Part shown: positions 1 through 64,000 of the stretch, piece after piece
Position numbering within the stretch: the first letter of the stretch is position 1
How the letters are laid out: each line of letters starts with the position of its first letter
Assembly (NCBI GenBank): GCA_020354645.1
Contig: CP070652.1
Coordinates: 190,330 to 254,329, forward strand
Length of the DNA: 64,000 nucleotides
Origin: Deltaproteobacteria bacterium
GTDB lineage: Bacteria > Desulfobacterota > Desulfobacteria > Desulfobacterales > G020354645
Direction of reading: 5' to 3'
Position numbers and translations under genes: made by a program
Notes under the pieces: model-generated
The model's input: the letters and a program-made list of their open reading frames with translations, nothing else
Database searches by the model: none
Told to the model about the DNA's origin: nothing

Positions 1-659
1 CTGGTTACGATATTCGAAGAGCTGTCATACCCATAAACATCATGGGTGGCAGGATCGTAAACCTGGCAGCCGCTGGAAAGAATAATGGAACCCACGTTAA
101 GTGTAAGGTCTCTTTGCTCGTCATCAAATTTGACGGCACCGGTGGGGCAAAACTTTTCACAGGCTTTACATTTACCCTTAATGAAATAGATGCAGTAATC
201 CGGATCGATGGCATACTTCAGGGGTACCGCCTGGGGATACTTTACATAGGCTGCTTTACGCTTGACAAGCCCTGCATCGTATTCATCCACGACCTTTTTG
301 GGACACTTTTCGGCACACAGGCCGCAGGCGATGCATTTTTCCATATCAATATACCGGGGATACTGGATAACCTTTACTTTAAAATTACCCTCTTCTCCGG
401 ATATCTCTTTTACCTCGGACAGGGTCAGTAACTCGATATTGTTATGCCGGCCGACCTCGACCAGTTTCGGCGAAATAATTCACATGGCACAGTCATTGGT
501 CGGGAACGTCTTGTCCAGCTGCGACATGATCCCGCCAATGGAGGTCGATCTTTCAACAAGGTACACATAATAACCGGAGTCGGCCACATCCAGCGCAGCC
601 TGCATACCGGCAATACCGCCACCGACGACCATTACCGAACCAATCATCTCTTGTGACAT
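1..659 (-). CDS. hdrA: Heterodisulfide reductase subunit A-like flavoprotein, N-terminal part (gene continues past left window edge); in-frame TGA at 480-482 interpreted as selenocysteine
   Basis: Minus-strand translation from ATG 659-657 gives [59 protein letters not shown][TGA][18 protein letters not shown]...[14 protein letters not shown]... This shows a GxGxxG FAD fold and a CxxCxxCxxxCP ferredoxin motif typical of HdrA. The frame stays open to position 1. It is not in the ORF track because of the TGA and the window edge. Confidence 0.85.
450..471 (-). promoter_or_regulatory. Candidate bacterial SECIS stem-loop downstream of the hdrA UGA
   Basis: The mRNA reads UGA-AUUAUUUC-GCCGAAACUGGUCGAGGUCGGC. 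A GCCGA/UCGGC stem starts 9 nt after the UGA and its apical region contains GGUC. Position is consistent with bacterial SECIS elements. The structure was judged by eye only. Confidence 0.3.
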
Positions 660-661
660 CT

Positions 662-1537
662 CTACTCCTCAGATAAAAATCCTTTTATACCAGTAATATC
701 GATCTGATTCATGTTGAGACCCAAAGCCTTTTCGTCAATACCCATTCCAAGTCCAAGCAGCTGGGGGTATAAAATGGAAGGAAGTTGATGATTGCTTCCT
801 CTTTTTGAAACAATCATCTGCTGAACATTATCGAATTGCAGTTGACACCAGGGGCAGGCCGAACAAAGATAGTCTGCACCGGCCTGCTTTGCGTCTGCCA
901 GTTTTTTTTGAGTGAGATCCATGGAAAGATCATCATTGATCCCCATCAGAGGAGCACCGCAACACTCCAGCTTCAACGGCCAATCCACACTTTTGGCACC
1001 GGTAACCTTTACCAGTTCATCGAAAATGACCGGTGCCGCCGGATTGTCAAACTGCATGATCTCACTGGGACGCAAAGCATGACACCCATAGTGGGTGGCG
1101 ATTTTAAGATCTTTAAATGCCCAGTTTATCTTCTCTTTCAAAGCGGGTATACTAATATTTTTGTAAAGCACCGCTAGATAATGAACCACCTCAAGATTTC
1201 CGTTGTAACCGAGTCCTTCTTTAGCCAGAAGAGCATTGACAGTATCCCGCAGCGATTTATCCTCTTTGAGGAGGTGATCTGCCTTCTTAAGACTGCCATA
1301 GCAGCACTTGCAGAGGGTCATCATGTCCAGACCCTGTTTCTCCGCCAAAGCCAGGTTTCTGGCAGAAAAAATAAGATAGGTATTAAAATCCGCATTGCGC
1401 ATCGGATATCCGCAACAGTTAAATTCACGGATATCAGACACATCGACATTCAGCCGGTTGAGCACCGCTCTGGCGGAAAGCTCATATTGCTCAACACGGG
1501 CCGGTATATTACACCCAATAAATAATGCAAATTTCAT
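662..1537 (-). CDS. hdrB: HdrB-like CCG-domain iron-sulfur protein
   Basis: Two Cys-rich CCG motifs (FNCCGYPMR and [10 protein letters not shown]), each with nearby CxxC pairs. The stop lies 2 nt from the hdrA start, so the two are co-transcribed. Confidence 0.8.
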
Positions 1538-1637
1538 TATCTCGGTCCCTATGGTGTTGGGTGAAGGATTTGAATTTAATCAAACCTGAGCATTTAAATC
1601 ACAATACTATAATTTGAAAAAGAAATTGCTAGTATTC

Positions 1638-1915
1638 TGTCCCAGAAATAAGTTTAAAGAGTCTTTTGACGGTTTGAAAGCCTTTTGCTCGCGCCGGCGA
1701 TCATTTTGGGGACGCCTGCTGCACTGGGCTAAATCAAAAGAACTCGACCTCAGCCCGCCTTGCGGGCCTCGGGACTCAGACAGCTTTTGATTTTCATCCG
1801 CCTCCGGCGGATTTTACGCCCAGTTGCAGCCGGCATCTTTATCCCAAAATTCTCAATGGCGCTCGCAAAAACCTTCCAAACCTTGTGTTGAATTTTGTAA
1901 CTTATTTCTGGGACA
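1638..1915. repeat. About 280-bp long-hairpin MITE-like element inserted between hdr genes
   Basis: Perfect 17-bp terminal inverted repeat: TGTCCCAGAAATAAGTT (1638-1654) and AACTTATTTCTGGGACA (1899-1915). The inner arms are also complementary (GGTTTGAAAGCCTTTTGCTCGCGCC vs GGCGCTCGCAAAAACCTTCCAAACC). Confidence 0.75.
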
Positions 1916-1925
1916 TTACACTGGT

Positions 1926-3698
1926 TTATTTGGTTATTGTCTCCTTTTTATCTGTCGCAAATGTTTCTTTTAGCGCCTGATTTTTCAGTTCATAGAGTAC
2001 ATCGGTTACCTTGACTCCCTGGGGACAGTGTTCCTGACATTGATAGCAGGTCAGGCAGTCCCACAGCATCCGTGAACCCATCGCCAAATCCTTCAAGCCC
2101 AGTCCCAACGCACGCATGATCTGGTGGGGTAGCATCCCCACAACTTCTTGGGGGTTTTCATAGTTTTCTACCACCGGACAGACCGTGCTGCAGTTTTCGC
2201 AGGAAAAACAATATGAGTAGGTATGGGCCTGGCCCGAACGATCGGCCTTTTCCTTAAAACCTTTATTGATGGGAGTTAAGGGAATGATCTTTTCAGGCTG
2301 GTTGATTAATTCGAAATTATCAGCGATCGCCTTTCTGGCCGCATCCAGTGGGTTGGAATAATCGGCGGCTTCAAGGCTCTCGCGGTTCAATCCTCGGTAC
2401 CATGAATACTGTGAAAGGACCAAGGGAACAGGATGACCCTTTTGGATAAGTTCTTCCCTCACATTCAGCCACATATCCTTAAGTGTTATCCCGGCGGGGC
2501 AGAACACCGTGCAGCGGTCACAATTGGTGCACAGATAGATACCCTCTTGGATTGCCCTGAGCGCCTGACTATCAAGATCCTTGTTGGCGGCATAAGCCCT
2601 CAGGAATTGAATTTTTTCCGAAGGACGAATATTGCGATTGCCGACATTATCATAGGCTACAGCGACCGAGCACCGTAGACTGCAGGTATTGCAATGCATG
2701 CAGGCGTCTAGTTCGATTGCCTGGCGGGTAGCGATATTGGCCGGGGCAGACTTTGCTTTGTCCATAACCGCACCGACCATTAAACTTACCGGTGTGGCAA
2801 AGACATGGAACATCTTGCTGAACGGCAGGTAGGCCAGGCCGATAAAACAGCTCAGAATGTGAAAATACCACAAAAGGGTGACACCGCCGGCTTGATCCAG
2901 TGCACTCGCGATCGGACGGATGATTTTGCTGGCCGCATATCCGCTAAAAGCCGACTGGGGTTTGGAATGACAGTCCATGCAATACCCTTCATGGAGTTCT
3001 TCCCCCTGAGCCAGAACTTCTTCATCGAAAGGGGCCTCGAGGTTGGGGGAAACCAGCCCATAATGTTGAACCCAAAAACTTTCCAGGGGTTGAATTTCCT
3101 CTTGATCCTCCAAACCGGCATAATCTTCAACCATTCGCATAAATTCGCTATGGGAGGTAATCTTGAGACCCTCAAGGAATATTCCTGATAACATGACCAT
3201 GGCTACGATGATGATGGCATAACGGTCCATGATTGTGGATGAGAGACGGGGAACTTTGAGGATAAAGCGTCGGTAGATGGCAATCCCGATGCCGACAATC
3301 ACCATGAAGCCAAAGAGATCCCTCAGAAACATATACGGATTGACGGTAGAATAATAATCGCTGAACAGGGGCTCAGAGATTGAGCCTTCAAGGGCATGCA
3401 TCAGCACTAGCAGCATAAACCCCCAGAAAATGAGCATATGCATAAGCCAGCGGAGGTAATTCTCTCGCAAAATTCTGAGTTGCAGCAAAACATCAAGGAT
3501 GAAAACCTTAATCAAAATCAAGATTTTCCGACTAAAAAAAGTGGTCAGTATACCTCTTGTGGCCGCGGAAACCCTATCCGCAGTCGTGACCTGATGGGCC
3601 ATTATGCCGATTTTTCGTGTGAACCAGGTAGAAATCTTGTATATCAGGCCCAAAATAAAAATCGCGAGAGAGGTGTAAAATAATATATCAAAGACCAT
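1926..3698 (-). CDS. Membrane-bound Hdr/DsrMK-like redox protein: N-terminal polytopic NarI/DsrM-like domain fused to two HdrC-like di-cluster ferredoxin domains
   Basis: About 6 hydrophobic helices with conserved His residues at the N-terminus. Four CxxCxxCxxxC(P) motifs follow (CMHCNTCSLRCS, CTNCDRCTVFCP, CFSCENCSTVCP, CLTCYQCQEHCP). One CMDCH (CxxCH) motif lies in a loop. Confidence 0.7.
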   Translation of the reverse strand: MVFDILFYTSLAIFILGLIYKISTWFTRKIGIMAHQVTTADRVSAATRGILTTFFSRKILILIKVFILDVLLQLRILRENYLRWLMHMLIFWGFMLLVLMHALEGSISEPLFSDYYSTVNPYMFLRDLFGFMVIVGIGIAIYRRFILKVPRLSSTIMDRYAIIIVAMVMLSGIFLEGLKITSHSEFMRMVEDYAGLEDQEEIQPLESFWVQHYGLVSPNLEAPFDEEVLAQGEELHEGYCMDCHSKPQSAFSGYAASKIIRPIASALDQAGGVTLLWYFHILSCFIGLAYLPFSKMFHVFATPVSLMVGAVMDKAKSAPANIATRQAIELDACMHCNTCSLRCSVAVAYDNVGNRNIRPSEKIQFLRAYAANKDLDSQALRAIQEGIYLCTNCDRCTVFCPAGITLKDMWLNVREELIQKGHPVPLVLSQYSWYRGLNRESLEAADYSNPLDAARKAIADNFELINQPEKIIPLTPINKGFKEKADRSGQAHTYSYCFSCENCSTVCPVVENYENPQEVVGMLPHQIMRALGLGLKDLAMGSRMLWDCLTCYQCQEHCPQGVKVTDVLYELKNQALKETFATDKKETITK

Positions 3699-4078
3699 CT
3701 AATTATTCTCCTCGATTATTGAGCGGCCCGCTTTCCCGCAAGCCCCGCCTAACAGGGCGGGGTGTTACACAAGGAAAAAGCCCCAAACCGATTTTTCAAT
3801 AATAACACGCGAATAAAATGCTAGTGCAAGGGGGTCGATTACCGATAATACCGGATTTTGTCAAGGAAAATGTCTTAAATACTTGTGTGGAAACTTTATT
3901 TCTGCTTTCTCTCTTGGGATAAAATTTTTTGCCGATTTGTAATTATCAGCATAGGTGTTTTCAGCAGTTAAGATTTAGCTTGACTAATATATCTCGTGAA
4001 CCTAATTTCGCTCTATATTCTTGATTGTGCCGTTAAGCAAAAATTTGTTCTGCGAACAGTCGATGCGACCAACAAAGA

Positions 4079-5026
4079 ATGCCTCCTTCTGGCAAAAAAC
4101 CGAAAATAATTGTTATTTGCGGTCCGACCGGGGTCGGTAAAACCGCCGCGGCCATCGATGTCGCTGAAGAGATCACCGGTCAAATTGTCAGTGCCGACTC
4201 AATGCAAGTCTACCGATACATGGACGTTGGCACGGCCAAACCTACCCCCCTCGAGCAAAAAAAAATTAAACACCACATGATTGATATCGTGGACCCGGAT
4301 GAAGCGTTTGATGCGGCCCGATATTCCTTTCTGGCTCGCAAGAAAATTGTTGAGTTGCATTCTCAAAACACCATCCCTTTCATTGTCGGCGGTACCGGGT
4401 TTTATATAAAGGCGCTATTGCATGGTCTATTCCCGTCAGAACCGCTGGCGACCGGTGTTTGCAATAAACTAAAAGACGAGGCTGCCGCCATTGGATCAGA
4501 ATCGCTTTACGAACGATTGGCAAAAGTGGATCCGAAAACCGCCCGCAGAATTCACCCCCATGACACGTATCGAATAACCAGAGCGCTTGAAACCTTTGAA
4601 GCAACAGGTGAGTCAATTTCCAAGTATCAGCAAGATCATCAATTTTCAGACACGCCTTTCAGTTTCTTGAAAATTGGTCTGACCATACCTCGAGAATTAT
4701 TGTACAAACGTATCAACCAGAGAGTGGATGCCATGATCGATGCGGGTTTTGTTGATGAAGTGAGAACTCTGTTGAAAATGGGTTACGCGGCAGACCTCAA
4801 ATCCATGCAGGCGATTGGATATCGTCACGTGGTCGCTTTCATTCAGGGACGTCTCCCCTGGACGGAGACAGTGCGGACCTTTAAACGTGACACCCGAAGA
4901 TATGCCAAACGGCAATTAACCTGGTTCGGAGCCGATCCCGAGATTTTGTGGACAGAGCCAGCAAGGATGAGTGATATGCGCACGAAGATAAAAGAATTTT
5001 TAAAAGCTAAAAATGCTGATTGCTGA
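4079..5026 (+). CDS. miaA: tRNA dimethylallyltransferase
   Basis: P-loop GPTGVGKT near the N-terminus, SADSMQVYRYMDVGTAKP motif, family-typical length of 315 aa. Confidence 0.93.
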   Translation: MPPSGKKPKIIVICGPTGVGKTAAAIDVAEEITGQIVSADSMQVYRYMDVGTAKPTPLEQKKIKHHMIDIVDPDEAFDAARYSFLARKKIVELHSQNTIPFIVGGTGFYIKALLHGLFPSEPLATGVCNKLKDEAAAIGSESLYERLAKVDPKTARRIHPHDTYRITRALETFEATGESISKYQQDHQFSDTPFSFLKIGLTIPRELLYKRINQRVDAMIDAGFVDEVRTLLKMGYAADLKSMQAIGYRHVVAFIQGRLPWTETVRTFKRDTRRYAKRQLTWFGADPEILWTEPARMSDMRTKIKEFLKAKNADC

Positions 5027-5120
5027 TGGCAGACGAGCGCAAGAATAAATGATACGACACCGTCAACCATCTAAATAGGATCGTTACCGGTCGTTGGTTT
5101 TATAATTTCATGACAATTCC

Positions 5121-5150
5121 TTGACAAATACATCCGTAACATATTAATAT
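5121..5150 (+). promoter_or_regulatory. Candidate sigma70-type promoter (TTGACA-18 nt-TAATAT)
   Basis: TTGACA at 5121-5126 and TAATAT at 5145-5150, about 175 nt upstream of the 5325 start. Sequence match only. Confidence 0.35.
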
Positions 5151-5324
5151 ATAAAGTAATTGTCCGCCCTCACCAGTTATTGTTTCATAAGCAGTTGCGC
5201 TGAGCAGAGACCATGGCCTTCAAATTCTGTCTCGCCAAATAATAGAAGATCAGCAATTATCTTCCGGCAGTTTCAAGTCTTATGACCTTTTGCGGGGGGA
5301 CTTTCTGCGGAAAGGAATTATTTC

Positions 5325-7097
5325 ATGGAAATCCAACACGATCGCAGGCGGTGGCTCAGAGAAATGTTAAACCCTCCTGAGATCGGGATTCTTTACACCG
5401 GTAATCAAGGGTTTATACCCGGAATCCATGTCACAAAACAACCAACGGCCTTCTACGTTGACTTACTCAATCGCAGCATGGGCGGTGTAATTTTAAAGAC
5501 AAAATGGGAAATCGAGCCCGAAATTATGTTTCATTTACAGATTTATAGTTCGCTTGAGGAATCTTGGGAGTTCATCCAGGTTAGAGCAAAATGGACAAAC
5601 AAAGACACGACCAATCCCGAATATAACCTCATTGGCGTGGAGTTTGAAGCACCGGACCAAATGATGGAGCAACCCAAACTCGACCAAGCGCAGAATAAAA
5701 AAATACCTCTACCCTGCGATTATGAGTTTTTGAGAAACACACGATTGTTTAAGTCCGTTCACAGGAATGTCGCATGCCCGCTTTTGAACAGCTTAATACA
5801 CAAAAAAATAAAAGCCGGTGAAAGAATCATCACTCAGGGAGCCAGAAATGATTCCCTCTATATTATTCAGCAAGGAGCATGCATCACCAAAGTAGAAAAA
5901 CATAAAAAACTATATCCCGTGGGAAGATCGCTTGAGGGTGATCTCATTGGAGAAATGGCGATTCTTGCAGAAAAGCCGCAAAGCGATCATATTGACGCTG
6001 AAACCGATATGCAACTCTGGGGGCTGAAAAGGGTCCAGTTTGATAAGATTGTAACTGAACATCCTGAATTAAGGAATTTTCTTACCGAGCTTCTGGCTGA
6101 ACGCTTTTCGTCACAGAGATTGCTCGCGGAAAAAAGAATCGGAAAATACGCTGTGACCGATACCATCGGCGATGGTCCCAATAGCATTGTATATAAAGGA
6201 ATACACGCCGAACTGGGCATCCCGGTTGCTGTCAAGATGATCCGTCATGATTTAGCCATGGATTTGGACTTTCTGCGAGGCTTCCAAAAGGAGGCCAACG
6301 CTATTGCCAATCTGAACCATAAGAACATTGTAAAAGTGTATGACATCGAAGAGCGATTTAGAACGCTATTTATCATCATGGAACTGATGGAGGGCGAAAC
6401 CATTGGATCGCTCATTAAACGATGGAAAACGATTCCGATTGCTCAGACGACAGCTTTTTTAATCCAGATCTGTTCCGGTCTGGTTTATGCCCATCAACAG
6501 GGTATGATCCACGGAATTATCAAACCATCAAATCTTTTTGTGAATCAAGATGGCGGTTTGAAAATACTAGACTTCGGCCTTGGGATACGGCATGGAGCCA
6601 AAGATCTTAATTTGTCAGGTGCAACGGCGGCCTACATGCCTCCTGAGCAGATTAGCGGCAGCACGGTTGACGAACGCAGCGACATATATGCCTTGGGTAT
6701 CACTGCTTATGAAATGTTAACAGGTAAAACGCCTTTTTCAGAAGACAATACCCGAACCAAAATGGATATGCCTTTGGAACATAATGTTCCGGACCCCGCA
6801 GGCCAGGTGCCAAACTTACCGGAAATCTTACGACGTTTTATACTTAAAACCTGTGCCAAAAATCCGGATGAAAGATATCAAAGTGCGGCATCAGCCCTAA
6901 ACGATCTTCAAGTGCTCGCAAAGTCATATGGGCTGGAGTCCGAGACCCAACCCTCAAAAAAACGAAAAATGTTAACGTTGTTTTTACTTTACAACGAAGA
7001 ACATCAGCTTGAGCTTAAACAGTTATTGGAAGAGTTCACTAACAAAACACGAAAATTAAGGGTTGACCTTAAAGCGGCTGATTTCAAAGACATATAA
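5325..7097 (+). CDS. Multidomain signalling protein: PilZ-like N-terminus, cyclic-nucleotide-binding (CAP_ED) domain, Ser/Thr kinase-like domain with degenerate catalytic loop
   Basis: RRWLR (RxxxR) and NRSMGG (D/NxSxxG) are PilZ-like motifs. GDLIGEMAIL is the cNMP-domain core. Kinase motifs VAVK, DFG, PPE and DIYALG are present. HGIIKPSN replaces HRDLKPxN, so the catalytic Asp is missing. Confidence 0.75.
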   Translation: MEIQHDRRRWLREMLNPPEIGILYTGNQGFIPGIHVTKQPTAFYVDLLNRSMGGVILKTKWEIEPEIMFHLQIYSSLEESWEFIQVRAKWTNKDTTNPEYNLIGVEFEAPDQMMEQPKLDQAQNKKIPLPCDYEFLRNTRLFKSVHRNVACPLLNSLIHKKIKAGERIITQGARNDSLYIIQQGACITKVEKHKKLYPVGRSLEGDLIGEMAILAEKPQSDHIDAETDMQLWGLKRVQFDKIVTEHPELRNFLTELLAERFSSQRLLAEKRIGKYAVTDTIGDGPNSIVYKGIHAELGIPVAVKMIRHDLAMDLDFLRGFQKEANAIANLNHKNIVKVYDIEERFRTLFIIMELMEGETIGSLIKRWKTIPIAQTTAFLIQICSGLVYAHQQGMIHGIIKPSNLFVNQDGGLKILDFGLGIRHGAKDLNLSGATAAYMPPEQISGSTVDERSDIYALGITAYEMLTGKTPFSEDNTRTKMDMPLEHNVPDPAGQVPNLPEILRRFILKTCAKNPDERYQSAASALNDLQVLAKSYGLESETQPSKKRKMLTLFLLYNEEHQLELKQLLEEFTNKTRKLRVDLKAADFKDI

Positions 7098-7269
7098 AAT
7101 CTGATTAAAAATTCGGGTTGGTTAACGACTGAATTTATGTTGTCTATCGCGCCTTGTTGAAATTGTTGTGGACGGAAACATTCACATCTACCACTATTGC
7201 ACTCTGCCGACCCGATTTGCGGATTTGCTTTAAATTCTTAATTGCCTCATCGTAAGTTAAGTAACGCTT

Positions 7270-7719
7270 CTAATACTCCCAGCCATCCATATCAATTATT
7301 TTAAAAATTTCGTTTGCAGCTGGAACTTGGCAACGACTTATTTCTTCGCTGTAGCTGTCAAGGATTGCTTCAGCCTCCTGAAAGTTGGTCACATAGTCAG
7401 TTTGATATTGACTATTCATCGACCGAAAAAATTGCATCAGGGTTTTTCCGATATCCGAGTCGGGAATGATCCGCACCGTTTTGCCCACCCCTAACCCCCA
7501 TAATCTGTTTTGCTTTTTTTCGAATAGATCCTTGCTATCTGCATTTACAAGCATGCAATTTCTGTAGTCGGTCAAGCACGTAAAATTGGGTTCCAAGGGT
7601 AAGCATAATCTTTCGACCTCCTTTAATGCTTTTCGCAACTCTTGCCTGCTTGGGTCCCCAAAGACAAGATAAAGTCGATTCTTTTTGACGTCCGTACGTA
7701 CCTGGTACATGTTTTCCAA
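7270..7719 (-). CDS. Hypothetical protein (149 aa)
   Basis: Clean ORF convergent with the kinase-like gene. No motif recognised. Confidence 0.45.
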   Translation of the reverse strand: MENMYQVRTDVKKNRLYLVFGDPSRQELRKALKEVERLCLPLEPNFTCLTDYRNCMLVNADSKDLFEKKQNRLWGLGVGKTVRIIPDSDIGKTLMQFFRSMNSQYQTDYVTNFQEAEAILDSYSEEISRCQVPAANEIFKIIDMDGWEY

Positions 7720-8705
7720 TATCTAGGGTAAAGCTAAAGCCTTTGTTATCCCGGCTCCTGATTCATTTATTACCGGCAGCCGATATTAGAATTATAATTA
7801 TCAGCGTGCAGACATAACTCCGGGCTTTTTATTTATAAGCTTTATTACCTTAATTGTGCAAAAGTCGAGGATGCTCCAGATCCAATTGAGTTCCGCGATT
7901 CTGAAAGTTCAGATGCGAAATCCCGCTGTGCGGGAAGCGTCCAAGGGTTCGCCAGGACACGCAACGCAGACACCGCAAGTGTCAAGCCGAAGGCCATGGG
8001 GTATCATCCCGCTGAAAGCGGGAGGGGTAAACAAAATGAAGACATAAATAAGACAACTATCATTCTGCTATCATTGGTTTACAGTGAGGTGCTTAAATAT
8101 TTCGGATACCTCATGATACTGAAGAGTTATAATTCACTCTTCATTTTGTTTATGCCCAGATGAGGTATTAAAAATCTCCGTTTTAATATTATGAGCCGCA
8201 GCCGGCCTAAAATATTTAAATGTCTGCTTTTTGCCTGGCAGGAATTTATATTAGATTTTAGTGAAGGAATTTGCCATTTATATTCACACGTTAATCCCAG
8301 CCCGCTGAGCGGAAGGCTGCTTTGTTGGGTTTGGGAATACGCGATCATCTTGGTGAGGGATAATGAAAAATGATCCATTTTATTTAGGTCAAAGCCGTCT
8401 GCATGTCAAACGAAAAATTTGCCTCTCACCTGGGCCAGCAAAACCGTGACAACAATTAGAAGATATTTTTATGTAGCTCGCGACATGAAGGACGGGGCTT
8501 TACAGTGAACTAAATATCTATCTCAGATATCTGACCAATCGTGGCAATTTTTTGATCCGGCTGAAAAGACGATCTGAACCGTTAACTTTCCTGTTATCAT
8601 TTATTTATAATCTTTTTCGGCTTGACAGTTGCAAGTCTTTTTTGTATTCGTTTATGTTTAAAAATTTTTCAGATTGTTAGCTAATTTTTTATTGGGGGTG
8701 TTATC

Positions 8706-11447
8706 ATGGCTAAAAAGTGGGTGTATCTTTTTAATGAAGTGGGTGCGGCTGAAGAATATGTTAGCGGCGATTGGGAAGCCGTTAGGGGGCTTCTCGGAGG
8801 TAAAGGGGCCAACCTGGCAGAGATGTCGCGATTGGAAGTACCTGTTCCTCCCGGGTTTACCGTAACGACTGAGGCATGTATTGCTTATCTTGACGAAGGT
8901 GAGAAATTTCCAGAAGGGATGTGGCAACAGGAACTGGATGCGCTTAAAACGGTAGAAACTGCAACCGGCAAAAAGTTCGGCGATGCCAAAAACCCGCTGC
9001 TGGTTTCATGTCGTTCCGGCGGCAAGTTCTCTATGCCCGGTATGATGGACACAGTCCTCAATATCGGATTGAACGACGAGACGGCCCAGGGCATGATTAA
9101 GCTAACCGGAGATGAGCGGTTCGTTTGGGACGCTTACCGCCGTCTGGTTCAAATGTTCGGTAGTGTCGTCATGGGAATGCCTGATGAAGTGTTCGAGGAA
9201 GTGATCACTGCAGCCCGCGAGAAAGCTGGCGTCACATCTGATGCTGAATTGTCAGCAGCGGATTGGAAAGCAGTGACCAACGAATTCAAACAAATTTATA
9301 AGCAACACACGCAACTGGATTTTCCCACCGATCCAGTTGCGCAACTGCGGCAGGCCACAGAGGCGGTTTTCAAAAGCTGGAACGGTAAGCGGGCAATCGA
9401 CTATCGCAATGCCGCCGGTATCTCTCATGACATGGGCACCGCGGTGAACATTCAGACGATGGTTTTCGGTAATATGGGTAGTGACAGTGCGACCGGTGTT
9501 GCTATGACCCGTAATGCTTCTACCGGAGAGAACAAGATTGAAGGTGACTATTTAATGAATGCCCAAGGTGAGGATGTTGTTGCCGGTATTCGTTTGACCG
9601 AAGATATTCAGAAACTAAAAAATGAACTGCCGGATGCGTATGCCGAATTCGAGCAGATCTGCCGGAAACTGGAAAAGCATTATCGTGAAATGCAGGACGT
9701 TGAGTTCACGATTGAAAAAAGCAAGCTTTGGATGCTGCAGACACGTGACGGAAAGCGAACCGCGCAGGCGGCTGTGCGCATCGCCGTGGATATGGCTGAG
9801 GACGGACTCATAAGCCGCGAGGAAGCTGTTTTGCGCGTAACTCCCGGGCAAATCGATTTCTTCCTGCATCCCCAGTTTGATCCTAAAGCCACCAAAGCCG
9901 CAAAAGATGGCGGGAACTTTCTCGCCAAGGGTCTCAATGTATCACCGGGTGCAGCGTGTGGTGTGGTAGCCTTTGATGCTGATTTGGCCGAAAAGTGGGC
10001 CAAGAAAGACGGCAAAAAAGTTATCATGGTGCGACCTGAGACCAAACCGGACGATGTCCACGGTATGTTGGCTGCCGAAGGGATCCTCACCAGCCGGGGG
10101 GGCCGAACCAGCCATGCTGCCCTGGTGGCCCGCCAGTTTGGCAAACCTGCTGTGGTGGGTGTGTCGCAGCTCAATATTGAAATCGACAAGCGGCAGATGA
10201 GTGTAAATAACATCACCATACAAGAGGGGGACTGGATCTCGATTGATGGTACTGCCGGTGAGGTGTTTAAAGGCCAGATTGCTACCCTGGTACCCGACAT
10301 CAAGGACCAGTGGTTGTTAAAGCTTCTCTCCTGGGCGGATGAATTCCGTCGTCTCGGTGTTTGGACCAATGCCGATTACCCGCGCGATGCGCAACGGGCA
10401 CGTGACTACGGGGCTGAAGGAATAGGACTTTGCCGCACCGAGCATATGTTTTTCGAGGCGAGTCGGCTGCCGCATGTGCAAAAGATGATCATGTCAGACT
10501 CGCCGGAGGAGCAGCGTGAGGCGCTTGACGCACTCCTGCCTTTTCAGCGCGAAGACTTTGCCGGACTTTTCAGGGTCATGGACGGCCTGCCGGTTATCAT
10601 TCGTCTGATTGATCCGCCGCTGCACGAGTTTTTACCCAATATCATCGACCTGACGCACGAAATTGCTGATTTAAAAATCCACCAGCACAAAGCCGCAACC
10701 CAATCGGAAACCGATGAATTGCTGCAGCAGGTCAAAGAAAAAGAAAGAATTCTCAAACGGGCAGAAAGCCTGCGCGAAGAAAATCCAATGCTTGGATTGC
10801 GCGGCGTCCGCCTGGGTATCCAATTGCCTGAATTGACCACCATGCAGGTGAGAGCGATATTTGAAGCAGCTTGTGAAGTAGCCCAGGAAGGCATCTCCGT
10901 GCATCCGGAGGTGATGATCCCGTTGACCTGTCACGTAAACGAGCTCAAGGTGCAGCGGGGTATCCTCGAGAGCGAGGCCAAAAAGGTCATGGAGGAAAAG
11001 AGCGTTGAAATCGAGTATAAATTCGGCACGATGATCGAGATTCCACGTGCTGCCCTGACTGCCGATCAAATCGCCGAATATGCCGCCTTTATATCTTTCG
11101 GAACCAATGATTTAACTCAAACGACTTTTGGAATCTCCCGGGACGATGCTGAAGCCGGTTTTCTGATTCAATACTTGGAGAAAGGAATTCTGCCGAACAA
11201 TCCATTTGCCACCATTGATCCGGACGGGGTGGGTGAATTAATGGCCATTGCGGTTAAAAAAGGCCGCGAAGTCAACCCTGATCTGGAATGCGGTATCTGC
11301 GGAGAACACGGTGGCGACCCGCAATCTGTTGTCTTGTGCCATAACCTCGGATTGACTTATGTCTCATGTTCACCCTATCGGTTGCCGATTGCTCGCTTGG
11401 CGGCAGCGCAGGCAGCCCTAAGCGGGAAGATTACACAAGATAAATAA
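8706..11447 (+). CDS. ppdK: Pyruvate, phosphate dikinase
   Basis: GGKGANLAEM ATP-grasp motif, phospho-His loop TSRGGRTSHAALVARQFGKPAV, GLCRTEHMFF and FFSFGTNDLTQ-like PEP-utilising motifs. Length 913 aa. GGGGGTG RBS. Confidence 0.97.
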   Translation: MAKKWVYLFNEVGAAEEYVSGDWEAVRGLLGGKGANLAEMSRLEVPVPPGFTVTTEACIAYLDEGEKFPEGMWQQELDALKTVETATGKKFGDAKNPLLVSCRSGGKFSMPGMMDTVLNIGLNDETAQGMIKLTGDERFVWDAYRRLVQMFGSVVMGMPDEVFEEVITAAREKAGVTSDAELSAADWKAVTNEFKQIYKQHTQLDFPTDPVAQLRQATEAVFKSWNGKRAIDYRNAAGISHDMGTAVNIQTMVFGNMGSDSATGVAMTRNASTGENKIEGDYLMNAQGEDVVAGIRLTEDIQKLKNELPDAYAEFEQICRKLEKHYREMQDVEFTIEKSKLWMLQTRDGKRTAQAAVRIAVDMAEDGLISREEAVLRVTPGQIDFFLHPQFDPKATKAAKDGGNFLAKGLNVSPGAACGVVAFDADLAEKWAKKDGKKVIMVRPETKPDDVHGMLAAEGILTSRGGRTSHAALVARQFGKPAVVGVSQLNIEIDKRQMSVNNITIQEGDWISIDGTAGEVFKGQIATLVPDIKDQWLLKLLSWADEFRRLGVWTNADYPRDAQRARDYGAEGIGLCRTEHMFFEASRLPHVQKMIMSDSPEEQREALDALLPFQREDFAGLFRVMDGLPVIIRLIDPPLHEFLPNIIDLTHEIADLKIHQHKAATQSETDELLQQVKEKERILKRAESLREENPMLGLRGVRLGIQLPELTTMQVRAIFEAACEVAQEGISVHPEVMIPLTCHVNELKVQRGILESEAKKVMEEKSVEIEYKFGTMIEIPRAALTADQIAEYAAFISFGTNDLTQTTFGISRDDAEAGFLIQYLEKGILPNNPFATIDPDGVGELMAIAVKKGREVNPDLECGICGEHGGDPQSVVLCHNLGLTYVSCSPYRLPIARLAAAQAALSGKITQDK

Positions 11448-11456
11448 TATACCACA

Positions 11457-11499
11457 CCCGCCGGATAACCCATACAATCACTGAGGTTTATCCGACGGG
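11457..11499 (+). terminator. Stem-loop after ppdK (possible terminator)
   Basis: CCCGCCGGATAACC pairs with GGTTTATCCGACGGG (one bulge, one mismatch), starting 10 nt after the ppdK stop. No clear U-tract follows. Confidence 0.3.
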
Positions 11500-11520
11500 T
11501 ATTTGAGGAGCAGATTAATT

Positions 11521-11774
11521 TATTCGCCTTCGCCTGAATACCCTGCAGCTTGCTGCAGGGATGATTGGCCTTTGCCCGAGGCTACGACCCAACTGAAGAG
11601 GGCAAGGTGAATCGCGCCGACCTGTCCCGCCGAAGTCTTGACGAAGGCGGAAGCTCTCCAGAGCGCAGGCGGGTTTATCGCGCCATAGCTTTGCGACGGC
11701 GGGTTATGCTACGGCGCAATTCCGCTTTGATACCCCGCAGCTTGCTGCGGGGAGCTTCATTAATTTTCGGAACC
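11521..11774. repeat. Family-B REP-like composite element (about 250 bp) with two CCCYGCAGCTTGCTGCRGGG palindromes
   Basis: The palindromes lie at 11541-11560 and 11733-11752. The element ends (TATTCGCCTTCGCCTGAATACCCTG and GGGAGCTTCATTAATTTTCGGAAC) recur in reverse orientation at 20951-21025. Confidence 0.7.
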
Positions 11775-11815
11775 GGGGCTAATCAGATTTTAGGCAATTT
11801 ATCCGCCGTTGGCGG

Positions 11816-12190
11816 CTATAGAATGTATGCTAAGAGAGCGCTTCCCAGAATAAACGTAAATAGCCCATACAGGCGAAGCGTTCCATCACCCGGCTTTTTG
11901 ATCCACCAATCAAAAAAATTTTTAACCTGCCGGGACGGCCCCAAAATAAGGTAAGCCCCCTTGAGCAATGCCAGTATCCCGAGTATAAGTGCAAGCCATA
12001 ACATCTCTGGGTAGTAAAAGACACTCGCCACCAAAATAAATCCGAAACCTAACGGTATAACTGCCACCCATTTATAGTTATCTCTATCAAGCATGCGGCT
12101 CCAACACGCCCGGGTCCCCTGGGTATATATTATCAACGCTGACCCTGCGGCGATCCATAAAATGGAAACAACAAATAATATTGGATTCAT
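11816..12190 (-). CDS. Small integral membrane protein (about 4 TM), function unknown
   Basis: 124 aa, strongly hydrophobic segments. No catalytic motif. Confidence 0.5.
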   Translation of the reverse strand: MNPILFVVSILWIAAGSALIIYTQGTRACWSRMLDRDNYKWVAVIPLGFGFILVASVFYYPEMLWLALILGILALLKGAYLILGPSRQVKNFFDWWIKKPGDGTLRLYGLFTFILGSALLAYIL

Positions 12191-12290
12191 TTAAGTTACC
12201 TCGCTTGCATCAAATTATCTGGAAGAGAATTTTTAAAAAACGCCTGCCCGTTCCCGATCCAATATAAAAAAACACCCTCATAGCAGTGCC

Positions 12291-13103
12291 CTAATCACTG
12301 CTGTGATAGTAAAGCATCGCTTTCGGAATTAAATTACGAATATTCTGAATTCGCCTTTCATCCGAAGGATGGGTGCTTAAAAATTCCGGGGGTGCCTGGT
12401 CGCCCTTCATTTTAGCCATACGTTTCCATAAATCCACGGCCGTATTGGGATGATAACCGGCCATTGCCATAAATATCAAGCCCAGGTGATCAGCTTCTGA
12501 TTCATGCAAACGACTATAGGGAAGCATAACACCATATTGCGCGCCGGCCCCATATACTTGCATCCAGAGTTCGCGAGTCTGTTGTGGCTTGTTTGCCAGA
12601 GCCGTCGACAGGGCCATGCCGCCAAATTGGACAATTAAGCCTTGCGACATGCGCTCATTGCCGTGATTAGCCACCACGTGGGCGATTTCATGGCCCATAA
12701 TGACAGCCAGGCCCTTTTCATCCTGAGCAACCGGCAAAATACCGGTATAAACCACAACTTTTCCGCCAGGCATTGCCCATGCATTTACGTCTTTGCTTTC
12801 AACCAGATTAAACTCCCATTCATAATATTTGAGTTCATGAGACAAGTTGTTTTCGGCCATATATTGCTCAACCGCCTTTTGAATTTTCCGGCCGACACGT
12901 CTGACCAATCCGGTCTGGTTAGTGTCTGCGTTTATTTTATGGGATTTCAGAAAAGCGTCGTATTGCTCCGTGCTCATCGAAAGCATTGAAGCATCTGGAA
13001 TCAGTTCCAGGTGTCTTCTGCCGGTAATTGGAACCGTGCTGCATGCCGTTAATAAAAAAAACAGCGATAAAAAAATCAAAATACTTATTTTTAAAAGTTT
13101 CAT
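12291..13103 (-). CDS. M48-family zinc metallopeptidase lipoprotein
   Basis: Lipobox LLTAC after a signal peptide, HEIAHVVANH (HExxH) motif and a downstream ESEADHLG segment typical of M48. Confidence 0.85.
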   Translation of the reverse strand: MKLLKISILIFLSLFFLLTACSTVPITGRRHLELIPDASMLSMSTEQYDAFLKSHKINADTNQTGLVRRVGRKIQKAVEQYMAENNLSHELKYYEWEFNLVESKDVNAWAMPGGKVVVYTGILPVAQDEKGLAVIMGHEIAHVVANHGNERMSQGLIVQFGGMALSTALANKPQQTRELWMQVYGAGAQYGVMLPYSRLHESEADHLGLIFMAMAGYHPNTAVDLWKRMAKMKGDQAPPEFLSTHPSDERRIQNIRNLIPKAMLYYHSSD

Positions 13104-13221
13104 AGGGAATTATCCTTTGTATTGAAAAATAAGTGAAACCCCAAAAAGTGTCAAGCGGTATGGTTACGAGGTGCCGAAACCACCCCAAAAAGCCATAAAC
13201 GAATGTGACGCTACCCGTCTG

Positions 13222-13545
13222 AGACAGCGGGGCTTCCCGGTACAGAAAATATCTGTTTCAGATTTAGTGATTTTAATAAGATGTTCCAATTGCCGCCACG
13301 GTTGTGCCGGACCTGGCAAGGGGGTAATTTTTTGCCGAGGATCATTGGCCCCCTGGAATCCGAAACGGGAACTCCCTTCTATTTTGCTGCCTGCCCACCC
13401 ACCATCCGATGTCCCACAAAATAACACCCCTCGTTCGGGCCGACGTAATTTGTAATATCTTATTGAAACACTGGTTTGACAATTATTGAAGCTTCTCTTC
13501 ATCTCCCCTTAAAAGGCGGCGCCTGCGGGGAAGCGAACCGGCCAA
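13222..13545. repeat. Family-A long-hairpin repeat, copy A1 (direct repeat with 14318-14651)
   Basis: Collinear with copy A2. Shared blocks are AAAATATCTGTTTCAGATTTAGTGATTTTAA, GGTAATTTTTTGCCGA, ACACCCCTCGTTCGGGCCG and AATATCTTATTGA. Confidence 0.75.
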
Positions 13546-13546
13546 A

Positions 13547-14098
13547 TTACCAATAATACGGATAATATCGGTAGTAGGGATGGCGCCAGTGGTAATACGG
13601 ATATGGATAATACCAGTAATAGTCGTACGGATATCGATAATATTTTTCATATTCCGGCCAGAGATGAATGCTGCGGCTGGTGATCATAAGATATGAATAA
13701 GAAGTTTTTTCGACCTTCTCCACCGTTGTGCCATTGACGATACCGGCAACCGTAATTTTGCGGTCCTTTTTGTAAACCTCGGGATCGAGAAATCCCTTAT
13801 GGGCAATGATAAATCTGCCCTGGCTGCGATCCTTGGATTTGGGTTCATCCCCTAACGAAAGCGGTGCCTGCAAAACGGTTAAGTTGGTTTTGTCATGCAA
13901 ATTTTCCACTTCCAGAATATAGCCACCCAAGATAACGGTTTTGCCGAGGTAATTGTCAACTTCTTCGATTAACTTATCAAACGGCACTCGGGGCTCTGCC
14001 TCTGATCGGATCGGTTTGGGGATTACCGCGCATGAGACGATCATCTGAATCAGGAAAATCATCACTAAAAAAAATATATGCTTTCGTCTACAAACCAT
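13547..14098 (-). CDS. slp: Slp-family outer-membrane lipoprotein with extreme Tyr/Pro-rich C-terminal tail
   Basis: Lipobox MIVSC. Slp-like core (GKTVILGGYILEV..., GRFIIAHKGFLDPEVY). C-terminus reads YEKYYRYPYDYYWYYPYPYYHWRHPYYRYYPYYW. Confidence 0.7.
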   Translation of the reverse strand: MVCRRKHIFFLVMIFLIQMIVSCAVIPKPIRSEAEPRVPFDKLIEEVDNYLGKTVILGGYILEVENLHDKTNLTVLQAPLSLGDEPKSKDRSQGRFIIAHKGFLDPEVYKKDRKITVAGIVNGTTVEKVEKTSYSYLMITSRSIHLWPEYEKYYRYPYDYYWYYPYPYYHWRHPYYRYYPYYW

Positions 14099-14317
14099 GC
14101 AGAAATGCTCTCAATTCAATTCGTTGATTTTAGATGTTTGCTAAATAAAAATATAAGGATGCGGGACAGCGAGATCAATCCGCTGTGTTGATCCAATACT
14201 GGGTGTACCATAATTTATGGTGATTTTTAAAGTACCATACGATTATTGATAAAAAAACTACATCCCTTCAGGCACAAAATCAATCGGAATATAATTTTGG
14301 AAGTGCAGCACCCCACC

Positions 14318-14651
14318 CTATAGGGCGGGACTTGCCGGTCCGAAAAATATCTGTTTCAGATTTAGTGATTTTAAAAAATATGTTCTGATTGCCGCCAAGG
14401 TTGTACCGGCGCCCGGGCGAGTGGTAATTTTTTGCCGACCAGGTGCCGGATCAGTGCCCCCTAAACTCCGAAACGGCGGGTACCCTTTGCCATTTAGCTC
14501 CGCTGTAATCATCATCTGGTCGGCCCAAAAAACACCCCTCGTTCGGGCCGGGCTAATTGCAATATCTTATTGAGACATTATTTTGGCAATTATTGAAACT
14601 TCCCTTGATTTCCCGCTAAAGGGCGGGGTTTGCAGGGAAGCAAAACGGTCA
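14318..14651. repeat. Family-A long-hairpin repeat, copy A2
   Basis: See copy A1. The two copies lie in the same orientation and flank the slp gene. Confidence 0.75.
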
Positions 14652-14740
14652 ACCGAGACGATGATTCACATCAGATGATGGGATTTTTACTTGTGTTTAA
14701 AATTTTGAATAGTTAGTGTTATCAGTCTTTAGAATTAATT

Positions 14741-15055
14741 TAGAGTGATTCTCAAAAATATGTTCTGATTCCCCCTGCGGTCATGCTGGTCCGGGCGAAG
14801 GGAAATTTTTTTGCCACAAGCTGTTCACTCCGGTGGTTTTAAATGGCCAAATGTCTGTGCTGCTCAGCCAAGCAAACCAATTTGTTCCATGGGTGTTGGG
14901 TAGGATGTTATAACCCGCTAGGCGCCAAGTGAAAGGAAGTCGCCGTCTCAAGCCCAAGGGGCAGGGATCTGGCATCTTGTGACAAAAAAATTACCCCTCA
15001 CCCGGACCACCTCATTCCATTGCTTATCGGAATATTATTTTGAGAATCACTATAG
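14741..15055. repeat. Family-A MITE-like element, copy A3, with clear terminal inverted repeats
   Basis: Left end TAGAGTGATTCTCAAAAATATGTTC, right end GGAATATTATTTTGAGAATCACTATA. Inner arms GGGAAATTTTTTTGCCACAAG and CTTGTGACAAAAAAATTACCCC are complementary. Confidence 0.75.
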
Positions 15056-15068
15056 AGGTAAAAATTCC

Positions 15069-15425
15069 ATGAATGTTCAAAGCGCCATTCTGGCATTTGC
15101 TCAAAGCGAAAAGATCAAATCAGGCCTGATATGGGTTTCTCAGGTCCTGGAACTGCTGACAGGATTGCCGGAAAAAGATAAAAAAGGTGCCGAAAGAATC
15201 GCCAGAAGTTTAATGAATTTGATATTATTTGAAGTCCGAATTGCGAGTAAGGCAGCCAAAGATTCCTCGTGGCAGGAAATTGAAAAGAATATTGATTTGG
15301 CAATTATTATGATCAATTCCGGTGTGCCCCAGGAATCCGTCTACCATCTGACCCGAGCTTTGAGCCACGTTACCAATATCGGTCAACGTTCCATGTCCTA
15401 TCTTAAAAATAGAGGGTATCTGTAA
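15069..15425 (+). CDS. Hypothetical protein (about 118 aa; the track ORF start at 14979 lies inside repeat A3)
   Basis: ORF in the track. An internal ATG at 15069 (MNVQSAILAF...) avoids the repeat. No motif recognised. Confidence 0.4.
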   Translation: MNVQSAILAFAQSEKIKSGLIWVSQVLELLTGLPEKDKKGAERIARSLMNLILFEVRIASKAAKDSSWQEIEKNIDLAIIMINSGVPQESVYHLTRALSHVTNIGQRSMSYLKNRGYL

Positions 15426-15472
15426 GGCAGCTATCTGAAAGAAATATCTTCCGTACCGGGAAATCCAGTTCT

Positions 15473-16024
15473 TCAGAGCGTTGAGCCGAGCTTCTGATGC
15501 TGGATGTTATCCATGTGAAAATGATACACCCCTCTCAGGCGATCTGAAAAATATCTTTCCAGAGTCTTCTCAATCACCCGAAACGCCAATTGGTCCCATG
15601 GTATCTCATCTTCTGATAAGAGCCTAACCTCCAAACTTTCACTTCCCGGCCTGTAATTTTGGTCGATTAGACGGGCACGGAACATAAGATAAATCTGATT
15701 GATAAAAGGAATGCTATAAAGGGCGTAAAGTTGAATTATTTGGACCTTTGCGCAGGCTTCTTCCAAGACTTCACGGATGGCGCCTTCTGAAACCGTTTCA
15801 CCGTTCTCCAGGTAGCCGGCAGGTAGGGTCCACTTCCCTTGACGAGGTCCAATCGCCCGCCGGCAGAGCAGAATTTTGGCGCCCCATTCCGCTATGCAAC
15901 CGACAACGAGTTTCGGGTTCTGATAGTGAATTGTTCCGCAAACCCTGCAATAAAATCGCGGCCGATCATCTCCCGGTGGGACACGGCGCTCGATGGTTGC
16001 ACCGCACTGACTGCAATAGTTCAT
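15473..16024 (-). CDS. Nudix hydrolase with N-terminal Zn-ribbon
   Basis: CSQCG...CRVCG Zn-ribbon, followed by the Nudix box GYLENGETVSEGAIREVLEEA. Confidence 0.85.
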   Translation of the reverse strand: MNYCSQCGATIERRVPPGDDRPRFYCRVCGTIHYQNPKLVVGCIAEWGAKILLCRRAIGPRQGKWTLPAGYLENGETVSEGAIREVLEEACAKVQIIQLYALYSIPFINQIYLMFRARLIDQNYRPGSESLEVRLLSEDEIPWDQLAFRVIEKTLERYFSDRLRGVYHFHMDNIQHQKLGSTL

Positions 16025-16079
16025 ATTAAAATCCTGCTGGCTGATTGAATTTGATTATTACCCGATACCACTCCAGCTA

Positions 16080-16931
16080 TTATTTGACGGGGGCGAAGAT
16101 TATATAGTCTGTTTCCTTGTCACTGACTGTATTCGGGTCAATGCGTCCGGGAATTTCCGGTAAAAGGACCGCATAGGTTAAATTTGAACGTTTTTTGATC
16201 TGTTGGGGAATGGCCGGCTTTCGCACATGACCGCTACCTGCCAGAATAACCATTACGGCATCCGGATCGGAATTTAAATACTCAAGCGCATTGATGGCCA
16301 TTACGGTATCCCATACCAATTGTGCTTCACAAAAGTAGGTAAAATTCAGATCTCCGTGGGCATGGGCGCCAAAAGCACTCCTGATATATTCCATATATTC
16401 TTTATCTACCCGGCATGTTATATTTGAAAGTGTTCCCTTTTGCTTTTCGTTCAGGGAACCGAAACCGTGGCTGGCGACTTGGCGGGTAAGTTTTCTGGGT
16501 ATGTTGAGACCCACCATTTTAATTCCGTGATCTCTGGCATATTTAAAAATCATGCTGTAAAACGGCCATGAATAATTCCAGTTATCGTAATATACCGCCT
16601 GAAAATCTTTCTCAGACAGTTCACCGGATATCCACCGATCGAGTCCATCCTGGCTGTCTTTTCGAAACATTTCAAGGCCTATCGCTAAGTGGACACTGCT
16701 TTCATGTAACATCTGGATAACCCGGAGTTGGGCCAGATGGTGATTTTTTTCAGTATGGTATTCACCCACCAAAATAATCCGTTTTTCTTCCAGATCGGCA
16801 AGTGCCTGTGACAGCGAAATTTCTCTGCCCTGTTTAACGTCGTAGATCCGAAATGATGAAGATTTTACAGTTACCGGCCATCCGACAGCAAATATTAATA
16901 TGGCGATTAAAAAAAGAAAATTTTTTTTCAT
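16080..16931 (-). CDS. ChaN/Tiki-superfamily (haem-binding uptake-like) periplasmic protein
   Basis: Signal peptide. ILVGEYHTEKNHH, AIGLEMF and ILAGSGHV blocks are characteristic of the ChaN/DUF399 family. Confidence 0.6.
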   Translation of the reverse strand: MKKNFLFLIAILIFAVGWPVTVKSSSFRIYDVKQGREISLSQALADLEEKRIILVGEYHTEKNHHLAQLRVIQMLHESSVHLAIGLEMFRKDSQDGLDRWISGELSEKDFQAVYYDNWNYSWPFYSMIFKYARDHGIKMVGLNIPRKLTRQVASHGFGSLNEKQKGTLSNITCRVDKEYMEYIRSAFGAHAHGDLNFTYFCEAQLVWDTVMAINALEYLNSDPDAVMVILAGSGHVRKPAIPQQIKKRSNLTYAVLLPEIPGRIDPNTVSDKETDYIIFAPVK

Positions 16932-16962
16932 AACTCGATGTCTTCCGTTTCCTGAACTCTTT

Positions 16963-19011
16963 TTACCAGTGATGAATCAGGGGAGAATTCAAAAGCGGCC
17001 AGATTCCCTTGTCACGGTTGCGACCGTTGCTGAAAGCAAGATAACTGTATTTGCCGTAGTGAGTAATCTTGCGGGCGACGGTTTCGGCATACGGTGATGA
17101 AATCGGAAAAAACAAGGCCACCACACGATCCTGGACGAAAGGATGAGGAAATACGCCAAAAAATATATCCGAATCCCGATTATACAAGGTTCCGTTAAGG
17201 TTGAACGTTTCTTTTTCTAAAACAACGTGTTCAGGTATCTGTGTTAAAATATTTTTGCGACGCGGAAACCCGATCAGCAGAATATCATTGTCAGTGATCA
17301 TCTCATCTGTGACCTTGTTTTCCCTGACAATTTCGGCTTTCTGAAATCCCAAGGAATCCTTCAAAATATCCAACACTTTTGTGGTGTCGGTTTTCAGGCT
17401 GTCTGCCAAAATCACCAGCACGGTGGACGACCCTTTGAGGGAATTGATTGAAGGCGGGATTTCGGACGGTTCAAGTCTTCTGAAAATGTTGACGTTCGGA
17501 TCCAAAGAAAGTCTCGCCGGTTTGCTGTTACAATTTACTTCAAAGGCAGTTACCTTTCCGGCCAAGCTGATCGTTTTCATTATTTTTTGACCGTCGGTCT
17601 CGAGCAACAGATCGGCTTTCAATCGATAGTAAGGCCGCTTCTGAATGATTTGTCCCCGTACCTGCCACCAATCGCCCGTGCCTTGCGATGATACCTCTTT
17701 AAAAGTTAAATACGGTGCGCCGGCCTGAGCGACCCATTGATTAAAAAATTTTTGTAATGGAAGTTTTCCCCGGCGTTCAAACGCCTTTTGAATATCCCGC
17801 CAGGATACCACTTGAAACAGTCGCTCCCGATAAAGATCTTTAAGTGCTCCCCAAAAGGCTTCTTCCCCCAGCATCACTCTGAGCATATGAAAGACCATGG
17901 CCGCCTTGTCATAGCCGATTGTTTTCGAGCTCGGGCTGTAGCGGCTTTCAAAAGACCTCAGCGGAAAATCAATCTCTGGTCGAACCAAGGTGGCATAATT
18001 GCGAAGAATTTGCCGCCGATACTCGAGAGCAGCCTCGGCAGACTCCCTTTCCCTGAAAAGATAATCCGCTACATAGGTTGTCAGACCTTCGGACCAGTTG
18101 CCTTTGGCATAATCCACATATACACCGTTCCCCCACCAACAATGGGCAATTTCATGTCCAAGGCTGGTTCGCACAATAAAGGGGAGACGCAGGACGCGGC
18201 TGCCGAGTAAGGTATACGATGAAAATCCGCAGCCAGTGGGGAAAAAATTTTCCACTACGGCAAATTTAGAGAAAGGGTAAGGACCAAATAAGTTCTCATA
18301 AAGCTCCAGATACTGGGCCGTTGCCTCAAGATAACCGGCTGCCAAATACTGACTCTCAGGGAAAAAATAGGTGGCGGCCACGATCCTTCCAACGGTTTTT
18401 TCTTGCACAATGTATTGAGCAGCAGAGAGGGAAAGGCCTCTTGTGGGATAATGGATTTCCCATGTGGACGCAGTTATACCGTTTTGAGTTTGCTGTCCCA
18501 ATGATCGACCTGCCGTAACCGATATGATTCCCGCGGGAGCGTCAACCTGTAACAGGTAAGTCGACCGGCTTTGGACGATCTCGGGATACCAGCTGGCTCC
18601 TGACAACAAAAGCGTCCCTTTTTCAGAAATTGTTGCGGTGACACCATAACCGGGGTTGTCGACACTCACCGGTTGGATTGGAACCGGATCGTCAAAGATA
18701 GCCGAATACAAAAGCCGAACCCGCACAAGGTCCGTCCTTTCATTAGGTTTCAGTAAAATCCGGTGCCGCGAATGATCCGAGATTAAATCCGCAGGCATCC
18801 CGTTTACCATCACTTCAAACCGGCCGGCTTTTTCAGTGAGGATAAAATCAAGGACTGCGGCGCCTTCGGGCCTGACGTCCATGTCGTCAATTCCGGTTAA
18901 TCTGCTTTCTTGCGGGTATATTCTAACCTTCAAATTGTGATGAACACTCAGTGCCGCTGCCGGTTGCGTAATTCCGAAAACAATAAGAAACAAAAGTATC
19001 TTGATAGCCAT
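16963..19011 (-). CDS. M1-family (gluzincin) aminopeptidase-like secreted protein
   Basis: HEIAHCWWGN (HExxH) plus WSEGLTTY downstream. The probable start is MAIKILLFLIVFG (signal peptide) at 19011. The track ORF extends to 19092. Confidence 0.8.
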   Translation of the reverse strand: MAIKILLFLIVFGITQPAAALSVHHNLKVRIYPQESRLTGIDDMDVRPEGAAVLDFILTEKAGRFEVMVNGMPADLISDHSRHRILLKPNERTDLVRVRLLYSAIFDDPVPIQPVSVDNPGYGVTATISEKGTLLLSGASWYPEIVQSRSTYLLQVDAPAGIISVTAGRSLGQQTQNGITASTWEIHYPTRGLSLSAAQYIVQEKTVGRIVAATYFFPESQYLAAGYLEATAQYLELYENLFGPYPFSKFAVVENFFPTGCGFSSYTLLGSRVLRLPFIVRTSLGHEIAHCWWGNGVYVDYAKGNWSEGLTTYVADYLFRERESAEAALEYRRQILRNYATLVRPEIDFPLRSFESRYSPSSKTIGYDKAAMVFHMLRVMLGEEAFWGALKDLYRERLFQVVSWRDIQKAFERRGKLPLQKFFNQWVAQAGAPYLTFKEVSSQGTGDWWQVRGQIIQKRPYYRLKADLLLETDGQKIMKTISLAGKVTAFEVNCNSKPARLSLDPNVNIFRRLEPSEIPPSINSLKGSSTVLVILADSLKTDTTKVLDILKDSLGFQKAEIVRENKVTDEMITDNDILLIGFPRRKNILTQIPEHVVLEKETFNLNGTLYNRDSDIFFGVFPHPFVQDRVVALFFPISSPYAETVARKITHYGKYSYLAFSNGRNRDKGIWPLLNSPLIHHW

Positions 19012-19299
19012 ACAATGCTTTGGACAATTACGAAGTGACTGGGATTTCCAAATAGATGGAAAAGATCGACATGTTTTCTGGTGAGTTACCATTTTAAGTT
19101 ATCAGCTGAAACCTTTCCGCATCTATGTAATCAATAATTATTTTTAGTGTAAACATTCAGGAAATTCGTCCCCCTAACAACCTATCAAAACCATCTGATT
19201 CGCATCGAAACATTTTTGCAAACACTATCAATTTAAGTATTATGAGAATGATGTCAAAAATCGCACTCACATATTTTGACCTATTATCAAAATGCAAGC

Positions 19300-19328
19300 T
19301 TGACTTCATAGCTTTTTTTAGTTAATAG
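19300..19328 (+). promoter_or_regulatory. Candidate promoter (TTGACT-17 nt-TAATAG) for the nudix-rbr operon
   Basis: Sequence match only. The -10 element is weak and overlaps the 19324-19342 palindrome. Confidence 0.25.
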
Positions 19329-19342
19329 GAATGATTCCTATT
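19324..19342. promoter_or_regulatory. Perfect 9-1-9 palindrome AATAGGAAT-G-ATTCCTATT, candidate Fur/PerR-family operator
   Basis: Read directly from the sequence. It lies about 80 nt upstream of the Nudix start and about 650 nt upstream of rubrerythrin in the same operon. Confidence 0.4.
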
Positions 19343-19420
19343 TGAAATAAGAAATTTTATTTGATCAATCTTTTGGTAATGCAAGGGGATTTTGTTGACA
19401 ACACAGCCTTATATGGAGAA

Positions 19421-19957
19421 ATGATGGATTTTAAGTTTTGTCCGTACTGTGGGAATTTACTTGAGGATCTATTGAAGGATAACAAAGTGCGGCTGTACTG
19501 CAATCGCTGTCGTCGAAATCATTACCGCAATCCCACGGTCGGTGTAGCCGTTATTATATATAAAAATAACAGTATCCTTCTGGTAAAACGTCGGTGCTCT
19601 TATGAAGGGAAGTGGTGTATTCCCTGCGGTCATGTCGAATGTGGAGAAGAGGTCCGCTCTGCGGCAGTTCGGGAAATAAAAGAAGAAACAGGCCTTGAGA
19701 TCGAAATCGGACCTGTTTTTGAAGTGCATTCAAATTTTCATGACTCGGAGAATCAAACGGTTGGGATCTGGTTTTGGGGAATCAACCAAGATGGAAATCT
19801 CCAAGCCGGATCGGATGCCGGTGAGGTTCGATTCTTCCCTCTGGACGCATTACCGGAATCAATGGCCTTCCCGACCGATCTTCTTGTTTGCCGTCAACTC
19901 AGGCGTCGATTAGAATCCGATAAACTGCAGGGGTGGCTGAATTCATGCTTGGCATAA
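19421..19957 (+). CDS. Nudix hydrolase with N-terminal Zn-ribbon (paralog type of 15473-16024)
   Basis: CPYCG...CNRCR ribbon and Nudix box [29 protein letters not shown] lies before ATGATG at 19421/19424. The track ORF starts at a TTG at 19361. Confidence 0.85.
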
Positions 19958-19998
19958 AAAATGAAATATTTACTGAAGTCAGAGAAAGGAGGAAGTTT

Positions 19999-20493
19999 AT
20001 GAGTAAAACCGAACAAAATCTAAAAGACGCATTTGCCGGGGAATCCCAGGCCAACCGAAAATATCTGGCCTTTGCAGAGAAAGCTAACCGTGAAGGATAT
20101 CCGCAAGTTGCCAAACTTTTTCGGGCTGCGGCCGAGGCGGAGACCGTTCATGCCCATTCGCATCTCAGAAGCCTTAAAGGGGTAAAAAGCACCGCCGAAA
20201 ACCTTCAGGAAGCCATTACAGGCGAAACCTATGAATTCAAATCAATGTATCCACATATGATCGAGGATGCCAAGGCCGAGGATGAAAGCGCCGCAGCCCG
20301 AAGCTTCACCTATGCCAATGCGGTTGAAAAGGTACACGCCGAACTGTATCAAAAGGCCCTGGATAACTTGGACAACCTTGAAGAAGTTGACTATTATGTA
20401 TGCCCGGTATGCGGCTACACCCGTGAAACCACCCCCCCTGATGTCTGCCCGGTGTGCGGCGCCAAAGCCAAAGTGTTTTTTAAAGTGGATTAA
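19999..20493 (+). CDS. rbr: Rubrerythrin
   Basis: MSKTEQNLKDAFAGESQANRKYLAFAEKA di-iron four-helix domain plus a C-terminal CPVCGY...CPVCGA rubredoxin-like domain. AGGAGG RBS before ATG 19999. Confidence 0.92.
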   Translation: MSKTEQNLKDAFAGESQANRKYLAFAEKANREGYPQVAKLFRAAAEAETVHAHSHLRSLKGVKSTAENLQEAITGETYEFKSMYPHMIEDAKAEDESAAARSFTYANAVEKVHAELYQKALDNLDNLEEVDYYVCPVCGYTRETTPPDVCPVCGAKAKVFFKVD

Positions 20494-20884
20494 GCCGCCT
20501 GCCGGTGCAAAAGGTGCGGGTACAACCTGTTAAGGTTTAAGTGGCAAGGAAAACGGTCCGATCGAATCAGGCGATTTACCTAAAGCGTAACCCTTTCGAT
20601 CGGACCTATCTCTATCATAGCGCTAAAACCGTTCAGTGTAAAACCGCTTGTAGCGACCCAACGGACACGTTAAAGGCGACATCCTGCTTTAATCTTTCCA
20701 GATATTTTCCCCCCCAACTATTTTAGGATCTTCTCAAGAATGCATGCGCTCTGGAATTCAAAAACGCTTTATCTCGTTTTCATGCGCACATTTATGTAAA
20801 AAGCTTTAATTTAATCGTAATTAAGAAACAAATACTTGATTCGGGTTTGTAAAGAATTACTTTTAAGAAAATCGAAAATTTATC

Positions 20885-20906
20885 GTGATTCTCAAAATAA
20901 TGTTCC
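20885..20906. repeat. Solo family-A terminal repeat fragment (GTGATTCTCAAAATAATGTTCC)
   Basis: Matches the ends of A3 (14745-) and A4 (26951-26972, reverse orientation). Confidence 0.6.
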
Positions 20907-20950
20907 ACTTCAATTATTATGAGAAGCGTTTGGGGTTTCGGGCGAAGTCA

Positions 20951-21025
20951 TTCGGAACATATTTCTAATGAAGCTCCCTGAAGTCCCGCTGTAAGCGGGA
21001 CAGTGTATTCAGGCGAAGGCGAATA
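20951..21025. repeat. Internally deleted, inverted copy of the family-B element
   Basis: TTCGGAACATATTTCTAATGAAGCTCCCTG and CAGTGTATTCAGGCGAAGGCGAATA match the reverse complements of both ends of 11521-11774. The core is a short CCCGCTGTAAGCGGG hairpin. Confidence 0.65.
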
Positions 21026-21048
21026 ACCAGCTTAACACGAGGATTTCC

Positions 21049-21663
21049 ATGGCACAAAACAAACAAGACCAAAATAAATATGTTAAAAAAGAAACCATGC
21101 TGATGGTGGCCTTCATCACCTTTACCGCCGGTTTTTTAGCCGGCATTGCCTATGGCATATTCAAAGACGAACCGCGTCAAGCAGCCCGGGTAGAACAGCG
21201 GCAAGCGACTCAGCCGGCCACCGGCCCCGACTTCAGTTCAAAGATTGCCGCCCTTGAACTCGAGGTTGCCCAAAACCCCACCAAAGTGGGGTCATGGATT
21301 CAGCTGGGTAATCTGTATTTTGACACTAATAAATACGATCGGGCCATTATGGCTTACAAAAAGTCTCTTGAACTGAACCCTCAAAATGCAGATGTATGGA
21401 CGGACATGGGTGTGATGTACCGCCGCAGCGGCCAGCCGGCTGAAGCCATCAAGGCCTTTGATAAAGCCATTGAAATAAATCCGCGGCACGAAATATCTCG
21501 CTTCAACAAAGGGATTGTACTGCTGCACGATTTAAACGATCAGGAAAATGCTATCCGGGCATGGGAAGAACTCATCAAAATAAACCCCATTGCCATGGCC
21601 CCAACGGGGCAATCGGTAGACCAGCTCGTCGTTCAGCTAAAAAACCAAAAGAAATCCCAGTAA
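21049..21663 (+). CDS. Membrane-anchored TPR-repeat protein
   Basis: One N-terminal TM helix, then TPR-like repeats (WIQLGNLYFDTNKYDRAIMAYKKSLELNPQNADVW...). Confidence 0.7.
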   Translation: MAQNKQDQNKYVKKETMLMVAFITFTAGFLAGIAYGIFKDEPRQAARVEQRQATQPATGPDFSSKIAALELEVAQNPTKVGSWIQLGNLYFDTNKYDRAIMAYKKSLELNPQNADVWTDMGVMYRRSGQPAEAIKAFDKAIEINPRHEISRFNKGIVLLHDLNDQENAIRAWEELIKINPIAMAPTGQSVDQLVVQLKNQKKSQ

Positions 21664-21735
21664 ACGCTGTTAAAAGTTAGGTGAAGCATTCCGCTAAAAT
21701 AGTGCTTGAACGCTGACTTTTTCCATCGAATGGGC

Positions 21736-22956
21736 TTACCGGTAGTCCCAATCCCGTAACCCCCAGATCATTGCAATTATGGCCAAGGCAGTAATTCCAG
21801 CAGAAACCAATCCAGTTGCCTCTATTCCACCGAATGACCAGATAAAACCGCCTATCAATACTCCGATCACTCTCCCAAGGCCACCCGCAGCCGAAAAAAA
21901 AGATATCAGTGTCGCGCGCAACTCCGGCATAATTTCCGTGCAAAGAGAAACAAACACGACAATGGAAAATTCAAATGCTAAAAAAATAATAAAAAGCCCG
22001 ATCAGGGCCGGTGAAAGTGACTTGCCGATAAATGGCAACAATAAGAAGCCTATCAGTGTGATGAATAAACCGATTATGGCTGCCCGTTTCAACCCCACTC
22101 TGTCAGCCAAAAGAGCCGTTAGCAACTCTCCCAAAAACTCGGCGATACCGATCAAGCTGACCCCTAATCCAAGAGCAATAATACTCAATCCAAAATATTC
22201 TTCCAACCAGACACCATACACCACGAAAAGATTATCAATGGCGATGCTTATCAATAATGCGAAAGCCAAAGCGCCCAAAGCCGCACGCTTTTGCACTAAT
22301 TGTTTCCAGGCAACCCATATACTGGCGCTAGCGCTACGTAAAGTCTTTTTTCCATCTCTGGGTATCAGCATTCCCAAGACCATCATACACACTAAACCCG
22401 AACCGGCCAGAAAGAAAAAGGGGGAACGCCACCCCCCCCGGTCTATGAGAAAACCAATTATGGGTATGCCGATCAGTGTGCTCCCTGCCCAACTGAACTC
22501 AAACAAGCCGATCGCCAGACCTCGCCGCCGGTAGGGTATCCGTTCACCGGTATATGCCAGTACGGCCGGATCATAAACGGTTTTTGCCAAACCAGCCATA
22601 AATATCGCTACCAGGACAACCCAGTAAAACGGCCAGAGCCCAACGCTAAACATTCCTAAGACCAACATGCCCAAACCACTCATCATCATCAATCTGTAGC
22701 CAAAACGATCTGCCAGAGGTCCAAAAAACAAGCCCAGCAGCCCGGTAACCTGGTTCACGGCAATTAATGATGTCACTGCAGTTAAAGGTACACCCATCCC
22801 TCGACTCAAGGCAGGTGCAAAGGGATATGCAAATCTGCGGGCGGTAGATAAAAGCAATCGACACAGCGAGGCAATCACTATCTGCCAGACTAAAACTGAA
22901 GATGATCCGATCCGTTGCGAAACATTTGAGTGGTCGGGCATAATCATCCTATTCAA
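21736..22956 (-). CDS. MFS transporter
   Basis: 406 aa, about 12 hydrophobic helices. MFS-like GPLADRFGYR and DRVGLKR loops. Confidence 0.85.
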   Translation of the reverse strand: MNRMIMPDHSNVSQRIGSSSVLVWQIVIASLCRLLLSTARRFAYPFAPALSRGMGVPLTAVTSLIAVNQVTGLLGLFFGPLADRFGYRLMMMSGLGMLVLGMFSVGLWPFYWVVLVAIFMAGLAKTVYDPAVLAYTGERIPYRRRGLAIGLFEFSWAGSTLIGIPIIGFLIDRGGWRSPFFFLAGSGLVCMMVLGMLIPRDGKKTLRSASASIWVAWKQLVQKRAALGALAFALLISIAIDNLFVVYGVWLEEYFGLSIIALGLGVSLIGIAEFLGELLTALLADRVGLKRAAIIGLFITLIGFLLLPFIGKSLSPALIGLFIIFLAFEFSIVVFVSLCTEIMPELRATLISFFSAAGGLGRVIGVLIGGFIWSFGGIEATGLVSAGITALAIIAMIWGLRDWDYR

Positions 22957-22970
22957 AGGGATTCATTGCC

Positions 22971-24377
22971 TTATACATCCCCCTTACCAAGCTGATTGGA
23001 GACCTCAGCCACAGCATCTTTTGCAATGGCAATGATTTGGTCGATATCAGCTTCCATCACGATTAACGGCGGAGCGAATCCGAGAATGTCACCATGGGGC
23101 ATCGGGCGTGCAATCAATCCCCTATCCAAACAGGCCGTCGAAACACGGGCACCCACTTTCAAATCCGCGTCAAACTTCGCCTTGGTGGCTTTATCGGCCA
23201 CAAACTCCAGGGCGCCCAGCAGCGCCACACCGCGGACCTCTCCGACCATGGGATGGTCGTCAAAGGTCTCATGCAGGCGTTTCTGGAAGTATGCGCCGGT
23301 GGTGCGGGCATTTTCAATAATCTTTTCCTTTTCGAGGATAGCAAGGTTTGCCAGACCGGCGGCGGCAGCCAGGGCATGCCCCGAATAGGTCCACCCGTGC
23401 CCGATGGGACCAAATTTTTCACTGCCCTGCTCCAGAACTTCCCAGACCTTGTCACTGACGATAACGCCCGACAGCGGAAGATAACCGCTGGTGAGTCCCT
23501 TGGCAATGGTCATCAGATCGGGTTTAATTTTGTAAAGATCACTACCGAAATTATATCCTACACGACCAAAGCCGGTAACCACTTCATCGACAATCAGCAA
23601 TACGTCGTATTTGTCGAGGATGGGTTGGATTTCGTCCCAGTAGCCCTCAGGGGGCGGGATAATTCCACCGGTCCCCAGTATGGGTTCACCGATGAAGGCA
23701 GCAATCGTATCCGGATTTTCTGCAATGATCTTTTGCTCCAGTTTCTCAGCGCACCAGCGAGAAAACTCCCGTTCGGTCATGCCGTCACGGGCTTCCCGGT
23801 AATAATGCGGCGTTTCGGTATATTTAACGTCATCAACCGGCAGGTTGAAATTTTCCTGAAAAACGGGCAGTCCGGTGAGGCTGCCGGTCATGATTCCCGA
23901 ACCGTGATATCCGCGATAGCGCGAGATGATCTTACGCCTTTGAGGCCGCCCGAGAACATGGTTGTAGTACCAGGCCAGCTTAATCTGGGTCTCATTGGCA
24001 TCCGAGCCGGAAAGGCCGTAAAATACCTTGCTCATGCCCTCCGGTGCCATCGCCAGAATTTTTTCAGAGAGTCTGATCACCGGTTCGTTGGAATGTCCGA
24101 CATAGGTATGGTAGTAAGCCAGTTTTTGGGCTTGGGCATAAATAGCATCGGCGATCTCCATGCGGCCAAAGCCGACGTTGACACAATAGAGACCGGCGAA
24201 ACCATCGATGTATTCATTCCCTTTGGTATCCCGAATGCGGATTCCGTTGCCGGCATCAATGATCCGCGGGGTGCCGAGTTTGCCTCCGGCATGGTCTTTC
24301 AAGTGGGTAGCAGCATGAAAGACGGTGCGACGATCGATTTCTTCCAAACTTAGACTGTGGCGATTTTCACTGTTCAT
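22971..24377 (-). CDS. Class-III (omega) PLP aminotransferase, DoeD/diaminobutyrate- or beta-alanine-type
   Basis: Class-III blocks are present: GFAGLYCVNVGFGR, SGSDANE, LLIVDEVVTGFGRVG and the TIAKGLTSGYLP Lys. GGAGG RBS before ATG 24377. The track ORF starts at 24419. Confidence 0.88.
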   Translation of the reverse strand: MNSENRHSLSLEEIDRRTVFHAATHLKDHAGGKLGTPRIIDAGNGIRIRDTKGNEYIDGFAGLYCVNVGFGRMEIADAIYAQAQKLAYYHTYVGHSNEPVIRLSEKILAMAPEGMSKVFYGLSGSDANETQIKLAWYYNHVLGRPQRRKIISRYRGYHGSGIMTGSLTGLPVFQENFNLPVDDVKYTETPHYYREARDGMTEREFSRWCAEKLEQKIIAENPDTIAAFIGEPILGTGGIIPPPEGYWDEIQPILDKYDVLLIVDEVVTGFGRVGYNFGSDLYKIKPDLMTIAKGLTSGYLPLSGVIVSDKVWEVLEQGSEKFGPIGHGWTYSGHALAAAAGLANLAILEKEKIIENARTTGAYFQKRLHETFDDHPMVGEVRGVALLGALEFVADKATKAKFDADLKVGARVSTACLDRGLIARPMPHGDILGFAPPLIVMEADIDQIIAIAKDAVAEVSNQLGKGDV

Positions 24378-24534
24378 TACAAAACCTCCAGGAGTAATAT
24401 TTATGGATTTTATTTCCAAGCAGCCCCGCTCTTCATGGCGGAGAGCTTTACTTCAGCTGGGATCGAATGTGGGGACTTTTACACTGGATGGGGATGAAAT
24501 GTCAATTCTGATTGATATTTTATTTGGATCTCAA

Positions 24535-25521
24535 TTAATGTTTTTTGTATCGGTTGGCAATAATGTCGGTCAGCAAAGATATATCCACGTTGCTGCCACT
24601 GACAACGACTGCCACATTCTGTCCCAAGTCGGTTATGTGATCGTGCAGGATTGCAGCAATACCAACTGCTCCCGCTCCCTCCACAACCAAGCGATGCGTA
24701 TCAAGCGCAAAGCGCATTGCGGCAGCGATTTCTTCCTCAGAGACCAGCACGATGTCATCGACGGTGTCCCGTACAATCGGAAAGGTGTAAGCATTGTCCA
24801 ATCCGATACCTCCAAGGAGGGCATCAGCCAGACTGTCTTTTTCTTCCACTTCAACCGGCTTGCCGGCTTTTAAGCTATGGTACATAGCCGGTGCGCAATC
24901 CATGGAGACACCGATGATTCGAATCCGCGAATCGGCGGATTTCAGAGCCAGGGCGATCCCGGCGATGAGTCCCCCGCCGGACAGCGGAACAACAACGCTG
25001 TCAACATTGGGAAGGTCTTCGAGAATTTCAATTCCTATAGTCCCCTGGCCCGCAATGATCATAGGATCGTCAAAAGGATTGATCATGGTTAATCCACGGT
25101 CCTTTTCAAGCTTCAGTGCATGGTTGTATGCTTCGTCCTGGCTGCTACCGTGTTGAACAACTTCGGCCCCGAGCGTTTGCATGGCTTCCACCCGGTAGTG
25201 CGGAACCCGGTTGGAAAGGCATATGACCGCATGGATTCCCATTTGCTTGGCCATGTAAGCCACCGCTCGACCGTGATTTCCGGTGGAAAAAGCGATCACA
25301 CCGCATGATTTTTCCTGACTGCTCAAAGAGATAAGTTTGTTCGCAGCCCCGCGGGCCTTGAATGATCCGGTTTCCTGAAGGCTTTCGAGTTTTAAATGCA
25401 CGGAAGCTCCCGCCTGTTCTGAGAGACTACCGGAAAAAATTAACGGTGTTTTACGTACAGTGAGGGATATGCGGTCTCTTGCAAGATAAATATCCCGTAA
25501 GGTTATTTTGCGGTTTCCCAT
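24535..25521 (-). CDS. PLP-dependent threonine/serine dehydratase-family enzyme (EutB-like)
   Basis: LESLQETGSFKARGA carries the PLP-Lys motif. The GGGLIAG glycine loop is present. 328 aa with no ACT regulatory domain. Confidence 0.85.
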   Translation of the reverse strand: MGNRKITLRDIYLARDRISLTVRKTPLIFSGSLSEQAGASVHLKLESLQETGSFKARGAANKLISLSSQEKSCGVIAFSTGNHGRAVAYMAKQMGIHAVICLSNRVPHYRVEAMQTLGAEVVQHGSSQDEAYNHALKLEKDRGLTMINPFDDPMIIAGQGTIGIEILEDLPNVDSVVVPLSGGGLIAGIALALKSADSRIRIIGVSMDCAPAMYHSLKAGKPVEVEEKDSLADALLGGIGLDNAYTFPIVRDTVDDIVLVSEEEIAAAMRFALDTHRLVVEGAGAVGIAAILHDHITDLGQNVAVVVSGSNVDISLLTDIIANRYKKH

Positions 25522-25586
25522 TAGGCTTAACAGCTCCGCTTCATGTGAATGAATTTCAAACTTGTATTTTTAGGAATTGGTCGATG

Positions 25587-26582
25587 TTAATCATGCTGTC
25601 TTTCCAGCCGCTTTTTCGTCGCTCCCAGATAATGCATGATTAAGGCCGCACCCATCATCGAGGTCACCCCGCCGCAGTCAAGACTCGGCGCGATTTCTAA
25701 TACGTCCAACCCTTTTGACAGCGGATGCTGCCCCATCTGCCAGACCATTTCCAGAGCTTCGTATGCGGTTAAGCCACCTGGGTTGGGTGCACACGTTCCC
25801 GGGGCAATGCTCATGTCCAGCCCATCAATGTCGATGCTGAGAAAAATCGCCTGGGTACCATCACTGGCAATCTCAAGCGCCTGTATGATAACATCATCAA
25901 CACCCCGGCGATGGACTTGACGGGCCGGAATGACAGTCACACCAATTTCACGGCAGTAGTCCATGTAATATCGCGAGTTGAGCCACCCATTGATCCCCAC
26001 TTGCACAAGATTCCTGGGTAAGACGGGATTTTCAGGTTCTTCCATGATGCGGCGGAAAGGGGTTCCGCTGGATACTTCTCCGTGGTGCGAGTGACGAACA
26101 TCAAGATGACCATCGATCATGATGACACCGACGTTACCTTCGGTGTTGTTGATCAGCGATTTGACATTCGGATAGGTGATCGAATGATCCCCGCCGATAA
26201 TGACCGGTGTCACGCCAAGTGCGAATACGACTGTCATGACCTGTTCGATCCGGTCGTGGGTACCGAGCACATCGGTTTGCAGGACATCAATATTGCCGAA
26301 ATCCGTGATAATTAACCCTGAAGACAGGTCCACATCGATACTCGGGTCATACACGTTGGAAAAAACTAACGAACTCCGCACGCTTTCCGGCCCGAACCGG
26401 CAACCGCGCCGTCCCATTACAGCGGTATCGAAGGGAACTCCCAGGATGCCGACATCGGCGTGTTCCGCTTCTCTCCAGTCCACCATGATATCGCTCAAGC
26501 CCACATCGTATTCATCCGGTACCCAGTTGGACGGGCGCGGTGCCTCGATCAGCAGCCTCTCAGCCTCTTTTGAGATTTGCAT
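25587..26582 (-). CDS. Arginase/agmatinase/formiminoglutamase-family ureohydrolase
   Basis: Mn-ligand blocks GGDHSITYP, IDGHLDV and SIDIDGLD are typical of the family. Confidence 0.85.
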   Translation of the reverse strand: MQISKEAERLLIEAPRPSNWVPDEYDVGLSDIMVDWREAEHADVGILGVPFDTAVMGRRGCRFGPESVRSSLVFSNVYDPSIDVDLSSGLIITDFGNIDVLQTDVLGTHDRIEQVMTVVFALGVTPVIIGGDHSITYPNVKSLINNTEGNVGVIMIDGHLDVRHSHHGEVSSGTPFRRIMEEPENPVLPRNLVQVGINGWLNSRYYMDYCREIGVTVIPARQVHRRGVDDVIIQALEIASDGTQAIFLSIDIDGLDMSIAPGTCAPNPGGLTAYEALEMVWQMGQHPLSKGLDVLEIAPSLDCGGVTSMMGAALIMHYLGATKKRLERQHD

Positions 26583-26626
26583 ATTCCCTGCCTCTTTCGA
26601 TTAAGTTTAAAGTTGATTCAGCCTTG

Positions 26627-26975
26627 AGTGTTTTCAGAAATAGGTTCCGGTTGCCGGTATTGTCTTGCCAGCCCCGGCAACGGGTGAGCAATTCAGGAAT
26701 CGGGGCAATTTTTTCAACAACCAGATGCCGAATCATTGGCACCGGGGCTTCGAGACGGCGACCGCCCCTCATCTTGCTCCCTGCCGATAGAAAGACCTTT
26801 GCAAAACCACAAGACGCAGCCGCTTTTGCCCAGCGCGGCGGCAGAAGCCCTTTGCCATTTAAAAGCACCGGGGTGATCATCTGGTTGTGAAAAAAATACC
26901 CCGACCCCTGAATCATCCTGCGCAAGAACCGGCCTGAATGAAATAGTTTATCAGAACATTATTTTGAGAATCGCG
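26627..26975. repeat. Family-A MITE-like element, copy A4
   Basis: Right end CAGAACATTATTTTGAGAATCGC. Complementary inner arms GGGGCAATTTTTTCAACAACCAGATG and CATCTGGTTGTGAAAAAAATACCCCG. Confidence 0.7.
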
Positions 26976-27057
26976 CTCGATCAATTCCAGATATCCGGAA
27001 AATGAGCGGGAGGTTTTATCCGAATTCTGCAAAAGATCTCGGGGTCCTTCAATTTAG

Positions 27058-27205
27058 CTATTGTGCAAAACCGGCATTGGGTAAAAACAGTGCAATACTG
27101 GGGAACATAACCAGCAGAATGTTTACCAGTAGCGATATGATAATAAACGGCGGTGTATGCCTGCTCACTTCCAAATACGGTCGGTTTTCAAGATTTTTTC
27201 CGCGT
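27058..27205 (-). pseudogene. Relic of a TRAP large-permease (DctM) C-terminus
   Basis: The minus-strand frame gives NRPYLEVSRHTPPFIIISLLVNILLVMFPSIALFLPNAGFAQ*. This parallels the C-terminus of the intact DctM at 28774 (RRPYLEVISHALPFLLILILATIILIALPDIALFLPNLALGG*). No upstream body remains. Confidence 0.6.
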
Positions 27206-27366
27206 GTTTGAATGCATTTGTTGAAACAAACCCCCAGTCGGTTACGATAAGTGGTTTTTTAATTTTCAGTTCTGACAAATGGCTATGCGAAAATGATTTC
27301 TAATATTTCAAAGGCCCAAATTCTCTTTTATTAAGTAGCTTAAAAAATTATTTTGACGCTTCTCAT

Positions 27367-27685
27367 TTAGGAAACAAACAATTTTCGGGGAAAATTTGCG
27401 AAGGTTTCGCAACCATTTTCGGTTACCACAAAACTTTCGCTGATGATAAAACCCAAATCCTCTTTATCCTCATATTTTTGCCAAATTGGAGGTATCATAT
27501 GGAATGTCATGTTCGGTTTGAGTATCGTTTTATCTCCAGGGAGACAATGACGCCTTGATGTATATAAAACGACCAGCCGTATCCATCAGCAGCAGCATTT
27601 CCATACCGCCTTTGTCCATCATCTCTTTTGTCTTTCGGATCCACCGCTGAAATTCTTCCTTGGAGAATATTAATGTTTTACGCAT
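27367..27685 (-). pseudogene. Internally deleted, frameshifted relic of a DoeA/EutD-like M24 hydrolase gene
   Basis: The N-terminal piece MRKTLIFSKEEFQRWIRKTKEMMDKGGMEMLLLMD resembles the N-termini of 33904-35091 and 41526-42692. After a 1-nt frame change the C-terminal piece reads PGDKTILKPNMTFHMIPP...SESFVVTENGCETFANFPRKLFVS*. About 280 aa of central sequence are missing. Confidence 0.65.
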
Positions 27686-27696
27686 GTGTTGATCAT

Positions 27697-28728
27697 TTAG
27701 TTCTTTTTGGCCCACTCTATGTCTTTGATAACCGCATCTAAGACTTCCTTTGCCCCTTCACCGCCCATCTTCAGATACTTTTGTCTAAGTGGTTTCGCTT
27801 TTTCCCTGAAAGCGCCAATCTCTTCATCCGTCAACTCGATATACTTCATTGTCGGTTTGGCCTTCATAATCATTTGCTTTCGCTGTTCGTTCAACGTAGG
27901 TTCAAAATCGAAAATATACTCATTGGCACTTTCGATGGCACTGTCTATCAGAGCTCGAATATTTTCCGGAAGGCCCCTAATAAATTCATAGTTGGCAGCA
28001 AAAGTTCCGATAAACGGCAGTTGATCGGCTTTGATCATGTAATCCTGGACCTCGTAGAATTTCATCTCCTGGATGGCAAAAAACGGCTGCGTTTCGGCAT
28101 CAATCCGACCTAACGCAAGGTCGTCGTAAATTTGACCATACGGGACTGTAATTACATAAGCGCCGTATAATCGGTAAGCAGTAATGAGAAGTGGTGAGGA
28201 CATCACTCGAAAAGTAATACCCTCGAAATCGGCTGGTTTGCGCAAGGGTTTATTGGCCGTCCAAATTTGCCAACCCTCTTCGATAATGGATAGGAGGTCC
28301 AGCTTGTGCTTTCTGTAATATTTTTGAAGGGCTTTATAAGTATTGGGCCCTTTGCGCAATATTTTCTCGAGGAGCTTGAACTCCGTTGGAAAAAGGTAGT
28401 GAATGGAAAAGACCTGAACCTCGGGAATATAGGAACCCAGGTGACCGGGGGATTGGAAGGCAAAATGAAGATCTCCCTTTTGCAGAAGTTCTGTGATATC
28501 TCCGGACGTACCGAGCTCTCCATATAAGTGAATGTTGCAGCGAATCTCCCCTTTAGATTTCTTCTCTATAATTTCGACAAACTTTTTTGCGTACTCATGT
28601 TGCATACTGCCTTCGATTTCTTCCAGAGCCACTTGCCACAAATATTGAACAGCACCGGCTCTTCCACTGAAGCCAAAGATTAGAGCGCATACTATAAATA
28701 CCGACATGAGCTCTGTTCTTCGTTTCAT
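27697..28728 (-). CDS. TRAP transporter substrate-binding protein (DctP family), copy 1
   Basis: Signal peptide. DctP-type blocks include the conserved Arg context (GITFRVMSSP) and FYEVQDY. Confidence 0.85.
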   Translation of the reverse strand: MKRRTELMSVFIVCALIFGFSGRAGAVQYLWQVALEEIEGSMQHEYAKKFVEIIEKKSKGEIRCNIHLYGELGTSGDITELLQKGDLHFAFQSPGHLGSYIPEVQVFSIHYLFPTEFKLLEKILRKGPNTYKALQKYYRKHKLDLLSIIEEGWQIWTANKPLRKPADFEGITFRVMSSPLLITAYRLYGAYVITVPYGQIYDDLALGRIDAETQPFFAIQEMKFYEVQDYMIKADQLPFIGTFAANYEFIRGLPENIRALIDSAIESANEYIFDFEPTLNEQRKQMIMKAKPTMKYIELTDEEIGAFREKAKPLRQKYLKMGGEGAKEVLDAVIKDIEWAKKN

Positions 28729-28773
28729 GGTTGCCCTCCTTCCACGGTTGTTAAAGATACGAATCCCTGCTTC

Positions 28774-30063
28774 TTACCCGCCCAAAGCAAGATTTGGTAG
28801 AAACAAGGCAATATCCGGCAGGGCGATCAGGATAATCGTTGCCAGTATCAGTATCAGAAGAAACGGAAGCGCGTGACTTATGACCTCAAGGTAGGGTCGT
28901 CTGAATATCAGCTGGGCAGTGAAGATGTCACACCCAAACGGCGGCGTGGCCGAACCGATGGCAGCTTGCAATGTCACAAGCGTTCCAAGGAGAATGGGGT
29001 GAACGCCCGCACTGACAACATAGGGCTGAAAAATAGGGCTCAATATGAATATGGCTACAATCGGGTCGACAAACATGCAGGCCACAAAATATACGGTGAC
29101 AATGATAACGATCACCCTGAGCATCGACGGATCCGTTCCAAAAAGCGGTGGCAGGAGTTGCTGAGGAATCTGCATAAAGCCGATCATCCATGAAAACGCC
29201 TGTCCAGCGCCAACTAAAATGAACACCACACCGGTAATCACCCCGGTCTGTAAAAAGGAGTCAATAATTCTGTCAAAAGTAAGACTTCTATAGACGATTA
29301 TCTCCAGAAACAGCGCATAAAAAACAGAAGCCGCAGCGGCCTCGGTCGGACTGAAAATCCCTGCGTAGATTCCGCCCACAATGATAAACGGAAAGCCCAT
29401 GACCGGGAGCCCGTCTTTGATGGCTGCCATCCGCTCCGACCAGCTTGCCTTGGCCAGGGTCCCGACTTTTTTCATCTTTGAATAGATATAACAATATACA
29501 GAAAACATCACCAGTATCAGCAGGCCTGGAAAAACACCGGAAAGAAACAGCATCCCGATGGAGGTGCTGGTGGCGACGCCGTACACGATAAACCCGATAC
29601 TGGGGGGGATCAAAAAGGCAATATCACTTGAATTGATAATCAGCCCCAGTGTAAAAGAGCTTTTGTAGCCCGCTTCCATCAACATGGGGCGCATGGTGCC
29701 CCCAATAGCGGCCACAGTTGCCTGTGTCGACCCGGAAACCGCACCGAAGAGCGTACAGCTGGCATTGGTCGTAATCGGCAGACCTCCCGGAAGATGGCCG
29801 ACAAAGGCTTTGATCATCCGTATTAATCTGCCCGCGGACTCTCCGGATGTGATAATGCTGGCCGAAAGAATAAACATTGGCACACACACAAGCGCCGGTG
29901 GGGTGACCCCCGTAATCACCTGCTGAACCATCGTTGTAACCAGTTTCGGCGCAAAATCCGGCATATAGACATACACGTACAATATCAGGGATCCCAAAAG
30001 GGTTACCATAAAGGGAAACCCGAACAGCAACATGCTTGCAAGACTGATTCCAAAAAGTGTCAT
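28774..30063 (-). CDS. dctM: TRAP transporter large permease
   Basis: 429 aa polytopic membrane protein. 4-nt overlap with the upstream small-permease gene. Confidence 0.9.
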   Translation of the reverse strand: MTLFGISLASMLLFGFPFMVTLLGSLILYVYVYMPDFAPKLVTTMVQQVITGVTPPALVCVPMFILSASIITSGESAGRLIRMIKAFVGHLPGGLPITTNASCTLFGAVSGSTQATVAAIGGTMRPMLMEAGYKSSFTLGLIINSSDIAFLIPPSIGFIVYGVATSTSIGMLFLSGVFPGLLILVMFSVYCYIYSKMKKVGTLAKASWSERMAAIKDGLPVMGFPFIIVGGIYAGIFSPTEAAAASVFYALFLEIIVYRSLTFDRIIDSFLQTGVITGVVFILVGAGQAFSWMIGFMQIPQQLLPPLFGTDPSMLRVIVIIVTVYFVACMFVDPIVAIFILSPIFQPYVVSAGVHPILLGTLVTLQAAIGSATPPFGCDIFTAQLIFRRPYLEVISHALPFLLILILATIILIALPDIALFLPNLALGG

Positions 30064-30644
30064 ATCTGCGCCCCCCCGATATCTTCATCTTCATATTCGC
30101 TTTGTTGATCCGGCGACTGCCAGGCCTCCTTTTCAGTGAAATTCTTGATGATCGTTCTGATATACTGAATACAGGCAAGGCCGAACCCGATGGGAATGAT
30201 CACATAAAAAGTCCATTTCGGCACCCTCAGGGCGGGCGTCATATGCCCCATATTCATAGCGTTTATCAGATACTTATAAGAGAACCATGTCATAATCCCC
30301 ATCACAATGGCGCTGACAAGTGAAATGATGATGATGAACACCTTCTCCATTTTCTCTGGCATGGAATCTAGAAATGCCCCCATCCGAATGTGCCTGGCTT
30401 TTCTAACCGCATAGCTCACACCGGTAAATGTTGTCAGCATTACAAGGAACTTCGACACCTCTTCGGCAAAATAAATACTTTGGAAAAATGTTCGGGCAAA
30501 CACATTGGTGATAAGCAGTATCCCAAGTGACGCGACGCAAAAAACCAGAATTGACACCTCAACAGCATTGACTGCCGAACCGAGATACCTGTTTAACTGC
30601 TGGAAATTGGTCAACTTTTTTGGATCATCATTTCTTTCGTTCAT
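30060..30644 (-). CDS. dctQ: TRAP transporter small permease
   Basis: 194 aa, 4 TM helices, positioned directly upstream of and overlapping dctM. Confidence 0.85.
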   Translation of the reverse strand: MNERNDDPKKLTNFQQLNRYLGSAVNAVEVSILVFCVASLGILLITNVFARTFFQSIYFAEEVSKFLVMLTTFTGVSYAVRKARHIRMGAFLDSMPEKMEKVFIIIISLVSAIVMGIMTWFSYKYLINAMNMGHMTPALRVPKWTFYVIIPIGFGLACIQYIRTIIKNFTEKEAWQSPDQQSEYEDEDIGGAQI

Positions 30645-30715
30645 TGTTCACCTCTACCGTCAACAGGCTAAGGCACTGCAGCAATCATGCTGCTGCAGTG
30701 CCTAACAATGGTCCG

Positions 30716-31816
30716 CTATTTAATGTTTAGTGCTTTTTTTGCATTCTTGATATCCTTAAGAAGGGCATCGAGCATTGCCTGGGAACCTTCACCGCCGATT
30801 TCGATATATTTGGGATATACCGTTTCAGCCCTTTTCTTGAATGTGGCAATGGTGGCGTCATCCAGCACAGTAAACTTTAACTTGGATTTGGCCTTTTTCA
30901 TTTTTTCTTTATCGCTGGCATTTCTTTTAGTAATCCATTTCCCAGCAGGGATGATCGCATCGATCCAGAACTTGCGCATCTCCTGCTGAACCTCTTCGGG
31001 AAGGCTGTCAAAAAATTTCTGATTGACCGTGGGAATCCCCACAAACGGTTCGCTCTTTAGCTGAGTGCAGTAGTTCTGTACTTCATAGAACTTCATGCTA
31101 TAGATCGCAAAAAGCGGGTTGACCTGGGCATCAATAAGGCCCATCTGAAGCCCGCTGTAAACTTCCCCGTAGCTCATGGGCGTCGGAGCGGCCCCGTAAG
31201 CCTTGTAGTCTTCCACCAGCAGCTTCGAAGACATGAGTCTGAGCTTGAGACCTTTCATGTCATCCAGCGAGGTGATCGCCTTTTTGGAAGTCAGCCATTG
31301 CCACCCTTCAAACATTATCGACAGCGGCACCAGACCGTTCTTCCGGAAGGCCTCTTCCATCAGCGGCATGAACTCGCCGTTTCTGGCCATCCAGTCTAAT
31401 ACTTCCGGCACTTTTTCAGTGGGGAAGATATAGTTCAGCGCTAAAACCTGGGCCTGGGGAACAAATGAGCTGATCCAGGCGTAATCGGAAAAAACAAATT
31501 CTACCACCCCGAGCTGAGCCAGTTCATTGATATCGCCGCTGGCACCCAGCGTCCCGTATGGATATACATTAATATCAATCTTTCCGCCGGACCACTTTTT
31601 CATGTGATCAGAGAAATTTCTGGCCCAGACTGTCATAAAATCGCCTTCTATTTCTTCTGATGCCAGTCGCGCTTTAATGACCCTTCCCTCGTACTTCGCG
31701 GCAGAGACAATGCCGACACTAAAGATAAGCAAAAGCATCACTGTAATACTGATAATTTTTTTCACGGTAATACTCCTTCCTTTCCGGATTCGCAAAGCAG
31801 TCTTTTTACTTCGCAC
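30716..31816 (-). CDS. TRAP transporter substrate-binding protein (DctP family), copy 2
   Basis: Paralogous to 27697-28728. Shared blocks include EEIEG, YG.LG.SGDI.EL, GLKLRLMSS and MKFYEVQNY. Confidence 0.85.
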   Translation of the reverse strand: MRSKKTALRIRKGRSITVKKIISITVMLLLIFSVGIVSAAKYEGRVIKARLASEEIEGDFMTVWARNFSDHMKKWSGGKIDINVYPYGTLGASGDINELAQLGVVEFVFSDYAWISSFVPQAQVLALNYIFPTEKVPEVLDWMARNGEFMPLMEEAFRKNGLVPLSIMFEGWQWLTSKKAITSLDDMKGLKLRLMSSKLLVEDYKAYGAAPTPMSYGEVYSGLQMGLIDAQVNPLFAIYSMKFYEVQNYCTQLKSEPFVGIPTVNQKFFDSLPEEVQQEMRKFWIDAIIPAGKWITKRNASDKEKMKKAKSKLKFTVLDDATIATFKKRAETVYPKYIEIGGEGSQAMLDALLKDIKNAKKALNIK

Positions 31817-31855
31817 ACTTATTTTCTTAAAACTTAACCCTAGCCGCCTTTCAGA

Positions 31856-33064
31856 TCACCTCCTTTTAAGGAATTTCAAATTGTCTGCATTATTAAAAAA
31901 ATTCAGCGCTCCTCTTACGTGCATTTCAACTCCGACGCGCAGTACGTCTTCATCGATGTTAAACCGCGGATGATGGTGCGGGAAATGCGTCTCCTTGGCC
32001 GGATTACCGGCACCGAGGAAATAAAAAGCGCCGGGCACCCGGGCGGCAAACTCTGAAAAGTCCTCACCAGCCAGTGTAACAATAGAGACAATCTCCGGCG
32101 TAGGATTTAGTTCGTGTGCTGCTACCGAACGGACCAAACCGGTCATCACCGGGTGGTTGATCAACGTAGGGTGGCCATACAGGAAAGAGAGGTCATACTC
32201 GGCACGGTGTGCTGCGCATATATGCGATACAACCCGCTCAAAGCGCTTTTTCGGGTTGCCCTGGCTTTCTTCGTCCCCCTCAAACAGATAGCGCATCGTT
32301 CCCGACAAGGTGACTGAATCCGGGATTACGTTGGATGCGGTTCCGCCCTCGATTTTGCCGAACATGATAATCGTAGGCTCCGTGAGCACATCGATTTCCC
32401 GCGTCTGGATGATTTGGACTCCCTGAATGATGCCGGCGACGGTAAGAATCGGATCGATGGCGCTTTGCGGTGTAGCCGTGTGACCACCCCGGCCCTTCAC
32501 GATCAGCTTGAAATGCTCCATCCCCGCCATCACCGGTCCTTCAGAAATACCAATCTGCCCGGTCTGAATCGGCGTCCAGATATGCAGCCCCAGGCAGGCA
32601 TCCACATGAGGATTTTCCATGACCCCTTCTTCAATCATTGCCAGAGCACCCACGTTTTCCTCATTGGGTTCAAAGACAAATTTGATGTTGCCTTTGATCA
32701 GTTCCTTACAGGCCGATAAAATCTTGGCTGCCACCAGCAACATGGCCACATGGGCATCATGGCCGCAGGCGTGCATGACACCGGCATTGACTGATTTGTA
32801 AGGGACATCGTTTTCCTCCTGAATCGGTAATGCATCCATGTCGGCCCGCAGCAGCAGCGTCGGGCCCGGCCGGTCGCCCCTCAGAATACCCACCACGCCT
32901 GTCCGGTTCATCCCGCTGACCTCAAGACCGCATCCCTCCAGATAAGCGGAAACCCTTTTGGATGTCCGATGCTCTTGCAGGCCCAGTTCCGGATGCCGAT
33001 GAAAATCGCGTCTCAACTCAATAACTTCATCATTGAGTTCGGCAATCAGTTTGGAAATTTCCAT
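31856..33064 (-). CDS. M20-family amidohydrolase (N-acyl-amino-acid deacylase / hippurate-hydrolase type)
   Basis: MHACGHDAH metal-binding block, FEPNEE, GGHTATP. 402 aa. Confidence 0.85.
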   Translation of the reverse strand: MEISKLIAELNDEVIELRRDFHRHPELGLQEHRTSKRVSAYLEGCGLEVSGMNRTGVVGILRGDRPGPTLLLRADMDALPIQEENDVPYKSVNAGVMHACGHDAHVAMLLVAAKILSACKELIKGNIKFVFEPNEENVGALAMIEEGVMENPHVDACLGLHIWTPIQTGQIGISEGPVMAGMEHFKLIVKGRGGHTATPQSAIDPILTVAGIIQGVQIIQTREIDVLTEPTIIMFGKIEGGTASNVIPDSVTLSGTMRYLFEGDEESQGNPKKRFERVVSHICAAHRAEYDLSFLYGHPTLINHPVMTGLVRSVAAHELNPTPEIVSIVTLAGEDFSEFAARVPGAFYFLGAGNPAKETHFPHHHPRFNIDEDVLRVGVEMHVRGALNFFNNADNLKFLKRR

Positions 33065-33139
33065 CGAAAATCTCCTTTATCAATCTTCTCGCAAAAAAAC
33101 CGAACCGCTTTAGAACCGTAAACCTTAGTATCGGACAAA

Positions 33140-33871
33140 CTACATAAACCCTCTATATCGCTGTTTGACCACGGCAGAAAAGACAAAATTTATCATGGTT
33201 ATATAGTCAAAGACCGGTAAATTTACCGCCTCCTGAACGGCGGCGGCATATGGCGGCAACAGGCTGCATTCCAGAAGAATCGCACGGATGTTTGGTCCCC
33301 CAGCAACCAAACGCTTGGCCACACCAACCACTTCCGCTTCAACGGCATCGGCATCTAAAAATCCACTCTCCTCAATGGCAAACTCGTGGAAGTTTCTCTG
33401 GTCCTGCAAGCCGCCAATGACTAAATTGGATGAATCCGATACGCCGACGGCATTCAATAAATCATCGGTCACCTGGGTCGCATCGGCGGTGATCACACCC
33501 AACTTGGCTTCGCCACCGAGGATGCAGGAAATAAATGGAATTTGAATGAGACTCGATAGAAAAACCGGCACATGGAGTTCGCGAGCAAGTCGGGGTTGAT
33601 GGATCCCCATGAAGCCGCAATCACCAGTAACAGCTCTGACTCCCTGCTGCACGAGAGAACGGGCAGCATGCAGAAGGTTGTCGTAGACGGTCGTATCTTG
33701 GCCGATGGCCCTGTTCACCGAAAAATTCTCCACCTTTTGAAACCGCACCGGAAAGCTATATGTGGTTGCATTGGCCACGTCACCCGGGATGAATGGAACG
33801 GGGCTGTCGAGCAGTAAAATCCCGATTGCCTCCCCGGAACTCACCTGCCCTTTCTGGGTGTGATAGATCAT
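33140..33871 (-). CDS. Asp/Glu/hydantoin-racemase-superfamily protein (possible EutA analogue)
   Basis: 243 aa with two Cys-containing blocks (TGDCGFMG and LLECSLLPPY), as in two-base racemase/decarboxylase folds. The EutA assignment rests on context only. Confidence 0.55.
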   Translation of the reverse strand: MIYHTQKGQVSSGEAIGILLLDSPVPFIPGDVANATTYSFPVRFQKVENFSVNRAIGQDTTVYDNLLHAARSLVQQGVRAVTGDCGFMGIHQPRLARELHVPVFLSSLIQIPFISCILGGEAKLGVITADATQVTDDLLNAVGVSDSSNLVIGGLQDQRNFHEFAIEESGFLDADAVEAEVVGVAKRLVAGGPNIRAILLECSLLPPYAAAVQEAVNLPVFDYITMINFVFSAVVKQRYRGFM

Positions 33872-33903
33872 TGGTTGGTACTCCCTAGCCGAAACATTTC
33901 AGC

Positions 33904-35091
33904 TTAATTTTTGATAAAAAGCTTTCGCGGAAAATCGGCAAATGTTTCACAGCCGTTTGCAGTAACCCGGAATGATTCACTGCACTCAAACCCCCAGTCG
34001 TCCATCCACATGCCGAGAATCATGTGGAAGGTCATATTCGGTTCCAGAATGGTCTTATCGCCGGGCCGCAAGCTGGCGGTATGCTCCCCCCAGTCCGGCG
34101 GGTAATTCAGGCCCATGGAATAACCGATTCTTGATTCTTTTTCGAAACCCTCTTTGGCAATATGGTTTCGCCATACCAGCTCCACTTCCTCACATTGCAA
34201 GCCGGGTTTGATGGCATCCAGAGTTAGATTAAGCCCTTCGACGGTAATATCTGCAAGCTGTTTTAGCTTTTCCGGTGGATTTTTCCCAATAAAAGCGGTG
34301 CGGGCAATGGGACAGTGATACCGATGCCGGCAGGCCGCCAGTTCCAGGTTCACGGCCTCCTCTTTTTTATAGGGATGGTCCGTCCATGTCAAATGTGGGG
34401 CTGAGGTCTTTTCCCCGGTGGGCATCATGGGAACAATGGCCGGATAGTCTCCACCGAATTCCGGGGTACCGCTGGCCTGAGCATGATAAACGGCTGCGAC
34501 GGCATCGCATTCCCTCACACCGGCGGCCAAAGTGTCAATGGCGGTTTGCATTACCTTACCTGCTATCTTTCCGGCTTGCTGCATGTATTCGATTTCCCCG
34601 GGAGATTTAATGATACGGATCCAGTTGACCAAGAGATTGCCGTCGATAAATTGGCTGTCGGGCAGACTTTTTTTGAGCTCTCCAAAACTGCGCGCCGTAA
34701 AATAATACGCATCCATTTCAACACCAATGGGTCTTTTTTCCCAACCGCGCTGCTTGATTTCATCAGCCACAAAATTCATGGGGTGTTTATCCAGGGCCTG
34801 GACATAATGATCCGGATACCCGATGATATGCTCGTGAGATAGAAACACGGTGTGCCTGGCACCGTTGGCATCCATGCCCCGGCCGATCCAAAATGGTTCA
34901 TCTTCATCCAGGATAACCATGACCACTTGCGGCGTGTAAAAAGACCAACCATCATAGCCGGTGAGATAATTCATGTTGGCCGGATCTGCAACCAATAGAA
35001 TCTCAATCCCCTGCCGGGCCATGCTTTTTTTGGTTTTTTCAATCCTTGTTTTATATTCGTCAATTTCAAACAGCGCCATCATCTCCCCCAT
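33904..35091 (-). CDS. M24-family creatinase/ectoine-hydrolase-like protein (DoeA/EutD-like), copy 1
   Basis: Creatinase-type N-domain (LLVADPANMNYLTGYDGWSFY) plus a pita-bread C-domain (YPPDWGEHTASLRPGDKTILEPNMTFH). About 395 aa. Confidence 0.78.
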   Translation of the reverse strand: MGEMMALFEIDEYKTRIEKTKKSMARQGIEILLVADPANMNYLTGYDGWSFYTPQVVMVILDEDEPFWIGRGMDANGARHTVFLSHEHIIGYPDHYVQALDKHPMNFVADEIKQRGWEKRPIGVEMDAYYFTARSFGELKKSLPDSQFIDGNLLVNWIRIIKSPGEIEYMQQAGKIAGKVMQTAIDTLAAGVRECDAVAAVYHAQASGTPEFGGDYPAIVPMMPTGEKTSAPHLTWTDHPYKKEEAVNLELAACRHRYHCPIARTAFIGKNPPEKLKQLADITVEGLNLTLDAIKPGLQCEEVELVWRNHIAKEGFEKESRIGYSMGLNYPPDWGEHTASLRPGDKTILEPNMTFHMILGMWMDDWGFECSESFRVTANGCETFADFPRKLFIKN

Positions 35092-35209
35092 GATCTGTCA
35101 ATCGCTGCATCGGCCTTTTAATTCACAGCGGCCGGTGCGTGAACGTAAAAATAAATATAGGATGCAGTCAACGCGACGATCTTCATTAAGGCTTTCATAT
35201 CTCCGTGTA

Positions 35210-36424
35210 TTAAAGCCGCAAGTTTGCCACCCCTTTTTTTATCCTGGAAATGCCTTCCTGCAGCTTTTCCGTATCGGCGGCAAATGAAATACGGACATAA
35301 CCTTCACCTCTTTTTCCGAAAATACTTCCCGGTACCACAGCCACCTTGTGATCCTTTACAAGGTATCGTGCCAAATCCCAAGAAGTCATCCCGAAACTGG
35401 AGATGTTCGGAAAAGCATAGAACGTGGATTCAGGTTGAATGCAGGAAATACCGTCAATGGCATTCAGACCCTCATGGATGATTTTTCTTCTTTTATCGTA
35501 TGCTTTCACCATTTCGTGGACGCAATCCCGCGGAGCTTGGAGGGCTGCCAATGCGGCTCTCTGGGCCACGGCCGTTACGCCTGAAACCATATGTTCCTGG
35601 AGTTTTTCCATTTCATCGATGAAGGCCTTGGGAGCGACGGCATACCCCACCCGCCAGCCGGTCATGGCATAAGACTTGGAAAACGTAAAAGCGGAGATCG
35701 TCAACTCTTTCATACCATCAAGAGACCCGATACTCACATGCTTTTTGCCGTCAAAAAGAATATGTTCGTAGGGTTCATCCGACAGAACAAAGATATTGCG
35801 TTCTCTTGCAATTTGAGCAATTTGAATCAATATGTCTTCATCAAATACTGCCCCGGTAGGATTGGACGGTGAATTGAGGATAATGAGCTTGGTCTTGTTT
35901 GAGACAGCCGCCTTAATGTCGGCAGGGTCCACCTTGAATAAATTTTTTTCATAGGCCGCAACCGGGACGGGCCTGCCGCTGAAGAGCCGAATTTGGGAAT
36001 AGTAATCGTATCCGGGATCGACGACGATCACTTCATCACCGGGCTCGACAAGATGCAGCACGGTGTTGAAAATGACCTGCATGGCGCCGACGCTGACAAA
36101 GATTTCTGTGTCCGGATCGGCTATCACCTTGTTTTCTGTTTTTAGCTTCTCGGCAATTGCCTCTCTTAGATCCTGGAAACCCTTGGCAGGTGGATAGCGT
36201 GTATAGCCGTCGTCCAGGGCTTTTTTGGCTGCCTCGCAGATAAACGCCGGAGTGTCAAAATCAGGCTGGCCGATGCCGAGATTGATCACACCGGGGATTT
36301 CACCGGCAAAGGCGAACATCACTCGGATTCCCGACCAGTCCACTTCAAAGCTTCGTTTGGCTATAAATTGTTGTATATCCATTAAGACACCGTGTTGAAG
36401 ATAATAGTTATAAACTTTGCACAT
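35210..36424 (-). CDS. Class I/II PLP aminotransferase (aspartate-aminotransferase type)
   Basis: Blocks GQPDF, SPSNPTG and the FSKSYAMTGWRVGY Lys block. The start could instead be the ATG at 36382 (MDIQQF...). Confidence 0.85.
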   Translation of the reverse strand: MCKVYNYYLQHGVLMDIQQFIAKRSFEVDWSGIRVMFAFAGEIPGVINLGIGQPDFDTPAFICEAAKKALDDGYTRYPPAKGFQDLREAIAEKLKTENKVIADPDTEIFVSVGAMQVIFNTVLHLVEPGDEVIVVDPGYDYYSQIRLFSGRPVPVAAYEKNLFKVDPADIKAAVSNKTKLIILNSPSNPTGAVFDEDILIQIAQIARERNIFVLSDEPYEHILFDGKKHVSIGSLDGMKELTISAFTFSKSYAMTGWRVGYAVAPKAFIDEMEKLQEHMVSGVTAVAQRAALAALQAPRDCVHEMVKAYDKRRKIIHEGLNAIDGISCIQPESTFYAFPNISSFGMTSWDLARYLVKDHKVAVVPGSIFGKRGEGYVRISFAADTEKLQEGISRIKKGVANLRL

Positions 36425-36440
36425 GTGGTAAGTGCATCGG

Positions 36441-37391
36441 TCAACCGGTTACGGGAAGGACTAAATCACTGGCACCTTTCCCCGAAATCTTTAATTCCGG
36501 CGCGTGCCGCTGCACAATTTCCTGAACGATGGATGCAATTTTTACTTTTTCGCGGATAAGCCCCTGGTGCCAAGCTTCGGCAACCCAGGGTTTGTATATA
36601 TCTCCCTCCGAAGTACCCGGTTCAAATTTAAAATAGCACGGCGACGCGATCCGGGCGATTTCAGGGGCTTCGTAAGCGCGATACATGCCGCCGAATGAAT
36701 CCACGATAATGATATAAACATCCAAGGGTATATCTATGGCTTGACGGATGCTTCCCAAAATGGGAAGTGAGACATCGGATATCGGATTCATGGAGTTTAC
36801 CCCCATGGATTCAATTACTTTGGCACCTGCCGCACTGCAGTATCCGCCGAAAACCGAAAACTTGAATATGGTCTCTTTCGGAATAAGTCCTTCCGCCCGC
36901 ATTTTATTTAAAAGAAAAAGGACGCCTTCATCATAAACCAAAAACCCTCTGTGTCCGGCTTCGATATTTCTCATGATGTCTGCGATATGGTAAGAAACAT
37001 TATCCGAGCCCCTTAACCTGAATGCCTGCATGGCACCTTCAGCCGTCGAGATTTCCTTCGATCCCGCATCCCAGCCTTTTCGATGCCCGACGGTCATCAC
37101 AACTTCAATTTTTTCTTCATAGGCCATTTGGGCCATGGCTTTGAGCTCTTCGAAATCACAATATGTCGAACCCCCGACGGCTGCGATGGCCCGATGGATG
37201 GTCACATCTCTTTTGCGGGCTTCATCGATCATGGCCTCCATGGTTGAAGCTCTCTCGACCCCGGCAATTTCAATCCGGTAATTGGCGCCATCCGGGAAGG
37301 TTTTCGGGGATGTGGGCAGTTCGTATGCATCACGACCGGGAATGCCCTCTTTTTCCATAAAACCACGAATTTTCTTCAGTACTTCTGACAT
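36441..37391 (-). CDS. Conserved-looking protein of unknown function (316 aa)
   Basis: Clean ORF translationally coupled to the iclR stop (shared nt 37391). I could not recognise any catalytic motif. Confidence 0.55.
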   Translation of the reverse strand: MSEVLKKIRGFMEKEGIPGRDAYELPTSPKTFPDGANYRIEIAGVERASTMEAMIDEARKRDVTIHRAIAAVGGSTYCDFEELKAMAQMAYEEKIEVVMTVGHRKGWDAGSKEISTAEGAMQAFRLRGSDNVSYHIADIMRNIEAGHRGFLVYDEGVLFLLNKMRAEGLIPKETIFKFSVFGGYCSAAGAKVIESMGVNSMNPISDVSLPILGSIRQAIDIPLDVYIIIVDSFGGMYRAYEAPEIARIASPCYFKFEPGTSEGDIYKPWVAEAWHQGLIREKVKIASIVQEIVQRHAPELKISGKGASDLVLPVTG

Positions 37392-38212
37392 TATAGCCCC
37401 TCCTTATCATGATCGCCCGGATCGCCGAGTTGATGGGAAAGTTTGCTGCAAACTTCTCTAATTACTTTCCGGATTTGTTCGATACGCTGGTTTTTTAGCC
37501 GCATTGAAGGTCCAGAGACACTGATGGCATAATGAGCTTGACCCGTATGATTGAAAACCGGTGCAGCGACACACCTTAGACCGGCAGCCAATTCCTCATT
37601 ATCCACTGCAAATCCCTTCTTTCGAATTTTTTTAAGTTCTTTTTTAAGCTTTTCTTTGGAGGTAATCGTGTTGGGGCCAAGCGGTTGGAGCTTTTGCCCA
37701 GCCAAAAAATCATCCAGATCATCTGCAGGCAAATGCGCGAGAATCACTTTGCCCAGGGCGGTGCAGTAAGCCGGTGCAGTGGACCCCAACGGCGTGTCCA
37801 TGCGCAGAATCTCCCGGCTGTCGATTTTGTCCAAATGCAATATCCCCCGGCCGTTCCAGTATCCAAGATTGACAGTTTCATTGAAAGCGTTTGAAATCTC
37901 CTGCATGTAAGGGCGAGCAACCGATCGGATTTCAAATCTAGCGGCAACCTTCATTCCAAGTTCCAGTATCTTCAGAGTTGCCTGATACCGACCCTCGGTG
38001 TTTTTTTCAACATAACCCAAGTCACGGAGGGTGGCTAAAAATCGGTGGCTTCCGGCGCGGTTAATCCCTGAAATTTCGGCAACCCTTGAAACGGTTAACT
38101 CCTTCTCCGCTATGAGGAGTTCCAATATTTTAAGGCCCTTTTGAAGTGAGCTGATTTGGTAATATTTCTTTTTCGGTGGCGTCATCTTTATGGTTTTTGA
38201 ACTATGTCGCAA
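37391..38212 (-). CDS. IclR-family transcriptional regulator
   Basis: N-terminal wHTH (SLQKGLKILELL...LTVSRVAEISGINRAGSHRFLATL) plus a C-terminal IclR effector domain (AVDNEELAAGLRCVAAPV). The start may be the ATG at 38185. Confidence 0.9.
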   Translation of the reverse strand: MRHSSKTIKMTPPKKKYYQISSLQKGLKILELLIAEKELTVSRVAEISGINRAGSHRFLATLRDLGYVEKNTEGRYQATLKILELGMKVAARFEIRSVARPYMQEISNAFNETVNLGYWNGRGILHLDKIDSREILRMDTPLGSTAPAYCTALGKVILAHLPADDLDDFLAGQKLQPLGPNTITSKEKLKKELKKIRKKGFAVDNEELAAGLRCVAAPVFNHTGQAHYAISVSGPSMRLKNQRIEQIRKVIREVCSKLSHQLGDPGDHDKEGL

Positions 38213-38325
38213 AGATTTCTGCGGTGTGGATTGAAAGCGGCTAACAATTTATGAACGAATATCAGCGGGTAGATCCGGCGCTTGCAATTAATCCGGAGGG
38301 GAGTTCGCAACAGCTTTAAAAATTG

Positions 38326-38339
38326 TTCACTATATGTGA
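38326..38339. promoter_or_regulatory. Candidate operator TTCACTATATGTGA (TCAC-N5-GTGA palindrome) upstream of iclR
   Basis: A 13/14-identical copy (TTCATTATATGTGA) occurs at 41172-41185, in the divergent promoter region of the same island. Confidence 0.4.
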
Positions 38340-38541
38340 CATAGTCTCATATATTATTACAACCTTTAATCACATTAATGGTGCACCTTGTCAAGTCTTT
38401 TTTTTATTTTTTTTACAATTTCTTAAACTACCGTTGATATTCTGATTTTTTTAATATCCCTTCTTGTCTTTAGATTTCGCTCACGCAGAACTCGGAACAT
38501 TTCTCTTGACTCCAGATGAAATACCGACAGAACAACGGATA

Positions 38542-38862
38542 TCAATACCCAACCAGATCTTTGATAACTTTTTTTCTATCCCGGGGTTCGACCACGATAT
38601 CGCCGGTAACGATTTTGGTGCAGCTCAAAACCGATTTTCCGTTCACCATAACAACACATCCTTTGCACAACCCGCACCGACACGACTGGTAAAAGGCCAA
38701 GCCGCCATCATATCGCTCATTAATAAATTGCAAAATGTTTGATACACTCATGCGCTCATTAAGAGGTACTCGGTAGGTTTGATAATAAGGCTCTTTTCCA
38801 ATTTCCCGTGAAAACCGCAATATTTTTACATTGATTTCGGAATTAGACATTGTCCTGATCAT
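38542..38862 (-). CDS. Stand-alone 2Fe-2S protein equivalent to the N-terminal domain of SdhB/FrdB
   Basis: SCRCGLCKGCVVMVNGKSVLSC has the C-x4-C-x2-C-x11-C spacing of the SdhB 2Fe-2S site. At 106 aa it has no 4Fe-4S or 3Fe-4S domain. Confidence 0.75.
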   Translation of the reverse strand: MIRTMSNSEINVKILRFSREIGKEPYYQTYRVPLNERMSVSNILQFINERYDGGLAFYQSCRCGLCKGCVVMVNGKSVLSCTKIVTGDIVVEPRDRKKVIKDLVGY

Positions 38863-38867
38863 TCCCG

Positions 38868-40586
38868 CTACTCAATAGGGTTACGCGGATAAATCTCCAA
38901 ACCGGAGGCTGTTAATTCTACGACCAAATTGCATCGCCACTTTTCGATCTGCTGGGGCCAATCAATTCGGTAATGAACACCGCGGCTTTCTTCCCTGGCC
39001 AACGCGCATTGAATGATCGCTTCCAAGAGAATCAATAGGTTCCTGTTTTGGAGTACCTGTATCCATTCTGGATTATAGACGCGATCCTTGCAAGTAAGAC
39101 CAGATTGATGGTGTTCATGCGTGAGCTCTTTGAGAGAAGCCAGGGCCCCTTCAAGTTCCTGGCCATCGCGAATTGGGCCCACTTTCCCCCAAGCCCTTTC
39201 TTGAATCTTTTTCTTAACCATAAAGGTTGTATGGCTGCCTTTTCTTTCCAACGGAGCTTGGGCCTCCGTAACAATTTCATCGATTTGCGATTGGTCAACC
39301 ACTGACCCGTTTGCCTGTTTGGCATACTCGGCCGCCTTGCGACCGGCCATTTCACCTGCCACAAGTATCTCCATACAGGCATTTCCGGAAAGTCGGTTGG
39401 CGCCATGCAGCCCGCCGACCACTTCTCCTGCGGCAAATAGGCCCGGCAAAGAGGTCTGGCAATCCAGATCCACGTCGATCCCACCAACAAAAAAATGACA
39501 AGCAGGGCCAACTTCCAACGCTTCTCCCCGGGAGAGGATATCCCGGATGAATGAAAAGTCAAAGCCTTCAAACCGCCAATTCTTCTTCAGATGCAATTTT
39601 AAGGTCCGGTTGGCAAAATCATCCAAAATGTTGCGGGGTAGATGTGCTAGAGATAGATAAATGCCACCATTTGGTGTGCCGCGACCGTGCTTGACTTCAT
39701 AACCGATGGCTGCAGATAATTTGTCTCGCGTCGTTTTTTCGAGAAGTTCCGGATCCCAGCGGCGCATGAAACGCTCTCCCCGGCGGTTCAAAAGCCAACC
39801 ATCGAGAGAATCCACACTTTCTGCAACCAATGAAAAGGGAAAGTAACTGCCCCTGTAAGGCAGTGGTCCTATTAGGCAAAGTGGCATGAACTGTATCATT
39901 TCGAAGTCGACGAGACGGGCACCGGCTCGAAGGGCCATGGCGTAGCCATCGCCGGTGAGTTCCACTGCTCCGGTCTGGATAGGATACAGCATAGATCCGC
40001 CTCCTGTCGCCAGAATGACCGCGCGTGCGCGAAACACGGCAAATTCGCCGGTTCGCAAATCCAGCCCGATTGCTCCGATAACCGAATTTCCAGTGGTCAG
40101 CAGATCTATAACAAAGGTGTACTCTTTTACTGTTAGGTCAACGGAGCGCAGCTGTTTATTTAATACACGGACGATCTCTCGACCGGTGGTGCTGACACCC
40201 CGAGGATAACGGTGGCCTGGACACTGCATCACGCCTCTAATTTTCATGCCCCAGGCCATCATCTCTTTGACCCGTATCGGAGCTGCTTCAACAATTTTTT
40301 CAGCAAGGGGAAGGTTGTTGATGAATTTTCCTGCCCTTAAAATGTCTTCCAGAAAAATTTGAGGACTGTCTTTTGAATTTCCGACAGATAAGCCCAGAAC
40401 ATCGAAGATACTGGCCCCGTCGACGCTAATGTCTGCAGCAGCCATCAGGGTTGCACCGCTTTTCCCTATGCGTCCCTTGGTTACGATCAGTACTGAAGCC
40501 CCCTGTTTTGCCGCCGCGATGGCCGCTCGAGTGCCAGCACCTTCACTGCCGATAATCAAAACGTCGGTATCGTAAATAGTATTCAT
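38868..40586 (-). CDS. FAD flavoprotein of the succinate dehydrogenase / fumarate reductase / L-aspartate oxidase family
   Basis: DVLIIGSEGAGTRAA dinucleotide fold. GLFAAGEVVGGLHGANRLSGN and SRGVHYRIDWP blocks. The His used for covalent FAD in SdhA is absent (SGATLMAAAD), as in NadB. Confidence 0.85.
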   Translation of the reverse strand: MNTIYDTDVLIIGSEGAGTRAAIAAAKQGASVLIVTKGRIGKSGATLMAAADISVDGASIFDVLGLSVGNSKDSPQIFLEDILRAGKFINNLPLAEKIVEAAPIRVKEMMAWGMKIRGVMQCPGHRYPRGVSTTGREIVRVLNKQLRSVDLTVKEYTFVIDLLTTGNSVIGAIGLDLRTGEFAVFRARAVILATGGGSMLYPIQTGAVELTGDGYAMALRAGARLVDFEMIQFMPLCLIGPLPYRGSYFPFSLVAESVDSLDGWLLNRRGERFMRRWDPELLEKTTRDKLSAAIGYEVKHGRGTPNGGIYLSLAHLPRNILDDFANRTLKLHLKKNWRFEGFDFSFIRDILSRGEALEVGPACHFFVGGIDVDLDCQTSLPGLFAAGEVVGGLHGANRLSGNACMEILVAGEMAGRKAAEYAKQANGSVVDQSQIDEIVTEAQAPLERKGSHTTFMVKKKIQERAWGKVGPIRDGQELEGALASLKELTHEHHQSGLTCKDRVYNPEWIQVLQNRNLLILLEAIIQCALAREESRGVHYRIDWPQQIEKWRCNLVVELTASGLEIYPRNPIE

Positions 40587-40645
40587 TGGGTGGGAGGTGG
40601 ATCTGAACTACATGAAATAACCACCGTAAAATTAAAAGGATTGAA

Positions 40646-41107
40646 TCAAGGTTCAACTTCCACGATCATTTCAATTTCAACCGCGATGTTGCCCGGCAGC
40701 GAAATCGTACCGACGGCGGATCGAGCATGTTTTCCGGCAGGGCCGAAGACCTCTACGAGCAAATCAGAAGCACCATTGATCACTTTGGGTTGATCGTAAA
40801 AATCAGGTGTGCAATTGACCATAGCCAAAAGCTTAACGATTCGCCTGATCTTGTCCAGATCACCCAGTTCCTTTTTTAAAGACGCCAGCAGATTGACGAC
40901 CGTCCGGCGGGCAGCCTCGTAGCCCTGCTCTAAATTCAGATCCTGTCCCAGCTTGCCGGTGATCAGGGTTCCATCCGGTCGGCGTGGGTCGTGACCCGAT
41001 AAAAAGATCAGGTTGTCTGTCCGAACAGCCTTGATATAATTGGCTTCCGGCGTCACAGGCGATGGGAGTTCAATCCCCATTTCTTTGAGCTTTGCTTCGG
41101 GTTTCAT
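40646..41107 (-). CDS. RidA/YjgF/TdcF-family enamine/imine deaminase
   Basis: About 153 aa with family blocks LIFLSGH and ARSAVGTISLPGNIAVEIEMIVEV. AAGAGGG RBS before ATG 41107. The track ORF starts at 41137. Confidence 0.85.
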   Translation of the reverse strand: MKPEAKLKEMGIELPSPVTPEANYIKAVRTDNLIFLSGHDPRRPDGTLITGKLGQDLNLEQGYEAARRTVVNLLASLKKELGDLDKIRRIVKLLAMVNCTPDFYDQPKVINGASDLLVEVFGPAGKHARSAVGTISLPGNIAVEIEMIVEVEP

Positions 41108-41171
41108 AGACGGTGCCCTCTTATCAGGAAAATTCAATTTTAAGTGCTTCTAACAAAGCGGTTCAACATTA

Positions 41172-41185
41172 TTCATTATATGTGA
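41172..41185. promoter_or_regulatory. Second copy of the candidate IclR operator (TTCATTATATGTGA)
   Basis: Lies in the divergent intergenic region between ridA (minus) and the second doeA-like gene (plus). 13/14 identical to 38326-38339. Confidence 0.4.
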
Positions 41186-41389
41186 TTATGTTCTATATTA
41201 TGTTATATTTTCCTAACCAAGCAAAATGTCCATGTCAAGCTACAATAATTGCTTGCCTGTTGACAAAACAAATTTCCAAGCAGTATGTGAAGGTTCAGCG
41301 ACAGTGAAACTTTAACTGTAAGACGTTGGCAGGATTGATAAATTTTTGATTTCTTGGATTCGAAAGTCGCTCAAATTGGGTTGGAATCT

Positions 41390-41467
41390 GAGGGAAAATT
41401 TGGCTTGGGTGGTTGCGGTCTCCCCCCATTGCCAAATCAAGAAAAACACTAAAGGGCTCCGACAATG
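41390..41467. repeat. Family-C hairpin-repeat fragment in the 5' leader of the second doeA-like gene
   Basis: GGTGGTTGCGGTCTCCCCCCATTGCCAAATCAAGAAAAACA...GACAATG closely parallels 59271-59320 (GGTGGCTGCGGTCTCCCCCACTGCCAAATTGCAGAAAAACA...GACAATG). Confidence 0.6.
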
Positions 41468-41525
41468 ACATTATGAGGAAATGGCCCCCCGTCAATCAAT
41501 AATTACCAAAGAGGTGATTGCAATA

Positions 41526-42692
41526 ATGTATTTTGAGTTCATAGAATACCAAGAAAGATTGAGAAAAATCAAGGAAGCCATGTACAAACAGGGAATCGAA
41601 GTTCTCCTGGTGACCGATCCCGCTAATATGAATTATGTGTCCGGTTATGACGGCTGGTCTTTCTATGTTCATCAGGGAGTCCTGGTCATTATTGACCGGG
41701 ACGAGCCGATCTGGTTTGGACGTCAGCAGGACAGCAATGGTGCACGCTTGACCACCTGGCTGAATGATGAGAGCATCCGCGGCTATCAGGACGACTACGT
41801 GCAATCGAAACTCAAGCATCAGATGGACTTTGTTGCGGACATACTCAAAGAGAGCGGTTGGGATCGAAGAAGCCTGGGGGTTGAAATGGACAATTATTAT
41901 TTTACCGGCCAGTGCCTGGAACAGCTTCGAAAGAATTTACCGCAAACCAGAATTATGGATGCCAATCTATTGGTTAACTGGATTCGGGTCATCAAGTCCG
42001 ATAAAGAAATCGAATACATGATAATGGCGGCCCGCATCGTGGAAAATGTCATGCAAACCGCCATCGAAGCAATTGGACCGGGGGTGAGAGAGGGTGATGC
42101 CGCCGGCAAGGTCTACCAGGCACAGATTCGCGGCACGCCTGAATATACCGGTGATTACAGCGCCATCATACCCATCATGCCGTCCGGCATCAGAACCTCC
42201 ACGGCCCATCTGTCCTGGACCGACCGGAAATATGAAACCGGGGACATGGTATTGCTTGAATTGTCAGGATGTAAATACCGCTATCATGCTCCGCTTTCCC
42301 GGACAGTGATGATCGGCAAAGCTCCGGCAGAACTTCAAGATATTGCCAAGGTGGTGATCGAGGGATTAAATCAAACCATCGATTTTATCAAACCGGGAGT
42401 CACCGCAGAAGAGGTGGAACAAAAATGGCGGGAGGCCATTGCAGGCAGTACCGTTGCCAAAGAGTCTCGTATCGGATATTGTTATGGACTGAATTACCCC
42501 CCGGATTGGGGTGAACACACCATTAGTTTGCGTCCCGGAGACAAGAACGTGCTCCAACCAAATATGACCTTGCATGTGATGCCCGGTATTTGGATCGAAA
42601 AATTCGGTTTCGAGTGCAGTGAACCGGTCCGGGTTACAGATAACGGTTGCGAGACATTTGTCAATTTTGCGAGAGAGCTTTTTATCAAATAA
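41526..42692 (+). CDS. M24-family creatinase/ectoine-hydrolase-like protein (DoeA/EutD-like), copy 2
   Basis: Collinear with copy 1 (LLVTDPANMNYVSGYDGWSFYVHQ..., YPPDWGEHTISLRPGDKNVLQPNMTLH, ARELFIK*). AAGAGGTGA RBS before ATG 41526. The track ORF starts at 41481. Confidence 0.8.
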   Translation: MYFEFIEYQERLRKIKEAMYKQGIEVLLVTDPANMNYVSGYDGWSFYVHQGVLVIIDRDEPIWFGRQQDSNGARLTTWLNDESIRGYQDDYVQSKLKHQMDFVADILKESGWDRRSLGVEMDNYYFTGQCLEQLRKNLPQTRIMDANLLVNWIRVIKSDKEIEYMIMAARIVENVMQTAIEAIGPGVREGDAAGKVYQAQIRGTPEYTGDYSAIIPIMPSGIRTSTAHLSWTDRKYETGDMVLLELSGCKYRYHAPLSRTVMIGKAPAELQDIAKVVIEGLNQTIDFIKPGVTAEEVEQKWREAIAGSTVAKESRIGYCYGLNYPPDWGEHTISLRPGDKNVLQPNMTLHVMPGIWIEKFGFECSEPVRVTDNGCETFVNFARELFIK

Positions 42693-42712
42693 CAGAAAGG
42701 TAGAATGAATCG

Positions 42713-43711
42713 ATGAAGGTTAGAATCCTGACGGAGAAAGAATTGCGCCGGTCCATTTCGGTCAATCAAGAGGCGCTTGCTGCAATTGAAGAAGCTTTCA
42801 GCTGGCTGGCGGAAGGAAAGGCGACGATGCCGCCAATTATGCATATCGAAGTGCCGGAATATAAGGGAGATGTGGATATCAAATCGGCCTATGTCTTAGG
42901 GCTGGAAAGCTTTGCCGTTAAATTGGGGGCCGGGTTTTTTGAAAACTACCGCCTGGGATTGCCCAACAGCCCCGCGATGATGGTTGTCCTCAGCGCCAAG
43001 ACCGGTTTTGCCGAGGCAGTTCTGTTGGATAATGCTTATCTGACCGATGTGAGAACCGGGGCCGCGGGCGCGGTGGTGGCAAAACACCTGGCACGCGCCA
43101 GCATCGAAAGTGCCGGTGTTATCGGAGCCGGCGCCCAGGGTCGCTACCAAATGATGGGGCTCAAGGTAGTTCGCGACTTCAAACGACTGCTGGCTTATGA
43201 CACCGACGCAGATCGGCTTGCACAATATAAACAGGAAATGGAGCCGGTCTTGGGGGTTGAGGTCATTGCTGCCGCTGACGCCAGCGAAGTCGTAAAAGAA
43301 AGCGATGCGGTGGTCACCAGCACACCTTCCCGCACGCCTTACCTGAAACCGGAATGGCTCCACCCGGGTTTACACATCACCGCCATGGGCGCTGATCTTC
43401 CGGATAAACAGGAGCTTGATCCGGAGGTGTTAAGACTGGCCGATTTGCTGGTATGCGACCGCAAAGCTCAATGCTTTTCAATGGGTGAGCTGCACCACGG
43501 CCTGACAACCGGGATTCTTTCCGAAGATTCTGACATTACCGAGTTGGGGGAAATCACATCCGGCAGGGCGCCCGGTCGGCAAAACGATGATCAGATCACT
43601 CTGTGTGATCTGACCGGCACCGGCGTCCAGGACACCGCAATAGCCTGTCTTGCTTTACACAAGGCCATTGAAAATGGGTTGGGGGTTGAAATCGACCTCG
43701 GTCTCCCGTGA
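42713..43711 (+). CDS. Ornithine cyclodeaminase / mu-crystallin-family NAD(P) enzyme (EutC-like)
   Basis: 332 aa. Rossmann GVIGAGAQG motif and family-typical blocks (LTDVRTGAA, TAMGAD). Confidence 0.87.
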   Translation: MKVRILTEKELRRSISVNQEALAAIEEAFSWLAEGKATMPPIMHIEVPEYKGDVDIKSAYVLGLESFAVKLGAGFFENYRLGLPNSPAMMVVLSAKTGFAEAVLLDNAYLTDVRTGAAGAVVAKHLARASIESAGVIGAGAQGRYQMMGLKVVRDFKRLLAYDTDADRLAQYKQEMEPVLGVEVIAAADASEVVKESDAVVTSTPSRTPYLKPEWLHPGLHITAMGADLPDKQELDPEVLRLADLLVCDRKAQCFSMGELHHGLTTGILSEDSDITELGEITSGRAPGRQNDDQITLCDLTGTGVQDTAIACLALHKAIENGLGVEIDLGLP

Positions 43712-43855
43712 TTATCACGACTGTTCCCATACAATTTAGCCCTAAAAAAACCACAGCTCACACGGAGGATATAACAAATCCAATTCAACCCCGATTCCAC
43801 AAATAAAGTCTGGCATGGGATACGTTGTTTAATGTTAACATAATAGGATAAAGCC

Positions 43856-44467
43856 ATGATAGAAATGGGAACATTGGTTAGCGAGGTCCGCGTGCCGGGT
43901 GGGTATGCCAAAGCATTTGAGATGAAAAAGTCACAATTTTTAACCATAATCGATGTTGAAGGGCAGCAGGTTGGTGATTTCGTGGCCTTCAGCAAGTCAG
44001 ATCTCAAAGAAAAACTTTCTCCGGTGCATACCAGAACCTCCCTGCTGAAGGTGAAGATTTCGATGGGTGATATCCTGCGGAGCAACTATCGAAACCCGAT
44101 GTTTAAAATTGTTGCCGATGCAGTGGGGTGTCATGACATACTGTTGGCCATGTGTGACGAACAACGTTACCTTGTCGATTATGGCGTCAAAGATCATCGA
44201 AGTTGTCTGGCTAATTTTGAAGAGGTGTTACGAACATATGGCATTTCACGAGAGCAGATTCCTGATCCCTTTAATACTTTTCAACACACTAAAATAAAGG
44301 CCGACGGGTCGCTGCTACAGCTGCCCGGCCTGTCGCAACCTGGAGACTGTATTGTGTTTCAGGCACTGATGGATGTAATCGGCGCCGTCTCTGCCTGCCC
44401 CATGGATTTAAATCCAATTGGCGGCAACAAAATAAGCGACCTCATCATTAAGATCAATGAGAGATGA
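43856..44467 (+). CDS. DUF1989-family protein (urea-carboxylase-associated / carboxyguanidine-deiminase-like fold)
   Basis: About 200 aa with N-terminal VPGGYAKAFEMKKSQFLTIIDVEGQQVGDF and a C-terminal ACPMDLNP-type block, as I recall for this family. Confidence 0.65.
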   Translation: MIEMGTLVSEVRVPGGYAKAFEMKKSQFLTIIDVEGQQVGDFVAFSKSDLKEKLSPVHTRTSLLKVKISMGDILRSNYRNPMFKIVADAVGCHDILLAMCDEQRYLVDYGVKDHRSCLANFEEVLRTYGISREQIPDPFNTFQHTKIKADGSLLQLPGLSQPGDCIVFQALMDVIGAVSACPMDLNPIGGNKISDLIIKINER

Positions 44468-44556
44468 AATAAGCTACTAGATCTGGTTATCAAATCACCT
44501 CTAGTCAATTCATCCCAATCGATTCCTCCGAAACTCGAATTACAGGGAAAACTTCT

Positions 44557-45249
44557 ATGGCAGACAGTTTGCCAACGAACATTCACGAGTTGGCGGAACT
44601 AAGAAATCGGACGGCAGTGTTTCACGACCGGATCCACGCCGGCCAGGTACTGGCTGAAATGTTGTCGGCTTTTGATCAAAACGGCGGAATCGTGCTGGGT
44701 ATCCCGGCAGGCGGTGTGCCGGTTGCCGCTGAAATTGCCAAAAAACTCGGTTTGCCGTTTGATATAGCCGTGGTGAGCAAAATCACGCTTCCGTGGAATA
44801 CTGAGGCCGGCTATGGCGCTGTGGCTTTCGACGGAACTCACCGGTTAAACGAGGAGATGCTGCCCCGGCTGGGATTATCGCAAAAGGAGATACGAGCCGG
44901 TATCGAAAAAACAAGTTCAAAAGTTCTCCAGCGGGTTGTCAGCCTGCGGGGTGAAAAACCTTTCCCTGAGCTTTCCCGAAAAAAAGTCATTGTGGTCGAC
45001 GACGGTCTGGCTTCCGGCTTTACCATGCGTGTGGCGGTGGAGACTTTGAGCAAAGCAGGTGCAGAACACATCATAGTGGCGGTACCCACCGGCCATAGCG
45101 AAACTGTAGAAAAAATTTCCACTAAAGTCGAAGCGCTCTATTGCCCGAATATTCGTGGCGGTTGGCGTTTTGCGGTGGCAGATGCCTATGAGAAATGGTC
45201 GGATGTACCCGACATTGAAATTCGTAAAATAGTCAAGAAACTTCTGTGA
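44557..45249 (+). CDS. Type-I phosphoribosyltransferase-domain protein
   Basis: PRPP-binding loop VIVVDDGLASGFTM. 230 aa. Confidence 0.8.
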   Translation: MADSLPTNIHELAELRNRTAVFHDRIHAGQVLAEMLSAFDQNGGIVLGIPAGGVPVAAEIAKKLGLPFDIAVVSKITLPWNTEAGYGAVAFDGTHRLNEEMLPRLGLSQKEIRAGIEKTSSKVLQRVVSLRGEKPFPELSRKKVIVVDDGLASGFTMRVAVETLSKAGAEHIIVAVPTGHSETVEKISTKVEALYCPNIRGGWRFAVADAYEKWSDVPDIEIRKIVKKLL

Positions 45250-45638
45250 TTCTCATCAATATCATCATCAAGAAGATTTTTGTCCGAGCGGGGTAATATT
45301 TTTCCGGCAAGACAATAATATCGGTCGACAAACCATCTGTCAGCGCCCGAATGCGGGCAAGCTTTCTTCAGCCTTTCCAATTGGCTGACTACTTCAGTTC
45401 ATGGAGAATATTTCACTGTTGTCGGCCGTATTTCTTTTGGATCTCGCACTGCCATTTCTGTTAAACTCTGCTTTCGAAAGCTTTGGGTATTTCTTTACTG
45501 ACAGGATATCTCTATATTCTAAATTATTCATAAACAGAAAGCATACTCAAACCCCACCAGCAATTTCGGATAGCAATAAGAAGAGATCACTTGTTACCGC
45601 GTGTTTATTCTAGTATTATTATGTGTATCAAGAGGGAG

Positions 45639-46826
45639 ATGATGAACGGAGCTATCATAAACAGGCCTAAAAAATTAATCCTCTCTTCCATTTATATTAT
45701 ATTCTTGCTGACGATCCCTTGCGGGGCTCTTGTGGCCGGCAAGTTGGAAGACGCTCGAATTCCCGATGAGGTCTTAACCGAGCTTGCTTACCTGTTAAAG
45801 TTTATCGGTACTGAAAATGAGGCACCGAATTTTGAACCCGGGCGCATCGCTAATTTATTGGGCTTCGTTGCCAAACAAAATACAAATTCTAGATTATACC
45901 ATGACGGCACCTCCTTTGGCCTTCCTTCGGCTTATTACGGATTGGACATCAACCGCAGCCTTGAGGACGTACTTCGTTATGTCTACAACCCGTCTATCCC
46001 TTATTGCTCCATTGCGCCGTCGACTGTTCGAATTTGCCAATTGAAAGAAACCAATAAAGGCCAAAAATCGTGGCCCTTGCTGTGGAAACTTCTGCCCGAC
46101 CTTGACAAACCGATTGTCATAAGGGGTGTCGAAAGGGTCACCAATACACCGGATCTCTTTTCGGGCGCCTATTACTCCTATGACCAGGATAGAACCCTGA
46201 TACTGTTTAAATACCAGGACCGAAAAATATTAGCTTCGATTTCAAAACAAAAAGGCAAATCTGATGTGGGTAAAAAGGGGCTGGTTTTAGGAACAGATGA
46301 TAGTTGGGATTATATCTATACCGGTGAGGAAGGTTTGACAAAATCCGGTCTGAATTGGGTGCGTTCCTACATGTATGATTCTTTCGGTATCGCACTGTAT
46401 CATGAAATCAATCCTTCGAAACCATTGGTGCGGTGTGGCATATTTAAATGGGTGCGGGCCGGATGGGCGAAAATGAATGTGGTCAGGCCAGAACATATTT
46501 ACAACGGTATGGAACGCTTTGCAAAGGCTTTTAAACAAATCTTAGAATATCCAGAGCTGCCGAGGGATTATGAGCTGGCAAAAAGCTTTTCAAAAATTGA
46601 GAGTATGTCCTTTGAGGAGTTAAGAACAAAAATAAAAGATTATTTGACAACTCTTGAAAATCGATACCGCAACGAAAAGAAACTTTCCAAAAAATGGCGA
46701 ACGTATCTTTTTGAAAATGAAAAGTATATAAATCAGTTGAAAAGGGAGGAAATGCAATCCATCTTATTTGTTGAACACTTGAAACGATTACTGGGAAAGA
46801 ATTATCCTATGGATGCATCGCAATAA
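45639..46826 (+). CDS. Secreted hypothetical protein
   Basis: N-terminal signal-like helix (LILSSIYIIFLLTIPCGALVAG). AAGAGGGAG RBS before ATGATG at 45639/45642. No recognisable domain. Confidence 0.5.
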   Translation: MMNGAIINRPKKLILSSIYIIFLLTIPCGALVAGKLEDARIPDEVLTELAYLLKFIGTENEAPNFEPGRIANLLGFVAKQNTNSRLYHDGTSFGLPSAYYGLDINRSLEDVLRYVYNPSIPYCSIAPSTVRICQLKETNKGQKSWPLLWKLLPDLDKPIVIRGVERVTNTPDLFSGAYYSYDQDRTLILFKYQDRKILASISKQKGKSDVGKKGLVLGTDDSWDYIYTGEEGLTKSGLNWVRSYMYDSFGIALYHEINPSKPLVRCGIFKWVRAGWAKMNVVRPEHIYNGMERFAKAFKQILEYPELPRDYELAKSFSKIESMSFEELRTKIKDYLTTLENRYRNEKKLSKKWRTYLFENEKYINQLKREEMQSILFVEHLKRLLGKNYPMDASQ

Positions 46827-46876
46827 GCTTAAGGTTTATATCTTAATATCCTCAATTTTAAAGGAGGAAAATCCCA

Positions 46877-48325
46877 TTGGATAAAAAAACACATGAAATA
46901 TTAGAAATATTTGAAAAAATTAACCGCATTCCACGTTGTTCCAAAAAAGAGGAAAAAATTTCTCGATGGCTTGCGCAATGGGCCAGTCAAAATATGTATG
47001 ATTGTCGGAAAGATTCATCAGGAAATATCAATATCAAGGTGCCGGCAAGGCAAGCGGGAGCCAAAGCTCCAAGTATCATCATTCAGGGGCATATGGATAT
47101 GGTATGTGAGAAAACCGATGATTCAGGTCATGATTTTTCCTCGGATCCCATTCGGTGTATCTATGACGGAGAATGGTTGAAAGCCGATAAAACCACCCTC
47201 GGGGCAGACAATGGCATTGCGATTGCTATAGGACTGGCTCTCTCCGGTGACCCGGCCATTGTCCATCCCCCACTTGAGCTTCTTTTCACGGTCGATGAAG
47301 AGTCCGGCTTGACGGGGGCCAAAAACATGGACCCGGAATTCCTTGAGGGCAGCATACTTTTAAATATTGATTCAGAAGAAGAAGGGATTTTTACAATCGG
47401 ATGTGCCGGCGGCGAGGAAACGCGGATCGTTCTACCCATCAATTTTTCACAAATAACCTCCCAATACCATATATACAAGCTCACTGCCGCAGGCATGCGC
47501 GGCGGTCATTCCGGCATCGATATCAATAAGCACAGGGCCAGTGCCAATAAAATTCTGGCCCGCGCGCTTCATTTACTGGCGAAAACAGCCACCATGCAAT
47601 TGATATCCATCAAAGGCGGCACAACTCACAATGCCATTGCTCGCAGCGCCGAAGCCACCATTGCTTTAAGCCCGTCTGAATTTAGCCGTATTCAGGACTG
47701 CATCAAGAATTTTGGGCAAACCGTTATCAGTGAATACGCAGCCGCAGAAAATTCCCTGGCGCTGTCAATCAGCCAGCTAGAAAATGATCCAAACGACATT
47801 TCTGCCGCAACCCCCCAAGACACGTATAAAATAATCCAGTTGTTATTGGCACTGCCCCACGGTGTGACCGCAATGTCTGCGGACATAGAAGACCTGGTGG
47901 AGACCTCAAGCAACCTGGCCGCCATTGAAATTGAAGGGAAATCATTGAAGATTCTGACCAGCCAGCGAAGTTCCGTGATGTCAAAGCTTGAAGAAATCAC
48001 CGCAAAAGTGGAGGCCTCCGCTGCCCTGGCAGGCGCCACGATGCATCATGTAAACCGTTATCCGGCCTGGCAACCGAATACAGCCTCGCCACTGCTTGAA
48101 CGCTGCAAAGAGGTTTATCAAAAGCTTTTTTCCAAAGATCCAAAGGTGCAAACGATACATGCCGGATTGGAATGCGGCATCATCGGTTCGAAACACCGGA
48201 ATATGGATATGATCTCTTTCGGCCCGACCATCAAAAATCCGCATTCGCCGGATGAAAGGCTTTTTATTCCTTCGATTGCTAAAATTTGGGACTTTTTGGT
48301 GGCTTTATTAAAATCTTATTCCTGA
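46877..48325 (+). CDS. pepD: Aminoacyl-histidine (Xaa-His) dipeptidase, M20 family
   Basis: FEKINRIPRCS, GHMDMV, LGADNGIA, FTVDEESGLTGA and HSPDE blocks. AAGGAGG RBS 9 nt before the TTG start. Confidence 0.88.
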   Translation: MDKKTHEILEIFEKINRIPRCSKKEEKISRWLAQWASQNMYDCRKDSSGNINIKVPARQAGAKAPSIIIQGHMDMVCEKTDDSGHDFSSDPIRCIYDGEWLKADKTTLGADNGIAIAIGLALSGDPAIVHPPLELLFTVDEESGLTGAKNMDPEFLEGSILLNIDSEEEGIFTIGCAGGEETRIVLPINFSQITSQYHIYKLTAAGMRGGHSGIDINKHRASANKILARALHLLAKTATMQLISIKGGTTHNAIARSAEATIALSPSEFSRIQDCIKNFGQTVISEYAAAENSLALSISQLENDPNDISAATPQDTYKIIQLLLALPHGVTAMSADIEDLVETSSNLAAIEIEGKSLKILTSQRSSVMSKLEEITAKVEASAALAGATMHHVNRYPAWQPNTASPLLERCKEVYQKLFSKDPKVQTIHAGLECGIIGSKHRNMDMISFGPTIKNPHSPDERLFIPSIAKIWDFLVALLKSYS

Positions 48326-48403
48326 CAGCTACACGCCCGGGCCGGCTTAATGTCCCTGCCAAATTGATACCGCTAATATTAGCTTTCAATCCGTGGTGTC
48401 CGG

Positions 48404-49279
48404 CTACCCTTTTCCTGCCCGGACCTCGTCCAAAAATTCTCGCACCTGGCTGCTCGGTACTCCAAAGCCAATACTCTGGGCTTCGACGACACCGGCCGTG
48501 TTAACGCCGATCCATGCACCGGTAAGCGTAATAAGCGGCCCCCCCGAGGAGCCCGGGTTAATAGCGGTATCGGTTTGAATAAAACGAATATGCCGCGCTT
48601 CCTCACTCGAAACGCCGGAAAGATTGCGTCCTGTTTGGCTGATGATACCGGCGGTAACCGTATGGCCCAGACCCAGCGGATTGCCCACTGCTATCACTTG
48701 ATCACCGACACCAACCGCCTCAGCGTCACCCATTGGGAGAATCGAAAATTTCTGTTGCGATCCTCTGATTTTTAGAAGTGCAAGATCGAACACCGGATCC
48801 CGGGCTAAAACGTCCACCTTGTACCCTGTGCCCTCGCGCGTCAGCACCATGATCTCTTCTGCTCCCTGGATTACATGGTTGTTGGTCAGGATATAACCGG
48901 AAGGATGGATAAAAAATCCGGACCCCAAACCGGCACCGGGCACCGACACCCGAATACCCTTACCGATTTTTGGAATCAAACGAATGCGATAGGGAGTTTT
49001 GGTTTGGACATAGATACTGACGACTGCGCGTTTTGATTTTTCGGCAACCTGTCTGATCAGCTGGGTGTGAAAGGGCATATCCGCCACTGTATTTTTGGTT
49101 TCGACCAGCAGGTCCTCCGATTTGGCACCAAGCAGTTCACGTGCAGCCGGACGCAGAAGCGTCGGTCCTTCGACCAGAAACCCGGGCTCCTCTAAAGTAG
49201 CACAGCCCCAAATCGTAAATACCGCCAGGACGGCAAATATCATTACCAATAATTTATTCACTTTCTTCTCCTTTCCCAA
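48404..49279 (-). CDS. Trypsin-like S1C serine protease lipoprotein (HtrA-like catalytic domain, no PDZ)
   Basis: Lipobox TIWGC. Catalytic triad contexts TNNHVI, DLALLKI and NPGSSGGPL. Confidence 0.85.
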   Translation of the reverse strand: MGKEKKVNKLLVMIFAVLAVFTIWGCATLEEPGFLVEGPTLLRPAARELLGAKSEDLLVETKNTVADMPFHTQLIRQVAEKSKRAVVSIYVQTKTPYRIRLIPKIGKGIRVSVPGAGLGSGFFIHPSGYILTNNHVIQGAEEIMVLTREGTGYKVDVLARDPVFDLALLKIRGSQQKFSILPMGDAEAVGVGDQVIAVGNPLGLGHTVTAGIISQTGRNLSGVSSEEARHIRFIQTDTAINPGSSGGPLITLTGAWIGVNTAGVVEAQSIGFGVPSSQVREFLDEVRAGKG

Positions 49280-49406
49280 CTTATTTCTCTGTAAGATCGG
49301 ATATTTTTGAGATAGCAGTGTTGTGCCTATGAAATAACTGTCAAAACTGGAACGATTGAAAATTTATGCTCAGCCCATCGGAGATGATAGGTTGACCACC
49401 ACCCCT

Positions 49407-50867
49407 TCAGTCTGTTTCAGCCGATAAAACGCCGGTCAAGCGCTGTTTCACATAATCGAAAAAGGGATTGTAACGGAGACGCATAAGCTGACTTACCGAA
49501 ACCCTGAGTATATTTCGCTCACCGCGTGGCTCAATGGACCCCAAACGAAGGCCGGATATTGGACCCTCTTGCTTACCACTCCCATAAACTGGATCCTCGG
49601 GAGCAACCGGGATTGCAACGTGGGACAGAGAATATAGTCCTCGCGGCCAGTTGAGATCCAGGGAAGCGTTGTTAAACATTTTGGATCGCGGCATCTTGGT
49701 TTTCGCAATGATAGCCAGCGAATCAGGGCTGGCGTTGGTGACGACCGTGATTTTGTATGGTAAGTCAGTCCTTTTTTCGAGTTGCATCAAAAGTTTGGAG
49801 TGGTCCGAAGCCAGAAAGTCCTTTAACGGAGCATGCCGATTGACGTCAAAAATTACGAGTTCACTGTTTGGATTTTCAATCTTGTTGTGGAGTTTCTCGA
49901 TTATTGCAGGGATCAATACTGTGGAATCCACTAATGATTGAAACGTCAGAATTGGTGGCAGTTTGTAAATTTGACCGGCCCGTTTGACCTCGTCGATCTG
50001 ACGTTGAACCTTGCGGGTCAAGTGATAAATCTGATCGCCGGCATTTTTTGAAAACGAGTTGTATTTGAAAGGATCATACTCTGGTTGAATGGATGTCCAT
50101 TTAAATTTTTCAAAATATGGGATGAAGCTTAAAATTTTATGCCAATCGGCTACTGCTCCCAACCGGGATACGCCAATCGCTGGAGAAAAGAGAACCAACC
50201 TTTGCGGCATGGGCAAATTCGAATTCTGCGCCGCATCCAAAGTATATTTGACTGCCAGCGCGCCACCGTTTGAATAACCCACTACATAAAACGGGCTATG
50301 CTTGTCAATCTGCTTGCGAACGTGAGCTGCACCGACCTTGGTTGCCGCCAACCAATCTGCCCATGTTACTGACGTAAGTGCCGCCGGAATAGTACCATGC
50401 CCCGGGATTCGAAGGCCCAAAACGTAAAAACCCTGCTGTTTAAAAATTTCTGCGACGCCTCTGAGACTGTAAGGTGAATCTGTGAGACCATGAAGAAATA
50501 AGGCGCCTCCCCTGATCTTAGACGGAATAAACTCATATGAACGATTCCAGTTTCGGGAGAAGCTTTGGGGGTTGCTGGGGCTGCGAAAGGAGTATCGATT
50601 AAATTTCAACGCCCCCGTTTGCTCGACTTTCTGGTAAACCTCCTCCCCAAGCTCTTTAAAAAGCCGCTCTTCAATCCTCAGATAGTCTTGAAATGTGAAG
50701 TTTTCGTGATAATCGCCCGCTTTAAATTCGGCATCCAGTGATGCCCGATGCCAAACACCAAGCGCCGGCATCCGCCGTGCATCAAAGGCCCGTACGAGGA
50801 TTATGGTAAACACGGGCAAAAGGATTATCAGGAAAACTTTCACAAGGACTTTTAGTACACGTTTCAT
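49407..50867 (-). CDS. Membrane-anchored alpha/beta-hydrolase (lysophospholipase/monoacylglycerol-lipase-like)
   Basis: LHGLTDSP oxyanion region and the GYSNGG nucleophile elbow. The likely start is ATG 50867 (MKRVLKVL..., TM anchor), just after the upstream stop. The track ORF starts at 50918. Confidence 0.75.
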   Translation of the reverse strand: MKRVLKVLVKVFLIILLPVFTIILVRAFDARRMPALGVWHRASLDAEFKAGDYHENFTFQDYLRIEERLFKELGEEVYQKVEQTGALKFNRYSFRSPSNPQSFSRNWNRSYEFIPSKIRGGALFLHGLTDSPYSLRGVAEIFKQQGFYVLGLRIPGHGTIPAALTSVTWADWLAATKVGAAHVRKQIDKHSPFYVVGYSNGGALAVKYTLDAAQNSNLPMPQRLVLFSPAIGVSRLGAVADWHKILSFIPYFEKFKWTSIQPEYDPFKYNSFSKNAGDQIYHLTRKVQRQIDEVKRAGQIYKLPPILTFQSLVDSTVLIPAIIEKLHNKIENPNSELVIFDVNRHAPLKDFLASDHSKLLMQLEKRTDLPYKITVVTNASPDSLAIIAKTKMPRSKMFNNASLDLNWPRGLYSLSHVAIPVAPEDPVYGSGKQEGPISGLRLGSIEPRGERNILRVSVSQLMRLRYNPFFDYVKQRLTGVLSAETD

Positions 50868-50877
50868 GAGTATACCG

Positions 50878-51996
50878 CTAATTTCGCTGATGTATGGGAC
50901 TTTGCTTGAGTTGTTCAATGATTAGGGTCACAGCCGGCGGTATCCGCTCACTTTTTTCTGAAACATTTCGAATCATGGATAGGTGTGTGCCGCGAACGAT
51001 CCGATGAGGAACCCCGTCCAGCCGCGAGGTAGATACCGTAACAATCCCATCGCCCAAACTATCGCTGACAGATTTTAAAAACTTTTTCAGCTCACCGAGC
51101 ATCTGATGTTCATTTTCAGATACTTCATCATGGATGGATTCAACAAACTCGTTGATGTCATCTTCATGCCAAGGACTGGCCACACCGGCGATCACAGACA
51201 TTTTTACACCTACCGGTTGAGGACGCGAATTTAGTCTGGTCAGAAACTTGCTGTCCGGCAGGAGATCGATCTTGGCTTCACCAGCACCGTCCAAAATCCA
51301 TTTAAGCCAATGGCCTTTACCTTCCGTGGCATTAATCCATTGATCTCGAAATTCCGTAAACACGCTAAAACGAGCAAGCTCCGAACCGTGGTTGGGGGTT
51401 CCCACCATGATGAGATCAACTACTTCCGGCACTTCGCCTGTTCCAGCTTTCTCAATGTATAAAAGATCAGGATTGGTCAGCATCTCGCGGGATACCAACC
51501 CGCCCATACTGTGCGCCACAATGCTGATGCGGTTGGTGCCGAGTTCTTTGAAACCACCTAACTCGTCAAAAAAGAGGCGCGCCGACATTGCAATCGGCTG
51601 ATCATTGGGATAACTCATTTCCCAAACATTAAAACCTTCTGCGGCTAAAGCGGGTGCCAGATTCATCCATACTTTTCCCGGTTCATCCAACCCGTGAATC
51701 AGGACGACTGTGGGGTAAAATTGTTTATTTGGTAGTGGGATGGCAAGGTTTGACCGAAACTGATGCAATCCGTATGTACCGGCCTCTTTGGCAGCTTGAT
51801 CAGGAAATTTACGTTCCACAGCCTCACGAATCTGTCGGCGAAGGCCTTTCTCCTCTTCACGGAAAAAATCCAAGCCAAAATGCCATCCAAAGATCAGCCC
51901 AAAAGATATTCCTATGGCAATCAACCAGCGCCGCCGCTTGCCGGTTTTAGTTTCTCTTTTTCCATTCCCTAAAATTCCAGCTCTTTCTTTAACCAC
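50878..51996 (-). CDS. Membrane-anchored alpha/beta-hydrolase (PGAP1/lipase-like)
   Basis: N-terminal TM helix, LIHGLDEPG, AHSMGG nucleophile elbow. Confidence 0.75.
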   Translation of the reverse strand: MVKERAGILGNGKRETKTGKRRRWLIAIGISFGLIFGWHFGLDFFREEEKGLRRQIREAVERKFPDQAAKEAGTYGLHQFRSNLAIPLPNKQFYPTVVLIHGLDEPGKVWMNLAPALAAEGFNVWEMSYPNDQPIAMSARLFFDELGGFKELGTNRISIVAHSMGGLVSREMLTNPDLLYIEKAGTGEVPEVVDLIMVGTPNHGSELARFSVFTEFRDQWINATEGKGHWLKWILDGAGEAKIDLLPDSKFLTRLNSRPQPVGVKMSVIAGVASPWHEDDINEFVESIHDEVSENEHQMLGELKKFLKSVSDSLGDGIVTVSTSRLDGVPHRIVRGTHLSMIRNVSEKSERIPPAVTLIIEQLKQSPIHQRN

Positions 51997-52316
51997 TCCT
52001 TTACCTCACCCTCCAATGCGTACACCCCTTTGAGCTCACAAATCGGTTTTTCAAATTGGTGGGGCAATTCGAATTTGGCCAGTTCAACGGCCTCTTCTGA
52101 ATTTCGCCGTATGAGATAAATATAATACGGTTTGGACCAGCAATTAACGACAAAATAATGGGTGTAATCATCCTTAGACCGGATGACGTATCCGTCACCA
52201 CGAACCCAGTTGTTTCCCCACTCGAGATAAAGCCGCACGGCTTCCTCGGGTGTCATTTCCCAATTGATCTCATCAATGAGTTCTCTTTCCTGTTTTAATT
52301 CTTCGAGGGTCAGCAT
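51969..52316 (-). CDS. Hypothetical protein (about 115 aa)
   Basis: ORF with a GAAGGGGAAA RBS before ATG 52316. The track ORF starts at 52349. No motif recognised. Confidence 0.45.
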   Translation of the reverse strand: MLTLEELKQERELIDEINWEMTPEEAVRLYLEWGNNWVRGDGYVIRSKDDYTHYFVVNCWSKPYYIYLIRRNSEEAVELAKFELPHQFEKPICELKGVYALEGEVKEWLKKELEF

Positions 52317-52524
52317 GTTGTTTTTCCCCTTCAATTTTTTCAATGCCATTTGACATAGTTACAGACGAGACTAAGGGCTCTTAAACAAAAGATCACAAAA
52401 TGGCTTCTCAAACCGCTTTGAGTAATTGAAATTGGGTTATTTTTCGGTAAAAAGTGCGTCGGGCATCGCAATATGTCAAGGCATCGATTTCAAGAAAAAT
52501 GACATCCAGATAGTGTTTGAAACC

Positions 52525-53361
52525 TCAGGCGGATAAGGCTTTCTTTGCTGTCCTGTTGAACAGATATATAAACAAAACGGCAACCAGCCAGCCGGCGATA
52601 ATATCGACGGCATAATGAAACATACAGTAGACGGTAGCAATTGAAAGGAAAAAGAGAACCGACCAGTAATAAATTTTCAATCTGCCCAGATGATTGTGTG
52701 CCCACCAGGCTACCAGAAAAGTTACGGCAACGTGGGAACTCGGAAAAGCTCCCCCGGCATTGTCACCCTTCGCGTAAAAATAATCCACGATAGCTTTAAA
52801 TAGCCCACCACCTTGAAAATAATCGTGTCTCAATTTGAGGGGTCCCTCAACCGGCAGGAATATGTATATCAAAAAACATACATAAAATAAGATAGAAATC
52901 TCGTAGACAAAACGTTCGAACAGCTTTTTGTCCTTCGGATACAACAGGAATGCGGTCATTGGAATAACAATGTAATAATTTGCATACGCAAAGTGAAAAA
53001 ACTCATCCAGGAACAGGTTCCCATTTTCTCCACGGAGATAAAAAGCGGGAAATTTGCCGAAGATTTTGACATCAAGATTCAAAAAAAAATCATCGAGAAA
53101 GCGCGGTATAACCACTGTATTGAGCATTCCTGACTGATAGTGCAAAAAAGCATATAACACCAAGGGATACCAGAGGCTCATAATAAAGAAGGTTGCATGG
53201 TTCCGCCGATTCAGGCTAAGCAACAGGATGATAAAAATAACAGAAAGGTTGAAGGTGATATGATAAGCTTGCAGAGAAATCTTTTTCCAAAAAACGAGAA
53301 CAAAAAAGACGACAACCAAGTTGTAGATTATCGTCATCCTATCGGTACCATTCAGATTCAC
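52525..53361 (-). CDS. PAP2-superfamily integral membrane protein with sphingomyelin-synthase/Aur1-like motifs
   Basis: About 6 TM helices. AFPSSHVAV (S-x-H) and FHYAVDIIAGW (H-Y-x-x-D) motifs. ATGA overlap with the upstream SDR gene. Confidence 0.72.
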   Translation of the reverse strand: MNLNGTDRMTIIYNLVVVFFVLVFWKKISLQAYHITFNLSVIFIILLLSLNRRNHATFFIMSLWYPLVLYAFLHYQSGMLNTVVIPRFLDDFFLNLDVKIFGKFPAFYLRGENGNLFLDEFFHFAYANYYIVIPMTAFLLYPKDKKLFERFVYEISILFYVCFLIYIFLPVEGPLKLRHDYFQGGGLFKAIVDYFYAKGDNAGGAFPSSHVAVTFLVAWWAHNHLGRLKIYYWSVLFFLSIATVYCMFHYAVDIIAGWLVAVLFIYLFNRTAKKALSA

Positions 53362-54338
53362 AACCAGCCTGCATTCCTGTACCAGTGATAGGTCGATTCG
53401 AAACCGTTTTCAAGTTCAACGTTTGGAATAAACCCGAGATGGGCCCTGATCTTATCAGTATTACAGACCCAGCCGTCTTGGAGAGCTTCCTTTACTTTCT
53501 GGCTGTTTATTACCTGAGGTTTATTGCTGAGATAGGCGATGCCGTCACCGACAACACCGGCAATCTTTCCAAAAATCGAAGGAACCCGGATGACTTTTCC
53601 ACCACCCTTGATTTTAATGATCAGCTTTGCGATTTCTTCCCAGGTATGAACCCCCCCATCGGAAAGATGGAAAATTTCTCCGTCACTCTTTTCGGTAAAG
53701 GCCGCCAGGATCACCCCATCGGTTACATCGTCCACGTGGATCATGGAAAGTTCCAGTTTACCCTTCCCCATAATCGGAACCACCCCGAGTTTGGCCATTC
53801 TAAAATAAACAAAAATCTGTTTGTCAAAGGGGCCATAAACCGCCGGCGGCCTGATGATGGTCCAGGGTATATCCTTGCACTTCTCCTTTAATAGTTGTTC
53901 TCCCCGGAGTTTGCTTTCCCCATAATGGGTTATCGGTGAAACTTCACCGTTTTCCTGCGCAGGATATTTTGCGGTGTGAGGCCCGGCAACAGCCAGTGAG
54001 GAAACGTACAGAATTTTTCTGACATTTTTTCCCGCCGATAAGACGGATTCAAACAAGTTTCCTGCCCCCTCACCGTTGATGCGGAAATACTCTTCTCTAT
54101 GTTTGGCCGTGTTCACACCAGCGAGATGGAAAACCGTTACTATATCCCCGAGGTAAGGAATAATGGTTTTTGGATGCTCTAAGTCCCCTTTAATTGGTTC
54201 GAGGCCATTATGCTGTTTCATCCAGGCCGCCCGATTCAGGTCGCGCACAAGACATCGAACGCAGTGTCCCATCTTGGAAAGCTTCACCGCAAGGTTTTTG
54301 CCGATAAACCCTGTAGCGCCGGTGAGAAATATTTTCAT
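53358..54338 (-). CDS. NAD(P)-dependent epimerase/dehydratase-family SDR (CerR-like candidate)
   Basis: MKIFLTGATGFIGKNL Rossmann motif and YGESK (YxxxK). 326 aa. ATGA overlaps on both sides. Confidence 0.8.
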   Translation of the reverse strand: MKIFLTGATGFIGKNLAVKLSKMGHCVRCLVRDLNRAAWMKQHNGLEPIKGDLEHPKTIIPYLGDIVTVFHLAGVNTAKHREEYFRINGEGAGNLFESVLSAGKNVRKILYVSSLAVAGPHTAKYPAQENGEVSPITHYGESKLRGEQLLKEKCKDIPWTIIRPPAVYGPFDKQIFVYFRMAKLGVVPIMGKGKLELSMIHVDDVTDGVILAAFTEKSDGEIFHLSDGGVHTWEEIAKLIIKIKGGGKVIRVPSIFGKIAGVVGDGIAYLSNKPQVINSQKVKEALQDGWVCNTDKIRAHLGFIPNVELENGFESTYHWYRNAGWL

Positions 54339-55462
54339 AACTGCTTTCCATATATCCGGTAGGTTTTGTAAGGTTCCCTGACTATTCTGGATATAATCCT
54401 GTTCATTGCAACATTATCTTCCAGTATCCAGGATATTTCTCCTTCGAAATACCCCTTCAATGGTCCGACACGATAAATTTCTTCGAACATTGCCGCTTCG
54501 ATTCCGCTTTTTCGATACTCTTCAATGACGCCCATGACGAGTACCCGCAACCGGTCTATTTTTCGACGTCCCAGAAGAAGCTTCAAAAAGCCGAAAGGGA
54601 AAAGTCTGCCTTTCATTTTTTTAAAGATAAGGTTGTAGTCCGGCAGGGCCAGAAAAAATCCCGCTGGTTGATCTCCCACATAGGCGAAATAGGCCAGGCT
54701 GGGATTCACAATTTGTTTCAGATCAGCTGCAATAAACTCGATGTCTTCGTCCGTCCTGGGGACAAACCCCCAGTTTTTCTCCCAGGCGGAGTTATAAATT
54801 TTGTTCACCAGCTGGAGATCTGAATCAAAGTTCTTTAAGTTGAATCTCCTCAAATAAACCCCGTATCGTTTTTTTATCCTTGCACTGATACGCGTTATGA
54901 ACTGAGGTACGGTACCGTCATATTTAACATGATATGCATAAAGATCTTTAACTTTGTCAAATCCGCAGACCTCAATAAGGCGCCGGTAATAAGGGTAATT
55001 GTAAGGCATCATAAAATAAGGGCTCGAGTCAAAGCCATTAACGAGAAGACCCAGCTCATCATTTGTATTAAAATTCATGGGGCCAAGAACGGATTCCATT
55101 CCCTTTTTGCGGTGAAAATCGCAAACTTTTTCAAAAAGCGCCCCAGCCACATCAGCATCATCAATACAGTCGAAAAATCCAAAAAATCCTGACCTGTCTT
55201 CATGAAATTTTACGTAATTCCAGTCGATCTGCGCACTGATCCGACCCAACACTTCACCATTGTCGGATAGGGCAAGGTAATATTCTACCTCTGCATGTTT
55301 AAAAAAAGGATTTTTCCGGGGATTAAATAAGTTTTTTCGCTCGAAGAGCAGATGGGGAACATAATATGGGGATTGCGAATAAAGGCTTAAAGGAAATTTA
55401 ATAAATTTAAGAAGTTCTTGCCCTGAAGAAGCGTTGACCGCGACAACCTTCAATTGCAGCAC
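54335..55462 (-). CDS. GNAT-like acyltransferase-fold protein (bacterial ceramide synthase bCerS-like candidate)
   Basis: 375 aa. The C-terminal half has a GNAT-like block (GVIEEYRKSGIEAAMFEE). It sits between Spt-like and SDR genes with 3-4 nt junctions. Confidence 0.55.
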   Translation of the reverse strand: MLQLKVVAVNASSGQELLKFIKFPLSLYSQSPYYVPHLLFERKNLFNPRKNPFFKHAEVEYYLALSDNGEVLGRISAQIDWNYVKFHEDRSGFFGFFDCIDDADVAGALFEKVCDFHRKKGMESVLGPMNFNTNDELGLLVNGFDSSPYFMMPYNYPYYRRLIEVCGFDKVKDLYAYHVKYDGTVPQFITRISARIKKRYGVYLRRFNLKNFDSDLQLVNKIYNSAWEKNWGFVPRTDEDIEFIAADLKQIVNPSLAYFAYVGDQPAGFFLALPDYNLIFKKMKGRLFPFGFLKLLLGRRKIDRLRVLVMGVIEEYRKSGIEAAMFEEIYRVGPLKGYFEGEISWILEDNVAMNRIISRIVREPYKTYRIYGKQL

Positions 55463-55465
55463 TCC

Positions 55466-56659
55466 TTATATAATACCGAGTTCTCGTCCAATCTTTTCCA
55501 GCTTGGCCAAGGCAAAATCAATATGCTCGAAAGTATGGGTAGCCATCAAACTCAGACGTATCAGGCAATCTCCTTCAGGAACTGCAGGAGCTACGACAGG
55601 ATTCACCCAGACCCCTTCTTCCTGAAGTTTTTTGCAGCACATAAAAGTGTTTAACGTATCTCCCACTCTAATCGGAATTATCGGAGTTTCTGATTTTCCG
55701 GTATCAAATCCGAGTTGCTTAAGACCCTCCATCAACCGGGCAGTATTTTGCCACAGCTGCTCGATGCGCTCCGGCTCCCTTTTCATAATATTCAGGGCAG
55801 CTTTAACTGCGGCAACATTTGCAGGCGTCATGCTGGCGCTGAAGATCAAGGCCCTGGCGGTGTGCTTGAGATAGTCAATGGTATCCTCATCGGACGCGAC
55901 GAATCCCCCCAAGGATGCAAGAGATTTGCTGAAAGTGCCCATGATGATCTGGACTTCATCAGTAACACCGAAGTGGTTAGAAGTGCCGGCGCCATTCCTG
56001 CCCATTACGCCGATTCCATGGGCATCATCAACCATCAGCGCAGATCCATACTTTTTGCATGATTCTATAATTTCCGGCAGCTTTGCAATATCGCCCTCCA
56101 TGCTGAAAACGCCGTCCACAACGACCAGTTTCCCTTTTCCTCGCGGCAGGCTATCAAGGACTCTCGCGAGATTCACCATATCATTGTGGCTGAAATTTAC
56201 CTTTTTACCGAAACTAAGCCTGGCACCATCGATGATACTTGCATGGTTAAACTTATCTGTTATGACATATTCTCCTTTGCCGACCAGCGACGAAATTATC
56301 CCAAGATTCGTTTGAAAGCCGGTGGAAAATACAAGCGCGCTTTCCTTCCCGACCAGTTCAGCAAGCTCCTCCTCAAGTTCTCTGTGAATGTCTAAGGTCC
56401 CGTTTAAAAACCTGGATCCGGCACATCCGGTTCCGTAATTTTCGATGGCATCAATGGTTGCCTTTTTTACGTCGGGATGAGTGGTAAGGCCGAGATAGCT
56501 ATTTGATCCGAGCATCACCAGCATATTACCGTCTAATCTGACCACAGGGCCCTGCGGAGAGGAAATTTCCCTGAAGTATGGGTAAATACCCATATCCTTG
56601 ATAAGTTTAGCGGCATCGAAACTAACAGCCTTTTCCATCAGCGAGATTCCATCAGGCAT
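55466..56659 (-). CDS. Alpha-oxoamine synthase family PLP enzyme (serine palmitoyltransferase-like; BioF/Kbl not excluded)
   Basis: [15 protein letters not shown] and the [15 protein letters not shown]-Lys block. GGAGAAG RBS. Confidence 0.82.
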
Positions 56660-56980
56660 GGCAGCTTCTCCTTCTTTCCTCTTTTAAGCTATTGTTAGGG
56701 AGATATCACATCTACCCACGGGTGTGTCAAGATTTGAAATTAAATATAGCTGTTATTCACAATTTTTCTTTGATTTATGGCTAAAATATGAGCCGAATTC
56801 CAAGAACACACTTGGATTGCAGCTTTCATATCGTGCTTTTGACTAAAAATTAACGTAAAAAAACAAAATGCTGGCTCAAAATGCAAATAAAAAAGTCGCA
56901 ATCACAAAAAAACTGTTAGAATTCAAACCTTCTCAGAGGATCTTTTTTTTGGTGAAAATATTTTCTGAACCTTCTGTGTA

Positions 56981-57724
56981 TTAAATTTCAACTATCATTC
57001 CGTCGTAAGCTGATTCGACGTCGAGTTGTTCGAGCCTGTCAAGCATGTCCTGGCCCATATGCGTGATAATCAGTCTTTTTGGTTTGAGTCTTCCCACATG
57101 GGCTATTAGTGTCTGATAATTGAGATGATATTTGATTGGCTTTTCGTAGAAATAAGCCTCTGCAATCAACAGATCGACCCCGCTGGCGGCGGGGAGAAGG
57201 CCTTCGGTCCATTCGGTGTCTCCGGTGTAGGCAATCGTTTTACCGTTGCATTCGATACGTAAAGCAAATGACGGATCCCCACTCGGATGTTGAACAGTAT
57301 GGGGTGTAACTGTAACACCGCAGAAAAGCCAGTTTTTTTCCGTCTGTAACTCATATACCTCAATATCAAATCTTTGTTTTACTTTGGAGGATCCCGGAAA
57401 CATCAGCTCCATGGCTGAGGTGAGCCTTTTACGGGTACCGGCTGGGCCTGCAATAACCAGAGGGTCGGTCCGCTTGCTGTTGAGCTGGGCGTCCAGTATA
57501 AAAAAGGGCAATCCACCAAAATGATCACCGTGCAAGTGCGTCAGCACGATCATGTCAATGGTGTTGGGATCAATTCCAAAACGATACAAACTGATCATGG
57601 CCGAAGCGCCAAAATCAATCAGGAATCGACATGTGGTTGTCTGAACTAAAATGCAGGTTTGCAAGCGACCGCCGTGACCAAACGCATCACCGGTCCCCAG
57701 AAACCTTACTTGTATAAACCTCAT
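56981..57724 (-). CDS. MBL-fold metallo-hydrolase (RNase Z/BN-like)
   Basis: LTHLHGDHFGG motif. 247 aa. Confidence 0.85.
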   Translation of the reverse strand: MRFIQVRFLGTGDAFGHGGRLQTCILVQTTTCRFLIDFGASAMISLYRFGIDPNTIDMIVLTHLHGDHFGGLPFFILDAQLNSKRTDPLVIAGPAGTRKRLTSAMELMFPGSSKVKQRFDIEVYELQTEKNWLFCGVTVTPHTVQHPSGDPSFALRIECNGKTIAYTGDTEWTEGLLPAASGVDLLIAEAYFYEKPIKYHLNYQTLIAHVGRLKPKRLIITHMGQDMLDRLEQLDVESAYDGMIVEI

Positions 57725-57817
57725 TCCAACCTCACTAAATGGTTAATAAAACAAATATTAATCAGACTTATGAATCGAAGGATTTAGCAACCCCTTCAAT
57801 GGGTTTTCACCCTGTCA

Positions 57818-58240
57818 TTAAGAATCTCCGCAGTATATCTTTACATTTTCTCCCTTTTTATCTTCGACGTTGACTTCGAATTCGGCTAAGGCTTCCAAGA
57901 GTTCATGGATGTTTTCTTCGCTGATGTCTTCAAGTTTGAAATCTACCCCTTTCTCACCGAGCTTTTCGTCGATTTTTTCCTGGGCTTCCTGGGGAATGAG
58001 AGATTTTAGTTTGATGCCGGCCCGAATGATTTTTAGCGGAACGCGAATATTTACTTTGTCCCCATTGGTTGAATCTACTTTTACAAAAAGATACTTGGGG
58101 ATTTTAGTTTTCGATGACGCATCTCCTTTCTGTGTTTCATCGATTTTACTTTCAAAAGTATTCAGCAGTTTTTCGGCCTCTTCAGTGGTAATTTTTCCGT
58201 TTGCCAGCATTTCGAGTATTTTTTTTCTTTCCTCAGTCAT
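57818..58240 (-). CDS. SHOCT-like-domain protein
   Basis: MTEERKKILEMLANGKITTEEAEKLL is a SHOCT-type helix motif. GGAGAAAAC RBS before ATG 58240. The track ORF starts at 58378. Confidence 0.5.
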   Translation of the reverse strand: MTEERKKILEMLANGKITTEEAEKLLNTFESKIDETQKGDASSKTKIPKYLFVKVDSTNGDKVNIRVPLKIIRAGIKLKSLIPQEAQEKIDEKLGEKGVDFKLEDISEENIHELLEALAEFEVNVEDKKGENVKIYCGDS

Positions 58241-58256
58241 GGGTTTTCTCCTTTCA

Positions 58257-58529
58257 TTATTGAATCGAAAAATAAACTTTTGAATCCTTAGAGTTAATAT
58301 CGATATTGAGTCCGCGTAATGATGATATAAAGATGAAAATGGCGGGCAGAACCCCGACAATCCGGATTCCTTTAACAATAGTTAAAACAATAACGGCAAC
58401 GAGCAGTATCGGAGACAGCAAAAAAACAAGGATTAATGCGGGAAAATATAAGAGTGGAAGCGGAATCCATAAGCGCCATCCTTTCTTGTTTTCTGCTTGG
58501 ATTTTTATTTTGACGACCATCGGAATCAT
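58257..58529 (-). CDS. Small membrane protein (about 2 TM)
   Basis: Hydrophobic 90-aa ORF. ATGA overlap with the DUF2089 gene stop. Confidence 0.45.
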   Translation of the reverse strand: MIPMVVKIKIQAENKKGWRLWIPLPLLYFPALILVFLLSPILLVAVIVLTIVKGIRIVGVLPAIFIFISSLRGLNIDINSKDSKVYFSIQ

Positions 58530-58888
58530 TTTTTGAGCGCTTCCATAGCTTGATCAAATGAGATTTGTCCCTTTTCGAGGTCTTCAAGAATGTCGTGCAC
58601 CGCAGCAACCGGGGTGATATCAATGAAATCAAATGCTTTTGATATTCGGTTGAGTCTGTTTTTGATTGACGGATAGCTCACCCCGAAGAGTTTCTCCATT
58701 TCTTTGATGGATCCGTGACTTTTTACAAATGCCGCCACAAATACCTGATCTTCCATTGAAAGTTTCGCGAGCGGCGGGAGTTCAAAATCCCCTTCGATTG
58801 TGATTCCTGATTCCGCAATCTTTACACTCTTTATGGTGATTTTTTTATCCTGCGTGAGTTCCGTTAACTGTTGCCAATCGTGTACCAT
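58526..58888 (-). CDS. DUF2089-family putative DNA-binding protein
   Basis: HTH-like SIKEMEKLFGVSYPSIKNRLNRI and a SHOCT-like tail (ILEDLEKGQISFDQAMEALKK). AAGGAG RBS before ATG 58888. The track ORF starts at 58912. Confidence 0.62.
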   Translation of the reverse strand: MVHDWQQLTELTQDKKITIKSVKIAESGITIEGDFELPPLAKLSMEDQVFVAAFVKSHGSIKEMEKLFGVSYPSIKNRLNRISKAFDFIDITPVAAVHDILEDLEKGQISFDQAMEALKK

Positions 58889-58950
58889 AATGTACTCCTT
58901 TTTGTTTTTCACATATAATAACTAAAATTAATATAATGTCAAGAATAAAA

Positions 58951-58984
58951 TTAATTTATTTAATTTATATATTAAATAAATTAA
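58951..58984. promoter_or_regulatory. Perfect 14-bp inverted repeat TTAATTTATTTAAT-N6-ATTAAATAAATTAA upstream of the DUF2089 operon
   Basis: Read directly from the sequence. It lies 63-96 nt upstream of ATG 58888 in a very AT-rich region. Confidence 0.35.
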
Positions 58985-59164
58985 TATAAGATGGTAATTA
59001 CTAATGAATGCTAATTCTTCCCTCCTAACTTCCGGGTATTTACTTTGCCCTAAATTGTTTTAATTTTGACCTAAGTCAACGATATCCCGACTACAAAAGA
59101 GTATCTTTTTTTCCAATGAATAAAATGACGTTTTATATGATATCTTTGAATATTAAGATAACTT

Positions 59165-59345
59165 GAGGGGTCGGAAAGTTTTTTTGACCCTGTGCCTCCA
59201 GTCTTTGTTTTTCTAAGCAATTTGGCAGCGGGGGATACTTGCCCCCTCCGCATTCCACCTTCGGTGGCTGCGGTCTCCCCCACTGCCAAATTGCAGAAAA
59301 ACAAAAGACTTACGACAATGGATCAAAAAAACTCCCCGACCCCTC
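59165..59345. repeat. Family-C 181-bp long-hairpin MITE-like element
   Basis: Termini GAGGGGTCGG and CCGACCCCTC. Arms GTTTTTTTGACC and GGATCAAAAAAAC, and CTTTGTTTTTCTAAGCAATTTGGCAGCGGGGGA and TCCCCCACTGCCAAATTGCAGAAAAACAAAAG, are complementary. Confidence 0.75.
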
Positions 59346-59465
59346 AAATATTTATAATGTGGCTTGACAGCTTGATTTTTATGCTGTAAGCTTGACTGAC
59401 CGGTCGGTACTATATAAGCAAAAATTTTAAATCAAAAATATTATTAAATGCAATTTCAGTAAGTT

Positions 59466-59487
59466 ATATTGACCAGAAAGTCAATAT
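59466..59487. promoter_or_regulatory. Candidate TetR operator ATATTGAC-N6-GTCAATAT
   Basis: Perfect 8-bp inverted repeat ending 3 nt before the annotated GTG start of the TetR gene. Confidence 0.45.
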
Positions 59488-59490
59488 TAG

Positions 59491-60123
59491 GTGAGAAAAT
59501 TGGTCGATTTCAAACAAAAGCGTTCGGACAAAAAAGATCAAATTATCGGCGCTGCTGCCCAAGTTTTTGCTCAAAAGGGATTTGCAGGAGCGGTTATGGC
59601 CGAGATTGCTGCCACTGCAGGAATTGGGAAAGGAACCATCTACGAATATTTCAACAGCAAAGAAGATCTTTTCTTTGCCGTATTTGAATGGCTCAGCCAC
59701 AAAATCGCCTCGGCAGCCACGGTCAGGATTTCTGCCCTTGGGGGATCGGCCGCCGAGCGTTTGGTTGCATTAAACGATTCCGTGGTATGTTCCGTGTTGA
59801 AGATGATGGATATGTACTCTCTGGTCATGGAGTTTTGGGCCGCATCGTCGTCTTCCGTTATGAGAAAACGCTTTAAGACAGCTTTCAGACAAGCCTATCG
59901 TGACTTTCGAGCTATTGTAACATCATTAATTCAAGAGGGTATCGAGCGTGGTGAATTTACTTCAGGCGTGAATCCTGAATCGATTGCTGCCGCATTGGTC
60001 GGAATGTGGGATGCCCTTCTCCTTCAAGCGTGGTTTGATGATGCGTTTGAGCCACTGAAAACGTCTAAAGATTTCTTGGTCATACTCCTGGTGGGTCTGG
60101 CAGCAGAAAAGCAAAAATTATGA
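59491..60123 (+). CDS. TetR/AcrR-family transcriptional regulator
   Basis: N-terminal HTH (IIGAAAQVFAQKGFAGAVMAEIAATAGIGKGTIYEYF). The start may be the in-frame TTG at 59500, after AGGTGAG. Confidence 0.88.
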   Translation: MRKLVDFKQKRSDKKDQIIGAAAQVFAQKGFAGAVMAEIAATAGIGKGTIYEYFNSKEDLFFAVFEWLSHKIASAATVRISALGGSAAERLVALNDSVVCSVLKMMDMYSLVMEFWAASSSSVMRKRFKTAFRQAYRDFRAIVTSLIQEGIERGEFTSGVNPESIAAALVGMWDALLLQAWFDDAFEPLKTSKDFLVILLVGLAAEKQKL

Positions 60124-60920
60124 TGGCATCGAGTATGAACGGGTTGTTGCCCAAAGGTATGTTCGGAAGATTTGTTAAAGCACTTTTACCAACCGCACTC
60201 ATATGGTTTACAGGTTCCGTCGGTGTCGGGGCCATGGACGCTGAAACTCTGGTGGTTTCCAGCTTCAACTACATGCGGGGAAAGGCTTCGATTTCAACCG
60301 TAGAAATGGTTATTCATCGTCCAGATTGGGAAAGGCGCATGACGATCAAAGCTTGGACCAAAGGTGAAAAGGAAAGCCTCTTAATTATTACCGCTCCGCC
60401 CAAGGATAAAGGGAACGGCACGTTAAAAAAAGGGCGGGAAATGTGGATTTACAATCCCAAGGTCAACAGGGTTATGAAGCTGCCCCCTTCAATGATGTCC
60501 CAGGCATGGATGGGATCAGATTTTTCAAATAACGACCTCGCCAAATCGGACAGCCTGATCTATGATTACAGCCACCGGGTGATCGAAACCGAAATTAATG
60601 CGGGTAAAAAAGTATATCACATCGAATCGCGGCCGAAACCGGATGCACCGGTAGTTTGGGGAATGCTAAAACTTAAAATAAGGGAAGATCTGATTCTGTT
60701 AAGCGAAACCTTTTTTGACGAAGAGCTTAAGCCGGTAAAAGTTATGACGACTTTAGAAATACAATTGCTGGGCGGTAAACTCTACCCAAAGGTGTGGAAA
60801 ATGCAAAAAGCCGGCACCCAAGACGAATATACCCTATTAGACTACAAGGCCCTATCGTTTAAACCCGGTTTACCCGACCGATTTTTCACCGTTTCGAATT
60901 TAAAAACCATCAGGAGGTAA
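60120..60920 (+). CDS. LolA-like outer-membrane lipoprotein-sorting-family protein
   Basis: Signal peptide. The GREMWIYNPKVNRVMKLPPSMMSQAWMGSDFSNNDL block is typical of this family. 4-nt overlap with tetR. Confidence 0.68.
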   Translation: MMASSMNGLLPKGMFGRFVKALLPTALIWFTGSVGVGAMDAETLVVSSFNYMRGKASISTVEMVIHRPDWERRMTIKAWTKGEKESLLIITAPPKDKGNGTLKKGREMWIYNPKVNRVMKLPPSMMSQAWMGSDFSNNDLAKSDSLIYDYSHRVIETEINAGKKVYHIESRPKPDAPVVWGMLKLKIREDLILLSETFFDEELKPVKVMTTLEIQLLGGKLYPKVWKMQKAGTQDEYTLLDYKALSFKPGLPDRFFTVSNLKTIRR

Positions 60921-60926
60921 CCGGCT

Positions 60927-62165
60927 TTGTCCGTAAATGCCAAAATGGCCTGGCGAAACATCTGGCGTAATCCGCGCAGAAGCATATTGACGATATCCGC
61001 AATCGCCTTTGCTAGCCTTCTGCTCGTGTTTATGCTGTCTTTTCAGTTTGGATTCTACGAGGCGGCTATAAACGCCTCCGTTAAGATACACGCCGGCCAT
61101 CTGCAGATCCAGGCCGAAGGATACCAGGATAAAAAAAGCATGCGACTGGTGGTACCCGATCCCGGCTCCATGGGCAGCATTCTAGCAAATATTGAAGCCG
61201 TCAAAGCGTATACGTATCGTGCCAACGCCTTCTCCTTAGTGTCCTCTGAGAAACGAATTCACGGCGTCATGGTAACCGGCATTGACCCGGTCAGTGAGGC
61301 AAAAGTATCAACACTCAAAAATCTGATTCGTGATGGAACCTACCTGACAGATAAGGATGATTATCAGGCTTTGGTAGGCCAGCTTTTGGCCCAAAACTTG
61401 CGCATCGGTCCCGGCGATGAATTAACGTTATTGGGCCAGGCCCGAGACGGATCTGTTGCCGCCACGGTCGTAAAGGTTCAAGGGATTTACCGATCCGGCC
61501 TGGATGAACTCGACCGGTCGTCCGTCCATATACCTTTAAAAACCTTTCAGGAAGTGTACGCCATGGGGAATGCCGTTCATCAAGTCGTAGCCATCGGAGA
61601 ATCATTGTCGGCCATACCGGAGATTAGGGCATCATTAAAATCCCGTTTATCATCACTGAATCAAAACAATCCTCTAAAGGTGCTGGATTGGGAAGAACTC
61701 ATGCCCGGCTTGCGCCAGGCCATTGAAATGGATCTGGTCAGCGGTTTGATCTTTTATGTGCTTTTGATCATCGTTGTGGGCTTTAGCATTCTCAATACCT
61801 TTCTGATGGCGATTTTTGAGCGGACCAAAGAATTTGGCATAATGAAAGCTATCGGCACAACTCCGGTAAGGCTCACCAAACTGCTGCTGATAGAATCATT
61901 GTCGATTACGATAGTGGGTATTATCGCCGGTATTATTCTTGGTATCGGGATTACGTATTATTTCCAAATTCATGGGATCGATTTCTCGGGATCATCTGAC
62001 TTGTTAAGCCAATTCGGTATTTCCGGCCGGATGTATCCAAAAATTACAGTGCTCTCGATTTTGATCGGACCCAGCCTGGTGCTGGGAATCACCTTCCTGG
62101 CAGCACTTTATCCGGCCCTTAAAGTCCGAAGAATCCGCCCGGTGGAAGCCCTGACGCATGTATAG
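60927..62165 (+). CDS. ABC transporter permease, FtsX/MacB/LolC type
   Basis: N-terminal AWRNIWRNPRRS motif, large periplasmic domain, C-terminal 3 TM FtsX domain. Confidence 0.85.
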   Translation: MSVNAKMAWRNIWRNPRRSILTISAIAFASLLLVFMLSFQFGFYEAAINASVKIHAGHLQIQAEGYQDKKSMRLVVPDPGSMGSILANIEAVKAYTYRANAFSLVSSEKRIHGVMVTGIDPVSEAKVSTLKNLIRDGTYLTDKDDYQALVGQLLAQNLRIGPGDELTLLGQARDGSVAATVVKVQGIYRSGLDELDRSSVHIPLKTFQEVYAMGNAVHQVVAIGESLSAIPEIRASLKSRLSSLNQNNPLKVLDWEELMPGLRQAIEMDLVSGLIFYVLLIIVVGFSILNTFLMAIFERTKEFGIMKAIGTTPVRLTKLLLIESLSITIVGIIAGIILGIGITYYFQIHGIDFSGSSDLLSQFGISGRMYPKITVLSILIGPSLVLGITFLAALYPALKVRRIRPVEALTHV

Positions 62166-62167
62166 CA

Positions 62168-62199
62168 ATGCTGAATTCGGAAAACACCGAATTCAGCAT
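62168..62199 (+). terminator. Perfect 13-bp stem-loop between the two permease genes (terminator/attenuator-like)
   Basis: ATGCTGAATTCGG-AAAACA-CCGAATTCAGCAT followed by GTTTTAGGTTTTA, starting 3 nt after the stop. Confidence 0.45.
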
Positions 62200-62280
62200 G
62201 TTTTAGGTTTTAAGTCCGTTCAAACCTAAAGCTTAATAAAACCAAATACTAAAAACTTAACACCTAAAACTATAATAACA

Positions 62281-63501
62281 ATGTATCTCCAATTGGCCTG
62301 GCGCAACATTTGGCGAAATCCCCGACGAACAACGGTCATTTTGCTGGCCATAATTATTGGCGTATGGAGTATGATCTTTGAAAACGCCCTCATGCGGGGG
62401 ATTACGGTGGGGATGATTAAAAATAGCATCGCCACCCTAACCGGGCACATCCAGATCCATCGCCGGGGATATCGGAGTGACCCGGTGATTGAAAACAGCA
62501 TAACCGAGCCTGAAGCAGTCATCGCCGCACTCAAGAGGATTTTGCCACCCGGAACCCAATGGGCCGCTAGAGTCCGGGTTAATGGAATCGCCAGTAATGC
62601 CAGGCATTCCAGCGGTGTTACCCTTGTCGGAATTGATCCGGCTTCCGAAGCTAAGGTTTCGTTTATCGGAGATGCAATTGCCGGTGGACATCAGCTTCAG
62701 CCGGATGACCCCCACGCGATTGTGGTGGGTGAGGCGCTGTTGGACAAATTTGAAACCAAAATCGGTCATAAATTGGTGTTGATGTCCCAGGACACCAATC
62801 AGGAAATTGCCTCCAAGGCTTTCCGCATTGTTGGAACATTCAAGGCAGAAATGCAGTCCACCGAAAAACAATTTGTTTTTATAACCCGTAAAGCCGCTCA
62901 GCAAATGCTGAAACTGCGACAGGGCCTGTCAGAAGTTTCAATCGTTTTACCGGATCAGCAAGAGTCTGGGGTGGCATCACGTTTAAAGGCAATTTTGTCA
63001 CCGAATGGATATGAAGTAAATACATGGAAAGAACTACTTCCCTTCCTCCGGGCGTATCTGAAACTGTTGGATGTTTTCGTATATATTTGGAGCCTTGTGA
63101 TTTTTATCGCCATGGGGTTTGGCATCGTTAACACCACATTAATGGCCGTATTTGAACGGATAAGAGAATTTGGATTGATGAAGGCCCTGGGCATGAAGCC
63201 TTGGTGGATTGTGCGACAGGTTTTGACCGAATCTTTCCTGCTTTTGATAATCGGAATAATTATGGGAAACATCCTGGCATTTTTAACCGTACTGGCGCTA
63301 TCGGATAGCGGCATCGATTTGTCCGCTCTGGCTGCCGGCGCCGAGTTTGCCGGAATGACCCGTGTCATCTACCCGATTGTAAGTATTAAGGATTGGTCAA
63401 TCGCCAATCTGTTAGTCATGGTTCTGGGTCTTCTCATATGCATTTATCCCGCCGCAAAGGCAGCCAAGTTTACGCCGATCGAGGCATTGGCTTATACGTA
63501 A
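62281..63501 (+). CDS. ABC transporter permease, FtsX/MacB/LolC type (second copy)
   Basis: Same architecture and the same N-terminal AWRNIWRNPRRT motif as 60927-62165. Confidence 0.85.
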   Translation: MYLQLAWRNIWRNPRRTTVILLAIIIGVWSMIFENALMRGITVGMIKNSIATLTGHIQIHRRGYRSDPVIENSITEPEAVIAALKRILPPGTQWAARVRVNGIASNARHSSGVTLVGIDPASEAKVSFIGDAIAGGHQLQPDDPHAIVVGEALLDKFETKIGHKLVLMSQDTNQEIASKAFRIVGTFKAEMQSTEKQFVFITRKAAQQMLKLRQGLSEVSIVLPDQQESGVASRLKAILSPNGYEVNTWKELLPFLRAYLKLLDVFVYIWSLVIFIAMGFGIVNTTLMAVFERIREFGLMKALGMKPWWIVRQVLTESFLLLIIGIIMGNILAFLTVLALSDSGIDLSALAAGAEFAGMTRVIYPIVSIKDWSIANLLVMVLGLLICIYPAAKAAKFTPIEALAYT

Positions 63502-63540
63502 TTGTCATTTAAATCTGGGATCGGGGTGTTTTTTTGATTA

Positions 63541-63668
63541 GCTCGCTGCATGGACCGCGATAGCGAGCTTTAACCCCGCAGCTTGCTGCGGGTTAGAGAG
63601 CGAATCGGAAAATGGATAGGATTCCTCTCGGTGAAGCGTACCCTGCAGCGTGCTGCAGGGTACGCTTC
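63541..63668. repeat. Cluster of three REP-like hairpins related to family B
   Basis: GCTCGCT...AGCGAGC (63541-63568). AACCCCGCAGCTTGCTGCGGGTT (63572-63594). A 16-bp perfect stem GAAGCGTACCCTGCAG-CGTG-CTGCAGGGTACGCTTC (63633-63668). Confidence 0.7.
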
Positions 63669-63704
63669 AATCATCAGCGACTGCATCGGATTGGAGGTAT
63701 ATCA

Positions 63705-64000
63705 ATGAAAATTGTGGAATGCATTGAAATAGATAAAACGTATCAGCAGGGAAAAGTTAAGGTTCATGCACTGAGGAACATCAGCATGAACATCGAAAAA
63801 GGGGATTTTGTCGCCTTGGCCGGCCCCTCGGGTTCAGGTAAAACCACCATGCTCAACATCATAGGGGGCCTGGACTCCGCCGATTCCGGCAAAATTATTG
63901 TGGATGGCAATGCATTGAGTGAAATGAACCAAACCCAACTGGCAAATCTTCGTTTACATAACATCGGCTTTGTTTTTCAGGCCTACAATCTAATTCCGGT
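63705..64000 (+). CDS. ABC transporter ATP-binding protein (5' part; continues past right window edge)
   Basis: Translation gives MKIVECIEIDKTYQQGKVKVHALRNISMNIEKGDFVALAGPSGSGKTTMLNIIGGLD... with Walker A GPSGSGKT. GGAGG RBS at 63693-63697. Not in the ORF track because there is no stop inside the window. Confidence 0.9.
   Translation, partial: MKIVECIEIDKTYQQGKVKVHALRNISMNIEKGDFVALAGPSGSGKTTMLNIIGGLDSADSGKIIVDGNALSEMNQTQLANLRLHNIGFVFQAYNLIP

Follow-up and report, generated by a model that had tools for sequence, protein, structure and literature searches.

A Sdh-type flavoprotein with a stand-alone 2Fe-2S partner and a Rid1-like gene in a putative ectoine/hydroxyectoine catabolic island: a possible soluble dehydrogenase of amino or imino acids

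We analyzed three co-directional genes together with the surrounding genes and candidate regulatory sites in a 64-kb stretch of DNA (hereafter, the window). The features of the locus are as follows.

40646..41107, minus strand: predicted Rid1-subfamily imine/enamine deaminase gene (rid, 153 aa), gene 1 of the operon
38868..40586, minus strand: SdhA/TfrA-like flavoprotein gene (572 aa), with non-covalent FAD and an altered substrate site
38542..38862, minus strand: stand-alone 2Fe-2S protein gene (106 aa), equivalent to the N-terminal domain of SdhB/FrdB/TfrB
41168..41185, minus strand: operator-like palindrome TCACATATAATGAATAAT, 61 nt before the rid ATG and directly upstream of a promoter-like site
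41166-41137: promoter-like site, directly downstream of the operator-like palindrome and before rid
38322..38339, minus strand: second operator-like palindrome TCACATATAGTGAACAAT, lying between the 2Fe-2S gene and iclR, which are 329 nt apart
37391..38212, minus strand: IclR-family regulator (HTH_IclR and IclR_C), gene 1 of the downstream island operon
31856..37391, minus strand: island core, with an unknown 316-aa protein, a class I aminotransferase, an EutD/DoeA-like M24 hydrolase, an EutA-type racemase-fold protein and an M20 amidohydrolase
22971..31816, minus strand: continuation of the island, with a class III aminotransferase, an EutB dehydratase, an arginase-family hydrolase and a TRAP transporter
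41481..45249, plus strand: divergent operon, with a second EutD/DoeA-like M24 hydrolase, an EutC-like cyclodeaminase, a DUF1989 protein and a phosphoribosyltransferase-like protein

An earlier note on this DNA had described the three genes as closely spaced and co-directional, and this is what we found: all lie on the minus strand, with 59 nt between rid and the flavoprotein gene and 5 nt between the flavoprotein stop and the 2Fe-2S start. The latter two genes are apparently translationally coupled, and both open reading frames of the pair are intact. Starting from the ATG at 41107, rid encodes 153 aa, a length equal to that of its homologs. The Rid-like protein matched the Pfam families YjgF_endoribonc (PF14588, 72 bits) and Ribonuc_L-PSP (PF01042, 48 bits), the flavoprotein matched FAD_binding_2 (1.3e-56) and Succ_DH_flav_C (1.4e-19), and the small protein matched Fer2_3 only (1.6e-21). 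No transmembrane segment was predicted in any of the three proteins, and no membrane-anchor gene or second Sdh-like gene was found within the window. The proposal of a soluble two-subunit module devoid of 4Fe-4S and 3Fe-4S domains and of an anchor is therefore borne out.

Judging by family scores, the three genes sit in a putative Thermodesulfobacteriota-type ectoine/hydroxyectoine catabolic island, in a bacterium of the sulfate-reducer type. The EutA and EutB proteins both passed their NCBIfam cutoffs (NF005679, 284 vs. 231; NF005680, 443 vs. 413), and the cyclodeaminase passed NF006141 (431 vs. 408) and fell below the EutC model TIGR02992 (383 vs. 472). The two M24 proteins scored 502 and 471 against TIGR02993 (cutoff 613), and an M20 protein, scoring 257 against the DoeB2 model (cutoff 550), takes the place of EutE. 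The TRAP transporter is composed of two DctP proteins, DctQ and DctM. No aldehyde dehydrogenase (Ssd/DoeC) was detected in the island. The same pattern, with M20 for EutE and no aldehyde dehydrogenase, has been described for the ectoine clusters of Thermodesulfobacteriota, which the gene set of this island (EutA, EutB, cyclodeaminase and two EutD-like proteins) matches (PMC13188858). The window also contains, close to the pair, a gene of the OCD family, one of the imine-reductase families. Exact matches to TCACATATARTGAAYAAT occur only twice in the 64 kb, with 0.23 expected by chance (up to three mismatches allowed), and the copy at 38322..38339 is conserved in a close relative (L094). The IclR protein, whose best NCBIfam match is BhcR (196 vs. 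a cutoff of 350), is a candidate binder of this palindrome common to the rid and iclR operons. The module is probably co-regulated with the island.

The redox genes vary among islands that are otherwise well conserved. In three sister islands (L059, L066 and L072), orthologs of the island core are ~85-90% conserved. These near-identical islands carry, in the equivalent place, a TfrA-like flavoprotein whose partner is a GlpC-like fusion. Their flavoproteins are only ~35% identical to the one studied here, and in the partner, a Fer2_3-Fer4-2xCCG fusion, the C-terminal part scored 397 bits against a GlpC cutoff of 278. This type of architecture is that of quinone-linked dehydrogenases, and the GlpC-like partner points to a dehydrogenase direction. 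Another near-identical island (L157) has no flavoprotein at all, and the pair is deleted in L094. With such variation among near-identical islands, the redox module is accessory, and the core island can do without it.

The small protein carries its cluster ligands as C61-x4-C66-x2-C69-x11-C81, with an additional C63, and terminates exactly at the boundary of the FrdB N-domain ('...KDLV'). Of the 488-position TfrB model, it matched residues 3-95 alone (74 bits, cutoff 385). The description of this partner as only the 2Fe-2S domain of SdhB/FrdB (C-x4-C-x2-C-x11-C) is thus confirmed. In a scan of species-representative genomes, the flavoprotein had at least 523 relatives, of which we retained the top 80; ~50 of those have a short partner. 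A survey of the truncated SdhB-like gene, suggested by the earlier note, revealed that the pair recurs: a short Fer2_3 protein (~100-150 aa) is encoded directly 3' of the flavoprotein gene in 49 of 50 non-redundant related loci, frequently with a 4-nt overlap. Loci with the flavoprotein and a short Fer2_3 protein span more than 10 phyla, and the taxa bearing the pair include Desulfobacterota, Chloroflexota, Bacillota, Acidobacteriota, Actinomycetota, Alpha-, Beta- and Gammaproteobacteria, Bathyarchaeia, Asgard archaea and Atribacteria. The family is also present in aerobes, for example Halalkalibacter oceani and Ammoniphilus. More than 2,000 protein clusters matched the flavoprotein at E ≤1e-20. 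Among the best 150 Fer2_3 cluster representatives, 99 are ≤160 aa, 95 of which carry the four-Cys motif. In more distant relatives of the flavoprotein (~35% identity), the partner is longer, at 220-250 aa or 540-580 aa.

Phylogenetic placement of the flavoprotein, a check that the earlier note had outlined, recovered the short-partner flavoproteins as a clade (NJ bootstrap 90/100) that splits from E. coli SdhA, FrdA and NadB at 93/100. The flavoprotein is 27-29% identical to E. coli SdhA and FrdA. Its AF2 model (pLDDT 89, pTM 0.92) resembles complex II flavoproteins (Foldseek TM 0.82-0.85) more than NadB (0.67-0.74), and the top match is SdhA of the M. smegmatis Sdh1 (7d6v, TM 0.84). The protein reached no NCBIfam equivalog cutoff: the best score was obtained for TfrA (NF004900, 403 vs. 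718), followed by sdhA_frdA (TIGR01812, 294 vs. 567) and nadB (TIGR00551, 259 vs. 453). In a targeted literature search, we found no studied member of this clade. Within the succinate dehydrogenase family, the flavoprotein and its one-cluster partner belong to a branch that is widespread and uncharacterised. A local truncation artefact is ruled out by the separate clade and by the recurrence of the short partner, which is present in 49 of the 50 loci and spans more than 10 phyla.

The active site of the flavoprotein has been extensively modified. Alignment to E. coli SdhA and FrdA confirmed that the histidine for covalent 8-alpha-N3-histidyl FAD attachment is missing, clade-wide ('GKSGATLMAA' vs. 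'RS-HTV'). In contrast to the claim that all SdhA/FrdA/NadB blocks are present, two of them are replaced: 'QFHPT' corresponds to 'QFMPL', and 'L(V/M/L)TEGxRGEG' corresponds to 'LVAESVDSLD', with a 9-residue insertion ahead of the loop. As a result, the His and Thr of HPT are substituted by Met234 and Leu236, the Thr of TEG by Ala255 and the Arg of RGEG by Asp. Of the dicarboxylate-site residues, Glu256, Arg287, His364 and Arg398 alone remain. The catalytic Arg287 and the carboxylate clamp His364/Arg398 show no variation among 30 family members. The positions of NadB Glu121, His244 and Thr259 are occupied by Cys122, Met234 and Ala255. The C-terminal block ESRGVHYRIDWP, which had been read as NadB-like, is not specific, since the same block (ESRGAHYRxDFP) is found across the whole clade and in SdhA, and the fold is nearer to complex II than to NadB. 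On these patterns, the clade has lost the residues that bind succinate or aspartate, and the protein is probably not a succinate, fumarate or aspartate enzyme. L-aspartate, one of the substrates put forward in the earlier note, is unlikely given the replaced NadB residues and the low TIGR00551 score. A non-covalent FAD, as in NadB and in His44 variants of FrdA, speaks against succinate-like high-potential oxidation and is compatible with amine oxidation.

Across related loci, the recurrent neighbours of the pair are M20 (13/50 loci), M24 (11/50) and arginase-family proteins (7/50), all C-N hydrolases releasing amino acids, as well as PLP dehydratases (7/50). The closest homologs (62-63% identity) lie in a different operon, with arginase-family, EamA, Ldh_2, carbamoylase-type M20 and SDR genes, and in this closest subclade the Ldh_2 gene (imine-reductase family) is directly downstream of the pair. 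Because the active-site loop diverges strongly from subclade to subclade, the neighbours of distant members say little about the present enzyme. No electron-acceptor gene is encoded near the pair, and a small 4Fe-4S ferredoxin gene adjoins it in a few loci only.

Taken together, we tentatively propose, with somewhat less than even confidence, that the pair is a soluble FAD/2Fe-2S dehydrogenase that forms an imine by oxidising an amino or imino acid. We infer that the 106-aa protein associates with the flavoprotein in a cytoplasmic heterodimer, a pared-down relative of the SdhAB/TfrAB catalytic head, in which the non-covalent FAD would accept hydride from a nitrogen compound with a carboxylate group. 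This group would be gripped by His364 and Arg398 and the proton shuttled by Arg287, while a hydrophobic/acidic loop (Met234, Leu236, Ala255 and Asp259) would take the place of the second carboxylate site. Since that second site is gone and replaced by the loop, the substrate would most likely be an amino or imino acid that bears a single carboxylate and, distally, a neutral or cationic group. The single 2Fe-2S cluster would relay electrons one by one to a separate soluble acceptor. The imine/enamine product would yield a 2-oxo acid and ammonia, either spontaneously or faster via the co-transcribed Rid1, and the module would serve as an accessory redox unit of the putative catabolic island. The further suggestion that such a module is an oxygen-independent substitute for steps of an aerobic pathway has no basis: the family occurs in aerobes, and the classical ectoine route, which ends in L-aspartate, is made up of hydrolases, a transaminase and an NAD-dependent dehydrogenase (PMC5924519).

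The part played by the Rid protein is less clear. Its nearest solved structures are 3d01, PA0814 (9bk9) and ACIAD3089 (9bkb), with E-values of 1.6e-22 and 7e-20 to PA0814 and ACIAD3089, two Rid1 proteins with demonstrated imine/enamine deaminase activity (PMC5619798). The equivalent of RidA Arg105 is kept ('GKHARSAVG', with 'HARSAVG' aligned to 'HARAAVG' of PA0814). The Rid family named in the earlier note was recovered, but the assignment to the RidA subfamily was not: the protein belongs to Rid1 and is ~73% identical to housekeeping copies. Its homologs in Desulfobacteraceae (72-75% identity) adjoin fabF or ilvBNC, and rid appears to be a recruited copy of a housekeeping Rid1 gene. EutB, which is encoded in the island, is a classical RidA client. 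It is quite possible, if rather short of probable, that this Rid protein quenches the EutB enamine/imine and that its place before the flavoprotein gene is incidental. The activity of Rid1 proteins on 2-aminoacrylate and their complementation of a ridA mutant agree with such a role (PMC5619798). Linkage of rid to the pair is also weak: a Rid gene was found in 4 of 50 other pair loci (875 kb) vs. none in 834 kb of control loci (p ~0.07), and 46 of the 50 loci had none within 10 kb. However, the three genes share a promoter region in addition to the 59-nt spacer, an independent Flavo-Fer2_3-Rid(PF01042) operon exists (one case, L046), and in L094 the frameshift of rid accompanies the deletion of the pair, the two being lost together. 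Moreover, the sister island L066 has EutB and lacks a Rid gene. Completion of imine deamination by Rid thus stays plausible from the catalytic arginine and the L046 trio, but is weakened by the 4/50 count and by EutB as an equally good client.

Alternatively, the pair could be a C-C oxidoreductase with fumarate-reductase chemistry, likened to urocanate/fumarate reductases, that reduces an island-made alpha,beta-unsaturated carboxylate as an electron sink, with electrons passing from ferredoxin through the 2Fe-2S cluster. Enzymes of the Sdh superfamily act mostly on C-C bonds; the fold and Arg287, His364 and Arg398 are as in fumarate reductases, and non-covalent FAD is typical of reductive enzymes and fits a reductase equally well. 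A 4Fe-4S ferredoxin is encoded directly upstream of the pair in L002, L031 and a few other loci. The island further encodes EutB, whose proposed product, 2-methyl-1,6-dihydropyrimidine-4-carboxylate, is an unsaturated ring compound (PMC5924519); this compound or a dehydro-amino acid would be the candidate substrate. We nevertheless consider this reading unlikely, though a serious contender: an EutC-like NADH-type reductase is already present for that step, the GlpC-like partner of the sister islands suggests a dehydrogenase direction, many family members occur in aerobes, and imine chemistry accounts better for the Rid, Ldh_2 and OCD neighbours.

An ordinary soluble fumarate reductase, succinate dehydrogenase or L-aspartate oxidase handling ectoine-derived aspartate or fumarate would suit the end product of ectoine catabolism, L-aspartate (PMC5924519), as well as the complex II fold and the top family matches (TfrA, SdhA/FrdA and NadB). 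This is improbable, as the second-carboxylate residues and NadB Glu121 are all replaced, every NCBIfam score is below its cutoff and the flavoprotein falls in a separate clade; furthermore, the M. smegmatis Sdh1 keeps HPT and TEGVRGDGG and the present protein does not. Finally, although distant relatives have longer partners and one close relative has lost the pair, it is extremely improbable that the small gene is what truncation has left of a complete FrdB/TfrB gene in a decaying or non-functional module. This reading is effectively refuted by the conservation across more than 10 phyla of a short form that keeps its Cys ligands and ends cleanly at a domain boundary, the monophyly of its clade, the intact reading frames and the confident flavoprotein model.

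A bolder generalization can be drawn, which we regard as doubtful. The short-partner clade might represent a distinct, phylum-spanning class of minimal Sdh-type dehydrogenases, in which non-covalent FAD works with one 2Fe-2S cluster. Their substrates would have shifted from dicarboxylates to amino, imino or guanidino acids, and their electrons would go to soluble carriers. In Desulfobacterales, the class might provide flavin-based oxidative deamination during anaerobic use of ectoine-type osmolytes, with Rid recruited repeatedly to remove the imine. More broadly, the textbook SDH/FRD superfamily appears to include a large branch with no studied member, for which the automatic label 'succinate dehydrogenase/fumarate reductase flavoprotein' is misleading. 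The pair illustrates to what extent a complex II head can be reduced, to one cluster with no anchor, and retargeted, its dicarboxylate site being lost. To our knowledge, very little work has addressed how ectoine-type osmolytes are turned over anaerobically in marine sediments, and an island with interchangeable redox modules offers concrete, testable genes for this process.

Several known systems resemble the pair in part. It shares with the complex II head (SdhA/SdhB, FrdA/FrdB) the flavoprotein fold, the catalytic Arg, the His/Arg carboxylate clamp and a homologous 2Fe-2S domain with the same four Cys ligands, but differs in the missing covalent-FAD His, the replaced HPT and TEGxRGEG loops, the partner devoid of a 4Fe-4S/3Fe-4S domain and the missing membrane anchor. 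The thiol:fumarate reductase of methanogens, TfrAB, is likewise soluble and anchor-free, and TfrA is the best-scoring curated family, but the partner here lacks the 4Fe-4S and CCG domains that do the thiol/quinone chemistry. NadB has the same non-covalent FAD, fold and catalytic Arg, and its conversion of an amino acid to an imine, which is then hydrolysed, is the chemistry that we propose for the present flavoprotein; in contrast, NadB acts alone without an Fe-S subunit, and its Glu121, His244 and Thr259 are replaced here, in line with the score below cutoff. A functional likeness is seen among non-homologous enzymes. HcnABC, the opine dehydrogenase OdhABC and D-hydroxyproline dehydrogenase combine flavin-dependent C-N oxidation beside a carboxylate with a ~100-aa 2Fe-2S relay, using DAO-family flavoproteins and Fer2_4-type 2Fe-2S subunits, and in the pairs DauA with Rid2/3 and DadA with DadY a Rid protein accelerates hydrolysis of the imine (PMC5619798, PMC9714295, PMC4575208). 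The Rid partner of DauA is of the Rid2 or Rid3 type, and Rid1 proteins are inactive on iminoarginine (PMC5619798).

The three minus-strand genes that the earlier note had read as a soluble amino-acid/amine dehydrogenase module with RidA are placed and arranged as it described: all three ORFs are intact and run head to tail, with spacers of 59 nt and then 5 nt.

41107-40646, minus: Rid-like protein, 153 aa from the ATG at 41107; Pfam YjgF_endoribonc and Ribonuc_L-PSP
40586-38868, minus: flavoprotein, 572 aa; Pfam FAD_binding_2 and Succ_DH_flav_C
38862-38542, minus: 2Fe-2S protein, 106 aa; Pfam Fer2_3 only

From this ATG, the Rid-like protein has the length of all its close homologs. The 106-aa protein carries its cysteines as C61-x4-C66-x2-C69-x11-C81 and ends exactly where the N-terminal domain of E. 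coli FrdB ends. This boundary, together with the Pfam result, bears out the view that the partner is the 2Fe-2S domain alone. No hydrophobic segment was found in any of the three proteins and, as already proposed for the anchor, neither a membrane-anchor gene nor a second Sdh-like gene was found within the 64-kb window.

The short partner proved to be the rule among relatives of the flavoprotein, of which more than 2,000 were found at an E-value of 1e-20 or better (best non-self match, 63% identical). We assessed their genomic context from nine look-ups of encoding contigs and from 80 loci of species-representative genomes (the best 80 of at least 523 relatives). Wherever the flavoprotein is at least ~37% identical to the window's, a Fer2_3 ORF of ~100-150 aa lies directly downstream, and a 4-nt overlap between the two genes is frequent. 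The earlier note had called for a survey of the truncated SdhB-like gene and had weighed a local truncation, with full-length FrdB genes nearby in relatives; the short partner directly follows the flavoprotein in 49 of 50 non-redundant loci, and this conservation rules out a truncation artefact in favour of a short form that has evolved as such. When the 106-aa protein was used as a query against every protein of the representative library, 1,706 clusters were obtained; 99 of the best 150 were no longer than 160 aa, and 95 of these 99 carried the four-Cys motif. The pair of flavoprotein and short partner occurs in Desulfobacterota, Chloroflexota, Bacillota, Acidobacteriota, Actinomycetota, three proteobacterial classes, Spirochaetes, Bathyarchaeia, Asgard archaea and Atribacteria, including aerobes such as Halalkalibacter oceani and Ammoniphilus. 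Flavoproteins at ~35% identity are accompanied by an FrdB-like protein of 220-250 aa or by a Fer2_3-Fer4-2xCCG fusion of 540-580 aa; no anchor or CCG protein was found in the loci of the short-partner clade. Neighbour-joining supported this clade at 90/100 (56/100 once three deep members were added) and joined the window flavoprotein with that of locus L001 at 100/100.

The flavoprotein falls below the cutoff of every curated NCBIfam model, including TfrA (score 403, cutoff 718), sdhA_frdA (294, cutoff 567), nadB (259, cutoff 453) and AprA (118, cutoff 557). Alignment with E. coli SdhA, FrdA and NadB (NC_000913) revealed that it retains the proton-shuttle Arg287, the His364 and Arg398 that clamp one carboxylate, and the C-terminal ESRGxH block, all invariant across 30 family members. 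The His for covalent FAD is lost, in agreement with the earlier note. The QFHPT motif reads QFMPL, with loss of its His and Thr; the TEGxRGEG loop has become AESVDSLD, preceded by a 9-residue insertion; and NadB Glu121 is replaced by Cys122. The AF2 model is confident (pLDDT 89, pTM 0.92); its best structural matches are complex II flavoproteins (TM 0.82-0.85), with NadB lower at 0.67-0.74. In succinate or aspartate enzymes a second carboxylate is bound at a site that is occupied here by hydrophobic and acidic side chains, and these substitutions suggest a monocarboxylate substrate whose far end is neutral or cationic. FrdA His44 variants and NadB indicate that non-covalent FAD argues against the oxidation of a succinate-type high-potential couple. 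Identity as a bona fide FrdA, SdhA or NadB was rejected in view of residues, family scores and tree: the grouping with respiratory FrdA/SdhA that had been weighed beforehand did not emerge, and all sampled relatives separate from E. coli SdhA, FrdA and NadB at 93/100. L-aspartate, succinate and fumarate are unlikely substrates; aspartate, a candidate of the earlier note, is disfavoured by the loss of Glu121 and the low nadB score.

The trio lies in a region of ~21.7-45.2 kb that we consider a putative Thermodesulfobacteriota-type island for the catabolism of ectoine and hydroxyectoine.

Other genes of the putative catabolic island (21736-45249)
MFS transporter
class III aminotransferase (NF005684 cutoff passed)
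EutB dehydratase (NF005680, 443, cutoff 413)
25587-26582, minus: arginase-family hydrolase (HutG/agmatinase-like)
TRAP transporter with two binding proteins
M20 amidohydrolase, in place of EutE
EutA-type protein (NF005679, 284, cutoff 231)
two EutD/DoeA-like M24 hydrolases (502 and 471, cutoff 613)
class I aminotransferase
36441-37391, minus: 316-aa protein, unmatched in Pfam, NCBIfam and PDB sequences
IclR regulator
EutC-like cyclodeaminase (NF006141, 431, cutoff 408)
43856-45249, plus: DUF1989 protein and phosphoribosyltransferase-like protein, after the EutC-like gene

Subunits of carboxyguanidine deiminase and a TMAO demethylase domain belong to the DUF1989 family. Ssd is absent from the island. 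The pair as a stand-in for this missing aspartate-semialdehyde dehydrogenase was rejected: the chemistry is unfit, and locus L157, from the same genome as L001, holds the core island without any flavoprotein. Thermodesulfobacteriota clusters in a 2026 survey have two eutD homologs, no eutE and no ssd, lack synteny with proteobacterial ones and contain unexplained "gray" genes (PMC13188858). That survey describes the cluster type by gene content only and does not discuss the flavoprotein; in the literature on ectoine catabolism, we found the island type only as this gene-cluster description. The 316-aa protein is 84-98% identical over more than 100 Desulfobacterales contigs, always adjoining the class I aminotransferase; modelling with AF2 gave a poor result (pLDDT 50), in which beta/alpha units repeat and only generic TIM barrels match the fold (TM ~0.4). 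Outside the island, two 590-aa proteins are encoded at 1926-3698 (minus) and 5325-7097 (plus). One is a membrane protein with NarI-like and 4Fe-4S domains, comparable to redox-loop subunits of sulfate reducers, and the other is a Ser/Thr protein kinase that binds cNMP.

An 18-nt palindromic motif, TCACATATA[A/G]TGAA[T/C]AAT, has exactly two copies in the 64 kb, with 0.23 matches expected by chance even when three mismatches are permitted.

41168-41185, minus: copy 61 nt upstream of the rid start, beside a promoter-like site
38322-38339, minus: copy in the gap before iclR

The palindrome is operator-like and a candidate IclR box. Its presence before both the rid operon and the iclR operon suggests that the rid-flavoprotein-ferredoxin operon is part of the island's regulon.

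Comparison of islands indicated that their redox module is accessory and interchangeable. In four sister islands (L059, L066, L069 and L072), orthologs of the island enzymes score 500-840 bits against the window's, and the flavoprotein is only ~35% identical. It is TfrA-like, with QFYPCG replacing QFHPTG, lies between the M24 and M20 genes (~10.0-13.3 kb of each locus), and is followed by a Fer2_3-Fer4-2xCCG fusion of 542-553 aa, the C-terminal part of which scores above the GlpC cutoff. A population variant, L094 (JGI 3300041075), shows 92-94% DNA identity to the window over 10 kb (33123-43000) and has precisely lost window positions 40545-38519, that is, the pair, leaving the first ~42 nt of the flavoprotein ORF. 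A frameshift in its Rid gene precedes the codon of the catalytic Arg, 228 bp are missing from within its eutA, the rid-M24b intergenic region has a 144-bp gap, and 343 bp are inserted between the genes for the 316-aa protein and the aminotransferase. Two metagenome scans were made for closer relatives of the trio; protein patterns yielded no confirmed relative, and an 18-mer from the 5' end of the flavoprotein gene, retained in L094, matched only unrelated Rossmann-motif genes. The TfrA-like flavoprotein and fusion protein of the sister islands constitute a second uncharacterised Sdh-like module in the same pathway context.

EutB is a PLP dehydratase, a kind of enzyme classically served by RidA proteins, and the island EutB is as plausible a client of the Rid protein as the flavoprotein is. 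The window Rid retains the catalytic Arg and is closest to PA0814 and ACIAD3089, Rid1-subfamily proteins shown to deaminate imines and 2-aminoacrylate (PMC5619798). Desulfobacteraceae have many homologs at 72-75% identity in housekeeping contexts, beside fabF/acpP or ilvBNC, so the island copy looks like a recruited paralog. No Rid gene was found near flavoprotein homologs with a single-sequence phmmer search; a more sensitive search with several seeds detected a member of the Rid family within 10 kb of the pair at 4 of 50 other short-clade loci, against zero in control loci totalling 834 kb, an enrichment that is suggestive only and not significant (p ~0.07). One of the four, L046, from a proteobacterial MAG, has an operon of flavoprotein, Fer2_3, Rid (PF01042 type) and SDR genes at 8746-13353, with a divergently oriented arginase-family gene upstream. 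It is an independent assembly of the trio with a different Rid subfamily and, together with the joint loss of Rid and pair in L094, gives some support to functional coupling.

We tentatively favour, as a possible rather than a probable reading, that the pair would be a soluble heterodimeric dehydrogenase passing electrons from FAD through 2Fe-2S to an external acceptor. In this reading its substrate would be an amino or imino acid that arises as an intermediate in the island, the oxidation product would be an imine, and Rid1 would help to hydrolyse the latter. The main rival, reduction of a C=C bond with electrons from ferredoxin, seems to us less likely; non-covalent FAD is compatible with amine oxidation as well as with reductive catalysis, and a small 4Fe-4S ferredoxin adjoins the pair in a few short-clade loci. 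For the dehydrogenase, candidate substrates that sequence does not rank include ectoine, hydroxyectoine, 2,4-diaminobutyrate, the hydroxy and acetyl derivatives of the latter, and a guanidino or amidino acid tied to the arginase-family enzyme. The closest pair homologs (62-63% identity) occur in a different, fixed operon: arginase-family, EamA, flavoprotein, Fer2_3, Ldh_2, carbamoylase-type M20, second arginase-family, EutA-like, SDR and TRAP genes. Its first arginase-family protein (L001, 7621-8613) is 87% identical to that encoded at window 25587-26582; the flavoproteins are only 62% identical. Across the short-partner clade, neighbours are biased to C-N hydrolases and PLP enzymes: M20 in 13 of 50 loci, M24 in 11, PALP and arginase-family genes in 7 each, besides hydantoinase, creatininase and dihydropyrimidinase-type amidohydrolases. 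The arginase-family neighbours hint that the substrate carries a guanidino or amidino group. Genes directly beside the pair vary too much for their statistics to define a single substrate. The "oxygen-independent substitute" of the earlier note is unfounded because the classical ectoine pathway has, to our knowledge, no oxygen-dependent step and because the family is also present in aerobes.

No characterised member of the pair's family was found in the literature. The canonical motifs, altered in the window flavoprotein, are intact in M. smegmatis Sdh1 SdhA, which has the closest solved structure. The pieces are known folds, and their combination is not described in the literature searched. 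In this combination, a flavoprotein of the Sdh type, its substrate site rebuilt, and a stand-alone SdhB N-terminal domain form one conserved unit in bacteria and archaea.

Follow-up and report, generated by a model that had tools for sequence, protein, structure and literature searches.

A putative spt-bcerS-cerR ceramide operon with a linked gene for a candidate head-group transferase

In Caulobacter crescentus, ceramide synthesis involves Spt (CC_1162), the N-acyltransferase bCerS (CC_1154/CCNA_01212) and CerR (CC_1164/CCNA_01222), accompanied by AcpR and AasR as well as ceramide-phosphoglycerate and glycosyl genes. Published counterparts connect CC_1154 with yghO (ECD_02850) and DRN02_007910 as the N-acyltransferase that dihydroceramide formation requires, and CC_1164 with ECD_02852 and DRN02_007875 as the reductase (PMC9386255). 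In alpha-, beta- and gamma-Proteobacteria, cerS has been reported to lie always in a separate operon. Another Spt subgroup, the CFB/delta type, takes acyl-CoA directly (PMC9386255) and includes the crystallised enzyme of Sphingobacterium multivorum (PDB 3A2B, 8GUH). On the side of the head group, BT_1522 of Bacteroides thetaiotaomicron, an AUR1 homologue, is a proven bacterial phosphatidylinositol-dihydroceramide synthase. The distribution of the pathway was surveyed in the Black Sea (ISME J 2024), where Spt-like, bCerS and CerR genes were found co-localised in MAGs belonging to 38 phyla, Desulfobacterota among them (PMC11334938). Hence, sphingolipid potential in Desulfobacterota was already on record, although the first-pass annotation of the present locus had regarded such lipids in a sulfate-reducer-like anaerobe as notable; sulfate reduction by the organism is not shown by the window itself. 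The ceramide core as such is a known pathway. A linked PAP2_3 gene or phosphosphingolipids are not discussed in the searched text of the survey (PMC11334938).

Organization of the operon

The window analysed here is a 64-kb stretch of a 5.57-Mb contig from the MAG of an uncultured deltaproteobacterium, which carries four tightly coupled minus-strand genes between 52525 and 56659, with the coordinates and lengths proposed in the first-pass annotation:

56660-56980, minus strand: upstream spacer, 321 nt, AT-rich, presumed promoter region
55466-56659, minus strand: spt, 397 aa, CFB/delta-proteobacterial-type serine palmitoyltransferase
54335-55462, minus strand: bcerS-like tandem-GNAT N-acyltransferase, 375 aa
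53358-54338, minus strand: cerR-like extended SDR reductase, 326 aa
52525-53361, minus strand: PAP2_3 polytopic membrane protein, candidate ceramide phospho-head-group transferase, 278 aa
52350-52524, minus strand: downstream spacer and operon end, 175 nt

These are genuine genes and not chance ORFs, since each has many homologues and each matches a GenBank protein exactly (UCH23962.1, UCH21894.1, UCH21893.1 and UCH21892.1). Their junctions had been described as 3-nt spacings or ATGA overlaps. This is correct for Spt/GNAT, where the sequence reads TAA (Spt stop), GGA and GTG, and for GNAT/SDR, which is an ATGA overlap, but not for SDR/PAP2, where the overlap is GTGA. GenBank starts the GNAT gene at a TTG at 55453, 9 nt downstream of the GTG and preceded at 7 nt by AAGGAG, which results in a protein of 372 aa and a gap of 12 nt. 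A strong Shine-Dalgarno sequence, GGAAAGAAGGAG, is located 6 nt 5' of the Spt ATG, and TTGACA occurs about 70 nt upstream within the 321-nt spacer. In a consensus promoter scan of this spacer, sites were no more frequent than in shuffled sequence, and no Rfam family matched it; a terminator search past the operon gave nothing convincing. The operon is followed by genes for a DVU0772-family protein and two alpha/beta hydrolases, neighbours which are unconserved, as the downstream genes differ in the relatives L085 and L087.

The ceramide trio

The alpha-oxoamine synthase of the operon is an Spt and not a BioF or Kbl, as had been assumed: among NCBIfam models SerpalmtaseCFB scores highest (603.6 bits, just below its equivalog cut-off of 640, versus 407 for bioF and 395 for Kbl), and the same ranking is obtained against solved structures (SPT 475 bits, Kbl 261, BioF 224). 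With the crystallised S. multivorum enzyme (8guh/3a2b) it shares 56% identity over 387 aa and an identical lysine segment, while it differs from this Bacteroidetes type in host phylum and in falling under the CFB cut-off. Its PLP-lysine motif GTFSKS is located at residues 241-246. In a neighbour-joining tree, which provides the phylogenetic placement called for earlier, it groups with Spt homologues that are linked to a GNAT, in a clade that excludes Kbl and BioF. Caulobacter Spt, in contrast, belongs to a different subgroup. The acyl-CoA-using subtype also explains a further difference to the Caulobacter pathway, namely the absence of ACP and acyl-ACP synthetase noticed in the first-pass annotation, which was borne out by tblastn of the whole 64-kb window with E. 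coli AcpR and AasR and the Sphingomonas ACP (no match at E<=1e-3).

For the second protein, neither Pfam nor NCBIfam gave a match. Its AF2 model (pLDDT 91) nevertheless finds tandem GNATs as best Foldseek matches (7q3a, 2wpw, MshD), confirming the GNAT-like assignment, and its full-length identity of 34-36% to Sphingomonas aca, E. coli YghO and a Streptomyces GNAT makes it bCerS-like by homology to published counterparts. Caulobacter bCerS, at about 375 aa, is likewise an N-acyltransferase of the tandem-GNAT kind and lacks a Pfam domain. Kinship to the Caulobacter bCerS and CerR was assessed by proxy, through the published counterparts of E. coli B and Sphingomonas; the Spt of the Sphingomonas locus used (L081) matches the crystallised S. 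paucimobilis SPT over almost its whole length (907 bits).

The third protein is a member of the Pfam Epimerase family (102.9 bits) with the SDR motifs GATGFIG (residues 7-13) and YGESK (residues 139-143), and no signal peptide or TM segment was found in it. Full-length identity amounts to 26-31% for E. coli epi, Sphingomonas epi and the Streptomyces SDR, and to only 26-27% for the proteobacterial CerR counterparts; the tree of the SDR had a single outgroup. Its assignment as CerR counterpart is carried by a search of two complete E. coli chromosomes, in which the best and, at E<=1e-15, sole match was epi, the published CerR counterpart, located about 2 kb from yghO. Conversely, each of the reference proteins matched its own counterpart alone in the window. 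All three enzyme families of the Caulobacter-type trio are thus supported by family scores and counterpart homology, and a ceramide core consisting of spt, bcerS and cerR is considered highly likely. In comparison to Caulobacter, however, bcerS is part of the spt operon, where it separates spt from cerR, and the position of the ceramide-phosphoglycerate and glycosyl genes is taken by the PAP2_3 gene.

The PAP2_3 protein and alternative readings

Loss of the C1 motif together with the C3 arginine is the pattern of sphingomyelin-synthase and Aur1 transferases. The fourth protein follows this pattern: the phosphatase C1 motif KX6RP is lacking, and in all members, whatever their phylum, another residue stands in place of the C3 Arg, whereas the catalytic motifs FPSSH (H210) and HYAVD (H249, D253) are present, FPS.H and HY..D being invariant in homologues across phyla. 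The protein thereby resembles Aur1/BT_1522 and SMS/SMSr in keeping the C2 His and the C3 His/Asp, and it shares the Pfam family PAP2_3 with the Aur1/BT_1522 inositol phosphorylceramide synthases (PAP2_3 71.8 bits, PAP2 38.8, PAP2_C 23.4). With its model of mediocre quality (pLDDT 68), Foldseek placed PgpB and LpxE below its top hits Aur1, IPC synthase and SMSr, though at weak E-values of 0.018-0.76. Pfam, motifs and these weak fold matches all point away from a canonical phosphatase and towards the Aur1/sphingomyelin-synthase type, in line with the head-group-transferase-like character first suggested, and on balance a function as head-group transferase is somewhat favoured.

Alternatively, the trio might work as proposed with the PAP2 protein as a lipid phosphate phosphatase, regulating or recycling lipids, for which ceramide-1-phosphate, long-chain-base phosphate, PGP or undecaprenyl pyrophosphate might serve as substrate. 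Such a role appears unlikely. The protein passes the general Pfam PAP2 model, and its sequence profile matched PAP2 phosphatases alone in the PDB (B. subtilis PgpB/YodM with E 0.0055, and LpxE), but these matches are confined to the C2-C3 core, the phosphate-binding C1 motif and the C3 Arg of phosphatases are those missing here, and both the best Pfam family, with a weak PAP2_C match beside it, and the fold ranking argue for a transferase. In one relative, a DAGK_cat kinase gene overlaps the end of the PAP2_3 gene. It could encode a ceramide kinase, giving a kinase/phosphatase pair, yet a DAG kinase beside a DAG-releasing transferase makes equal sense.

Rather improbable is a non-canonical N-acyl amino lipid, for which the Spt-like enzyme would use alanine, glycine or cysteate so that its product would be of the capnine/sulfonolipid type or a 1-deoxyceramide. 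In favour of this reading are the promiscuity of alpha-oxoamine synthases, an Spt score slightly under the equivalog cut-off, and Black Sea data in which Desulfobacterota and/or Bacteroidota are associated with 1-deoxyceramides and sulfono-1-deoxyceramides (PMC11334938). However, the SPT structure scores nearly twice as high as cysteate-C-fatty acyltransferase 28eh (259 bits) or 7u7h (245 bits), and an Aur1/SMS-type transferase requires the serine-derived C1 hydroxyl; by the same token, the 1-deoxyceramide link counts against a head-group step, as such lipids offer no C1 hydroxyl. Finally, a BioF/Kbl paralogue in a cluster for biotin, threonine or sugar-nucleotide work, with the SDR acting on a sugar, is compatible with the generic names alone (Pfam Aminotran_1_2 for gene 1 and Epimerase, GenBank annotation of the operon proteins) and is effectively refuted by the lead of Spt-specific models and structures of 170-250 bits, the tree, a neighbourhood in which no biotin or tdh genes were found near the operon, and an SDR that in E. 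coli matches epi of the sphingolipid cluster alone, not GalE or RfaD.

Linkage in other genomes and proposed pathway

Linkage was examined in a sample of 80 GNAT loci from many phyla, equally broad as the Black Sea survey (PMC11334938). Spt was present in the GNAT flanks of 59 loci, in 52 of them directly upstream on the same strand, and an SDR was linked in 52/80. At 17 loci there was a PAP2_3 ORF belonging to the same subfamily as that of the window, with a score of 168 bits or more for an HMM made from this subfamily; the hmmsearch total of 20 PAP2 hits additionally comprises a more distant PAP2_3 at Saprospiraceae locus L048 (48 bits) as well as two short ORFs of generic PAP2 type (26-31 bits). 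The identical four-gene order was found nine times, in Brocadiaceae, Acidobacteria, Eisenbacteria and Gemmatimonadota. In close relatives, the PAP2_3 gene holds the same operon position, and it is linked to Spt and SDR in all six contexts examined. The Spt-GNAT-SDR order with overlapping junctions recurs on a plasmid of Streptomyces sp. NBC_01001 (43%, 36% and 31% identity to the window proteins, respectively), also in Rubrobacter and Nonomuraea, but there a condensation-domain protein follows instead of PAP2_3. A cerS outside the spt operon was seen at loci L081-L083, and the three ceramide genes are scattered in the genomes of gut Bacteroidota (PMC11334938), unlike the single operon found here.

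At L048, PAP2_3, Spt, GNAT and SDR genes are placed amid MIPS, CDP-alcohol phosphatidyltransferase, PgpA and a sphingolipid-desaturase-like gene, gene families that also make up the inositol-sphingolipid cluster proven in B. thetaiotaomicron. The window protein resembles this PAP2_3 in the catalytic core alone (32% over 98 aa), so that the head group is not transferable from this example, whereas its alignment with a Bacteroides finegoldii homologue, whose gene overlaps that of a CerR-like SDR, extends over the full length. It belongs to a subfamily separate from the Aur1/BT_1522 and sphingomyelin-synthase proteins, and its head group is probably not inositol, because the window lacks inositol genes. 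For this widespread subfamily, no functional study was found in the literature.

We infer substrates, products and reaction order from homology as follows. Spt, a soluble PLP enzyme, would condense L-serine with a long-chain acyl-CoA to 3-ketosphinganine, making a dedicated ACP unnecessary. The tandem-GNAT bCerS homologue would then use an acyl thioester to N-acylate the long-chain base, and NAD(P)H-dependent reduction of the 3-keto group by the extended-SDR CerR homologue would yield dihydroceramide; the order of N-acylation and reduction is debated in the field, and the gene order of the window fits the acylate-then-reduce model. With a His-His-Asp site as in Aur1/sphingomyelin synthase, the PAP2_3 protein may transfer a phospho-alcohol from a glycerophospholipid (PE, PG or PI) to the ceramide C1 hydroxyl, releasing diacylglycerol. 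As a whole explanation, a co-transcribed, translationally coupled sphingolipid operon spt-bcerS-cerR-PAP2_3 is likely. Very probably, its enzymes produce ceramide, to which a head group is then attached through phosphate, and the product would be a phosphosphingolipid of the cell envelope.

The four-gene operon and its surroundings

The first-pass annotation had described four minus-strand open reading frames as a ceramide operon with a linked head-group enzyme, and their coordinates and lengths were confirmed exactly:

55466-56659, minus strand: gene 1, serine palmitoyltransferase (Spt)-like, 397 aa
54335-55462, minus strand: gene 2, GNAT acyltransferase (bCerS-like), 375 aa
53358-54338, minus strand: gene 3, SDR (CerR-like), 326 aa
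52525-53361, minus strand: gene 4, PAP2_3 membrane protein, 278 aa

Of the tight junctions described earlier, the 3-nt spacing (a TAA-GGA-GTG gap between genes 1 and 2) and the ATGA overlap of genes 2 and 3 stand, while genes 3 and 4 in fact share a GTGA overlap. Two start sites are annotated differently in GenBank, where gene 2 begins with a TTG at 55453, located 9 nt past the GTG and 7 nt after AAGGAG (55453-55462), and Spt begins four codons later at a non-canonical ATC, though the ATG at 56659 is preceded by a strong SD (56648-56659). Exact protein matches are UCH21892-UCH21894 and UCH23962, which lie on a 5.57-Mb contig in a MAG entered in GenBank as 'Deltaproteobacteria bacterium'. The GC content is unremarkable.

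Spacers of 321 nt upstream and 175 nt downstream flank the operon, the former carrying a strong ribosome-binding site at its operon-proximal end. Consensus scans of these flanks for promoters and terminators yielded hits at or below shuffled expectation, and no Rfam family matched anywhere in the window. Based on the two spacers and the different neighbours found in relatives, a DVU0772-family gene, two alpha/beta hydrolases, an HtrA-like protease and an MBL-fold gene were rejected as operon members. Downstream, the minus-strand stretch 49407-52349 encodes the DVU0772-family small protein and the two hydrolases, both membrane-anchored, one of them PGAP1/lipase-like and the other a Hydrolase_4 protein with a weak BipL phospholipase match. 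Both are possibly lipid-active, and their adjacency to the operon is not kept in relatives. On the plus strand, 2.8 kb upstream and opposite to the operon, positions 59491-63501 encode two FtsX/MacB-type permeases together with a TetR regulator and a LolA_like protein of the type that sorts outer-membrane lipoproteins. As extra LptF/LptG paralogues are present in proteobacterial sphingolipid loci, a lipid-export role would be conceivable by analogy.

Elsewhere, positions 22971-43711 (both strands) form an apparent ectoine or amino-acid catabolism region, which includes arginase-family, PALP, class-III and class-I/II aminotransferase as well as M20 and M24 peptidase genes, together with the following features:

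41481-42692: DoeA-like ectoine hydrolase
42713-43711: EutC-like cyclodeaminase
27697-31816: TRAP transporter genes

An Aminotran_1_2 gene at 35210-36424 was rejected as alpha-oxoamine synthase, as it matches no Spt reference. As regards the label of a sulfate-reducer-like organism, the window offers no demonstration of sulfate reduction and contains HdrB/HdrC-like and DVU0772-family genes only. At 662-3698 (minus strand), an HdrB-like CCG-domain protein and a 590-aa Fer4/NarI-like (QmoC/HdrC-like) membrane protein are encoded, which are typical of anaerobic respiratory metabolism and no proof of sulfate reduction.

The probable ceramide core: genes 1 to 3

Gene 1 displays the alpha-oxoamine synthase fold (Pfam Aminotran_1_2, 197.5 bits) and carries the PLP-lysine motif GTFSKS at residues 241-246, a segment identical in SPT 8guh. 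Its best NCBIfam model is SerpalmtaseCFB (CFB-type Spt) with 603.6 bits, followed by the BioF/Kbl-family (431), bioF (407) and Kbl (395) models. The score misses the SerpalmtaseCFB equivalog cut-off of 640 by 36 bits and exceeds that of every non-Spt model by about 170 bits, and gene 1 is read from its sequence as a divergent member of the Spt clade rather than a different enzyme. Among solved structures, SPT from Sphingobacterium multivorum scores 475 bits (56% identity over 387 residues), compared to 314 for a BioF/Kbl-type protein, 261 for Kbl, 259 for cysteate acyltransferase, 224 for BioF, about 200 (201) for ALAS and 140 for CqsA. A neighbour-joining tree places gene 1 among Spt homologues encoded beside the GNAT family, with the proven proteobacterial Spts as sister group. 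The earlier reading of gene 1 as Spt-like is upheld by SPT scoring highest and by this tree, which was built with two outgroups and no bootstraps and leaves Kbl and BioF of E. coli outside the group. Likewise, the reported lack of a dedicated ACP and acyl-ACP synthetase was borne out, no homologue of either being found at the operon or elsewhere in the window. This agrees with the published split of bacterial Spts, according to which the Bacteroidetes/delta-proteobacterial group uses acyl-CoA while the alpha/beta/gamma group needs AcpR and AasR.

Gene 2 yielded no match in Pfam or NCBIfam and noise only in a sequence search of the PDB; YghO and Sphingomonas aca, the E. coli and Sphingomonas counterparts of bCerS, are equally without Pfam match. 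Its AlphaFold (AF2) model (pLDDT 91) is a tandem GNAT, and Foldseek retrieved tandem GNATs (E 3e-12, TM ~0.6) with MAB_4324, the clavulanate tandem GNAT and MshD as best fold matches. The protein fits the size range of its GNAT acyltransferase family (~370-385 aa), which is very large, comprising at least 7,897 matches.

Homology to Caulobacter bCerS and CerR was measured through published E. coli and Sphingomonas counterparts, with the N-acyltransferase required for dihydroceramide, CC_1154, corresponding to yghO (ECD_02850) and DRN02_007910, and the reductase CC_1164 to ECD_02852 and DRN02_007875 (PMC9386255). The counterpart loci were located by tblastn against PLSDB, where two complete E. 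coli chromosomes (NZ_OL790696.1, NZ_CP141089.1) are filed as plasmids. On a Sphingomonas parapaucimobilis replicon, the order epi-ACP-Spt-...-LptF-LptG-desaturase-aca (epi being the CerR counterpart) agrees with the DRN02 numbering, and the encoded Spt is essentially the crystallised 2JG2 protein (907 bits). The E. coli locus reads AasR-epi-AcpR-Spt with yghO divergent. In non-K-12 E. coli, every component known from the Caulobacter-type system (AasR, epi, AcpR, Spt, extra LptF/LptG, YghO) is encoded beside the glc operon (L083:5495-11092).

Over its full length, gene 2 shares 34% identity with Sphingomonas aca (E 5e-73) and 36% with YghO (E 4e-69), and a Streptomyces GNAT is also 36% identical. 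By homology, it is assigned to the bCerS acyltransferase family, with N-acylation of 3-ketosphinganine or sphinganine as predicted activity. Gene 3 is an extended SDR with the motifs GATGFIG (7-13), SS (113-114) and YGESK (139-143), of which the first is the NAD(P)-binding Rossmann motif and the last the catalytic Tyr-x3-Lys. It aligns at full length with epi of E. coli (26%, E 5e-30) and Sphingomonas (27%, E 1e-28) and with the SDR of the Streptomyces cluster (31%), the best solved SDR reaching 76 bits only. The match is specific, since at E<=1e-15 each of the two whole E. coli chromosomes returned a single hit, epi, located about 2 kb away from yghO, with neither GalE, RfaD nor any other SDR matched at this threshold. 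Judged by its E. coli, Sphingomonas and Streptomyces counterparts rather than by Caulobacter CerR itself, gene 3 is classified as a CerR-family reductase. Caulobacter CerR is reported to be periplasmic and inner-membrane-associated. Gene 3 displays neither a signal peptide nor a hydrophobic segment (maximum KD19 1.24), its Rossmann motif starting at residue 7, and the Sphingomonas counterpart likewise opens directly with this motif. Published work distinguishes the 3-KDS reductase BT_0972 of B. thetaiotaomicron from CerR, and the paper on BT_0972 does not mention a PAP2 neighbour.

Gene 4 and its linkage across genomes

Gene 4 matches Pfam PAP2_3 with 71.8 bits (cut-off 27) and PAP2 with 38.8 bits, while PAP2_C (23.4 bits) stays just under its cut-off of 27. 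Its residues FPSSH210 and H249-YAV-D253 are invariant in 17 sequences from several phyla, and homologues with 24-35% identity from five or more phyla share invariant P-x-GP, FPS-x-H and HY-xx-D-xxx-G motifs. Conservation of the C2 His and of the C3 His and Asp without the C1 motif or the C3 arginine marks sphingomyelin, Aur1 and IPC synthases as opposed to lipid phosphate phosphatases. In the gene 4 family, neither the phosphatase C1 motif KX6RP nor SRX5HX3D was found, and the C3 'SR' of PgpB aligns to 'AT' in gene 4, with 'AT' or similar in the family. The top three Foldseek matches of its moderate AlphaFold model (pLDDT 68) are Aur1 9ivc (TM 0.52), IPC synthase 9vj4 (0.52) and SMSr 8ijq (0.46) at E 0.018-0.76. 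These structures, representing Aur1-Kei1, an IPC synthase-ceramide complex and human SMSr-ceramide, rank above PgpB and LpxE, albeit with weak E-values. The main rival reading takes gene 4 as a phosphatase; a sequence search of the PDB with gene 4 returned nothing, and its profile retrieved phosphatases only, over the C2-C3 core only. From its motifs, gene 4 is predicted to be a PAP2_3 protein of the transferase type, for which operon context points to a putative ceramide acceptor and glycerophospholipid donor.

Linkage was assessed in 80 loci among the matches listed, with one genome per species, covering Bacteroidota, Ignavibacteria, Zixibacteria, Planctomycetota, Acidobacteriota, Gemmatimonadota, Spirochaetia and other groups. 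None of the matches listed is closer than 50% identity, and Caulobacter is not among them. An Spt homologue is present in the flanks of 59 of the 80 loci listed, directly upstream on the same strand in 52, and an SDR is likewise found in 52 of the 80. The complete Spt-GNAT-SDR-PAP2 order is identical in nine of these 80 loci. Association of the GNAT with spt and cerR also occurs in E. coli, Sphingomonas, Roseomonas and Streptomyces, the latter with an Spt-GNAT-SDR arrangement and overlapping junctions.

An HMM built from the gene 4 subfamily identified clear members (>=168 bits) in 17 of the 80 loci listed, including a Bacteroidales MAG in which the PAP2_3 gene directly follows the GNAT. Three further loci gave weaker matches, namely a distant PAP2_3 protein in L048 (48 bits) and two short, mainly generic-PAP2 ORFs (26-31 bits). 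In close relatives, Spt-GNAT-SDR-PAP2_3 is followed by a DAGK_cat kinase gene in one case and by a DUF3047 protein in another, and homologues of neither were found in the window. The former (L085:10923-11798, GCA_012974925.1; GNAT 62% identical) is a lipid kinase encoded by a fifth gene which overlaps the PAP2_3 stop; its substrate may be diacylglycerol or ceramide. Three metagenome contigs from more distant relatives (L092-L094; PAP2_3 57-60% identical) show the order SDR-Spt-PAP2_3, in which the GNAT is missing and ACP and KAS genes come next; two of them additionally have an ABC-2 transporter and a B12-radical SAM gene. In Bacteroides finegoldii (L090:5992-7955, NZ_OY725910.1), a 10-nt overlap joins a CerR-like SDR gene to a PAP2_3 gene (UHF62_RS05335) whose product matches gene 4 over its full length (24% identity, E 3e-16) and which is not part of an inositol cluster. 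Such an SDR/PAP2_3 pairing was not found in Parabacteroides distasonis.

A Saprospiraceae MAG chromosome (OZ244935.1, 4650385-4667491) harbours nine genes in a single run on one strand (L048:3309-12286), encoding, in order, a CDP-alcohol phosphatidyltransferase, a sphingolipid-delta4-desaturase-like protein (FA_desaturase and Lipid_DES), a fatty-acid hydroxylase, a PAP2_3 protein, Spt, a bCerS-like GNAT, a CerR-like SDR, myo-inositol-1-phosphate synthase and PgpA. All four families known from the experimentally proven inositol-sphingolipid cluster of B. thetaiotaomicron (BT_1522 being the AUR1 homologue) are thereby brought together with the trio. The run looks like a complete inositol-phosphoceramide super-operon. 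Gene 4 aligns with its PAP2_3 protein over a 98-aa catalytic core only and, hence, represents a separate subfamily. Inositol genes were not found in the window.

Proposed pathway and its implications

In the best-supported reading of the four sequences, Spt would condense serine and acyl-CoA to 3-ketosphinganine, which the GNAT would N-acylate; reduction of the 3-keto group by the SDR would follow, yielding dihydroceramide. The PAP2_3 protein would then move a phospho-head group from a glycerophospholipid to the ceramide with release of diacylglycerol. The gene order is suggestively collinear with this acylate-then-reduce model, and the DAGK_cat kinase encoded next to PAP2_3 in one of the relatives could fit diacylglycerol recycling, and equally a ceramide kinase. 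As a minor rival, gene 1 could take an amino acid other than serine, leading to lipids of the 1-deoxy or sulfono type, which are associated with Desulfobacterota in the Black Sea study (ISME J 2024, PMC11334938); serine is the substrate in the best-supported pathway.

The ceramide core as such is known: the pathway was defined in 2021-2022, and the Black Sea study found Spt-like, bCerS and CerR genes located together in MAGs from 38 phyla, among them Desulfobacterota. Calling sphingolipids in such an anaerobe notable, as the first-pass annotation did, was thus overstated, and the operon is a very compact example of a predicted pathway. A PNAS 2024 paper on sulfate-reducer lipidomes does not mention sphingolipids. 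Here, bcerS lies inside the spt operon, which contradicts the published generalisation that cerS of Proteobacteria always has an operon of its own, transcribed apart from spt. Moreover, the three core genes and a head-group candidate make up a single block of ~4.1 kb with coupled translation and no requirement for a dedicated ACP, making it an ideal cassette for heterologous reconstitution.

In the literature searched, no function is assigned to the Spt-/CerR-linked PAP2_3 subfamily, nor was a gene for bacterial PE-dihydroceramide synthesis found. PE-dihydroceramide is still present in the BT_1522 knockout, so a second enzyme must exist. The gene 4 subfamily could reasonably be considered a candidate for such a PE-dihydroceramide synthase, and the SDR-coupled PAP2_3 protein of B. 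finegoldii, owing to its position outside any inositol cluster, is a candidate for the Bacteroides enzyme. The subfamily includes gene 4, its counterparts from Planctomycetota, Acidobacteriota, Gemmatimonadota and Eisenbacteria, and also the B. finegoldii gene coupled to CerR. It is possible, if somewhat short of probable, that this operon-linked subfamily is the bacterial synthase of non-inositol phosphosphingolipids, i.e., ceramide phosphoethanolamine and/or phosphoglycerol. As a distinct and phylogenetically widespread group that is CerR-coupled in Bacteroides too, it provides a testable candidate for the formation of phosphoethanolamine/phosphoglycerol ceramides, lipids that matter for host-microbe signalling in the gut and mouth and as biomarkers in anoxic environments. 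If this assignment is true, many uncultured anaerobes would build phosphosphingolipid envelopes by means of a single four-gene cassette.
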